The translations under genes were made by a program, and so were the position numbers. Shown here one piece after another: positions 1 to 39,080 of a stretch of 39,080 nt of DNA. Below the pieces are notes generated by a model, which searched no databases, was not told where the DNA came from, and saw only the letters and a program-made list of their open reading frames with translations. Origin of the DNA: a virus. Lineage: Duplodnaviria; Caudoviricetes. Numbering within the stretch: position 1 is the stretch's first letter; each line of letters opens with the position of its first letter. Where the stretch lies: positions 1 to 39,080 of the IMG/VR virus record IMGVR_UViG_3300048611_000146. The stretch is one strand, 5' to 3'.

Positions 1-22
1 CTTGATGACAACCTTGCAAAGC
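1..22. repeat. Terminal direct repeat, copy 1 (assembly circularisation overlap)
   Basis: CTTGATGACAACCTTGCAAAGC at 1-22 is identical to 39059-39080, and the reading frame is continuous across the join. Confidence 0.95.
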
Positions 23-1167
23 AGCTTGACGACGCCGCAGCGTCGCTTGAGCGCAACACGGCTGAGGGCGCAAACCGCATTGAGATGATTCCGCCGCGCG
101 CGCTCGATGAGGTCAAGAAAGCCTTCGATGATCAGATCGAGGCCGCAGGGCAGCGTTCCTACACCGGCAAGATTCTGCGCGGCGCAAAGAACAAGCTCGC
201 TGAGCGCGTCAGTTCCGCAACGGACGGCCTCTATGGTCAGGCGCTCGGCGTGTTCTCCGGCGGCAAACGCCTGCGGGAGTCGATCGATACCGGATACTCC
301 GCCTTCAACATGAAGCCCTGGCAGCTTGAGCAGGCGCTTGAGGGTACTGGCGGACCCGGCGGGATGCTGACGCAGGAGGAGTTCGAGGGCTTCGCCTTCG
401 GCTTCGCGCGCGCCCTTCAGGACAAGATTGACGCCAATGACATTTCCGCCGTTCGCGGATTCCTGCGCAATAAGGCGATGCAGGCGAAGCTCAAGGAAAT
501 GATGGGGTCCGGCTATGCCGGGTTCATGAGCCGGATGCAACGCATTGTGAACCGGCAGGACTTCGACAACTTCGTCACCAAGGGCTCACCGACCGCGCGC
601 ATTCAGGCGGACATTGATGACGCGACGGATGAGGACGTTGTCACCCGCGTCTTTGAGAACCTCGGCGCGCAATCCGGCGGCGGCGGAGCGCCTTCAATCC
701 GGGGAGCGATTGCCTCAGCCACGATCAAACCGATCGCGCGCGGCGCGGCGGACTTCTGGCGCAAGCTGCGCTATCGCGGCATTGGCGACCCGGAAATAAA
801 CGAGCGCCTCGGCAAGCGCATGTTCACGCCTATGACTGACACACAGATGCGGCAGTTGCGGCGGGACCTTACCAACGCGCCGCAGCCTCGGCTTACTGAG
901 CTTCCTGACCGGCTGGGGCTTGCGTCCGGGGTTGCGGGCGCCCAAGCGGCGGGCCGTGACGCCGTCGATGCGGGGCAGTCTGAGGACCGCGCTGAGGTTC
1001 TCGTCGAGGACTTCGACGCCGCGCTTATGGAGCGCTACCTAGACCCGTCAACCTCGCCTGAGGAGCTGAAAGCGATAGAGGCGCATTTCGGGCCGCAGGC
1101 GGCTGAGCTGTACGCAATGCGCCTGCAGCGGATGAGCGTTGCGCGCGGCGCCGGTGCGCCTCAATGA
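1..1167 (+). CDS. C-terminal part of a large DNA ejection / internal virion protein (continues from 37709; about 838 aa in total)
   Basis: Frame 1 is open from base 1 (LDDNLAKQLDD...) through the ORF-track start at 85 to TGA at 1167. It joins in frame with the ORF from 37709. The protein is helical and Ala/Gly-rich and follows two other ejection-type genes. Confidence 0.7.
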   Translation, partial: LDDNLAKQLDDAAASLERNTAEGANRIEMIPPRALDEVKKAFDDQIEAAGQRSYTGKILRGAKNKLAERVSSATDGLYGQALGVFSGGKRLRESIDTGYSAFNMKPWQLEQALEGTGGPGGMLTQEEFEGFAFGFARALQDKIDANDISAVRGFLRNKAMQAKLKEMMGSGYAGFMSRMQRIVNRQDFDNFVTKGSPTARIQADIDDATDEDVVTRVFENLGAQSGGGGAPSIRGAIASATIKPIARGAADFWRKLRYRGIGDPEINERLGKRMFTPMTDTQMRQLRRDLTNAPQPRLTELPDRLGLASGVAGAQAAGRDAVDAGQSEDRAEVLVEDFDAALMERYLDPSTSPEELKAIEAHFGPQAAELYAMRLQRMSVARGAGAPQ

Positions 1168-1342
1168 GCAGCGCCGGGACGTAGCCAAGCGCCAGCATCA
1201 GAAGAAACAGCGCAGGCCAGAGCAGGGAAGGCTCAGTCCGGCTTGCCGCTTCAGTGATGGGCCACACCAGGAACAGGATCGGGACCAACGCAAAGCTGGT
1301 CAGAACGCTCACTACGCTCAGCACCTTCAAAGTCTTGGACAT
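1025..1342 (-). CDS. Small two-TM inner-membrane protein, possible superinfection exclusion moron
   Basis: MSKTLKVLSVVSVLTSFALVPILFLVWP...LLWPALFLLMLALGYVPALLI contains two hydrophobic helices. It fills the 1168-1353 gap on the opposite strand, and its 3' tail overlaps the end of the ejection gene. Confidence 0.5.
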   Translation of the reverse strand: MSKTLKVLSVVSVLTSFALVPILFLVWPITEAASRTEPSLLWPALFLLMLALGYVPALLIEAHRRRAQRSSAAGALRTAQPPAARNAPLSLSAPQARLTGLGSAP

Positions 1343-1353
1343 GACGGAGCCCC

Positions 1354-3387
1354 ATGGCTGATCTGGCACAACAAATAGGCCAGTTTCTCGCGAAACGTAA
1401 GGCCGTGGTCTCGCAAATCCTTGCCCAAGGCGGGGAGCGGGAGCAGGCCCTCCTCAAGCAATACGGCGCCCCGTCGACCCTGGACGCCGTCGTTGCCGGG
1501 GCTCAGCAGGGCTTTGCGCACGGCTTTGCGGATGACATCGAGCGCATGAATGACCCGGACGGGGTCGCCAAGGCGCAAATCCGCGCCCAGGCGGCTCACC
1601 CGGGCGCCTACACGGCCGCAACCCTTGCCGGGACAATGCTGACCGCCGGGGCTCTCCGGGGCGCTGGGGGCGTCATTGGCCGGCAGAGGGCCGCTGGAGC
1701 CCGGGCGGGCTCCCGCGCCTCTGGGGCCGCTGGAGGCAGCGCCTGGGCGTCAAAGAACGCGGAACGCGCCCGGCAGATCGAGGAGAAGTGGTCTCAGTTC
1801 CCCTTACCCGGCGTCAAGCCGCAGCACCGGGGCTTGGTCATGGACGCCGGCCACGGCGCCGCCTGGGGCTATGGCGGGGCTGACGTGCAGGAGAGTGAGG
1901 GCGCGGCTGATCCTCGCCGCTTCTGGCGGGCCATTGCCGGCGGCGCTGGGGCGGCCGTGGCGGCCCCGCTGAGCGCCTCCGCGACGGTGGCGGCAAGCAA
2001 TATCCCACTCGCCTTCGGCAAGCGCCGGGCGTTCTCAAAACGGATGCTTGAACCGCCGGGCGTCACCCGGGAGAACCCCGCTGGCCGGCCCCGGGATGCA
2101 ATCGAGATCGCCCGCAGCATGGATGAAAGCGCGGCGCGCGGCGCGACCGGCTCCGGCATCATCAGGCGTGACACCGTCCCGCCGCTGAGGTCAGAGCAGC
2201 CGCACATTCAGAAGCTCGCGGATCAGTCGCTTGCCCCGGTCGCCGGAAGCAGGATTGCGGAGCTGCGGGGTCAGCAGCGTGAATCCGCCGCCTCAGCGCT
2301 TGAGGCTGCAGAGGTCAACAAAAGCGGCGTCGGTCTCCGCCAGCAGCCGGACAAGGTCGGTGAGTATGTCAACGCGATGATGGAGGCTTTCCACCGCCGG
2401 GACATTCAGGCGCTGCAGTCGTGGATATCGACGCTGCGGGGCGCTAACCGGCGCAACCCGGAAATCATGCCGCGCGTCCGTGCTTCCGTCGCCCGCAGCC
2501 TTGCAACGCAGGAGCGGGCGCAGCCGGGCCTCAATGACACTCCTGAGGTCACCGCCTTCCTGCGGGCGCTCGGCATGGGACCCAGCGCCAAGGGCGGCCG
2601 TCCTGGCGCGCTGGCGACGGCGCGGGCCGGCGGGGCTGAGCGCTTCCCGACGCAGCGCTATGAGGATGCGCTGGCGCGCACGGCGGAGGAAACCCCTATG
2701 CGCCCGCGTCACGCTGAGCGCCTGCGTGAGGAAATGGAGGGCTTTGAGCCAGGACCCTACACGGCGCCGGCTGACCGCAGGCGCGGACCTCCGGTGACGG
2801 CGCGCGGGGATGACCAGCCCTACTTTCTCAACCCGACAGACTTTTTCAAGGAGGGCAGGGTCAACAATGCCGAGGTCAACATGGCGGGCTTTATGTCCGG
2901 GCCTATCGCCTACGGCCTTGAGCGCGGCGCTGTCGGTCCCGCTGACCGCTTCATGTTCGGATCCCCGGAGGATGAGCCGATCGAGGGGGTATTTTCCGAA
3001 GTCCAGGCGCCGCCGCAGGCTCAGCCTGAACAGGGCCTGCTTGCGGACCTCCGCCCGGCCGCTCCGGCGCGTCAGGCGCCTATGCAGCAGGCTCCCGCGG
3101 CAGCTCCGCCCGCCGCCGTTCCTGCGCCTCAGCAGGCCGCGCCTGCCCCACCGCCGAGCGGTAACGCGGTCAGGGACATTCAGCGGCTCCTCTTGTCAGC
3201 GGGCTTTGACGTAGGCCCTGAGGGGGATGACGGCATCATCGGCGGCAACACCCAGGCCGCAATCGAGGCGTTCGCGCGTATCTCAAACATGCCGGGAGAG
3301 ATCACGCCGGAGCGCGTGCTTGCGCGCCTGCAAGCCTACCCGCGTGAGCGCCTGGCTGAAGACCTTACAGCCGCAATCGGACAGTGA
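1354..3387 (+). CDS. Putative ejection/internal virion protein with C-terminal peptidoglycan-binding (PG_binding_1-like) domain
   Basis: GGAG RBS. N-terminal AGAQQGFAHGFADD motif and Gly/Ala-rich hydrophobic segments, then a Pro/Ala/Gln linker. The C-terminus SGNAVRDIQRLLLSAGFDVGPEGDDGIIGGNTQAAIEAF fits the PG-binding consensus (V..LQ..L...GY....DG.FG..T..A...F). Confidence 0.65.
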   Translation: MADLAQQIGQFLAKRKAVVSQILAQGGEREQALLKQYGAPSTLDAVVAGAQQGFAHGFADDIERMNDPDGVAKAQIRAQAAHPGAYTAATLAGTMLTAGALRGAGGVIGRQRAAGARAGSRASGAAGGSAWASKNAERARQIEEKWSQFPLPGVKPQHRGLVMDAGHGAAWGYGGADVQESEGAADPRRFWRAIAGGAGAAVAAPLSASATVAASNIPLAFGKRRAFSKRMLEPPGVTRENPAGRPRDAIEIARSMDESAARGATGSGIIRRDTVPPLRSEQPHIQKLADQSLAPVAGSRIAELRGQQRESAASALEAAEVNKSGVGLRQQPDKVGEYVNAMMEAFHRRDIQALQSWISTLRGANRRNPEIMPRVRASVARSLATQERAQPGLNDTPEVTAFLRALGMGPSAKGGRPGALATARAGGAERFPTQRYEDALARTAEETPMRPRHAERLREEMEGFEPGPYTAPADRRRGPPVTARGDDQPYFLNPTDFFKEGRVNNAEVNMAGFMSGPIAYGLERGAVGPADRFMFGSPEDEPIEGVFSEVQAPPQAQPEQGLLADLRPAAPARQAPMQQAPAAAPPAAVPAPQQAAPAPPPSGNAVRDIQRLLLSAGFDVGPEGDDGIIGGNTQAAIEAFARISNMPGEITPERVLARLQAYPRERLAEDLTAAIGQ

Positions 3388-3953
3388 CGGAGGCTGCAAT
3401 GCAGATGAACCGCACGCGTGAGCGTGCTGACCGCTTTGAGCTGCGCGGATGGACCTATCCGTTTCACCGTCAGGTTGATGGGCCGGTCCTCTCCCGGCTT
3501 GACCCGGACACTGCGGAAACCCAGTGGCTTCCGCTGCGCGGCCGCAAGTACCCGGTTGAGGTCAGGCCCGGTGACGTGCAGAGCATCAGCCGGCAGGTTC
3601 TCGGGATTGAGCTTCCGCCGTGCAAGGGGCTCAACACCCAGACGGAACCGCCGTCGGCAGAGGGGGAGCGCGTCACTGAGACGGACGGTGAGCCTATCCC
3701 GGACTCCAGCGCGCCTATGGTGTCAGAAGCACTGCGGGCGCTCATGCGGCCTGAGGAGAGCATTGCAGATGCAAAGGCCCGCCTCACGGCGGAGCTGCGG
3801 GCGGAGTTCGAGGAGGTCAACAACCTCAACATGAGTGGCGCCGGGGAGCGCGCCTGGGAGGATGGAAATACCGTCGCTGACCGGTTCAAGGAATTGTCCG
3901 CGCTGTTCGATGAGCTGGCGCGCCTCGGGGACGTGAGGCCCGCAAATGGGTGA
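3384..3953 (+). CDS. Hypothetical protein
   Basis: 189-aa ORF with a GTGA overlap on the upstream stop; alternative ATG at 3399 after GGAGG. Overlaps the next gene. Confidence 0.7.
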   Translation: MTEAAMQMNRTRERADRFELRGWTYPFHRQVDGPVLSRLDPDTAETQWLPLRGRKYPVEVRPGDVQSISRQVLGIELPPCKGLNTQTEPPSAEGERVTETDGEPIPDSSAPMVSEALRALMRPEESIADAKARLTAELRAEFEEVNNLNMSGAGERAWEDGNTVADRFKELSALFDELARLGDVRPANG

Positions 3954-4404
3954 CGGGTCGGAGGCGTTATCCATCGATGCACTTATGCTCAACATGGTCA
4001 GCCGAATGGGCGCCATGGAGCAGGCGATCAGGCAAGCCCCTACGCATGAAAAACTAGGGCTGATGTTCAATGAGGTTCGCCGGGATTTTGGCGAGCGCTT
4101 CACGTCATCAGAGGGTCATGTCCGCACGCTGATTGAGAAGTACGAGTCTGACAATCAGCAGCGGACCACTGCCAACAACGTGCAGATGCAGGGCTGGGCC
4201 TCCTCTGCCGCGAAGGCGGCGGCGAAGGAGGCTTTAGCCGAACAGCGCCAAATTGAAGCAGAGGCGCGCGCCGCCGTTCAGAAATCTGACGAGGACTTGG
4301 AAAGGCGCATTCGCACCGCCAACGCGAGAAGCTGGGGCAGCGTCATCATTGCGGTTGCCGGCGTCGGGTATGGCGTCGCCAAGGGCCAGGGATGGATTCC
4401 GTGA
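3946..4404 (+). CDS. Coiled-coil protein with single C-terminal TM helix (holin/XhlA-like topology candidate)
   Basis: GAGG RBS. Helical body rich in A/E/Q/R, ending in hydrophobic WGSVIIAVAGVGYGVA. Located upstream of the endolysin. Confidence 0.65.
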   Translation: MGDGSEALSIDALMLNMVSRMGAMEQAIRQAPTHEKLGLMFNEVRRDFGERFTSSEGHVRTLIEKYESDNQQRTTANNVQMQGWASSAAKAAAKEALAEQRQIEAEARAAVQKSDEDLERRIRTANARSWGSVIIAVAGVGYGVAKGQGWIP

Positions 4405-5606
4405 TAAAAAACATGCTGAGCGGACTCAAGGATCGCTTCAAACGGAAGCCGAAGGCGGAAAGCCCGAAGCTCCCGCCGCGCGCTGACCGGATCACCCGCG
4501 CGGTCCTGTGGTCGGCGGACAAGGTTCTCCTGTTCGCCTGCCTTGGCGGCATCACCGCCGTCTACATTCTGGACGGGCTGTTCTTCGCTTCAGTCGGCGG
4601 TGAGCTATGGGTGCTGTTTATCCTTGTCGGCCTCGTCCTGCGCTCATTCGTCGTCGGCGGCGGCGTGGTGCTGCAGGGCATTCGCGGACGCCCGGGAACG
4701 TTCATAGCGGGGCTGACGCTTCGCTCTCTGCAAATCTTCTGCGCCGCCGGCATCGTGCTCGCGCCGATCAACTTTTTCGCGGCGTCGCACTTTCAGAAAG
4801 CCTACGAGGCGGAATCGATCGGGGCCTCTGCGACGGCCTCGACCGGCAGCAAGGAGGCGCGGATTGCCCGCCTTGAGAAGCGCCGGACGGATGCGGCGGC
4901 TAACCGTGACGTTGCCATTGCCGCGTCTAAGAGCACGGCTGAAATCATTAAGGACCAGGTTGTAGGTACGTCCTCGGCAGACAATGAAACGTTGCGCCTG
5001 GCAGCGGACAACGCCGCGCAGGCCGTCACCAACTTCACGACGACTGACGCGGAAATCAGCGACCAGATCGAGGCCATCGAGAAGGAGCGTGAGGACGTCG
5101 TCACCACGGCGGCGGGGCAGGAGGCGCTGAGCTTCCATACCTGGCCGGTGTTCATCTGGCTGGGCGGACAATTCCCGGTCACGGACATTGACCCCGCAAC
5201 CGGCCTGCACAAGCCGGGCTCGGATATCATCTATGCCAACTGGATACTGCTCTACCTCGCGCTGCTGATTGAGGTCTGCGTGTTCTTCGCGCTCGGCGCC
5301 TATACGCAGCTCCACGGCTACTTCCGCGCCATGCTGGACGGGCTCAAAAGGGAAGCGCCGGCCGCAACGATCACCGTCAAAACCGTTCCGGCTGCGGAGG
5401 TCTTCGATATCGAGGACTTGAATGATGAGCCGGCGGAAACCTCGCCGGTCAATGACCCTGACGCGGCCCGGCGTGAGCACCTTGCCCGCATCGGCAAGAA
5501 AGGCCGTGAGTCTCAGGAGCATCAGCGCGCGGGAGAGCAGACCCCTTTCCGCGTCCCGCTCGATGACTGGCGTGAGCGTTCGCGGATGAACGGAGCCGGC
5601 CAATGA
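4392..5606 (+). CDS. Multi-pass membrane protein with long coiled coil (DUF4407-like topology)
   Basis: Three to four N-terminal hydrophobic helices, an Ala-rich coiled coil (KEARIARLEKRRTDAAANRD...ISDQIEAIEKERE), a further TM (IIYANWILLYLALLIEVCVFFALG) and a charged tail. The start may be GTG 4401 or ATG 4413. Confidence 0.75.
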   Translation: MDSVIKNMLSGLKDRFKRKPKAESPKLPPRADRITRAVLWSADKVLLFACLGGITAVYILDGLFFASVGGELWVLFILVGLVLRSFVVGGGVVLQGIRGRPGTFIAGLTLRSLQIFCAAGIVLAPINFFAASHFQKAYEAESIGASATASTGSKEARIARLEKRRTDAAANRDVAIAASKSTAEIIKDQVVGTSSADNETLRLAADNAAQAVTNFTTTDAEISDQIEAIEKEREDVVTTAAGQEALSFHTWPVFIWLGGQFPVTDIDPATGLHKPGSDIIYANWILLYLALLIEVCVFFALGAYTQLHGYFRAMLDGLKREAPAATITVKTVPAAEVFDIEDLNDEPAETSPVNDPDAARREHLARIGKKGRESQEHQRAGEQTPFRVPLDDWRERSRMNGAGQ

Positions 5607-7105
5607 GCACGCGCCGCACCGTAGCAATGGACCTTGGAACGACCAACAGCTGCATTGCGTTTCATGATGGGCGGAAGGCCTACGTGATCGAGCAGGCAAA
5701 CGGAGATGACATTCTCCCTTCCGTCGTTGCGTTCAAGTTGGACCCGCTTGACATCGTGGCCGGCAATCCCGCGATCACGGAAGGGCGGATTACGCCTGAC
5801 CTCTGCTACCGTCATGTAAAGCGCCTGCTCGGCGTCCGCTGGCATTCCCAGGAGGATCAGGGGTCGCAAGCCTGCGAAGGCCCGGACGGCATGACCTGGC
5901 TGCGTGGGCCGGTTGTCGACGGTCGGCCGGAGGGACGCTGGGCGCCGGCGGAGGTTCAGGCCGTCATCATCAAGACTCTGCTCGATGCGGCGGAGACGCA
6001 TTTCGGAGAGCGCCCGACGCGCGCGCTCATCACTGTCCCGGCGGACTTCGATGACCCGCCGCGCCGGGCCACAATCGAGGCCGCGCGCATCGCCGGGCTT
6101 GAGGACGTAACGCTCCTCAATGAGCCTACGGCGGCGGCCATCGCCTACGGCGCCGGGCGCTCGAAATTTGCCCGGATTGTCGTCTATGACTGGGGCGGCG
6201 GAACGTTCGACATCAGCGCCATCAGGGCGGGCGGCCCTCGTATCGAGGTTCTCGGATCGAACGGCAACGCCAAGCTCGGCGGTTCTGACATCACGCGCCG
6301 CATCGTCCATGAGCTGCGCCGCCGCTGGATAGCGATGGGGCGCCCGGCGCTGGCTGAAAATCACGCAACCTCGACCCGGCTATGGGATGCGGCTGAGGAG
6401 GCAAAGATCGCGCTCAGCACGCAGTCAAAGCACACGGTCCACGTTCAGACCATCGCGAACGTCGAGGGCCTTGGCTTCACTGACCTGCGTGAGACGCTGA
6501 CAAAGCAAGAGCTTGAGGAGATGGTCAGCGACCTTGTGCAGGAAACGATTGACTGCTGCGCCAGGGCGCTTGAGCAGGCAGGCCTTACAAAGGATGACGT
6601 TGATGAGGTCATCCTTGTCGGCGGTCAAACAAGAATGCCGCTCGTCCAGGAGCGGGTTGCGCAGTTCTTCGGCAAGAAGCCGCAGACGAAGCTGAGCCCT
6701 GAAAAGGTCGTGGTCCTGGGCGCCGCAACGCGCGCGGCGCAGCTTGACAACCGCGGCGGGGATGACCGCTTCACCCTGTCTGACCGCTCCTCACACTCAA
6801 TCGGTATCGAGACGCTGGACAACGTCCTTTTCGTGGTGATCCCGCGCGGTGCGCCGCTTCCTGCAAGCCGCGCGGTTGCGGTGACGAACGCGCGAGACAA
6901 TCTCAGCGCGCTTAGCGTGCTCATCCGGCAGGGTGAGGAGGACCGCGCGGACCTCAACGTCCTGCTTGCCGAGGAAGTCTTGACGGTCGAGCCCTGCCCG
7001 GCCGGCGAGGTCGAAGAGGTCCTGAATTTTCTGATCGATGATAGCGGAATGGCGCGCGTCACCTACGGCGAGCGCATCCTCTATGAGGGGGCGGCCGTTG
7101 AATGA
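5603..7105 (+). CDS. Hsp70/DnaK-family ATPase lacking the helical lid
   Basis: All three Hsp70 signature regions are recognisable: MDLGTTNSC, VYDWGGGTFDIS and VILVGGQTRMP. Also ITVPADF, NEPTAAAIAYG, AEEAKIALS and SIGIET. At 500 aa it ends within the beta substrate-binding domain. Confidence 0.93.
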   Translation: MSTRRTVAMDLGTTNSCIAFHDGRKAYVIEQANGDDILPSVVAFKLDPLDIVAGNPAITEGRITPDLCYRHVKRLLGVRWHSQEDQGSQACEGPDGMTWLRGPVVDGRPEGRWAPAEVQAVIIKTLLDAAETHFGERPTRALITVPADFDDPPRRATIEAARIAGLEDVTLLNEPTAAAIAYGAGRSKFARIVVYDWGGGTFDISAIRAGGPRIEVLGSNGNAKLGGSDITRRIVHELRRRWIAMGRPALAENHATSTRLWDAAEEAKIALSTQSKHTVHVQTIANVEGLGFTDLRETLTKQELEEMVSDLVQETIDCCARALEQAGLTKDDVDEVILVGGQTRMPLVQERVAQFFGKKPQTKLSPEKVVVLGAATRAAQLDNRGGDDRFTLSDRSSHSIGIETLDNVLFVVIPRGAPLPASRAVAVTNARDNLSALSVLIRQGEEDRADLNVLLAEEVLTVEPCPAGEVEEVLNFLIDDSGMARVTYGERILYEGAAVE

Positions 7106-7109
7106 GGAA

Positions 7110-8249
7110 ATGAGCACAAGCCGGGCGGGTCAGGAGCTTATCGCCAGCTTCGAGGGCGCACCGCGCCTGAAGGCCCGCCTTTGTGAGGGCGGGAAGTGGG
7201 AGCTGAGTTACGGCTGCACGACCTGGGATGACAACCGGCCGGTGAGGGAGGGTGACACCTGCACGCCGGATGAGGCTCTGCGTCTGTTCGCCTTTCACCT
7301 TCGAGAAAAGGAGGAGATCGTTGAGCGACACGTCCGCGTCCCGCTCAATCAGCATCAGTATGACGCGCTCGTCTCTCTGGTCTACAATATCGGTGAGGGT
7401 GACGGCCCTGCTGACGGGTTCGAGGATTCCACCGTCCTGCGCATGATCAATGCGACCGGCGGGCCGCGTTGGATGGACGCTGCGGACGCGTTTGCGAAGT
7501 GGGTTTATGCCACGAAGCTGGCAAGCCAGCGCAAGGCAGATGAGCCGATTGCGTGGTACACCGGCCCTGACGGTCAGGCGGTTCCCTACAAGCGCGCACT
7601 CAACGGACTGCTCCGGCGCCGGCACGCTGAGGCATGCATGTTCATGAGCCGTGACTGGCGGCAGGCCTGCGGCCCTGGCTCACCCTTCATCAAGCTTGAG
7701 ACTGAGCAGTTTTGGAACGCTGAGCGTGGCCGGAATGAGGACCGCATCCTCATCCGAACCGAGTTCACCCAAATCTGGGAGATCGCGCGTCACTACCCGT
7801 TGCCGGAGGCTGCGCCAGATCCCAAGCCGGCGGTTGCGGCCGTCACTCCGCCGCCAGCGCTCAAACCCGCCGCGCCGCCTCCGGTCGTGGTTACGCCTTC
7901 CGCCGCAAAGCCGCAGATCACGCCGCCGGAAAACGTCGCGGTCGACGTGAGCAATTGGAACATCGGCAAGATCAAGGTCGAGAACGGCGCGAAGATCATG
8001 GAAACGTCGGATCGCGCCGTCGCGGTCGGGCTCAAGCTCGGCGGGATCGCCGTCAAAACGTTCGTCCAGCATCGCGTCATCCCGGCGTGGATGGGCGCGA
8101 TTACTTTTGAGGTCATTACTGACCCGGTGATGGTCGCGGCCATCACTATCGGCGTTGTCGGCGTGTGGACCTGGGGCCACTCCCTAGTTGTCGCCGGCCG
8201 GAGGAAGCGTGCGAAGCACGCCGAGACCGCATCGACGCTGTCATACTGA
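7110..8249 (+). CDS. Endolysin, GH24 phage lysozyme with Pro-rich linker and C-terminal TM segments
   Basis: ELIASFEGAPRLKARLCEGGKWELSYGCT, PLNQHQYDALVSLVYNIG, AADAFAKWVY and LNGLLRRRHAE match the phage muramidase pattern. Start is ATG 7110 (GAGG upstream) or TTG 7098; the ORF-track start at 7038 is probably too long. Confidence 0.88.
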   Translation: MSTSRAGQELIASFEGAPRLKARLCEGGKWELSYGCTTWDDNRPVREGDTCTPDEALRLFAFHLREKEEIVERHVRVPLNQHQYDALVSLVYNIGEGDGPADGFEDSTVLRMINATGGPRWMDAADAFAKWVYATKLASQRKADEPIAWYTGPDGQAVPYKRALNGLLRRRHAEACMFMSRDWRQACGPGSPFIKLETEQFWNAERGRNEDRILIRTEFTQIWEIARHYPLPEAAPDPKPAVAAVTPPPALKPAAPPPVVVTPSAAKPQITPPENVAVDVSNWNIGKIKVENGAKIMETSDRAVAVGLKLGGIAVKTFVQHRVIPAWMGAITFEVITDPVMVAAITIGVVGVWTWGHSLVVAGRRKRAKHAETASTLSY

Positions 8250-8261
8250 AGGAGGCCGGGC

Positions 8262-8621
8262 ATGTTTGCAGGATTCCTTGGCTGGGCCGGCGGCGCCTGG
8301 AATTGGTTTATGAAGTCGCCGGTCGCGCAATTCGGCGCGTTCTGCGTCGGCCTCATTTTCGCCTGGAGCGTGGCGGTCAACCGGCTGAAAGCCGAGGGCG
8401 CGCGGGAACAGAAACGCATCAATGACGCACTCAACGCCCGTGAGCACGCTGAAATGGTCACGGCTAAATCGGAGGTCACCAATGAATTGCAAGCGCGCGT
8501 CACACGCGCTGAAGCGGCTGTTGCTCGTCAGCCTCACTTGCGCAGCACTAGCGAGCTGCGCCGGGACGCCCCGGAGCTTGCCGCCCTCATCCTCGGACCT
8601 GATCCGGGAAACGGGCAGTGA
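8262..8621 (+). CDS. Inner-membrane spanin (Rz-like)
   Basis: AAGGAGG RBS. N-terminal TM (VAQFGAFCVGLIFAWSVAV) followed by a coiled coil, directly after the endolysin. Confidence 0.75.
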   Translation: MFAGFLGWAGGAWNWFMKSPVAQFGAFCVGLIFAWSVAVNRLKAEGAREQKRINDALNAREHAEMVTAKSEVTNELQARVTRAEAAVARQPHLRSTSELRRDAPELAALILGPDPGNGQ

Positions 8622-8826
8622 TGCGGCCTCGATCATTTGCGGCGGGCTGAAGCCCAAGGCAATGCCGCACTCGCTGCAACAGGCATTCGACGCGCTCCCG
8701 GGCATGACTGAGGGGGAGCGCTTTGAGACCTATCGGGCGCGGCTCACAATCGATCAGCTCGCGGTTTTCGACGCGTTCAACAAAGAGGTCAGCGACGGGC
8801 TGCTCTGGCTGGAAATCTGCAACTGA
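8482..8826 (+). CDS. Outer-membrane lipoprotein spanin (Rz1-like), overlapping the i-spanin
   Basis: GGAGG at 8471-8475, then MNCKRASHALKRLLLVSLTCAALASC with a LASC lipobox and a Pro/Ser-rich segment. It overlaps the Rz-like gene in another frame. Confidence 0.78.
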   Translation: MNCKRASHALKRLLLVSLTCAALASCAGTPRSLPPSSSDLIRETGSDAASIICGGLKPKAMPHSLQQAFDALPGMTEGERFETYRARLTIDQLAVFDAFNKEVSDGLLWLEICN

Positions 8827-8836
8827 GGAGAGAAAA

Positions 8837-8968
8837 ATGCACATTCTAGGCGTGGACGTTTGGACTATGATCGTGACGCTCGGCGTCTGGGCGTTCTTCG
8901 GAATCCCGATCAAGAACGGGTTCTTGTGGGCGTGGCGGAAGGTCACGAACCAGAAGACGCCCGCGTGA
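8837..8968 (+). CDS. 43-aa single-TM protein (holin/antiholin candidate)
   Basis: GAGGAG RBS; MHILGVDVWTMIVTLGVWAFFGIPIKNGFLWAWRKVTNQKTPA. Confidence 0.6.
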   Translation: MHILGVDVWTMIVTLGVWAFFGIPIKNGFLWAWRKVTNQKTPA

Positions 8969-9054
8969 TTCTGTTCAGACTTTGGCTGACACGCGGCGCC
9001 ATGTGCGCCGCGTTTCTGTTTCTGGCCTACGCCGCCTCAGCTCTCTCCTTCTGA
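8965..9054 (+). CDS. Possible 29-aa hydrophobic peptide
   Basis: GTGA overlap with the previous stop; (M)ILFRLWLTRGAMCAAFLFLAYAASALSF. Confidence 0.3.
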   Translation: MILFRLWLTRGAMCAAFLFLAYAASALSF

Positions 9055-9456
9055 TCCGCCGTTTTTCGGGACAACCTGAGGCTTGAAGCCTGGCGCGTTC
9101 GGGTCCGGCAGGCCCGCCATGCCGCTGAGAAACTGCATGATTGCCGCGTTGAACAGGGACAGGGTGAGCGGCTCGCCCTTGAGGTTCTCCTCAAGGTAGC
9201 GCCATGCGCGCATGGTCGCGCGAAACATGGTCGGCCCGCCGACCGCCTCATTCATGACGACGACCGGCTTAGGGCTCAGCCCGGGGTCCGGGAGGAAGGG
9301 TCCGTAACGGACCTCGACCGGCGCTGAAAATTCCCAGCTCATGCCGGGTGAAAGAATGTCTTTCGTCGGCAGCTCGCGCCCGTGCATCACCACCGCCTCA
9401 AGCTCGTCATTGTTGGTGATGCGGTAGACCTCCGGCCCCATCTTTTCAATTTTCAC
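9037..9456 (-). CDS. Hypothetical protein adjacent to attP
   Basis: GTG start with AAGGGGGG RBS; 139 aa. Candidate promoter on the minus strand: TTGGTG-17-TATGCT (9507-9479). Confidence 0.65.
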   Translation of the reverse strand: MKIEKMGPEVYRITNNDELEAVVMHGRELPTKDILSPGMSWEFSAPVEVRYGPFLPDPGLSPKPVVVMNEAVGGPTMFRATMRAWRYLEENLKGEPLTLSLFNAAIMQFLSGMAGLPDPNAPGFKPQVVPKNGGSEGES

Positions 9457-9525
9457 GTCAGCCCCCCTTGTCAGAGAGAGCATACGCGCGCGACATCGAC
9501 TCACCAACACAGAAACTGGCTCCGC

Positions 9526-9717
9526 TGTGAACCGTGTGTGAACCGGCTTTTTACGAGCGGCGAAATTTCAAGCGATAACAAATGCACGCGGGTGTAGCTC
9601 AATGGTAGAGCAGAAGCTTCCCAAGCATATGCCATTCCCACCGCTGCTGAGCCGGTCTGTGAACCATCGCCGCATAGACCCCTGATAGACCGACACTCAG
9701 GCGGATGAGTGTGAACC
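9526..9717. promoter_or_regulatory. attP with four TGTGAACC direct repeats (integrase arm-type sites)
   Basis: TGTGAACC occurs at 9526, 9537, 9658 and 9710, two on each side of the tRNA-homologous core, directly downstream of the integrase. Confidence 0.7.
9588..9626 (+). tRNA. 5' half of tRNA-Gly(CCC), attP core (fragment, not a full tRNA)
   Basis: GCGGGTG TA GCTC AATGGTA GAGC A GAAGC TTCCCAA GC gives the acceptor 5' strand, the D-arm and an anticodon loop with CCC. Similarity stops just after the anticodon loop. Confidence 0.88.
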
Positions 9718-10872
9718 GGCGGCGGCCATCACGCGGGATACGGCGTCAAGGTCAACGTAGTCGCGAATCCGGTTCGGGACCTCACCTTCAGACCAGCCCA
9801 TGACCAGGCCGATGAGCCGCAGGCTGACGCCGCCGAGATACATGGCGGTTGCAGCGTTGCCCCGGAGGTCATGAAAGTGCTTGTCCGCGCCGCCGGCTTC
9901 CCGATAGGCGGTGATCGCCGGCCGCATCGAGCTGTCAAAGCCGCTGGCGCTTTTCCAGCCCTGCTTGTGCGTGTTCACCAGGACGCGGCCGTCACCGACC
10001 TCCGGGCAGGCGGCTTTGCACTCCGCCAGCAGGTCACGAAGGTCGGGGTAGATCGGGATCGCCGCGCTCTGCTTTTTCCGGCTCTTTGAGGTCGGGCGCC
10101 GGATCACGTCCTTTTCAACCTGATCCCAGCGCAGCTCTATCACGTCCTTCATCCGCAAGCCGGTGAGCGTCGCCATGCGGACGCCGCGCGCAACGTGCGG
10201 CTTGCAGTGCTTGAGGAAGGCTTTCAGCTCCTCAGGCGTCCATGTGATCGAAGCGCGGCCCGGGCCTTCGTCCAGGCGCTCGATCCCCTCCGCCGCATTG
10301 TAGCGGATGCGCTCCTCTCCCTTTGCCCAGCTCAGCACGCGCGCAAGCACGGTGAGGCGGTAATTCGCCGTCCGGGCTCGGCGGTAGCGTTTCTCCGATG
10401 GGTCCCACTGAGCGATTTTCTTGTGCCAATCGATGATCAGCCGGCGGGCGCTATCCCCGCGCCCATACTTGTCCGGGGTCGCCTGTATTTCCATGAGCGA
10501 CGTGTCACCGAAAAAGGCCTCGATCTTCGTCAGGTGGCCCTTCCAGACGCGCTGAGTGTCCGGGGCCATGTCAGGCAGCTTGTGCTTTTCAAAGTCCCGG
10601 ACCAGCGCCCGCATGAAGCCGGGACTGAGCGTCGGCTTGCGGTGCTTTTCAAAGGCCGCCGCCAGCGCCGGGAATCCCTTCTGCTCTGCGGCCTCCGCCT
10701 CCTCAAGCGTTGCGCCCTCGAAGCGCGCGAGGAGCGGGGCTTCACGGCCCCGGTAGGCGTACCAGTAGAGGATGACCTTCCCGCGCCGTTTTTTCGGGCG
10801 CCTATAAGCTTTCGGGAGCAGCCGCGTTAAGCTTGTCCCAGAGCCCCTTGAGATCGTCTTGTCCGGTGTCAT
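9697..10872 (-). CDS. int: Tyrosine integrase
   Basis: Catalytic set TGLR, SKS, HFHDLRG, MGW and RDYV, with an N-terminal arm-binding-like segment (KRRGKVILYWYAYRG). Likely ATG at 10872 after AGGGGG; the ORF-track start is 11058. Confidence 0.93.
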   Translation of the reverse strand: MTPDKTISRGSGTSLTRLLPKAYRRPKKRRGKVILYWYAYRGREAPLLARFEGATLEEAEAAEQKGFPALAAAFEKHRKPTLSPGFMRALVRDFEKHKLPDMAPDTQRVWKGHLTKIEAFFGDTSLMEIQATPDKYGRGDSARRLIIDWHKKIAQWDPSEKRYRRARTANYRLTVLARVLSWAKGEERIRYNAAEGIERLDEGPGRASITWTPEELKAFLKHCKPHVARGVRMATLTGLRMKDVIELRWDQVEKDVIRRPTSKSRKKQSAAIPIYPDLRDLLAECKAACPEVGDGRVLVNTHKQGWKSASGFDSSMRPAITAYREAGGADKHFHDLRGNAATAMYLGGVSLRLIGLVMGWSEGEVPNRIRDYVDLDAVSRVMAAAGSHSSA

Positions 10873-11077
10873 TGGCGGCAACCCCCTTTGCCGGCGCATC
10901 AGGCGGCAGGACGCCGTTTTCCGCAAGGCGCTGATTGAGGCGGGCGTTGAGCTCCACCAGATCGTACACGCTATCCCGGCCGCGGCAGACAGGCTCAGCC
11001 CCGAACCTGGACGGGTGTTTCCCGCCCAGGAACCGGGTTGCATCCTCAAGACCGACAAGGCGCGGGGAGACGCTCAC
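10802..11077 (-). CDS. Putative excisionase (small winged-helix DNA-binding protein)
   Basis: PRLVGLEDATRFLG...PV...VYDLVELNARL resembles the Xis/AlpA pattern. It lies directly upstream of and overlaps int. Confidence 0.6.
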   Translation of the reverse strand: MSVSPRLVGLEDATRFLGGKHPSRFGAEPVCRGRDSVYDLVELNARLNQRLAENGVLPPDAPAKGVAANDTGQDDLKGLWDKLNAAAPESL

Positions 11078-11541
11078 CGGATCGGCTCCAGCGCGTCGAG
11101 GTACGTCAGCACGGCGGCGCGCAGGGCGTCACGCTCACCGTTCGAGCATAGTGCTGCGGCGCCGTTGCGGGTCTCCCCCCAAGCGGCGCAGGCCGCCTCC
11201 AGGGCGATGTCATCGACCTTGCCGGGATCAGCGATGACGACCTTTCCGACAAGCTCGGCGCCGGAGAGGTTCAAAATCTTCATGACGCGGAAGGACTGCG
11301 GCCCGCGAATCCAGCGGCCTTTGCGCTGCTTCGGGTCCTGATCCGCGTAGGCCTGCAGGTAGTCGCGCTCTGTCGACGCCGCCTCATAGGTCGCGTGATG
11401 ATGCGGCTTGCGGTCAACGATGATGAAGGAGAGGAGCTGTTCAGGCGCTCCCTCCTGCTTCGGCGGACGAGGCGGCAACGCCGCCGAAGTTTCCTCCGGC
11501 GGCGCTTGCTTCGCGAGTGTGAGAATGGGGCGGGCGGTCAT
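11074..11541 (-). CDS. Hypothetical protein
   Basis: 155-aa ORF with 4-bp overlaps to both neighbours. Confidence 0.7.
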   Translation of the reverse strand: MTARPILTLAKQAPPEETSAALPPRPPKQEGAPEQLLSFIIVDRKPHHHATYEAASTERDYLQAYADQDPKQRKGRWIRGPQSFRVMKILNLSGAELVGKVVIADPGKVDDIALEAACAAWGETRNGAAALCSNGERDALRAAVLTYLDALEPIR

Positions 11542-11981
11542 TCGGCCTGCGCCCTAGCAGCTACGCGCTGCATGTAGCTGCTGCCATCCGCCTCCCTGAT
11601 CCAGTACTCTCTGGTCCCATCACCCTGGCCTTCAAGGTGTCCGCGAACGGAGAATAGGATTTTCTCTGCGTCCTTCAGATCAGGGTCAGTGATCCCGCGC
11701 GTGAAAAACTCATAGGCCTGCAGGGACGCGCGGTGATAGCAGCACCAGTTGTCCTGCTCGCTTTTCATCATGCCGAGAAGCATCTGAAAGGCGGCGCCCA
11801 AGTGAGAGGTTGCGGTCGCCATCGCGGCGGCAATCTCAAACTTGTCCTCCTCCTCCGCCCACGCCTCATACGCATCATCATCGTTGATGCTCGGCTTGGG
11901 TGTCCGCTGATGGTCGATCCAGCAGCGTAGCGCGAGTTCAGCGGGGCAGGGGCTGGGGCGGGTTTTCAATGCTGCGGTCAT
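11538..11981 (-). CDS. Hypothetical protein, paralog 3 of tandem family
   Basis: MTAALKTRPSPCPAELALRCW...ATSHLGAAFQML...AYEFFTRGITDPDLKDAE; TGATG overlap with the upstream paralog. Confidence 0.75.
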   Translation of the reverse strand: MTAALKTRPSPCPAELALRCWIDHQRTPKPSINDDDAYEAWAEEEDKFEIAAAMATATSHLGAAFQMLLGMMKSEQDNWCCYHRASLQAYEFFTRGITDPDLKDAEKILFSVRGHLEGQGDGTREYWIREADGSSYMQRVAARAQAE

Positions 11982-12469
11982 CACAGCACGTCCCGGAAGG
12001 TCAGGACGGACTGCGCGTCCTGCATCCATCCCATGAGCCCGCGACTTGAATGACCGCCGGTCAGGAACATTTCAGCGGCGCGCAGATCGACGTCCGCAAA
12101 GGTTCGGGTCATATGAAAGTAGGCGCCAAGGATCAGGCGGGAGCGGTAGTCCATCCCGTCAGTGAGTGACTCCATGGCCTCGTCCGAGACCTTGCCGCAG
12201 CTATCCGTCTCATCCTGCGGACGCCACGGCCAAGAGGTCGCCGCGACCAACAGCTGAAACGCGGCGCCGACATCTGATCTTGCGATGACCTGTGAAATTT
12301 TATCGTGCTGAATTTCCTGCACGCGCGTTCTGTCAGCGTCTGTTTTTGACTTTGCGGACTTGGAAACCAGCTTCACCCATTCACGAAGAAGGGCTTCAGC
12401 AGGGCAGGCAGGCGCCGCAGCGCGTGAGACGCGGGCGGCAGGTTTGGTTTTCAGGGTAGCGGTTGTCAT
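11981..12469 (-). CDS. Hypothetical protein, paralog 2 of tandem family
   Basis: GGAG RBS; MTTATLKTKP...CPAEALLREW...VIARSDVGAAFQLL...AYFHMTRTFADVDLRAAE. Confidence 0.78.
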   Translation of the reverse strand: MTTATLKTKPAARVSRAAAPACPAEALLREWVKLVSKSAKSKTDADRTRVQEIQHDKISQVIARSDVGAAFQLLVAATSWPWRPQDETDSCGKVSDEAMESLTDGMDYRSRLILGAYFHMTRTFADVDLRAAEMFLTGGHSSRGLMGWMQDAQSVLTFRDVL

Positions 12470-12512
12470 GATGATGCTCCGGGGCCGCAGCGCAGCCCGT
12501 TAAAGGGTTGCT

Positions 12513-13013
12513 CTAGAGGGCGGCCAGCAGGTCGAAACCCGAGTTGAGAAAACACTCAATCCGATCATCAGGAGTGGGGCCGAGGACGTGGCGCTCCATC
12601 TCCTGCAGGTCCGGGTCATTGAGGCCTTTGGACATGACGCGGTAAGCGCTGAGGCCGATGCGGCGGTATTGACACTCCGCGTCCAGCACGGCGCGCACGT
12701 CCGCCCGCGTCATTTTTTCCTCGACGTCTTCTGGCAGACCGACGACGCAGTAAATTTCAAGCACCTGAAACGCGGCGCCGACATGCGAGCGGGCGATGAC
12801 GTGTGAGAGCGACGCGCGGGCCTTGTCCATTTCATCCCAGAGGCGGTCAGCCTCCGGCACGGTTGAGAGCGGCTTCCCGTCTGCCGGGCGCAGCTTTTCG
12901 TATTGGCGGTTAAGGGCCGCCATCTGCCGCAGGATTGCGGCGGCCGGGCAATAATCGTCCGCTGGGCGAGAAGTCCGCGCCGGGGGTTTGGTTTTGAGTG
13001 CTAGTGTGGGCAT
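12513..13013 (-). CDS. Hypothetical protein, paralog 1 of tandem family (first gene after PL)
   Basis: GAGGAGGGG RBS; MPTLALKTKP...CPAAAILRQM...VIARSHVGAAFQVL...AYRVMSKGLNDPDLQEME. Confidence 0.78.
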   Translation of the reverse strand: MPTLALKTKPPARTSRPADDYCPAAAILRQMAALNRQYEKLRPADGKPLSTVPEADRLWDEMDKARASLSHVIARSHVGAAFQVLEIYCVVGLPEDVEEKMTRADVRAVLDAECQYRRIGLSAYRVMSKGLNDPDLQEMERHVLGPTPDDRIECFLNSGFDLLAAL

Positions 13014-13038
13014 GAGCCCCTCCTCTGTTGATGGAGGG

Positions 13039-13090
13039 ACTATGGGGGTTAAAGCCCCCACCTGTCAACGGGTGGGGGCTTTAACCCTTA
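13039..13090 (-). promoter_or_regulatory. Leftward early promoter PL with two operators (OL)
   Basis: Minus strand reads TTGACA (13068-13063)-18-CATAGT. Operators are TGGGGGTTAAAGCCCCCA (13043-13060, between -35 and -10) and TGGGGGCTTTAACCCTTA (13073-13090). Confidence 0.75.
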
Positions 13091-13449
13091 TCGCTTTCAT
13101 CGCTGGCCTTCCGGCGGGCCTGTTCCGCCTGGAATCGCGTAAACTCCTGCACGGCCGCGCGGGCGCGGTCAGAGAGCCTGGGGAGCAGGCTGATAATCTC
13201 TGCGGTGGCTGCGTCACTCTGCCCGTCGACGGGCTCCCGGCCCGTCAGGAGCCATTCTGGGGCCTTCCTGAGCACGGCTGCCAGGGCGGTCAGGCTGTCG
13301 GTTTTGATGGCGTCATAGCGCCCGCTGAGGAAGTCCCGGAGCCAGGTTTCCCCCAGTCCCGCCCTCATGGAAGCGTCCCGCATGGACAGGCCCGCCTCGT
13401 CCAGCGCAGCCCGGACACGCTCCCGCATCTGGTCCGCTTCAATGCTCAT
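13081..13449 (-). CDS. CI-like repressor (XRE HTH), no peptidase S24 domain
   Basis: MRERVRAALDEAGLSMRDASMRAGLGETWLRDFLSGRYDAIKTDSLTALAAVLRKAPEWLLTG is an XRE HTH. It is 122 aa, divergent from the cro-like gene and flanked by operators. Confidence 0.85.
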   Translation of the reverse strand: MSIEADQMRERVRAALDEAGLSMRDASMRAGLGETWLRDFLSGRYDAIKTDSLTALAAVLRKAPEWLLTGREPVDGQSDAATAEIISLLPRLSDRARAAVQEFTRFQAEQARRKASDESDKG

Positions 13450-13450
13450 A

Positions 13451-13536
13451 AGGGGGTTTCTACCCCCGTAAGCGTCAGTTTGCACGGGGTTTTTGACACT
13501 TGACGACCGGGGGTTAGAACCCCCATACCTTGCGGT
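13451..13536 (+). promoter_or_regulatory. OR operators and rightward promoter PR
   Basis: Operators AGGGGGTTTCTACCCCCG (13451-13468), degenerate ACGGGGTTTTTGACACTT (13484-13501) and CGGGGGTTAGAACCCCCA (13508-13525). TTGACG (13500-13505) with a CATACC -10 lies just before ATG 13537. Confidence 0.72.
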
Positions 13537-13824
13537 ATGAGCATGCCCCGCCTCCCGGACACGGCTGAGCTGACGCTGCAAGCCGCCGCCTACAGGCAGG
13601 CCCTTAAAGGGCTTTGCCGACGCGTCAAGCGTCTTGCACAGGCCCGCGGCTGCTCGGAGGAGCAGGCGTCAAAGATCGTTTTCGGAGATCGCCAGCGCCT
13701 TTCCGACATCGAGGCAGGCGGCGTGATGAAGCCGGAGACCCTGCAGGCTGTCGCGCTGAAGCTTGAGGGCTACGAGGCAAGGCCCCGGATTCGCGCGAAA
13801 AAGCGCGAAGTCGAGGCCGCATGA
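13537..13824 (+). CDS. Cro-like HTH regulator
   Basis: Divergent from cI. LAQARGCSEEQASKIVFGDRQRLSDIEAGGVMKPETLQAV resembles alphaproteobacterial phage Cro-like proteins. No RBS is visible, so it is probably leaderless. Confidence 0.7.
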   Translation: MSMPRLPDTAELTLQAAAYRQALKGLCRRVKRLAQARGCSEEQASKIVFGDRQRLSDIEAGGVMKPETLQAVALKLEGYEARPRIRAKKREVEAA

Positions 13825-14300
13825 GGTCAGCCTGCGCCCTCAGCGTGCATCTGGAGGACATCAGCGCCCTGACCGGCCTGCGTCGCATCCATGCGCCGGA
13901 TAGCGCCCTGGGCCTCCGCAATGAGCAAGGTGAGGTGCTCCCGGGTCAGCGCGTAGGCGTGAACCGAACCGACGCCGTGTTTTTCAATCGGCAGACACAA
14001 GCGGGCCATGCCGCCGTCAACGTCTTCAATGCGCGGCGGTTTTTCGACAAAGAGACACATTCCAAATCCCCAGCCCAAAGAGGGGCGTTTTTTGTTGAAG
14101 CACTGAGAGGCTTACGCAAGTCCGTCTCGCGTCTTCGGCCTCTTAAGGGGCCGTTACCTGCTTGTAACACGGCAGCCGGAATCGACCACCCGGAAAACCA
14201 GGCGGTAGCAAACTTTATTCGGGGGGAGACGCGCAACACGGACGCCGGGCGGCGCGCGGACGTCGCGAGGGCCATCGAGAGAGAACTAGAGACCCCCTGA
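13821..14300 (+). CDS. Possible CII-position HTH protein
   Basis: ATGA overlap with cro. The C-terminal AAGIDHPENQAVANFIRGETRNTDAGRRADVARAIE is HTH-like. The N-terminal half is antisense to 13827-14060, so the true start is uncertain. Confidence 0.4.
   Translation: MRSACALSVHLEDISALTGLRRIHAPDSALGLRNEQGEVLPGQRVGVNRTDAVFFNRQTQAGHAAVNVFNARRFFDKETHSKSPAQRGAFFVEALRGLRKSVSRLRPLKGPLPACNTAAGIDHPENQAVANFIRGETRNTDAGRRADVARAIERELETP
13827..14060 (-). CDS. Small antisense-oriented hypothetical protein
   Basis: GGGGA RBS; MCLFVEKPPRIEDVDGGMARLCLPIE...AYALTREHLTLLIAEAQGAIRR has a beta-beta-beta-helix pattern. Converges on the cro stop. Confidence 0.5.
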   Translation of the reverse strand: MCLFVEKPPRIEDVDGGMARLCLPIEKHGVGSVHAYALTREHLTLLIAEAQGAIRRMDATQAGQGADVLQMHAEGAG

Positions 14301-14367
14301 AGCGGTGCGACCCGGTGAGGCAATCACCGGGCCGCCGCTGACTGCAACTGCGGTGATAGGAGCACCA

Positions 14368-14535
14368 ATGTCACAGACCAGCGATGAGGCTAAACATAGC
14401 CCCTGCGTAAGGCAGGAACAGGGCGTTGCTGTAAAAGCTCCGGCGCCCTGGCAGCCGATATCCGAGGCCGCCCGCCGCGTTGTGCAGCGCTTAGGGAGGA
14501 TCCCAGCATCCGGCGCGGAGCGCGGCCATGACTGA
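14368..14535 (+). CDS. Small hypothetical protein
   Basis: AGGAG RBS; MSQTSDE...WQPISEAARRVVQRL; overlaps the next start. Confidence 0.5.
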   Translation: MSQTSDEAKHSPCVRQEQGVAVKAPAPWQPISEAARRVVQRLGRIPASGAERGHD

Positions 14536-15094
14536 GGCCGCATCCGTCAAACCTACCTGCTCACGGTGTCAGGCGCATGACGACGCCATCCCGACCGATG
14601 AGCAGCTGCGCCGGATGGCGTCTGGAATATCCATCGATGAGGCTCGGCCATATGACCCGACGCCGCGGACCACAGAACAGGAAGTGGCGGCGCGAATGTA
14701 TGCGTTCGCGCTGTCGGCGTACCTCCGGGAGTTCGGCATCGAAAACGCGTTTGCGCGCCTAAGCGTGACGCTTGAATGCCTGAAGGTCTCGATGAGATTC
14801 CGCGGTATCATCGATCGCCAGATTTTTGCCCGCCGATACATCAACGACCGCGCCAGCTATGCGGCGGCGAATGACCGTGACGAGGAAGCGGAAAACATCT
14901 GGGCGGAGCCGACGCCGGGCTACCCCGGCAAGGAGTTGGATGACGCTTATCTGGATCAGGGGAGAAATGCTGGCGCGGCTGATTATGAGCGGCAGGCCAA
15001 AAGCGCGTCTTACTTGGCGGAGGCCCGGGAGTTCGCTGAGGAGGCCCGGATTTACGGCGAGATCATGCGCGCGCCGGCGGGTCAGAGCCGATGA
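14528..15094 (+). CDS. Hypothetical protein (N-terminal CxxC)
   Basis: 188-aa ORF with GGAG RBS and an ATGA overlap with the helicase. Confidence 0.7.
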   Translation: MTEAASVKPTCSRCQAHDDAIPTDEQLRRMASGISIDEARPYDPTPRTTEQEVAARMYAFALSAYLREFGIENAFARLSVTLECLKVSMRFRGIIDRQIFARRYINDRASYAAANDRDEEAENIWAEPTPGYPGKELDDAYLDQGRNAGAADYERQAKSASYLAEAREFAEEARIYGEIMRAPAGQSR

Positions 15095-16518
15095 CCGTGA
15101 CCCGCACAGCGAACAACCGGCGCCCGGAGCCGCCAATCTCTGCGCTGGCGGAGGCGACCCTCGCCGCAGCGGGCCTCATGGTGAAAGACTTCTGGGAGTC
15201 GGTCAGCTACGTCCCGGACCCTGAGGATTTCGACGACGCGAATCTTGCCGCGCTATGGGCCGCCATTCTTGCCGTGCAAAAGCGCTCCCCGATCACGAAG
15301 ATGGCGGTTGCGGTCGAGCTTAGGAGCATGCGCTTCAGCGAGCAGGATGCTTTCAGCGCGCTCGGCGCCGTCCGACCGGAAATGGTCAAGCTTCAGGAAG
15401 GCCTCGCAGCGATCGACGCGCTGAGAGCGCGCAAGCTGCGGCGGCAAGTGGCCTCCGCCTGCTCCGAGGCCATCACGGAGCTTGAGACGGCTAGCGACGT
15501 GCAGTCGGTCGTCCTGCGCCATGAAAAGGCCGTCAGCGACATTGCGGCGCATCATGACGACGGAGACGGCTGGGTTGCTGGCGTTGACGTCCAGGGCGTG
15601 ACCACGGAGCGGATCGAGACCGGCCTTCGCGCTTTTGACGAGACGTTCGGCGGCCTGCCGGCGGGCGAGCTTACCATCATGGCGGGCCGTCCCGGCATGG
15701 GTAAAAGCGGCTTCGCCGCCGATCTGTCCCGCCGCATCGCGCTCGCAGAAGTCGGCTGCGGTTTCTACTCGATGGAAATGCAGAGTATTTCGCTGCTCAA
15801 CCGCATTGCAGCGGGTCAGGCGTATCAGCGCGGCCCGGTCGCCGCCGGGCGATCCGCCAATCCGTACTATGAGACCTATGAGCGCGGGGACCTCAAGGAC
15901 GACTATCTGCAACGCTTTGAGCAGGCTCTCCAAGAGGTCAGGGCGCTCCCGATCTTTTGGGATGAGAGGCGCGGGCTCGACATGGCCCGCATCCGTCTGG
16001 GCGCCCGCAGGCTCAAGACCAAGTACGCCCGTGAAGGCCGCAACCTTCGCCTCCTGGCGGTCGACCATCTCGGCAAGATCAAATCCGACCGAGGCCGCAG
16101 GCAGGAAAACCGCAATCTTGAGCTAGGCGAGATGACCAACGCGCTCGCTGAGCTAGCCGGTGAATTGCAGATAGCGGTCCTATGCCTCTGCCAGCTCAAC
16201 AGGAAACTGGAGGACCGGAGCGACAAGCGCCCGACCATTCCTGACCTTCGTGAAAGCGGGCAGATCGAGGAAAACGCGCATTCCGTGATCCTGCTGTACC
16301 GGCCCGCCTACTATGACAATGAGGCCCGCGATCGGGGCGAGAAGGTCGATGAGGACCGCGCCTATGACGAGGCCAACATTCTGGAGGTCCACTACGCGAA
16401 GAACCGCAGCGGCCCGACCAAGCGCCTGAAATTGTTCTGCGAGATCGGGGCCAACGCCTTCACCGACCCGCCGCCTGGGCGCGTTTCCAAGATGGCCTAC
16501 AGGAGGGCTGGGACGTGA
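15091..16518 (+). CDS. dnaB: Replicative DNA helicase, DnaB family
   Basis: Walker A AGRPGMGKS, FYSMEM, LAVDHLG, CQLNR, RPTIPDLRESGQIEENA and AKNRSGP. Confidence 0.93.
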   Translation: MTVTRTANNRRPEPPISALAEATLAAAGLMVKDFWESVSYVPDPEDFDDANLAALWAAILAVQKRSPITKMAVAVELRSMRFSEQDAFSALGAVRPEMVKLQEGLAAIDALRARKLRRQVASACSEAITELETASDVQSVVLRHEKAVSDIAAHHDDGDGWVAGVDVQGVTTERIETGLRAFDETFGGLPAGELTIMAGRPGMGKSGFAADLSRRIALAEVGCGFYSMEMQSISLLNRIAAGQAYQRGPVAAGRSANPYYETYERGDLKDDYLQRFEQALQEVRALPIFWDERRGLDMARIRLGARRLKTKYAREGRNLRLLAVDHLGKIKSDRGRRQENRNLELGEMTNALAELAGELQIAVLCLCQLNRKLEDRSDKRPTIPDLRESGQIEENAHSVILLYRPAYYDNEARDRGEKVDEDRAYDEANILEVHYAKNRSGPTKRLKLFCEIGANAFTDPPPGRVSKMAYRRAGT

Positions 16519-17507
16519 AAGAGCGTTATTCCAAGGTCCCGAGAAGTGCGTTTGCGGACGACCGACTTACGCGGGCGGAGCTGAAAGTCCTCGGCGCGCT
16601 CGGCGCGTTTCTCGACAAGAAAAACGAAGGTTGGCCGAGCCAGCAACGCATCGCTGATGATGCGGGCGTCAGCATCAAGACCGTCACGCGCGCGATCAAA
16701 AAGCTGCGTGAGTGTGACTACCTCACCACGGAGCCGCGCATCATTGCCGGGATGAAGGGGACGCTCCGCTACAGCGTGAAATTCAAAGCCGGCGCGGTCA
16801 TTCCCTTCCCAAAAAACGCCGTGATGACAGATGGGACAAAGCTGTCCCAGCCTGAGGGACAAAAAGACGAAAAACCCAGCAATGACGGATCGGACAAGAA
16901 TGTCCCAACCGAAAAGCCGGATAGGACACCTGAATGTCCCCACGTAGGGACATCTAATGTCCGAACAGTAACAGCCCAAGAGAACAGCCCATCTTCCGTT
17001 CCTAACGGAACGGGCGCTGACGCGCCGGAAGACGATGAGGACCTGATCACCAGCGCGGAGCTGAAAAAGCATGTCGTCTGGGCGGTAGGCAAAACGCTCC
17101 TGAAAAGTCAGGGCACGTCGAAGGACGCCGCCGCAAGCTTCATCGGAATGCTGATCAAGGAAAACACGCTGGACCCGGTTTTCCTCGCGATTCTTGAGGC
17201 GGTGAAAAAACCGCCGGTGAAGGCGCAGGGCTGGCTGAAGCGAACGGCAGAGGCGGAAGCGCGGCGCACCGGCAAGCGGGAGGCAGACCCGGTGCAGCCG
17301 CCATCCGAGGCGGAGTGGGATCAAATCCTGGACCGCTGGTTGGCCTCCGGCGCGTGGCCCGGGGGGATCGGCGAGCCGCCAACTTCACCTGACTACGGCG
17401 GGCCTGAGGACGCGCTAGAGGCGCGGATCACCACGATTAGCCCTGATCACCCAATCCGCACTGACTGCGAACGGGCGCGCGCCGCTCGCCAACGGAGGAC
17501 CGCATGA
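16515..17507 (+). CDS. Phage replication initiator with N-terminal winged HTH (HTH_36-like)
   Basis: YSKVPRSAFADDRLTRAELKVLGAL...WPSQQRIADDAGVSIKTVTRAIKKLRECDYL, plus internal iteron-like repeats. Confidence 0.82.
   Translation: MKERYSKVPRSAFADDRLTRAELKVLGALGAFLDKKNEGWPSQQRIADDAGVSIKTVTRAIKKLRECDYLTTEPRIIAGMKGTLRYSVKFKAGAVIPFPKNAVMTDGTKLSQPEGQKDEKPSNDGSDKNVPTEKPDRTPECPHVGTSNVRTVTAQENSPSSVPNGTGADAPEDDEDLITSAELKKHVVWAVGKTLLKSQGTSKDAAASFIGMLIKENTLDPVFLAILEAVKKPPVKAQGWLKRTAEAEARRTGKREADPVQPPSEAEWDQILDRWLASGAWPGGIGEPPTSPDYGGPEDALEARITTISPDHPIRTDCERARAARQRRTA
16833..16963. repeat. Iteron-like palindromes (GGACA-N4-6-TGTCC), probable replication origin
   Basis: GGGACAaagcTGTCCC (16833), half-site GGGACA (16856), CGGACAagaaTGTCCC (16891), AGGACAcctgaaTGTCCC (16923) and GGGACAtctaaTGTCCG (16947). 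They lie inside the initiator gene in an A-rich context, as with lambda ori in gene O. Confidence 0.72.
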
Positions 17508-17965
17508 AAGCCGAAACCGCAATGATCGTCTGGGAGCCGAAGGTCGCGGACGACCCGCAAGAGCCGGGGCGCATGTCTCGCTATGCCTCAGACCGGCCGC
17601 CGGAGGTCAGGGTTTTCGACAATGACGATGACGAGGCGCACGACCGCTTTGACCGCCTGCCTTGCTCGCTCGGCGCCTGCCTCATGGGGTGGTGCGAGGG
17701 TGACCCGCTGGCGGACGTGTTCCGCGTGTTCCTGTCGGTCGTGGGCGACGGCGTCCCCATCGAGGACGTGCACCGCGTGTTCCTGTCGGTCGTGGGCGAC
17801 GGCGTCCCCATCGAGGACGTGCACCGCGTGTTCCTGTCGGTCGTGGGCGACGGCGTCCCCATCGAGGACGTGCACCGCGAGTTTCTGAAAATCGATGAAT
17901 ACGCCGCGATGATCGGCGGCCGGGAGTTCTTCGGCGTCGAGATTCTCGAGAATGAGGAGGCCTGA
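17504..17965 (+). CDS. Hypothetical protein with in-frame 17-aa triplication
   Basis: GGAGG RBS and ATGA overlap; contains (VFLSVVGDGVPIEDVHR)x3. Confidence 0.7.
   Translation: MKAETAMIVWEPKVADDPQEPGRMSRYASDRPPEVRVFDNDDDEAHDRFDRLPCSLGACLMGWCEGDPLADVFRVFLSVVGDGVPIEDVHRVFLSVVGDGVPIEDVHRVFLSVVGDGVPIEDVHREFLKIDEYAAMIGGREFFGVEILENEEA
17722..17879. repeat. Perfect 51-bp tandem repeat, 3 copies
   Basis: Unit CCGCGTGTTCCTGTCGGTCGTGGGCGACGGCGTCCCCATCGAGGACGTGCA at 17722, 17773 and 17824, plus CCGCG. Confidence 0.95.
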
Positions 17966-17966
17966 C

Positions 17967-18512
17967 ATGCAGGAGGGACCGGACAAGGACTGGAGGGTCA
18001 CGCCAGCTGATCGCTGGCTGATATTTCGGGTCAGGCCGCAGCAGGAAAAGCTGGCGGCCAACTTCCTGGCGCAGATCAGCATCGGTTATCGATATATCGA
18101 GACCGAGCGGCATAGCCGGACGCTGAAGGGGACGGTGAAGCGCATGGTGGCCGCCCTACCTGCCTACCTGCCGTTCATCTGCCCCGCCGGCGCGGACGCG
18201 CTTGAGCTGCGGGATCGGGCCTGCGAGTGCATGTTCGTCAAGGGCCTGCTCACACGCAGATCGGATGGAGTGGCCCTGGAGCTCCGCCCGGACTGGGAGG
18301 ACAGGCTCTGCCTGCCGCGCCGTGAGGAGCCTGCGGGGCCGATCGACTACGTGGTCACGGACCAGGTCCGCCTCACCTGCGGCCCCCTCAAGGGCCTTCT
18401 GGCGCAATGCGTGAACATCGACGACAGCGGGGTTACGGTCGAGTTCGCAAAGCCTTTCCTCTCAACGAACCGCGTCCTCATCCGGCCGGAATACGCAAAG
18501 CGCGCGGCTTGA
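17967..18512 (+). CDS. NusG/RfaH-like late transcription antiterminator (NGN + KOW)
   Basis: NGN-like WLIFRVRPQQEKLAANFL...LPAYL and KOW-like DQVRLTCGPLKGLLAQ. GAGGAGG RBS. It sits at the position where lambdoid phages encode Q. Confidence 0.75.
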   Translation: MQEGPDKDWRVTPADRWLIFRVRPQQEKLAANFLAQISIGYRYIETERHSRTLKGTVKRMVAALPAYLPFICPAGADALELRDRACECMFVKGLLTRRSDGVALELRPDWEDRLCLPRREEPAGPIDYVVTDQVRLTCGPLKGLLAQCVNIDDSGVTVEFAKPFLSTNRVLIRPEYAKRAA

Positions 18513-18537
18513 CCTATGTGACGGCTCACGGCACAAC
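18509..18537 (+). promoter_or_regulatory. Candidate late promoter (pR'-like)
   Basis: TTGACC-17-CACAAC overlaps the antiterminator stop codon and is followed by a long non-coding leader. Confidence 0.45.
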
Positions 18538-18856
18538 CCCTAGCGGGGCGGGCATGACAAGCCCCAATTTGTGTTGCCGGGATCAGCTCGGCTACGCGCC
18601 CTCACTACTGGCGCGGAACGCACGGCCGGACCCTGCCGGCCACGTCAGCGTCAGTGTGTCCAAAATTCAGTCTGAACGCGATCCCCCCATGACGCGTTCG
18701 CCCCCGAGCCCGCCGCCTGCTCCTACAGGTTGGCGGGCTCACCCGTTTTACGGGCCTACCATTGTGGGCGGCAGGGTTTGCCTGTTGAGTTCCTTGCCGC
18801 GGCCCCGGCCCTGTCAGAAACAGCCCTGGCAGGGCTTGGGATTCACGGGAGGCGTC

Positions 18857-19393
18857 ATGCACCGGCTGCGCCGCCTTCTGAGCTGGCTCATGGACTGGGA
18901 AACGGCCCTCGGGCTGATCCGCCTGGACGATGAGACGGAGGATGAAGTCCGCCGCCGGGTTCACGCCCGCTGCTCGCACGTCCAGATCAGTGACCTCCCG
19001 CGCTTCGATGCTCAGGTCAAACTTGATGACGCTGCCTGTGAGGAGATCGTCGCCGTTTTCCGGGAGCGCTACCCGGGTTCGAGATTCGAGCGGAAAAGGT
19101 CCTGGCCCGCAGCCGTCAGCACGCTCACGGACGGGGAAGCAATCATAGACCTGTGGCTCGGGCATGACTTCGGAGCGGCGCGGGACGGAACGGAGCCGGT
19201 CAGGGTCACGGTAGACTGGCGCCGCCGGCCGGATGCAACCCCGCAGATTCAGGCCGTGCTCAAGCGCAAGCCCGCTGAGCGCCCTGTTTCGTACGAAACA
19301 CCTCAGATCCCAGCAAAGGCGCCGGTGAGAGCAAAGCCGAGCACCACCATGCAGATGCTCAACAGCCGATCCGCGAAAGGTCAGCGCAAATGA
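18857..19393 (+). CDS. Hypothetical protein
   Basis: GGGAGG RBS before ATG 18857 (the ORF-track start at 18407 is probably too long); ATGA overlap with the next gene. Confidence 0.65.
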   Translation: MHRLRRLLSWLMDWETALGLIRLDDETEDEVRRRVHARCSHVQISDLPRFDAQVKLDDAACEEIVAVFRERYPGSRFERKRSWPAAVSTLTDGEAIIDLWLGHDFGAARDGTEPVRVTVDWRRRPDATPQIQAVLKRKPAERPVSYETPQIPAKAPVRAKPSTTMQMLNSRSAKGQRK

Positions 19394-19629
19394 AACAGGC
19401 AGACGCTCAGGCGTGGTGCAGAGCGCGCGGGATCACCCCGAGCGAGAAGCAAATTCAGAGCGTGACCGCTCGACTGGAATGGGCGCGGCAGGCTCAGATG
19501 AATCCGACAATCATCAAGCGCCTGACCGAGCGCCTCAAAACGCTGGGCATCGCCCTTGGCTGGGCGGATGAAGCGGTGGCGGAGCCGCAGAAACAGCCGG
19601 AGGCCCCAGATGCAGGCGAGCCTGGCTGA
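19390..19629 (+). CDS. Hypothetical protein
   Basis: 79 aa, coupled to both neighbours. Confidence 0.65.
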   Translation: MKQADAQAWCRARGITPSEKQIQSVTARLEWARQAQMNPTIIKRLTERLKTLGIALGWADEAVAEPQKQPEAPDAGEPG

Positions 19630-19913
19630 TGCTGTCTCTCGATTCCTTCGATGGCTTGACCGATGAGGAGCGCCGGGACCTTGCCCGCGCCATCGCCTGG
19701 CAGGATGAGGAACCCGACCGGGAGCTGATCCGCTGGGCCGCCCGCATAGGGGAGGCTGCGCTCCGCTGGGCGGTCGCCCGCAAGGGCAGCATCCCTCGCT
19801 ATCGCATGGCGGAAATCACCCGGGCAATTGAGCCCTACATGGACATGCGCCGCATGATCGCCGTGGTCGAGAAAATCCAGACGCGGCCGACCGGCGGCGC
19901 TTGGCTGAACTAG
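19629..19913 (+). CDS. Hypothetical protein
   Basis: 94 aa, TGATG overlap. Confidence 0.65.
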   Translation: MLSLDSFDGLTDEERRDLARAIAWQDEEPDRELIRWAARIGEAALRWAVARKGSIPRYRMAEITRAIEPYMDMRRMIAVVEKIQTRPTGGAWLN

Positions 19914-19923
19914 GAGGCTGAAT

Positions 19924-20115
19924 ATGGCGTCGAAATACATCCTCACGCCTACGGATAACGGGAAGTGGATTCTCACGCGCGAAGAACTCAGAAAGCACCT
20001 CAGCACGTTTGAGGGGCAGCGCACGGAGGTTCACGCTCTCGATGACGTGGGACAAGCGCTTACCCTCATCGCTCGCACTGAGCAGGAGCACATGGCCGAC
20101 TCACAGCACGGATGA
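19924..20115 (+). CDS. Hypothetical protein
   Basis: AGGAGG RBS; 63 aa; ATGA overlap with the methyltransferase. Confidence 0.6.
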   Translation: MASKYILTPTDNGKWILTREELRKHLSTFEGQRTEVHALDDVGQALTLIARTEQEHMADSQHG

Positions 20116-21524
20116 CCGCCGCCAAGGCCAAGACACGGGCAAAGCGCCCTGAAATCAAAACGCCAACGCGCGCACGCACGCGAGGGCCGGCAAAGTCAGT
20201 TGTATTCAGGCCGATTTCCGAGCTAGCGCCTTACGCGCGCAACGCCCGGACCCATTCCGACGCCCAGGTGGCGCAGATCGCCGCGTCGATGCAGCGCTTC
20301 GGCTACACCAACCCGGTCCTGGCCGATGACGAGGGCATTGTGGCGGGGCACGGGCGCGTTCTCGGGGCTGAGCGGCTGTACGCCGCCGGCCGGACGCTCA
20401 AGCTTCCCGGCGGGGCCGACATCCCGGCTGGCATGGTGCCGACCATTGATTGCAACGGCTGGAGCAAGGCGGAGCGCCGCGCCTACATCCTGGCCGACAA
20501 CCAGCTCGCCTTGAACGCCGGGTGGGACATGGACCTGTTGAAGGGCGAGCTGTCCGATCTCATGGCTGACAACTTTGACGTTAGCGTCATCGGGTTCTCG
20601 GATGCTGAATTGGACGCGATCCTGGCGCCGGCGGGTACGCATGGCCTCACGGACCCCGACGCCGCGCCACCGCTGCCCACACGGGCGGTTTCAGTGGCAG
20701 GGGATTGCTGGCTGCTCGGGACGCACCGCCTGCTCTGTGGCGATGCCACGGTGCCGAAGGACGTTGGGCGCGTGCTGGACGGGGTCCGGCCGACGCTGAT
20801 GGCAACCGACCCGCCGTATGGCGTCAATTACGACCCGGCCTGGCGGGAGGAGGCTGGTGTCGGCTCGAAGGGTTCCGCCAAGGGCAAGGTCATGAACGAT
20901 GACCGGGCCGACTGGCGCGCGGCCTGGGCGCTGTTCCCGGGAGCCGTCGCTTATGTCTGGCATGGCGGCCTGCATGCCGGCGTGGTCGACCAGTCGCTCA
21001 GGGCCGCCGGCTTCGAGGTGCGCTCGCAGATCATTTGGGTGAAGACGCGCCCGGTGCTGAGCCGCGGGAACTACCACTGGCAGCATGAGCCTGCGTTCTA
21101 TGCGGTCAAAGGCAAGGACGACGCCTGGCAGGGCAGGTTCGAGCAAGAACATGACGTCGCCGCCTACGCGGTCCGCAGGGACTCGACGGCCAAGTGGCAG
21201 GGCGGTCGCAAGCAGTCGACGGTCTGGTTCATCGAGCATCTCAAGAACGACACGGGCCACGGGACACAGAAGCCGGTCGAGTGCATGCGCCGGCCGATCG
21301 AGAACAACACGGCCCCCGGACAGGCGGTCTACGAGCCGTTCTCGGGCTCGGGCACCACGATCATTGCCGCCGAGATGACGGGCCGCCAGTGCTTCGCCAT
21401 CGAGCTCGACCCGGCTTACGTCGATGTCGCGGTCGAGCGTTGGCAGGCTTTCACCGGCAAGGCTGCGGTCCTGGACCGTGACGGCCGCTCATTCCTGGAC
21501 GTGAAGGTGGAGCGCCATGGCTAG
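20112..21524 (+). CDS. ParB-like domain fused to N6-adenine/N4-cytosine DNA methyltransferase
   Basis: ParB-like PYARNARTHSDAQVAQIAASMQRFGYTNPVL...AGHGR. MTase motifs HRLLCGDAT, TDPPYGV, HGTQKPVE, EPFSGSGTT and IELDPAY, in beta-class order. Confidence 0.92.
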   Translation: MTAAKAKTRAKRPEIKTPTRARTRGPAKSVVFRPISELAPYARNARTHSDAQVAQIAASMQRFGYTNPVLADDEGIVAGHGRVLGAERLYAAGRTLKLPGGADIPAGMVPTIDCNGWSKAERRAYILADNQLALNAGWDMDLLKGELSDLMADNFDVSVIGFSDAELDAILAPAGTHGLTDPDAAPPLPTRAVSVAGDCWLLGTHRLLCGDATVPKDVGRVLDGVRPTLMATDPPYGVNYDPAWREEAGVGSKGSAKGKVMNDDRADWRAAWALFPGAVAYVWHGGLHAGVVDQSLRAAGFEVRSQIIWVKTRPVLSRGNYHWQHEPAFYAVKGKDDAWQGRFEQEHDVAAYAVRRDSTAKWQGGRKQSTVWFIEHLKNDTGHGTQKPVECMRRPIENNTAPGQAVYEPFSGSGTTIIAAEMTGRQCFAIELDPAYVDVAVERWQAFTGKAAVLDRDGRSFLDVKVERHG

Positions 21525-21900
21525 GCCGAAGAAAGGCGAGGAGCATCCGCGCGAGCACTTGCGCACGCCGATCAAGCTCCTGGCCGGCAATGGCGTCCCT
21601 CACGCTGACATTGCCGCAGCGCTGAGGGTGGGCACGGACACGCTGCACAGGTTCTACAAGGAAGAGCTGGATTGCGGCCTGGCGGAGTTGAAGCTTCTGG
21701 CCGTGACGGAATGGACCAAGGCGATGAAGAAAGGGGAGCAGTGGGCGCTCAAGCTGTTCCTCTCGGCGCGCATGGGCATATCGGACAAGATCGTGCATGA
21801 GGGCGGTGACCCGGACAGGCCGATCCAGCACACGATCACCCGAAAGATTGTGCGGCCGGGAGACGTCACCAGCCATCCGGGACCTGATGAGGCGCCGTGA
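21517..21900 (+). CDS. terS: Terminase small subunit
   Basis: MARP start and HTH-like GVPHADIAAALRVGTDTLHRFYKEEL, directly before TerL. Confidence 0.75.
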   Translation: MARPKKGEEHPREHLRTPIKLLAGNGVPHADIAAALRVGTDTLHRFYKEELDCGLAELKLLAVTEWTKAMKKGEQWALKLFLSARMGISDKIVHEGGDPDRPIQHTITRKIVRPGDVTSHPGPDEAP

Positions 21901-23210
21901 TTCGGGAAACCGTCATTGAGACGGCGGAGGCTTTCCTCCCGTTCCTTGAGCCCGCCCGCTACAAAGGACTGTTCGGCGGCCGGGGCTCCGCGAAGTCACA
22001 CTTTTTCGCCGGCCTCATGTGTGAGACCGCACTCGCCTTCCGGGGCTTCCGCGGGATCGGCATCCGCGAGGTGCAGAAGTCGCTGAAGGACTCCAGCAAG
22101 CGCCTGATCGAGGACAAGCTCACGCAGCACAACCTATGGCGCGAGGGGTTCCGGTCTTACACGGACTGTATTGCAACGCCCGGCGACGGGCTGATCAGCT
22201 TTGTCGGTATGCACGGGCAGACGGAGGAGTCCGTCAAATCATTCGAGGGCGCGCGCGTCGCCTGGATCGAGGAGGCGCACAAGCTCAGCAAGTCGAGCCT
22301 GACGCTGCTCCGCCCCACTATGCGCGTGAAGGGCTCCGAGCTTTGGGCGTCATGGAACCCGCGCTTCAAGACGGACGCGGTTGATGAGTTGTTCCGCAAG
22401 TTTCCGCCGACCGGTGCAATTAGCAAGCGGGTGAGCTGGCGGGATAATCCATGGTTCGGTGAAACCGAGCTTGTGCAAGAGCGCTTGGACGACCTCCGGG
22501 ACCGCCCTGAGATTTATCCGCACATCTGGGAAGGGGAGTACGCCTCAATCATGGAAGGCGCCTATTACGCCAAGCAGCTTGCGGCCGCGCGCTCCTCAAC
22601 CCCGCCGCGCATCGGTGTTGTTCCTGCTGACCCGGTCCTCAAAACCTTCACGTTCTGGGATCTGGGCAAGTCAGACAAAACCGCCATCTGGTTTATGCAG
22701 GGCGCCGCCGGCCAGGTGCGGGTCATCGACTACTACGAGAAGAACCGCGAGGAGCTTCCGCATTACGCAAAGGTCGTGTCGGACAAGCCCTATATCTATG
22801 ACACGCACTACCTGCCGCCGGATGCGAAGGCGGAAATCCTCGGAATGCCGCGCACGCGTGAGGCTCAGCTCAGGGCGCTGCTCGGCGTCAACAAGGTCAA
22901 GATCATCAAGGATTATAGCGTCGAGGACGGCATCAATGCCGTGCAGGCGATCCTCCCGCGGTGCTGGTTCGATGAGGTCAGGTGTGAGACCGGCCTTGAA
23001 ATGCTCGGCCGCTATCACCCACGCACCCGCACGCTAAAAACGGGTGAGGTCATGGACATGGAGCCTGACCATGATCCCTCTTCACACGGAGCGGATGCGT
23101 TCCGTTACTTCGCTGTGACATGGCGGGACAAACTCGGTGAGGCGTCGCCGCCCGCGAAGGATTACGCGCCGCCGCGCCGCGCCGGCAGCAAGTGGGGCAG
23201 GTTCTATTGA
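21897..23210 (+). CDS. terL: Terminase large subunit (PBSX-like)
   Basis: Walker A GGRGSAKS, REVQKSLKDS, Walker B AWIEEA and SWNP, with nuclease motifs WDLG and SHGADAFRY. Confidence 0.93.
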   Translation: MIRETVIETAEAFLPFLEPARYKGLFGGRGSAKSHFFAGLMCETALAFRGFRGIGIREVQKSLKDSSKRLIEDKLTQHNLWREGFRSYTDCIATPGDGLISFVGMHGQTEESVKSFEGARVAWIEEAHKLSKSSLTLLRPTMRVKGSELWASWNPRFKTDAVDELFRKFPPTGAISKRVSWRDNPWFGETELVQERLDDLRDRPEIYPHIWEGEYASIMEGAYYAKQLAAARSSTPPRIGVVPADPVLKTFTFWDLGKSDKTAIWFMQGAAGQVRVIDYYEKNREELPHYAKVVSDKPYIYDTHYLPPDAKAEILGMPRTREAQLRALLGVNKVKIIKDYSVEDGINAVQAILPRCWFDEVRCETGLEMLGRYHPRTRTLKTGEVMDMEPDHDPSSHGADAFRYFAVTWRDKLGEASPPAKDYAPPRRAGSKWGRFY

Positions 23211-23386
23211 GCGCTCTGGATTTTCTCTGGCTCGCCTCTGCGCATGAACAGGAAAGCCGCTTGATGAAGGCCGCGCCGGACGTGCGCAAGCCGGCGAAGA
23301 AAAAGGCCGAACCGGTCAAGGAAGCTGATGGACAAACAAGAAAACAACGCGCTCGGCGCCGAGGACGAAACCCTCAAAAAGCTTGA
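23207..23386 (+). CDS. Possible small basic protein
   Basis: TTG overlaps the terL stop. It has a Lys/Arg-rich C-terminus and overlaps the portal start. Confidence 0.3.
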   Translation: MSALDFLWLASAHEQESRLMKAAPDVRKPAKKKAEPVKEADGQTRKQRARRRGRNPQKA

Positions 23387-25217
23387 GGGCTGGGGCAAGG
23401 GGCTGGACTCCCATTGGGGAGACTGGCTTACCGAAGCGTCCCGCTGTTTCGACCTCGTCGCCAACAACCAGTGGTCCGCCGCTGACAAAGGCGAGATGGA
23501 GGATGACGGCAAGGTCCCGGTGACCTTCAACCGCATCGGGCCGGTGATTGACGCCGTGTGCGGGTCGGAAATCCTGTCCAGGCAGGAAGTCAGCTACAGC
23601 CCGCGCACGCTCGGGGACACCGGCGTCAATGAAATCCTCACCCGTGGCGCTGAGTGGATCAGGGACCGCTCAGACGCGAAGGGCGAGGAATCTGACGCGG
23701 TGCGGGACACCTTCATTTGCGGGCTCGGGTACACGGAAACCCGGCTTGACTATGAGGAGAACCCGAAGGGCAAGATCATCATCGAGCGCGGCCCGGCAAT
23801 GAAATGCCTGCCTGATCCGCGCGCTCGCAAGGCCAATGCGATCGACGCGCGCTATCTGCGCTATCGCAATGAGATGAGCCGGGATGAGTTCGAGGAAATG
23901 TACCCGGATGAGGCTGCGACCTATGATCCGGTAGAGGGCAAGACCACGACCTCTAATGATCCGCGTGACGACTATGACGCGGATGAAAAGCAGAAGGATG
24001 AGAACACCGTCACGGTAGACCTCTGGCAGTGGTATGAGCGCCGCCGCGTCTACATCATGAAGTCAATGGACGGGACGCGGACGGTAGAGTTTCCCGAGGA
24101 GGCGTTTCAGCAGCTCAAAGAGGCCGCCGAGGCTGAGGGCCGGCCTATGCCCCGCTACGGCACGCGCTGGAAGCGGTTCTACTTCGAGGCGATCCTCACC
24201 GGTTGCCGCTGGCTGCAGGAGCCGAAGGAGCTTCCGCACGCCAAGTTCCGGTTCAAGTTCATGACCGGCAAGCGGGACAATGAAAAGGGCGTCTGGTTTG
24301 GCCTTGTCCGCCCGATGGAGGACCCGCAGCGCTGGACGAACGAGCTTTACTCGATGGCGCTGCACATCATGCGGACCAACGCCAAGGGCGGGCTTATCAT
24401 CGAGAAGGGCGCGGCCGGCGGGAACGGTGAAAACCCGATCGCGGATCAAAAGCGGTTTGAGGAAAGCTGGGCGAAGTCCAACGCGCTCACCTGGGTTGAG
24501 GAGGGCGCGCTCAGCGGGGACCGGATTCGGCCGAAGACGCCGCCGCCTATGCCGCCCGCGCTCGCCAGCCTCTTTGAGCAGGCGGTTGTAGCGATCCGGG
24601 AGACCTCCGGCGTCAGTCAGGAAATGATGGGCCTGGTTGAGCACAACCAGCCCGGCGTCGTCGAGCACCAGCGCAAGCAGTCCGGGTTCGCGATCCTCGC
24701 GACGTTCTTCGACAGCTTCCGCCGCTACCGGCAATTCCAGGGGGAGCTGATGCTCCCGATGATGCGGGACCTTGGCCCGGAAACGCTTGTCCGCATTGTT
24801 GGTGAGGACGGCAACCCGAAATACGCTCAGCTCGCGATGGACCCGGACGTCCAGGAGTATGACGTCATCGTCTCTGACGCTCCGGCCGGCCCGAACCAGA
24901 AGGAGCGCAACTGGCAGCTGTTCATGCAAATCCTTCCGGCGGTCAAAGACATGATGACGCCTGAGGTCTGGCTTGAGGTCCTGCGCTACAGCCCGTTCCC
25001 GGAGGCCTTCGTCAACAAGCTCACGCAAATGCTGACGCAGGGCAGTGACGACCAGAAAGCGCAAGTCATGGAGCAGCTCAAAATGGGCATGCTGCAGCTT
25101 CAGGGCCAGGAAAAGCAGGCGGACATCAGGGAGAAGCACGCGCGCGCGTCGGCAACTGAAGTGAAGACGCAGCTCGCCATTGTCCGCCCGGACCCGAGCC
25201 CGCAGGTAGCAATCTGA
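23328..25217 (+). CDS. Portal protein (P22-like)
   Basis: NQW...PVTFNRIGPVIDAVCG, GLVRPMEDPQRWTN and IRETSGVSQEMMG, with a Gln-rich C-terminal helix. Follows terL. Confidence 0.88.
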   Translation: MDKQENNALGAEDETLKKLEGWGKGLDSHWGDWLTEASRCFDLVANNQWSAADKGEMEDDGKVPVTFNRIGPVIDAVCGSEILSRQEVSYSPRTLGDTGVNEILTRGAEWIRDRSDAKGEESDAVRDTFICGLGYTETRLDYEENPKGKIIIERGPAMKCLPDPRARKANAIDARYLRYRNEMSRDEFEEMYPDEAATYDPVEGKTTTSNDPRDDYDADEKQKDENTVTVDLWQWYERRRVYIMKSMDGTRTVEFPEEAFQQLKEAAEAEGRPMPRYGTRWKRFYFEAILTGCRWLQEPKELPHAKFRFKFMTGKRDNEKGVWFGLVRPMEDPQRWTNELYSMALHIMRTNAKGGLIIEKGAAGGNGENPIADQKRFEESWAKSNALTWVEEGALSGDRIRPKTPPPMPPALASLFEQAVVAIRETSGVSQEMMGLVEHNQPGVVEHQRKQSGFAILATFFDSFRRYRQFQGELMLPMMRDLGPETLVRIVGEDGNPKYAQLAMDPDVQEYDVIVSDAPAGPNQKERNWQLFMQILPAVKDMMTPEVWLEVLRYSPFPEAFVNKLTQMLTQGSDDQKAQVMEQLKMGMLQLQGQEKQADIREKHARASATEVKTQLAIVRPDPSPQVAI

Positions 25218-25262
25218 TAACGCACGCGCTGAGCGGATCAGCGCATCACTGAGGACTTAAGT

Positions 25263-26141
25263 ATGACCACGGAAAACAACGGCGCCCCCACGGACGGGGG
25301 AAACGTGCAGGACAACGGCGCCGCGCCGGTAGATACCGGAACCGGCGCACGCCCGCAGGATGCGGGCGGTGATGAGCTTGATGAAGGCGGCGGCCGTGAG
25401 CCGCTGACGGCTGAGCAGCTGCAGGAGCGGCATGACAAGCTCCGCACCGCCCTGCGCCAGGAGCGTTTTGGCCGCCGTTCTGACCGTCAGCGCTTCGATC
25501 AGCTTGAGCAGGAGCTTCAGTCCCTCAAGGGCGCGAAGGGCGGGCCTACGCAGCAGGAGCTTGATGACCTCCCGGACGAGGATGAGTTCAACAAGGACCC
25601 GGAAACGGCAATGCGCAAGCTGCTCAAGTTTGCGCGCACATTCCGCGAGCAGCAGCGAACGGAGCAGGAGAACAGCGGCAAGGAAACGGAGCGCGAGCGC
25701 TTCATCGCCCGCACTCAGGCTTTCATGGCTGAGGCGGAGGAGGACTTTAAGCAGGAAAACCCGGACTATGGGGACGCAGTGAAGCATTTCAAGCAATCGC
25801 TCCGCGAAGACCTTGAGGACCTGGGCTTCAGCGGCGATCGGTTGAAGGCGGCAATGTCGAATGAGCTGCTCAAGCTCGTCAACAATGCCAAGCAGAGCGG
25901 CCGTGATCCGGCTGAGCTTATCTACAGGCGTGCAATCAAGCGTGGCTATGTCTCGAAAAAAGGCGATGCGGAGCTTGACCGGATCGAGACCGGCCAGCGC
26001 TCAGGCCCGGACATTCCGCGCGGCGGCGTGAAGGGCAAGGGCGTCACAGTTGAGGCTCTGCTCAAGGCGGACGTCAAGTCCGGGGAGTTCGACAAGCTTT
26101 TCGCCGCCTATGAGAAGAAGATGACCGGTGGGCGGGCCTGA
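25263..26141 (+). CDS. Capsid scaffolding protein
   Basis: GAGG RBS. Acidic disordered N-terminus and charged coiled coils, located between portal and MCP. Confidence 0.75.
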   Translation: MTTENNGAPTDGGNVQDNGAAPVDTGTGARPQDAGGDELDEGGGREPLTAEQLQERHDKLRTALRQERFGRRSDRQRFDQLEQELQSLKGAKGGPTQQELDDLPDEDEFNKDPETAMRKLLKFARTFREQQRTEQENSGKETERERFIARTQAFMAEAEEDFKQENPDYGDAVKHFKQSLREDLEDLGFSGDRLKAAMSNELLKLVNNAKQSGRDPAELIYRRAIKRGYVSKKGDAELDRIETGQRSGPDIPRGGVKGKGVTVEALLKADVKSGEFDKLFAAYEKKMTGGRA

Positions 26142-26500
26142 CCTCACCGCAACGCTGTCCCGCCGCTCCTGCGTCCTCAGGCGCTCAGCGGCGGGGTTTG
26201 CGGCAGACACACAAAAGGCGCTCGGGGACGCCGCGCGGATCACGGCGGAGCCCCGCCTGCTAGGCGCCTACCTCGTTAAGTGGCCGTCCGGGCAGCGTGA
26301 GGCGTTTGCGCCCCGCCCCGGCCTCAGCCCTCAGGACTTTGCAAGTTTCATCCTGGCCCGGCGCCCAGCCTCAGCGCGCTAGCCTCACAAGTTACGTCTG
26401 ACCCCACGGAACGGGTTAAGCCTGGCTCCGGCTCTAAACCAGCACACGCCTGTCGCGGCGGTATGCGGCGCCTCAACGACTAATCCCATCATCATTCAAG
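26142..26500 (+). ncRNA. Structured scaffold-capsid intergenic RNA (long hairpin plus tandem pseudoknot-like units)
   Basis: 370-bp gap. Hairpin CCGCAA..CCCGCCGCT/AGCGGCGGG..TTGCGG at about 26147-26203, and pseudoknot-compatible units at 26395-26418 and 26447-26470. Confidence 0.4.
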
Positions 26501-26511
26501 GAAACAGCGAC

Positions 26512-27612
26512 ATGGCTACCACCGTGTTCGGCGTCAACGACGCTGAAACCAACAAGGTGTGGTCCAAAAAGCTGCAGGTTGAAGCGCTCAAGAAAACTTG
26601 GGTCAGCAAATTCATCGGCAGCACGGACAACGCCCTCATCTTCGAGCAGAAGGACCTCAAAAAGGCGAAGGGTGACAAGATCACCTACACGCTGCGCACC
26701 CAGATCAGAGGCAAGGGCGTGCAGGGTGACAATATCCTCAAAGGGTCCGAGGAAAAGCTCACCCACTACTCTGACGCCCTCTACATCGATCAGCTCCGGC
26801 ACGCCGTTGACCGCGGCGGCAACATGAGCATTCAGCGCGTCCTCATGGACCTCCGCAAAGGATGCAATGACGCTCTGTCGGACTGGTGGGCCGCCCGTTT
26901 CGACCGGTGGTTCTTCTGCGTCGGCGCCGGCTACAACGCCACTGACGAGGTCGATGAGTTCGGTGAAATCTACCAGGGCAATGACACCCGGTACACCGGC
27001 AACAACGCCGTAACGGCGCCGACCTCCGGCCGTCACTTCTGGTCGGAAGCCGGCGCGGACAAGGATGAGGACCTGGACTCGACCGGGGACACGATGACGC
27101 TCACGCTCATCGATGACCTAGTCGCGCAGGCCAAGCTTGCCTCACCGATGATCCGCCCGCTCAAGATCGACGGTGAGGACCGCTATGTCCTGTTCCTGCA
27201 TACCAAGCAGGTGCGGGACCTCCGCAAGGATGCGAGCACCGCCGGCAACTGGGTGGACATCCAAAAGGCGGCCATGCAGGGCGGCCAAGTGTCGAATAAC
27301 CCGATCTTCACCGGGGCGCTCGGCATGTATAACGGCGTCATCCTGCATGAATCCCCGCGCGTCGTCCGGGGTGTCAACTCCTCAACCCTTGCGTCTATCT
27401 CGACCGTCCGGCGCGCCATGTTCTGCGGCGCTCAGGCTCTCACGCTCGGGTTTGGCATGGGCCACGGCTTTGAGTCGTGGGTCTGGGCCGAGGAGGATGA
27501 GGACTACGGCAACCAGCTCGGCGTTGCCGCCGGTTGCATCGCCGGGATGAAGAAGTCGGTTTTCAACTCGAACGACTTCGGCGTCCTCGTTCTCAGCACC
27601 TACGCGGCATAA
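26512..27612 (+). CDS. Major capsid protein (N4-gp56/DUF4043-like)
   Basis: KVWSKKL, DLKKAKGDKITYTL, LKGSEEKL, IDQLRHAV, NPIFTGALGMYNGVILHE, EEDEDYGNQ and GMKKSVFNSNDFGV; AAGGA RBS. Confidence 0.9.
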   Translation: MATTVFGVNDAETNKVWSKKLQVEALKKTWVSKFIGSTDNALIFEQKDLKKAKGDKITYTLRTQIRGKGVQGDNILKGSEEKLTHYSDALYIDQLRHAVDRGGNMSIQRVLMDLRKGCNDALSDWWAARFDRWFFCVGAGYNATDEVDEFGEIYQGNDTRYTGNNAVTAPTSGRHFWSEAGADKDEDLDSTGDTMTLTLIDDLVAQAKLASPMIRPLKIDGEDRYVLFLHTKQVRDLRKDASTAGNWVDIQKAAMQGGQVSNNPIFTGALGMYNGVILHESPRVVRGVNSSTLASISTVRRAMFCGAQALTLGFGMGHGFESWVWAEEDEDYGNQLGVAAGCIAGMKKSVFNSNDFGVLVLSTYAA

Positions 27613-27625
27613 GGAGGACACAGCA

Positions 27626-28030
27626 ATGACTGCGACTCCCGCACTGGTCTACCATGAACGCGTCGTGCACGCGCTCACGAAGTCGGTGACCTACTCGGAC
27701 CCCGGCATCGCGGACGGCGGCCTGGTCAAATTCGATCAGGCGCTCCCGAAGAATGGCTTCATCACCCACAGCTATGTGGACGTGAAGACGGCATTCAACG
27801 CGGCGACCACGAACGTGCTCACGGTCGGGACCAACTCGACCACCACTAATGACATTGTTGCGTCCGGCGGGGTCGATGAGACCTCCGCAACGCCGCAAGT
27901 CGTCACCGGCGTCGGCGTGCTCAGCACGACGGCGGACCTTCCCGTCTATGTGAAATACACGCAGACGGGCGTTGAGGCGACGGCCGGCGCGGCTGACCTC
28001 GTCATCAACTTCGTCATCATGGGACGCTAG
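27626..28030 (+). CDS. Capsid decoration/cement protein (predicted beta jelly-roll)
   Basis: AAGGAGG RBS. 134 aa, Thr/Val/Gly-rich, ending VYVKYTQTGVEATAGAADLVINF. Directly after MCP. Confidence 0.62.
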   Translation: MTATPALVYHERVVHALTKSVTYSDPGIADGGLVKFDQALPKNGFITHSYVDVKTAFNAATTNVLTVGTNSTTTNDIVASGGVDETSATPQVVTGVGVLSTTADLPVYVKYTQTGVEATAGAADLVINFVIMGR

Positions 28031-28032
28031 CC

Positions 28033-28857
28033 ATGAAAGTGATGCTCGCGACTCCCTCTTATTCAGCCTACCCGCACTTCAATCACTCGGAGAGCGTCAG
28101 GCTGACCCTTGAGGGGTCGCGGGCTCACGGAATTGAGTGGGCGCGCGCCGGGGCTCTGGGCTGTCCAGTCCTCCCGCGCGTCCGCAATATCCTTGTTGCG
28201 CAAATGCTGGCGGATCAGCCGGACGGCCGCGCGCCGTTTGACGGCATCCTGTTTGTCGATGATGACATTGCTTTCCGTCCTGAGGACGCGGCGCGGATTG
28301 TCTCACACGGCCTGCCGGTTGTGGCCGGCGTCGGGCAGAAGCGCGCTCAGCACATGGGATCCCCGCCGGAGCTGAATGCGGTCATTGACCAAAACGCGCC
28401 AATGGACGCGCGCACGGGCGTTATCCGCAACCGGCTTGTCCCGTCCTGCTTCCTCTGGATTCACCGCAGCGTGTTCGAGCAGATGCTCAGCTGTGAGGAG
28501 CTGTACCGCTCCGGCCTTGTGCGCCGGTTCCTCTATCACACGCTCTCAGACGCCGCTCAGCGCTGGTGCGCCACCTATTTCGGCTACGGCCTCGCTCAGC
28601 CGCGTCCAGGCGGCGTTGAGGCTGATCTGGCGGAGCGCCTGCAGCGTGAGTATCCGGGCGACCCGGCGTTCGCTGAGCCGCTCGTCGACATCGGCGAGGA
28701 CTACGACTTCGCGATCAAGTGCGAGGTCGCCGGCATTCCGCTCTACATCGACAGCACCATTCGCCTTGTCCACTATGACGGCCGGGTCGCGCATGACTAC
28801 TCACTCGCCCAGGCCTTCGAGCAGGGCGTTGCAGAGACGCGGCAGGCCGCAGAATGA
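28033..28857 (+). CDS. GT-A fold (GT2-like) glycosyltransferase
   Basis: MKVMLATPSY start, PRVRNIL, DxD motif ILFVDDDIAF, FLWIHRSVFE and IGEDYDFAIKCEVAGIPLYIDSTIRLVHY. Confidence 0.82.
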   Translation: MKVMLATPSYSAYPHFNHSESVRLTLEGSRAHGIEWARAGALGCPVLPRVRNILVAQMLADQPDGRAPFDGILFVDDDIAFRPEDAARIVSHGLPVVAGVGQKRAQHMGSPPELNAVIDQNAPMDARTGVIRNRLVPSCFLWIHRSVFEQMLSCEELYRSGLVRRFLYHTLSDAAQRWCATYFGYGLAQPRPGGVEADLAERLQREYPGDPAFAEPLVDIGEDYDFAIKCEVAGIPLYIDSTIRLVHYDGRVAHDYSLAQAFEQGVAETRQAAE

Positions 28858-29474
28858 GCACATACGCAGAGCTTAAGGCGCGTGTTGCGCGTGAGATGCA
28901 CCGCGCGGACCTCACGTCTGACATCGTGACGCACATGAGGCTCGCGATTGAGCACTATGCGGCGCGGCGGACCTGGAAGAACGAGGGGACCTCTACAATC
29001 ACGCTGACGGCGGACACCGCCACCAAGGCGATTCCGTCAGGCCTGAGGAGTGATGACCGGGTTGCAGTTGTCTACCCGATCGGCGGAACAACTGACTATG
29101 AGCTTGAAAAGACCACCCGGGAGCGCATGGCGGACCTGCACGGCAGCGGCGCCTCAACCTCAGGGCCTCCGATCAGCTACAGCTGGGAGGACACCGTCTT
29201 CAAGTTCTGGCCGATCCCTGACGCGGCCTATGTCATCAACGTTGCCGGCATCTTCGATGACACCGCGCTCAGCGCGGACGCGGACACCAACAGCTGGACG
29301 ACGGTCGGGGAAAGCCTGATCGTCGCGCGCACGAAGTTCACGCTCGCCCGTGACGTGACCTACAACGCGAAGATGGAGGCCGCGGCCTTTCGCGCTGAGC
29401 GTGACGCGCGCAACAAGATTTTCAGTGAGACAAACGAGCGGGTGGCTACCGGCCGCCTCAGGCCCGGATGGTAG
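28854..29474 (+). CDS. Head-tail adaptor protein
   Basis: MSTYAELKARVAREMHRADLTSDI...GPPISYS...FWPIPDAAY...DTNSWT, at the adaptor position. Confidence 0.7.
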   Translation: MSTYAELKARVAREMHRADLTSDIVTHMRLAIEHYAARRTWKNEGTSTITLTADTATKAIPSGLRSDDRVAVVYPIGGTTDYELEKTTRERMADLHGSGASTSGPPISYSWEDTVFKFWPIPDAAYVINVAGIFDDTALSADADTNSWTTVGESLIVARTKFTLARDVTYNAKMEAAAFRAERDARNKIFSETNERVATGRLRPGW

Positions 29475-29477
29475 ACA

Positions 29478-30986
29478 ATGGCTGACGCAACCCTAGCAGC
29501 AGACACGAACGGATCGGCCAGCGCGGCGCCGCTGGCCTCAACCGACATCATCCGCATTGTCCGCTCCGGCGCGAGCTACAAGGGGACGATGGCGGACGTT
29601 GCAACCTATGTTGCGGCGGGTATGGCGGCGCTTGCGGTCAGCGGCGCGTCCTTCAACAAGGTTGTCATCACTGCGCCAGCGACTAACGCAACGCTGACTA
29701 TTGCTGAAGGCAAGACGCTGACGGCGTCCAACACGCTGACCCTTGCCGGGACGGATGGCTCGACGCTCAACGTCGGAACCGGGGGGACGCTCGGGACAGC
29801 GGCCTATGTCGCCGACAACACGCTTGCCCACCTTGCCGGGACGGAAACGTTCAGCGGGGCGAAGACATTTACCGCCAACCCTACAATCAGCAACGTCGTT
29901 CCCCTGCTTGTGATGAACGAGACCGACGCGGATACTGATGAGAAACAATGGTGGATACTAGCATCGGCGGGGCAGTGGCAGGTTCAAACAAGGACGGATG
30001 CGAGCGGGGCTGGTGTAACTGCACTGGCTTTTACCCGCACCGGCACGGCGGTTGACGAGATCGAACTCAACGCCACTCTGTTCGATCTCAACGGCGCGCT
30101 TGACCTGTCCGGGGCGGCGACGCTTACAGGCGGGTTCTCTGCTGCTGCAGCGAGTAGCGTCTCCGTTGCCGCCACGGCGCTCACGCTGACGAACACTACG
30201 AACTCGGCAGCGGTCACGGCATTAGTTATTCAAGGCGACCGCGCAACGCCGACCGACAACGACAATGTTCGCCTCGACATCCGTCTCTCTGACAGCGACG
30301 GCAACCAGGACGTCGCCTCCAGTATCCGCACCTCCCTGCTTAATGTCGCCAGCGGGGCTGAGAATGGCTATATGGAGTTTGGCGTCGTCATTGGCGGTAC
30401 GCTCGCCTATCGGGCCGTCCTCAGTACGACGTCGTGGCGTCCGGCTTCGACAGGATCGGATGTTTCGCTTGGAGATGCCGGCGCGCAGTGGGCTGACCTC
30501 TTCCTCGCCAGCGGCGGGGTGATCAACTTAAACAATGGCGACGTCACCATCACGCATTCGGCCAATGCGCTGACCTTCGCGGGAGCGAGCAGCGGCTATT
30601 CATTCGATGGCGGAATAACGATCGGCTCGCCAACCGGCGGTAACAAGGGCGCCGGCACGCTCAACGCCGTTGCTGTCTATGACGACAACAATCTCCTCAC
30701 TGACCTTGTGCTTGACCTGGCCGTGGCTGGAAGTTTCGACCATGAGACCTACAAGACTCACCCGATAGCGGCTGAGGTCCGGTCATGGTGGTTCGATCCG
30801 GCCGCTTACGCAGAGTTCTGGTACGCTGAGCGTCACCTCCCCGGCATGAAGTCCTGGCGCGATGAGGCGTCCCGGCCTTCAACCGGTGAGGTCATCACAC
30901 GCCTGACGGCCGTTGCTGAGACGCAGGCCGTCCACATTTTCAACCATGAGCAGCGCATTGCGCACCTTGAAAAGCTCGCAGCCTGA
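29478..30986 (+). CDS. Tail fiber/spike with C-terminal intramolecular-chaperone-like domain
   Basis: Thr/Gly/Ala-rich beta repeats, GSPTGGNKGAGTLNA, then HLPGM...LTAVAETQAVHIFNHEQRIAHLEK coiled-coil end (S74-like). Confidence 0.75.
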   Translation: MADATLAADTNGSASAAPLASTDIIRIVRSGASYKGTMADVATYVAAGMAALAVSGASFNKVVITAPATNATLTIAEGKTLTASNTLTLAGTDGSTLNVGTGGTLGTAAYVADNTLAHLAGTETFSGAKTFTANPTISNVVPLLVMNETDADTDEKQWWILASAGQWQVQTRTDASGAGVTALAFTRTGTAVDEIELNATLFDLNGALDLSGAATLTGGFSAAAASSVSVAATALTLTNTTNSAAVTALVIQGDRATPTDNDNVRLDIRLSDSDGNQDVASSIRTSLLNVASGAENGYMEFGVVIGGTLAYRAVLSTTSWRPASTGSDVSLGDAGAQWADLFLASGGVINLNNGDVTITHSANALTFAGASSGYSFDGGITIGSPTGGNKGAGTLNAVAVYDDNNLLTDLVLDLAVAGSFDHETYKTHPIAAEVRSWWFDPAAYAEFWYAERHLPGMKSWRDEASRPSTGEVITRLTAVAETQAVHIFNHEQRIAHLEKLAA

Positions 30987-30996
30987 AGGAGCTGAC

Positions 30997-31371
30997 ATGC
31001 CTACCATCGACCCGAAAACTGTTCTCCTCGACTACAAGGGCAAGCCGCTCATGCGGCGGGAGGCGGAGGATAGCGAGCCGGATCCGCTGACCTTCGCGGC
31101 GGCGGTGCAGGCCGCCATGTCCATGCCGCTTCAGACCGACCAAGGCATCGAGTACAAGCAAAAATGGCTGATGCACAAACTCGCGGAGCGCTGTGAGCGT
31201 GAGAGTGCAAGCTTCAACGCCAAGGAAACGGTCATGATCCTTGAGCGGGTGAGCAAGGTCTTCGGCGCGACCGTCTTCGGCCGGGTCAAGGAAATGATCG
31301 AGCCGGAGGAGGATGAGCAGCCGCAGGCGACGGTGCGCACAAACGGCGACGGCGCGCACGCGCCTGCCTGA
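30997..31371 (+). CDS. Hypothetical protein, possible tail assembly chaperone
   Basis: AAGGAG RBS; MPTIDPKTVLLDYKGKPL; follows the fiber gene. Confidence 0.65.
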   Translation: MPTIDPKTVLLDYKGKPLMRREAEDSEPDPLTFAAAVQAAMSMPLQTDQGIEYKQKWLMHKLAERCERESASFNAKETVMILERVSKVFGATVFGRVKEMIEPEEDEQPQATVRTNGDGAHAPA

Positions 31372-31372
31372 C

Positions 31373-32872
31373 GTGGCTGACCCCTTCACCCTGAAATTTC
31401 CGCCCGGCCTCGCAAGAACGGCCGGCGCGGATTATTTCGTGAAGGGGCGCTATTCCGACGCCCGCTTCATGCGCTTCGTGATCGAGGGCAAAATCCCGAT
31501 CATCCGGCCTATGAAGGGCTGGGACATCGCCGTCAGCGGCTTCATGGCCGGCAAGGCCCGCGCCGCTCATGCCTGGCTTGATGATGATGAGGCCCCGGTT
31601 GCTGCGATCGGGACAAGCAGCAACCTCTATGCGGTTGAGGGCTCATCCGTCCTGGACATTACGCCGGCAGGTTTCACGGCCGGCGGGCTGCATACAAGCA
31701 CCTGGACGCTGGATAGCTTCAGTGAGCTGGGCATTGCCTGCAACGACTCTGAGAAGATCATCTATGAGTACCAGCCCGGCGGCGGCGGGCCTGCTACCGC
31801 GCTGACAAACGCGCCCAGCGCCTCTGCAATCCTCACTACGGATCAGAAAATCCTGCTCGCGCTTGCCGCTGACGGGGATCCGAGAGCCTTTGCGTGGTGT
31901 GACCAGGAAGCCATCACAACCTGGACCCCGAGCGCGCTCAATCAGGCCGGTGACCTGCCAATCCATGCGGTCGGCGCACTTGTCTGCGGCACCAAGATCA
32001 CGGGCGGGGCGCTGCTGCACACGACTGAGGGCGCGCACCGTCTTGAGTACATCGGTCGCCCGGACGTTTATGACACCGAGCATATTTCAAACGGCTGCGG
32101 GATCATCGGCCGGCACGCGAGCAAGACCACGCCGCGCGGAACGTTCTGGATGGGTGACAACTCATTCCACGCCTACCGGGGGTTCATTGAGCCGATCCCA
32201 TGTGACGTCGGCGATGACGTGTTCAAGTATCTCAATCAGGACTACCGGCAGAAAGTGTGGACGCTGCACCTGCCGGAGTTTTATGAGGTGTGGTGGTTCT
32301 ACCCGCGTGACAGCGCGACTGAGTGCAGCCACGCGGTGATTTTCAACTACCTCAACGGGTTCTGGAATCACACTGAAATGCCGCGCCTCGCCGGCTTTGA
32401 CAAAGAGGTTTTCGGCTATCCGGTAGAGGTCACGTCCGAGGGCCGGCTCATGAAGCATGAGACCGGCTGGGATTATGACGAGACGGTTTTTCTTATGGCC
32501 GATGATGGCGTCACCTTCCTGACCGCTGATGATGGTGTGACGCGGCTGACGGCTGACCCTGGTGACGCGGCAGCGCCGCTCAGTCGCTATCTGAAATCCG
32601 GGCCGGTGGACTTCCGGGAGGGCGGCGTCCTCATCGACATTGACGAGTTTATCCCGGCGGAAGCCAACCAGGGGGATTGCGACACCTATTTCCACCTTGC
32701 GGACTATCCAAACTCCGCGGTGACCACGATAGGGCCTTACACAAGCGCGGATCGCGTCGGCGTGCTCCGTGAGGCCCGTCAGGTTGCAATCGAGTACCGC
32801 GCCGCCTCCGGCGTTGAGGACTTCCGCATCGAACCATGGCGCGTGATCGCAGGCGAAGGGAGTGAGCATTGA
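31373..32872 (+). CDS. Tail nozzle / DNA stabilization protein (P22 gp10-like)
   Basis: LKFPPG start, AWCDQE..TW, ISNGCG, FWMG and EVWWFYP give a beta-propeller-like pattern. GTG start at 31373. Confidence 0.72.
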   Translation: MADPFTLKFPPGLARTAGADYFVKGRYSDARFMRFVIEGKIPIIRPMKGWDIAVSGFMAGKARAAHAWLDDDEAPVAAIGTSSNLYAVEGSSVLDITPAGFTAGGLHTSTWTLDSFSELGIACNDSEKIIYEYQPGGGGPATALTNAPSASAILTTDQKILLALAADGDPRAFAWCDQEAITTWTPSALNQAGDLPIHAVGALVCGTKITGGALLHTTEGAHRLEYIGRPDVYDTEHISNGCGIIGRHASKTTPRGTFWMGDNSFHAYRGFIEPIPCDVGDDVFKYLNQDYRQKVWTLHLPEFYEVWWFYPRDSATECSHAVIFNYLNGFWNHTEMPRLAGFDKEVFGYPVEVTSEGRLMKHETGWDYDETVFLMADDGVTFLTADDGVTRLTADPGDAAAPLSRYLKSGPVDFREGGVLIDIDEFIPAEANQGDCDTYFHLADYPNSAVTTIGPYTSADRVGVLREARQVAIEYRAASGVEDFRIEPWRVIAGEGSEH

Positions 32873-34221
32873 ACACCGCCGCCGCGCCTGGGATCATCCA
32901 GCCGGGGGACCGGTATGACCGCGCCAATGAGATACAGTACCGGGAGGAAACCCGCCGGCGCCTCAAGCACACCTGGAAGCGCAACGCGGACCTCATCATC
33001 CCGCTCGGCCTGGCGCTCGGGTTCACGGCCCCGAACGGCAATGAATACCGGTTCAGCGTCGATGGGGCCGGCGCGCTCACCTACGGGATTCTAGGCTCAT
33101 CCCCGGTCGGGCTCGCCAGCATCACCTATGTTGACAGCGTTGAGGCGGGACTAGAGGGCTCGATTGCGTCCGCAGTCTCGACGCTGACGGCGGCCTACCA
33201 GGCGGCGGATTCAACGCTGCAGGCCAACATAAGCACGGAAGCGACGGCGCGGGCTGACGCGGACAGCGCGGAAGCGACGACGCGAGCGGCGGCGGATGCA
33301 ACGCTGACAACCGCGCTTGGCGTCACTAACGCCAACGTCACAACGAACACGTCCGCTATCGCCACCAACACGGGCGCAATTTCCTCGATCCAAACGGAGA
33401 TCACGGCCGCCCGGGAAGGGGAGACCAACCTCCTCGCGAAAATCAACGTGGTTGAGGCCGCGATTGTTTCCGGGGACTCGGCGCTGGCGTCCTCAATCAC
33501 CAGTCTGACCGCAACGGTCGGCGGCAACACATCGAACATCACGACCATTCAGACGGCGCTGGCCGGCGGGAGCGGTTCACTTGCGCTGCTGGCGTTTCAG
33601 GTAAACACAGGCACAAACGCGGCGGAGTTTAAGCTCATATCCGTCAGCGGCGGGACGTGGAACGGCTCCGCGATCAGCCTGACGGCGGATGAAATCACAC
33701 TCAACGGCAACGTCATCGTTAATGGAACCCTGACGGCCGGAAAGATCGTCAGCGCTGCGCTTGGGGCCGCTTCATATCACACCCCACAAGGGTCTGACTT
33801 AAGTACCTCGTTTGCTGAAAAGGCCACGGCGGACATCACCACAACCGGCGGAACGGTTGAGATCGACTTTTGCGTTACCCTGGTCGACGGCGGCGGCAGC
33901 ATCTGGGGGATGGGGACTGATGAGTATATTGAAATCGTCGCGCAACTTAAGCGCGGAGGCACAACAATCGTTGATGAGATTTTCCTAGGGCGCTGGGGCG
34001 CTGATGACCCAACCGGAAGCGGAGGCAAGGTCTTCACGTTCAAGCATCTTGATAACCCATCCTCGGGGTCATACACCTACAGCGTTGAAATGAAGAAGCA
34101 GAGTGGGAACGTAAGTTCCGGCAATGGCGACCCCCGCCTCTTTAATCCAAGAGCGTTTACGATTCGAGAAATCGTCTCCGGCCCAACTGGTATTGATGCG
34201 GACGTTGATCCCGGCGCCTAA
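32869..34221 (+). CDS. Tail needle/fiber protein with coiled coil and C-terminal beta domain
   Basis: Trimeric coiled-coil-like repeats (EATARADADSAEATTRAAADA), SAISLTADEITLNGNVIVNGTLTAGKI and a C-terminal beta sandwich (GSYTYSV). Confidence 0.7.
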   Translation: MNTAAAPGIIQPGDRYDRANEIQYREETRRRLKHTWKRNADLIIPLGLALGFTAPNGNEYRFSVDGAGALTYGILGSSPVGLASITYVDSVEAGLEGSIASAVSTLTAAYQAADSTLQANISTEATARADADSAEATTRAAADATLTTALGVTNANVTTNTSAIATNTGAISSIQTEITAAREGETNLLAKINVVEAAIVSGDSALASSITSLTATVGGNTSNITTIQTALAGGSGSLALLAFQVNTGTNAAEFKLISVSGGTWNGSAISLTADEITLNGNVIVNGTLTAGKIVSAALGAASYHTPQGSDLSTSFAEKATADITTTGGTVEIDFCVTLVDGGGSIWGMGTDEYIEIVAQLKRGGTTIVDEIFLGRWGADDPTGSGGKVFTFKHLDNPSSGSYTYSVEMKKQSGNVSSGNGDPRLFNPRAFTIREIVSGPTGIDADVDPGA

Positions 34222-34237
34222 AGTTTTTGAGGGTTCT

Positions 34238-34444
34238 ATGAAGCTGATAGCTCTGATCACAGCGTTTGCGCTGTGTGGGTGTTCAACCGTCACGCTCAAC
34301 GGGCAGGACATCACACGCGGCCTCACGTTCACCGCCATAGGCGCCGTCGCTATCGCCGCGCTGGCTGCTGATGATGATGGGGAGCACGTCTACGGCATTC
34401 CTGAGGACGGCTGCGCGGAATGCACGCTTGAACGCGCAGACTAG
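34238..34444 (+). CDS. Small lipoprotein (68 aa)
   Basis: GAGG RBS; MKLIALITAFALCGC lipobox, a second hydrophobic helix, and an acidic tail with CAEC. Confidence 0.65.
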   Translation: MKLIALITAFALCGCSTVTLNGQDITRGLTFTAIGAVAIAALAADDDGEHVYGIPEDGCAECTLERAD

Positions 34445-34731
34445 CCCGCGCCCTGCGGGCGCTGGGAAATCAGGATAGCCTGCTCAAGCGCGTCTCTCAG
34501 TTCCGCTGCGGCGGCAACACTCATGCGCAGGAAGCCGGTCGCCACGTAGTCAATGGAAGCCTCACCGCGGTTGAACAGCACGCGCTGCGCCGCGACGGTG
34601 ACATGCACAACGCCGTGCACCTGACCGAACACGGGAGCGCCATCGACATGAATGATGGGCGCCCCGTTCGGGTCAGAGACCACAAGCAACTCATCCAGGC
34701 GCTGGTCCGGGTGGAATTTCGCGACGGTCAT
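34441..34731 (-). CDS. Small antisense-oriented hypothetical protein
   Basis: AGGGGG RBS; 96 aa of beta strands then LRMSVAAAAELRDALEQAI. It fills the gap, and its stop shares CTAG with the lipoprotein stop. Confidence 0.68.
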   Translation of the reverse strand: MTVAKFHPDQRLDELLVVSDPNGAPIIHVDGAPVFGQVHGVVHVTVAAQRVLFNRGEASIDYVATGFLRMSVAAAAELRDALEQAILISQRPQGAG

Positions 34732-34776
34732 TGAAGCCCCCTAACCTTGAGAGGGCCGCTTATAGCAGGAGTCGCA

Positions 34777-35139
34777 ATGTCGGTCACCGCAGCAGCTCCG
34801 CCGCAGCTTTCCGCCTATGAGCATCTGCTGCTCCCGTCCTTTCAGTACAGCGACGGGAGCCTTGAGGAGGTCCGGGCGGATGTTGCATCCGGTCAGGCGT
34901 CATTCTGGCCCGGCCGGGAATCGGTTGCGATCACCCGGGAGAACGTCGACCCGGCCCGGGAAATGGTTCTCTGGCTCGTCGGCGGCAATCTCCGGGAGCT
35001 TATGCGGATGGAGCGCTCATGGGAGGCTCACGCGCGCTCACGCGGGCTTGACCGCATCGTCGCAGAGGTTGCGCGTCCAGGCTGGCAGCGCGTCCTCAGT
35101 CGCCTAGGGTATCGCGTTACAATGGTGAAGGACCTCTAG
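34777..35139 (+). CDS. GNAT-like virion assembly protein
   Basis: AGGAG RBS; LWLVGGNLRELMRM..WEAHARSRGLDRIVAEVARPGWQRVL..LGY. It precedes the ejection genes, as is typical in podoviruses. Confidence 0.62.
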   Translation: MSVTAAAPPQLSAYEHLLLPSFQYSDGSLEEVRADVASGQASFWPGRESVAITRENVDPAREMVLWLVGGNLRELMRMERSWEAHARSRGLDRIVAEVARPGWQRVLSRLGYRVTMVKDL

Positions 35140-35141
35140 CT

Positions 35142-36197
35142 ATGTGCTTCAGCAAGAAATCGAAGTCGTCACAGGAGACAAAAACCTCGCTCAGTCCGTG
35201 GTCACAGAATGAGTTCACCACGCAGAGGGATGACATCTTCAACTTCATCGACGACTTCAACACCAACCAGCCCTACAAGCCTTACACGGGGCAGATGGTG
35301 GCGGACCTCAGCGGCCGTGAGCAGCAGGCGCGGGACTACGCAAGCGCGAACCTCGGATCCACCACCGGCCTGTTCGGTGACGCTGAGGACCTGATCAGGA
35401 CCGGCGCCGGGATGGAATGGAACCCGGATGAGGTCGCTGGGCCGGAGCGCGTCGATTTTCGGACCTACAACCCTGGGGATGAGGACCGGTTCTATAACGA
35501 GTTCGAGGATGACGTGGTCAATTCGACCTCAGCCCTGTTCGATGAGGACCTCGGCCGCAAGCGCTCTGACCTTCAAAGTGAGAAGACCCTGCGCGGCAGC
35601 TATGGCGGCTCCCGTCACGGCATTGCGGATGCGGAGCTGATGCGGACCTCCGCAATGGACAAGGCAAGCCTGCTCGCGAACCTCAAATACCAGGGCCACA
35701 ACGACTCCCTTGACCGCTTCGAGCGTGAGAGCCAGGGCGTGTTCGGGGCGGACACGTTCAACGCGACGGGTGACTACAACGCCCGCAGGGACAACGCGGT
35801 CCGGCAGGATGACGCCTCCCGCTACAACATCGAGAACAAGTACACCGGCGCCGGGCTGCTGGATGACCTTGCCGGTGACAAGCAGGACAGCTGGATGCGT
35901 GAGGTTGACCTCATGGACCGCCTCGGCATGTCAGACCGCCAGATCGAGGACGCCAAGCTCCTGGCTGAAAGAGCGCAGTATGATGAAGCGGCGGCGGAGG
36001 AGTGGCGCCGGATGCAGCTTGAGCTGCAAACCCGCATCGGACTCCTCGGCGCAACGCCGATGCTCGTCAACTCGACCGGCACTAGCACGTCGAAAGTCAG
36101 TGACCCTATGGGCTCAATCACCGGCCTTCTAACGGGCATCGGCTCACTGGGAAGCGGAATCGGCGCCTTCGGCAGCCTCCTGAGGAAGGGAGAATAG
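35142..36197 (+). CDS. DNA ejection/pilot protein
   Basis: KKSKSSQETKT start, YTGQMVADLS, GSYGGSRHGIA and a Gly-rich hydrophobic C-terminus. Confidence 0.72.
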   Translation: MCFSKKSKSSQETKTSLSPWSQNEFTTQRDDIFNFIDDFNTNQPYKPYTGQMVADLSGREQQARDYASANLGSTTGLFGDAEDLIRTGAGMEWNPDEVAGPERVDFRTYNPGDEDRFYNEFEDDVVNSTSALFDEDLGRKRSDLQSEKTLRGSYGGSRHGIADAELMRTSAMDKASLLANLKYQGHNDSLDRFERESQGVFGADTFNATGDYNARRDNAVRQDDASRYNIENKYTGAGLLDDLAGDKQDSWMREVDLMDRLGMSDRQIEDAKLLAERAQYDEAAAEEWRRMQLELQTRIGLLGATPMLVNSTGTSTSKVSDPMGSITGLLTGIGSLGSGIGAFGSLLRKGE

Positions 36198-36200
36198 CAT

Positions 36201-37703
36201 ATGCCTGAGGGCCTGTTCAGTAACATGAAGCCCGCTCGCCGCCGCAAGCGCCGGGCGCTCACTCCTGAGGAGCAGGCGCTTGCTGAGCGCCAGGGGATCA
36301 CTCCTGATGAGCTTTTGCTTGACCGCGAGGAGTGGCAGGGCGCTCCGCCACACCAGGACGCAACAGCAACATCCGCCCTTCTGTCGGATGATGACCTGAC
36401 GGACAACTCAGGGCTGCTCACCGATGTGAAGCCGCAGAAGAAAAAAGGCGGCGCAAAATGGTATGACTATGTTGGACTTGCCGGCGCGACGCTTTCAGAA
36501 ATGGGCGGTCGCGACGGCTCCATTAATTCTTTCATGGACCGCTACAAAGGCCGCATGGATGAACAGGAATGGGAGGACGTGATCGGCGGCCTCGGCATCG
36601 ATGACCCGTTTGAGGCGGAGCTGGCGAAGACGGATAAGGCCGGCTACCTCGCGGCCCGGTTCGGAGACAAGAAAGAAAACGAACGCTACGCGCGCGGGCG
36701 CACGGACACGCTCAGCGACGTCAAGCAGCAGCGCGGCTATGATGTTGAGGACCGGGACCTCACGCTTGGTGAGACCAGGGCCGCGCGTGAGACGCAGCAG
36801 AGCCAGTTTGACAGCACGCTCAGCCAGGATGACAGGCAGTTCTGGGCGCAGCTCAAGCAGCAGATGACGGATAAGGCCGCTGAGCGTGCTGCAAAGTACA
36901 GCGGCGAGGCGGTGTTCGAGGGACCGCAGCTCGCGACCATCTACAACAAGAACCTTGAGTATTTGGATGAGCAGGAGACTGCTCTCAAAGACTTAGAGGA
37001 CGCTGCTGCGGAGTCGGCGGCCTTCCAGGCTACGGCCAGGGACTTCGGTTCGATCGGCTCAAGTACCGGTGATGCATTCGGCAGGTTCTGGAGCGGAATC
37101 ACGGGCGGCAAAATCAAAGAGCTTGAGCGTCATACCAAGGCGGTAGCCGCTAAAATGCGAGCCGGGTCCAAGGGCATTTGGACAGACGCTGACCAGATGA
37201 ACGCAGAAGCCTATGTCGTTAATGCAGAAAACCCGAGAGCGGCTAATGAATACGCGGCCAAGCTGGCGACCGCGCTGGCCGCAAGGAAGCGGGAGCAGGT
37301 GTCGCTTCTGAGGGAGGCCATTGACCCCCGAGACCCGACCTCACGTCAAACGGTTCAGGCGTATTGGGATGCATACGTGACGGCCAACCCGCTTTTTGAC
37401 CCGCGAACGAAACAGCCCCTCGACCCGGCATCGCTTCTGACTTTTGATCAATGGTTCGATGCGCAAGTCGGCATGATCGAGAATGAGCGGCCCGGCGCCG
37501 GTGGTGGTGGAGCTCCAGCCCCGACCGCAGATCAGTCAGCGGCGGCGGCGGATGAGCTGCTCAAGAACATCAAGGCGAACCCCGCCGCATTCCGGCAGGA
37601 GATCGAGGAATTTGACCGGGACTTCGGCCAACCCGGCGCCGCGCGGCAACTCATTGAGCAGCGCCTCGGCAAGGCCGCCGCTGATGCAATGTTCGGGAGG
37701 TAG
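36201..37703 (+). CDS. DNA ejection / internal virion protein
   Basis: 500-aa helical, charged protein with AAGGGAG RBS, lying between pilot-like and large ejection genes. Confidence 0.65.
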   Translation: MPEGLFSNMKPARRRKRRALTPEEQALAERQGITPDELLLDREEWQGAPPHQDATATSALLSDDDLTDNSGLLTDVKPQKKKGGAKWYDYVGLAGATLSEMGGRDGSINSFMDRYKGRMDEQEWEDVIGGLGIDDPFEAELAKTDKAGYLAARFGDKKENERYARGRTDTLSDVKQQRGYDVEDRDLTLGETRAARETQQSQFDSTLSQDDRQFWAQLKQQMTDKAAERAAKYSGEAVFEGPQLATIYNKNLEYLDEQETALKDLEDAAAESAAFQATARDFGSIGSSTGDAFGRFWSGITGGKIKELERHTKAVAAKMRAGSKGIWTDADQMNAEAYVVNAENPRAANEYAAKLATALAARKREQVSLLREAIDPRDPTSRQTVQAYWDAYVTANPLFDPRTKQPLDPASLLTFDQWFDAQVGMIENERPGAGGGGAPAPTADQSAAAADELLKNIKANPAAFRQEIEEFDRDFGQPGAARQLIEQRLGKAAADAMFGR

Positions 37704-37708
37704 TAGCT

Positions 37709-39080
37709 TTGGGCAAGTACGCTCAATTCGCGGTCCCTCCGGTGCAGACGGACCCGCCCCGGCAGGGCGGAAAATACCGCCGGTTTCTCGAGCCTCCGCC
37801 GCCGCTGACGATGGATCAGGAGGCGATTGCAAGTGCATGGGCGCAGGACAACGCGCTCATCCGCAAGCACTACGGTGAAAAGGCGGGGCAGTATGTCGGC
37901 CCGGCTGACACGCCGGAACAGGAGTGGGAGTCCGCCGTCAGCCGGGCAAAGGCGCACGGATGGAAACCGCCGGAGAAGTCCTCAATCGGGGACGCGCTGA
38001 TCACCGGCACAAATGACCTGACGTTCGGTTTCAGTGATGAGGTCGGCTCAGGCGCAGAGGCTGCGGCGTCCTTCCTCTACAACCTGCCTGGAAAGGGATT
38101 CAGCGGTGCGGCTAAGAAAGCCGGTGAAACTTTTGACAAGCAGATGGACTATAGCAACTACGCGATGGAGAGAGCGCGGCAGGACCGGCCGCTCACAACC
38201 CTTGCCCCGGTTGCTGGCGCTGTCCTGGCGGCGCCTCTGCTCGGCGCGCGCGCTGCGGTCGGATCAGCAACCACTACCGCGCCGGCCCGGGCTGCGCCCG
38301 CAACCTTCTGGGGGAAGGTCAGGAAGGGCGCTACTGACGTTGCCAAGATCGGCGCCGTTGGCGCGGGCGCCGGGGAGGTTGCAGGCGTCGGGGCCGCCCG
38401 CGGCAACCTGCCGGAGCGCATCAAGGAGGCCGGATGGGAGGCCCCGCTTTTCGGCGCCGGTGCGGGCTACCTGTTCGCGGGCGGCGGCAAGTTGCTGGGA
38501 TCCGCCATCAAGGGCGCGGATGACGCAATCCGCCCGATATTCATGGACCCGGGCAAGCGGGAGCTGTTTCAGCTTGAGCGCGCGATGCGCCGGGACAATG
38601 TCAGCATTGAAGACCTTCAGAGCGGCCTCTCCCGCGTGAAGCGCATGGGCGGGGACACGCTTGAAACGCTGGCGGAGATTGCAGCCTATTCCGGCAAGAG
38701 CCAGGGCACGAACCTGCGGCGGCTCTCCCGCGCGCTGGCGTCCGTTCCCGGCCGCGCAACGGAGCTTGCTGAGCAGCTGGTCGCAAAGCGCCGCGCCTCG
38801 ATCCACAAGGGCGCCTCAAAGGCCGTCGCGGCCGGCACTGGTAAAAAGGTCGATGACTACGCGGATGAAATCAGTGAGCTTGAGGCCAACCTAAAGCGCA
38901 CATCTGATGACGCCTATGACGCGTTCCGGGCGGCGACAATCCGGCCGGACATTTTCGAGCGGCAGATTGCGCCGATCCTTGCCTCCGATCCCGGCAAGGC
39001 TGCGATGACGGCGGCGGCCAAGGGCTTGCGGATGGATGCGGCGGCGGCGAAGGCGTCTCTTGATGACAACCTTGCAAAGC
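37709..39080 (+). CDS. N-terminal part of large DNA ejection protein (absent from the ORF track; continues at base 23)
   Basis: GGGAGG RBS and TTG at 37709. The frame is open to the window end (MGKYAQF...SIGDALITGTNDLTFGFSDEVGS...ASLDDNLAK) and in frame with 1-1167. Confidence 0.8.
   Translation, partial: MGKYAQFAVPPVQTDPPRQGGKYRRFLEPPPPLTMDQEAIASAWAQDNALIRKHYGEKAGQYVGPADTPEQEWESAVSRAKAHGWKPPEKSSIGDALITGTNDLTFGFSDEVGSGAEAAASFLYNLPGKGFSGAAKKAGETFDKQMDYSNYAMERARQDRPLTTLAPVAGAVLAAPLLGARAAVGSATTTAPARAAPATFWGKVRKGATDVAKIGAVGAGAGEVAGVGAARGNLPERIKEAGWEAPLFGAGAGYLFAGGGKLLGSAIKGADDAIRPIFMDPGKRELFQLERAMRRDNVSIEDLQSGLSRVKRMGGDTLETLAEIAAYSGKSQGTNLRRLSRALASVPGRATELAEQLVAKRRASIHKGASKAVAAGTGKKVDDYADEISELEANLKRTSDDAYDAFRAATIRPDIFERQIAPILASDPGKAAMTAAAKGLRMDAAAAKASLDDNLAK
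39059..39080. repeat. Terminal direct repeat, copy 2
   Basis: Identical to bases 1-22. Confidence 0.95.

Follow-up and report, generated by a model that had tools for sequence, protein, structure and literature searches.

J-domain proteins are described as obligate partners of Hsp70 (PMC3486835), and residues R167, L391 and L392 are reported as J-domain contacts (PMC13012618, PMC6843406). In E. coli, tail-anchored proteins are reported to be aided by DnaK (PMC6794478). One account of phage lysis states that the endolysin M4Lys requires its C-terminal transmembrane (TM) segment for Sec-independent lysis, calls Gp1 of phage Ms6 a chaperone-like lysin delivery factor, and presents the route to the wall of endolysins with a C-terminal anchor only as an open question (PMC7143992). 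As far as we found, an Hsp70 step in the delivery of a membrane-anchored lysin is described for no phage, and our literature search did not find a lidless Hsp70-lysis module described.

The DNA analysed here (IMGVR_UViG_3300048611_000146, 39,080 nt, hereafter the window) is the genome of a circular, temperate, P22-like podovirus. Its ends overlap by 22 bp, and profile searches identify genes for an integrase, repressor, DnaB, TerL, P22 portal and capsid. A single Logan contig (depth 19.9, possibly the window's own source) spans 19100-39080 and runs on through 1-9617 with no joint within 3384-8249, so that the chimeric join considered in an earlier note on this DNA is not seen. That note placed five tightly coupled open reading frames here, and they are where it put them (3384-3953, 3946-4404, 4392-5606, 5603-7105 and a lysin gene ending at 8249). 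The first four overlap, the four-TM gene being joined to the Hsp70 gene by an ATGA at 5603-5606, but the lysin gene most likely begins 4 nt past the Hsp70 gene. Scans for promoters and terminators gave chance-level results only.

All genes of the cassette lie on the plus strand. The first, gene X (3399..3953), encodes a soluble protein of 184 aa whose helical C-terminal region is loosely conserved; its longest reading frame opens at GTG 3384, and the most likely start is ATG 3399, which is preceded by GGAGG. It has no family match in profile searches and none in the Atlas. It is 35% identical to its counterpart in locus L033, and similar genes (mean column identity 21%) occupy this position whether or not a locus carries Hsp70. 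The second gene (3946..4404) encodes a 152-aa protein with a coiled coil and a single hydrophobic segment at its C-terminus, a tail-anchored candidate holin or lysis regulator. In almost every locus, a protein of this architecture is encoded 5' of the four-TM gene; the window protein has weak PHROG matches only, and one relative matches phrog_689 at E 0.021. A releasin (DUF2730) was considered and rejected, as the TM segment of the small protein is C-terminal and no window protein matches. Beyond the lysin gene lie a candidate inner-membrane spanin (8262..8621, with an N-terminal TM segment seen in the sequence; its counterpart in L159 weakly matches Rz-like PHROGs) and, overlapping it, a candidate outer-membrane spanin (8482..8826) recognized by its translation, with lipobox LASC, and a GGAGG; counterparts of the latter weakly match phrog_1275. 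A 43-aa single-TM reading frame (8837..8968) has a strong ribosome-binding site and no PHROG match. The earlier note saw no classical holin, and indeed no holin family matches any window gene, but there are three candidates (the 152-aa protein, the four-TM protein and the 43-aa frame), and the genes for small TM proteins may simply encode ordinary holins.

The gene at 5603..7105 matches the Pfam HSP70 family (PF00012, E 1.9e-105). An NBD, a linker (RFTLSD) and an SBD-beta, identified by Pfam, residues and a structural model (pLDDT 85.6, strands at 391-495, TM-score 0.91 to 7kzu), make its product a member of the Hsp70 family, and it may couple client binding to ATP as such proteins do. The 500-aa protein is therefore a genuine Hsp70, as had been claimed, but not a whole DnaK, as it stops at about DnaK residue 496 and lacks the SBD-alpha lid. 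Its family is phage-specific; the 24 sequences examined (482-511 aa) all stop at about the same point, and none reaches lid position I512.

Residues were counted in these 24 sequences, in 102 cellular DnaK and in 78 viral DnaK sequences. The ATP-hydrolysis residues K70, E171, D194 and T199 are kept in all 24, and these four together with D8 and G341-G342 are present in 23-24. The J-domain contacts are largely lost (R167 and L392 0/24, L390 1/24, Q378 3/24), as are Y145 (3/24), K55 (0/24) and R56 (1/24), and DnaK N415 is also replaced; cellular DnaK retains the lost residues in 92-102 of 102 sequences. R151 is kept in 11 and D326 in 4 of the 24, so interdomain coupling may be altered. The linker residues D393 (21/24) and F389 (18/24) are mostly present, and residue comparison indicates that the SBD pocket remains hydrophobic. 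Neither dnaJ nor grpE was found alongside the phage Hsp70, and the record contains no J-domain, as previously noted, with HPD or HTD occurring in no annotated gene (8 six-frame matches). The phage Hsp70 would use ATP, likely without DnaJ or GrpE. An Hsp110-type protein was rejected: the F-x-V-x-D linker is similar to that described (PMC6843406), but the helical bundle is absent.

In trees built with a quick method and with FastTree, the phage family stands apart from DnaK, HscA and HscC, split off on a 100%-supported branch, and is not nested among host dnaK genes. E. coli HscC falls on the DnaK side, and YegD (branch length 6.39) is placed amid the longest branches of the phage family, probably through an artefact. 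Identity to any DnaK is only 36-40%. Scores fall below the cut-offs of the DnaK models (TIGR02350, 358.8 vs 822.55; NF001413, 369.8 vs 648), the HscA model (340.3 vs 620) and PRK11678, the YegD model (67.8 vs 331), and the gene lies in a phage lysis context, not in an isc operon with hscB. The dN/dS ratio of 0.12-0.31 indicates purifying selection and not the decay that the earlier note had allowed for, and GC3 of the gene (0.76) is like that of its neighbours.

One correction to the earlier note is that viral contigs often encode full-length DnaK (an estimated ~2800 viral stretches), as do huge phages, so the unusual features are the absence of the lid and the location of the gene. Motif scans gave 43 loci, of which 32 encode other proteins (576-aa Hymenobacter proteins and HscC-, YegD- and DnaK-like proteins) and were dropped; L016, which looked frameshifted, was set aside. 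Scans of IMG/VR with one protein at a time yielded no relative of the Hsp70 (one weak chance locus) or of the membrane protein, the scan with query P0198 found no locus, and an alignment scan and an SBD-piece search of 262 genomes gave matches dominated by full-length DnaK. Among 50,697 cultured-phage records, the lidless form is absent from the 40 of 43 matches listed, and no full-length match to the lysin was found.

Twelve phage lineages share one gene order, in which a small tail-anchored protein is followed by the four-TM protein, Hsp70, a lysozyme with a C-terminal anchor and the spanins; the lack of shared synteny that the earlier note named as a refutation is thus not seen. The four-TM gene is 5' of Hsp70 in all 11 family loci from the motif scans, and the lysin gene is 3' in all eight whose contig extends that far; a query with the membrane protein only returned six viral loci, each with Hsp70 and then the lysin. 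Hsp70 always lies between the four-TM gene and the lysin gene (12/12 lineages), and the four-TM and Hsp70 genes overlap in 11 of the 12. Hosts of prophages carrying the cassette look like Caulobacterales. Eight related loci have the same cassette minus Hsp70, with the four-TM gene directly before the lysin gene. The chaperone is thus an add-on, and the dedicated module proposed earlier stands as a conserved, selected, late-operon membrane protein and Hsp70 before a membrane-anchored endolysin, but not as an inseparable pair. The five host genomes checked yielded only full-length DnaK on other contigs and one weak 444-aa match. Recruitment of host DnaK by a phage J-protein in these cassettes is unsupported, as none of the five prophage contigs or five viral records contains a J-domain.

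The endolysin (7110..8249, most likely starting at ATG 7110 behind GAGG, hence 379 aa) is a GH24 enzyme (Phage_lysozyme, E 4.4e-25) with a Pro-rich linker, a C-terminal TM segment at ~335-353 and then RRKRAK. It is membrane-anchored, as claimed earlier, and has no N-terminal signal. It is not a SAR endolysin, as hydropathy over 19 residues peaks at 0.16 in the first 40 windows and the TM segment begins at 335. From the predicted topology, the catalytic domain must end up outside. SpmX (NF051871) was rejected as an identity (61 vs 700 bits, with Cys at the D20 position). These lysins were also rejected as the source of full-length SpmX for the TM region: the lysin-tail HMM scores -1.8 to 1.2 on five SpmX tails and up to 5.9 on shuffles.

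The four-TM protein (4392..5606, 404 aa) has three N-terminal TM segments, a hairpin, a fourth TM segment, a disordered linker and a cytoplasmic tail. Its hairpin (~123-246) is predicted by AlphaFold2 (pLDDT 85.1) to be a periplasmic antiparallel coiled coil about 10 nm long, and K/R bias across 49-50 rows predicts the N-terminus inside, the hairpin outside and the tail inside. The family has 97 relatives at 50% clustering. No holin family matches; nine relatives match DUF4407 (PF14362) with E-values from 2e-5 to 0.017 (the highest score being 24.2 bits against a gathering cut-off of 31.3) with the window protein unmatched, and one distant relative matches DUF2730 at E 4e-4, under the cut-off. 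Fold searches with the model gave generic coiled coils only in the PDB (best Z 11.5) and unnamed phage proteins; the Atlas gave unnamed phage clusters below 0.9.

The tail ends in a motif (residues ~356-401, 5457..5594) consisting of a basic helix with KG and then a [KR][IVL]PVxD-like strand (RVPLDDW here). An HMM built from 23 rows, with 15 near rows left out, gives 6.7 bits or more in 11 of 12 loci with Hsp70 (the negative one being L004) and below zero or without a match in all eight loci without it. A helix-turn-helix suspected by eye in the four-TM tails of the latter was dropped, with just one weak Pfam match among 58 proteins. Two lysin insertions behave likewise: the GPxG loop occurs in 9/10 loci with Hsp70 vs 0/8 without, and the W-x-D-x-[IVL] hairpin, by pattern, in 9/10 vs 1/8. 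Hsp70 presence thus tracks the tail motif and two lysin insertions, over just one or two evolutionary events, as the covariation amounts to one change on the membrane-protein tree (support 71) and two on the lysin tree. The lysins of L135 and L163, both without Hsp70, fall inside a 99%-supported clade of lysins from loci with Hsp70, and these two loci have neither of the insertions nor the tail motif. Identities covary as well: lysin identity follows Hsp70 identity (Mantel r 0.59, 10 loci), as does tail identity (r 0.43, p 0.009, 11 loci; TM body r 0.07), the tail correlating with the NBD (r 0.47) and not the SBD (r 0.07). In L002 and L018 the tails are 69%, the Hsp70s 75% and the bodies 18% identical. 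Tail, Hsp70 and lysin are DNA neighbours, however, and recombination alone gives such Mantel correlations.

Our best reading, to which we give slightly less than an even chance, is that a co-chaperone-independent Hsp70, tethered by the four-TM tail, handles a signal-less, tail-anchored endolysin in an ATP-using delivery step. The cytoplasmic tail would hold the lidless Hsp70 at the inner membrane, binding it and replacing the J-domain as localiser or stimulator. The endolysin would be its client, held and then handed over for passage into the periplasm at an export or triggering site that the small tail-anchored and four-TM proteins may form. In relatives without Hsp70, the less elaborate lysin would cross without help or with that of host DnaK. 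Against delivery, Hsp70 is dispensable for this cassette type, as the eight loci without it illustrate, and a cytoplasmic Hsp70 is unable to pull a chain outwards. Overproduced M4Lys, moreover, is reported to lyse alone (PMC7143992).

A lysis timer, the main rival but in our view unlikely, would have the four-TM tail as the sole client, with Hsp70 binding and releasing the K-I-P-V-x-D strand with ATP. Its further element, that the four-TM protein is the real, holin-like trigger, kept inactive until ATP drops or misfolded proteins titrate Hsp70, has a similarly low probability. The tracking of the tail motif with Hsp70 would fit, as would the overlap of the four-TM and Hsp70 genes in most lineages, in contrast to the 4-nt gap between the Hsp70 and lysin genes here, and the persistently hydrophobic SBD pocket. 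HscA binds IscU at an LPPVK site, and the tail motif is likewise short and hydrophobic with basic residues before it. For EACC1-protease defence fusions, a lidless DnaK-like domain has also been suggested to act as a sensor (PMC12642450). A timer leaves the tracking of the lysin insertions unexplained, however, tail identity does not follow SBD identity, and the four-TM protein resembles no holin family.

Quite unlikely, in our view, is envelope protection or counter-defence, with the four-TM protein and Hsp70 stabilising the envelope, excluding superinfecting phage or acting as decoys for DnaK-linked sensors, and lysin adjacency reflecting late co-expression. The predicted ~10-nm periplasmic hairpin and a weak peptidoglycan-binding match in L023 (E 0.021, under the cut-off) would suit such a role, DnaK-like sensors are known in defence modules (PMC12642450), and host DnaK is described as a target of phage RB43 (PMC3486835). 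Yet PADLOC matches none of the five proteins, the position of Hsp70 between the four-TM and lysin genes is fixed, and lysin features covary with it.

Closterovirus HSP70h serves its virion tail, and the cassette comes last in the structural operon, behind genes of ejection or tail-fibre type. An Hsp70 that folds, or belongs to, tail or ejection proteins nevertheless seems improbable, since the 5' structural genes vary from locus to locus whereas the neighbouring membrane and lysis genes are retained, and spanins that resemble each other closely occur in L125, with Hsp70, and L159 and L157, without it, so Hsp70 moves with the lysis block. A recent, decaying capture of a host dnaK or an assembly chimera, suggested by the C-terminal truncation and by the source label 'molecular chaperone DnaK' on two members, has a negligible probability given the endpoint common to 24/24, the distance from DnaK, the fully supported branch, the purifying selection, the neighbour-like GC3 and the continuous contig.

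The phage family, having kept the ATPase site through long divergence yet lost the lid and the J-domain and GrpE contacts, offers a natural test of minimal Hsp70 needs. Swaps between the natural pairs of cassettes with and without Hsp70 could address the lysin-route question, and the family of four-TM proteins is a candidate undescribed lysis component.

Compared with known chaperones, the phage Hsp70 resembles DnaK and engineered lid-truncated DnaK (PDB 7KZU, 7KRU, 5OBU) in NBD, linker, SBD-beta and catalytic residues, and differs from DnaK in lacking the lid, R167, L390, L392, K55, R56 and N415 and in forming its own branch. HscA and HscC also have a dedicated partner next door, and HscA also lacks K55 and R56, but they keep R167, I512 and J-domain partners (hscB, djlB/djlC), none of which the phage family has. 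By description, closterovirus HSP70h is likewise a divergent viral Hsp70 beside a membrane-protein gene; it acts in the movement and virion of a plant RNA virus, with a small hydrophobic neighbour and no lysin. The EACC1-protease DnaK-like domain, also compared by description, shares natural lid loss, but is protease-fused, lies in bacterial defence loci and is ~50% identical to DnaK, whereas the phage Hsp70 is free-standing (PMC12642450).

Among lysis systems, Mu releasin gp25 with SAR endolysin gp22 (PMC9239132), and Ms6 Gp1, are similar in that a non-holin protein is needed to free or deliver a membrane-held lysin; gp25 has an N-terminal TM segment and acts on an N-terminal SAR, whereas the present cassette has anchors at the C-termini and an additional ATPase. 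M4Lys of phage BSPM4 shares with the phage lysin a catalytic domain placed first, a C-terminal TM segment and no signal peptide, but has a different fold and lyses alone (PMC7143992). SpmX has this layout too and also shares GH24 and a Pro-rich linker (10.1101/418723), but its TM region is dissimilar. The eukaryotic GET pathway (Get3, Get1/2; PMC2778870) works alike, with a soluble ATPase, a membrane receptor with a cytoplasmic tether, and tail-anchored clients; it differs in that there is no homology, the phage coiled coil is predicted outside, and the large domain of the phage client has to pass through the membrane. A new lysis route, in which a phage ATP-driven machine of lidless Hsp70 and four-TM receptor, its tail standing in for a J-domain, would move a tail-anchored endolysin through the inner membrane with no Sec signal, SAR segment or classical holin, is somewhat doubtful; if true, it would be the functional equivalent, in prokaryotes, of the GET pathway, built on a naturally minimal Hsp70.

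The Hsp70 gene at 5603-7105 encodes a protein that matches the HSP70 family (E 1.9e-105) and scores far under the DnaK and HscA cut-offs. Its 14 best non-self matches are all 482-493 aa long and 40-73% identical, every full-length DnaK ranks behind them, and a profile search for more short members added none. The predicted structure (pLDDT 85.6) comprises the NBD and SBD-beta, and a lid-truncated DnaK superposes on this model with a TM-score of 0.91. We compared residues, in E. coli numbering, among 24 family members, 102 cellular DnaKs and 78 viral DnaKs. K70, E171, D194, T199, E267, K270 and P143 are kept in all 24 members; R167, L392, N415, K55 and I512 in none; L390 and R56 in one each; Q378 and Y145 in three each. 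K55 and R56 are the salt-bridge residues tied to GrpE dependence. In the linker, position 389 is F in 18 members, L391 is hydrophobic in 21 and D393 remains in 21. Two papers place R167 and the leucines of the linker among the J-domain contacts (PMC13012618, PMC6843406).

The earlier note had weighed its reading against recent, decaying capture of a host dnaK. In a FastTree phylogeny, a branch with 100% support separates the 24 phage rows from 183 DnaK/HscA/HscC rows; a mixture-model quick tree recovers the same branch at 100% and places YegD, whose own branch is very long, among the phage rows. The dN/dS ratio is 0.12 (L023/L024, 266 codons) and 0.15 (L002/L026), not near 1, and 0.30 and 0.31 in two distant pairs; one further pair is identical. 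The Hsp70 gene of the cassette is real and under selection. IMG/VR contigs frequently encode full-length DnaK (L045-L124; about 2800 stretches estimated), and these sequences fall among cellular DnaK. A separate 576-aa conserved protein with DFGTTNTHVAYHDG, found in Hymenobacter genomes (L027-L044) and in L006-L025, did not score with the Hsp70 profile at E 1e-20 and may be a distant family with an actin fold.

At 39 kb, the window is a temperate podovirus, circular and P22-like, with genes for TerL, P22 portal and capsid as well as integrase, repressor, DnaB, replication initiator and methylase. Its ends overlap by 22 bp, and CheckV puts its completeness at only 51%. One public-run contig (depth 19.9; the run may be the window's own source) bridges the end overlap and crosses 3384-8249 without a joint, and all ORFs of the earlier note are present. 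In a second study, two 151-bp contigs equal 4653-4803 and 4948-5098 with zero differences at a depth of about 2, which hints weakly that a near-identical phage occurs elsewhere. An 846-codon open frame spans the circular junction (about 37700-39058 joined to 1-1167), which makes 85-1167 the terminal part of a larger gene of the ejection type. A 677-aa Ala/Gly-rich protein (1354-3387), whose C-terminus carries a PG_binding_1 domain (E 6e-5), directly precedes gene X, which encodes a soluble protein; the most likely starts of gene X and the lysin are ATG 3399 and ATG 7110. The cassette ends the late operon, and a tRNA-like att candidate (about 9588-9626) and then the integrase lie just downstream. 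This tRNA 5' half, which we take to be Gly-like, matches many contigs, depth falls there from 19.9 to 13.1, and it is likely attP. ARAGORN also calls a tRNA-Asn at 33310-33399 (-) within a structural ORF, probably spuriously, and 17952-18512 has a weak NusG/UpxY-type match (E 0.009), making its product a possible late antiterminator.

A family-specific Hsp70 motif scan of three collections gave 43 loci, 11 of them family members. The gene for the four-TM membrane protein lies upstream in 11/11 and an anchored lysin downstream in all 8 loci that extend far enough, so the order membrane protein-Hsp70-lysin is conserved. A query from the membrane protein alone found six viral loci, with Hsp70 then lysin in all six. 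With L155 added, near-copies merged and the window included, there are 12 lineages, and the membrane and Hsp70 genes overlap in 11 of them. The two do not, however, form a fixed unit as had been proposed: among 10 prophage loci, two have the Hsp70, seven have the lysin directly after the membrane gene and one is cut off, and the viral locus L135 is an eighth case lacking Hsp70. These eight retain gene X, the small tail-anchored protein and the spanins wherever the contig shows them. The core is thus the small TM protein, the four-TM protein, the anchored lysin and the spanins, with the Hsp70 as an add-on. Elsewhere in five hosts of Hsp70-less cassettes, no lidless Hsp70 copy was found, nor was a J-domain on five prophage contigs. 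The spanins behind one Hsp70-containing block (L125) closely resemble those behind two Hsp70-less blocks (L159, L157), which suggests block exchange between related phages.

The model of the four-TM protein (4392-5606; pLDDT 85.1, pTM 0.63) predicts three TMs followed by a long helical hairpin and a fourth TM, after which come a disordered linker and a helix in the tail; according to K/R counts, the hairpin faces outwards and the tail inwards. The family forms 97 clusters, the nearer of which carry a C-terminal basic helix and a [KR][IVL]PVxD-like strand. An HMM of this tail, for which 23 rows were used while 15 near rows and one fragment were omitted, scores 11/12 tails from Hsp70-containing loci at 6.7-47 bits (L004 fails) and 0/8 Hsp70-less tails above 0. 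The lysins differ likewise: a GPxG loop is present in 9/10 from Hsp70-containing loci against 0/8 from Hsp70-less loci, and a Trp hairpin in 9/10 against 1/8. L135 and L163 have lysins within the Hsp70-containing clade, yet Hsp70, the tail motif and the two insertions are all absent there. The covariation amounts to one change on the membrane-protein tree (support 71) and two on the lysin tree. Mantel correlations (tail-Hsp70 0.43, body-Hsp70 0.07, lysin-Hsp70 0.59, tail-NBD 0.47, tail-SBD 0.07) can come from physical linkage. In one Hsp70-less clade (L156-L160, L148), a longer conserved helical cytoplasmic domain, matching no family in family searches, replaces the tail motif. A divergent four-TM subfamily (L018 8721-9977, L023 3376-4689) has a hairpin-tip insertion resembling a peptidoglycan-binding motif (E 0.021), and L018 joins an L002-like tail and Hsp70 to an 18%-identical body.

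At its N-terminus the lysin lacks a hydrophobic segment; its hydrophobicity maximum lies near the C-terminus, followed by 3-6 K/R, in 10/10 loci with Hsp70. Its catalytic domain must therefore cross the membrane after synthesis. The GH24 triad of the window lysin (7110-7215), L002, L014, L026 and L033 is E-x9-C-x5-E, with Cys at the D20 and Glu at the T26 position. T26E in T4 lysozyme traps a covalent adduct, so these lysins may represent naturally occurring variants of the mechanism.

Three traits are linked: the tail motif, the lost J-domain site and the enlarged lysin. The simplest explanation for them is that the tail would stand in for a J-protein by recruiting Hsp70, and that the recruited Hsp70 would hold and deliver the lysin. 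We favor this reading tentatively, at a little under an even chance. Next comes a timer, in which the tail would be the only Hsp70 client, a rather unlikely arrangement; a role in the envelope or in defense is improbable, and one in virion assembly slightly more so.

Alphaproteobacterial DNA surrounds L012, L033 and L155. Among 262 genomes of the family to which the host genome G005 belongs, 9 have strong matches to the membrane protein, and 401 genomes of its order add one more; these are the 10 prophage loci counted above. Among 401 genomes of its class, G005 alone has such a match. An SpmX-like gene is present in 5/5 tested hosts of the membrane-protein prophages, which, with the taxonomic range of SpmX given in 10.1101/418723, points to Caulobacterales; Hyphomonadaceae is a guess.

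In the literature searched, largely the main texts of open-access papers, we found no description of a phage Hsp70 in lysis or of a lidless phage Hsp70. The phage protein represents a new Hsp70 subfamily added onto an unusual lysis cassette and undescribed in that literature. The nearest published cases are Mu releasin (PMC9239132), M4Lys and Ms6 Gp1 (PMC7143992), the DnaK-like domains without a lid in EACC1 modules (PMC12642450), the targeting of tail-anchored proteins, which involves DnaK (PMC6794478), and RB43 Rki (PMC3486835).
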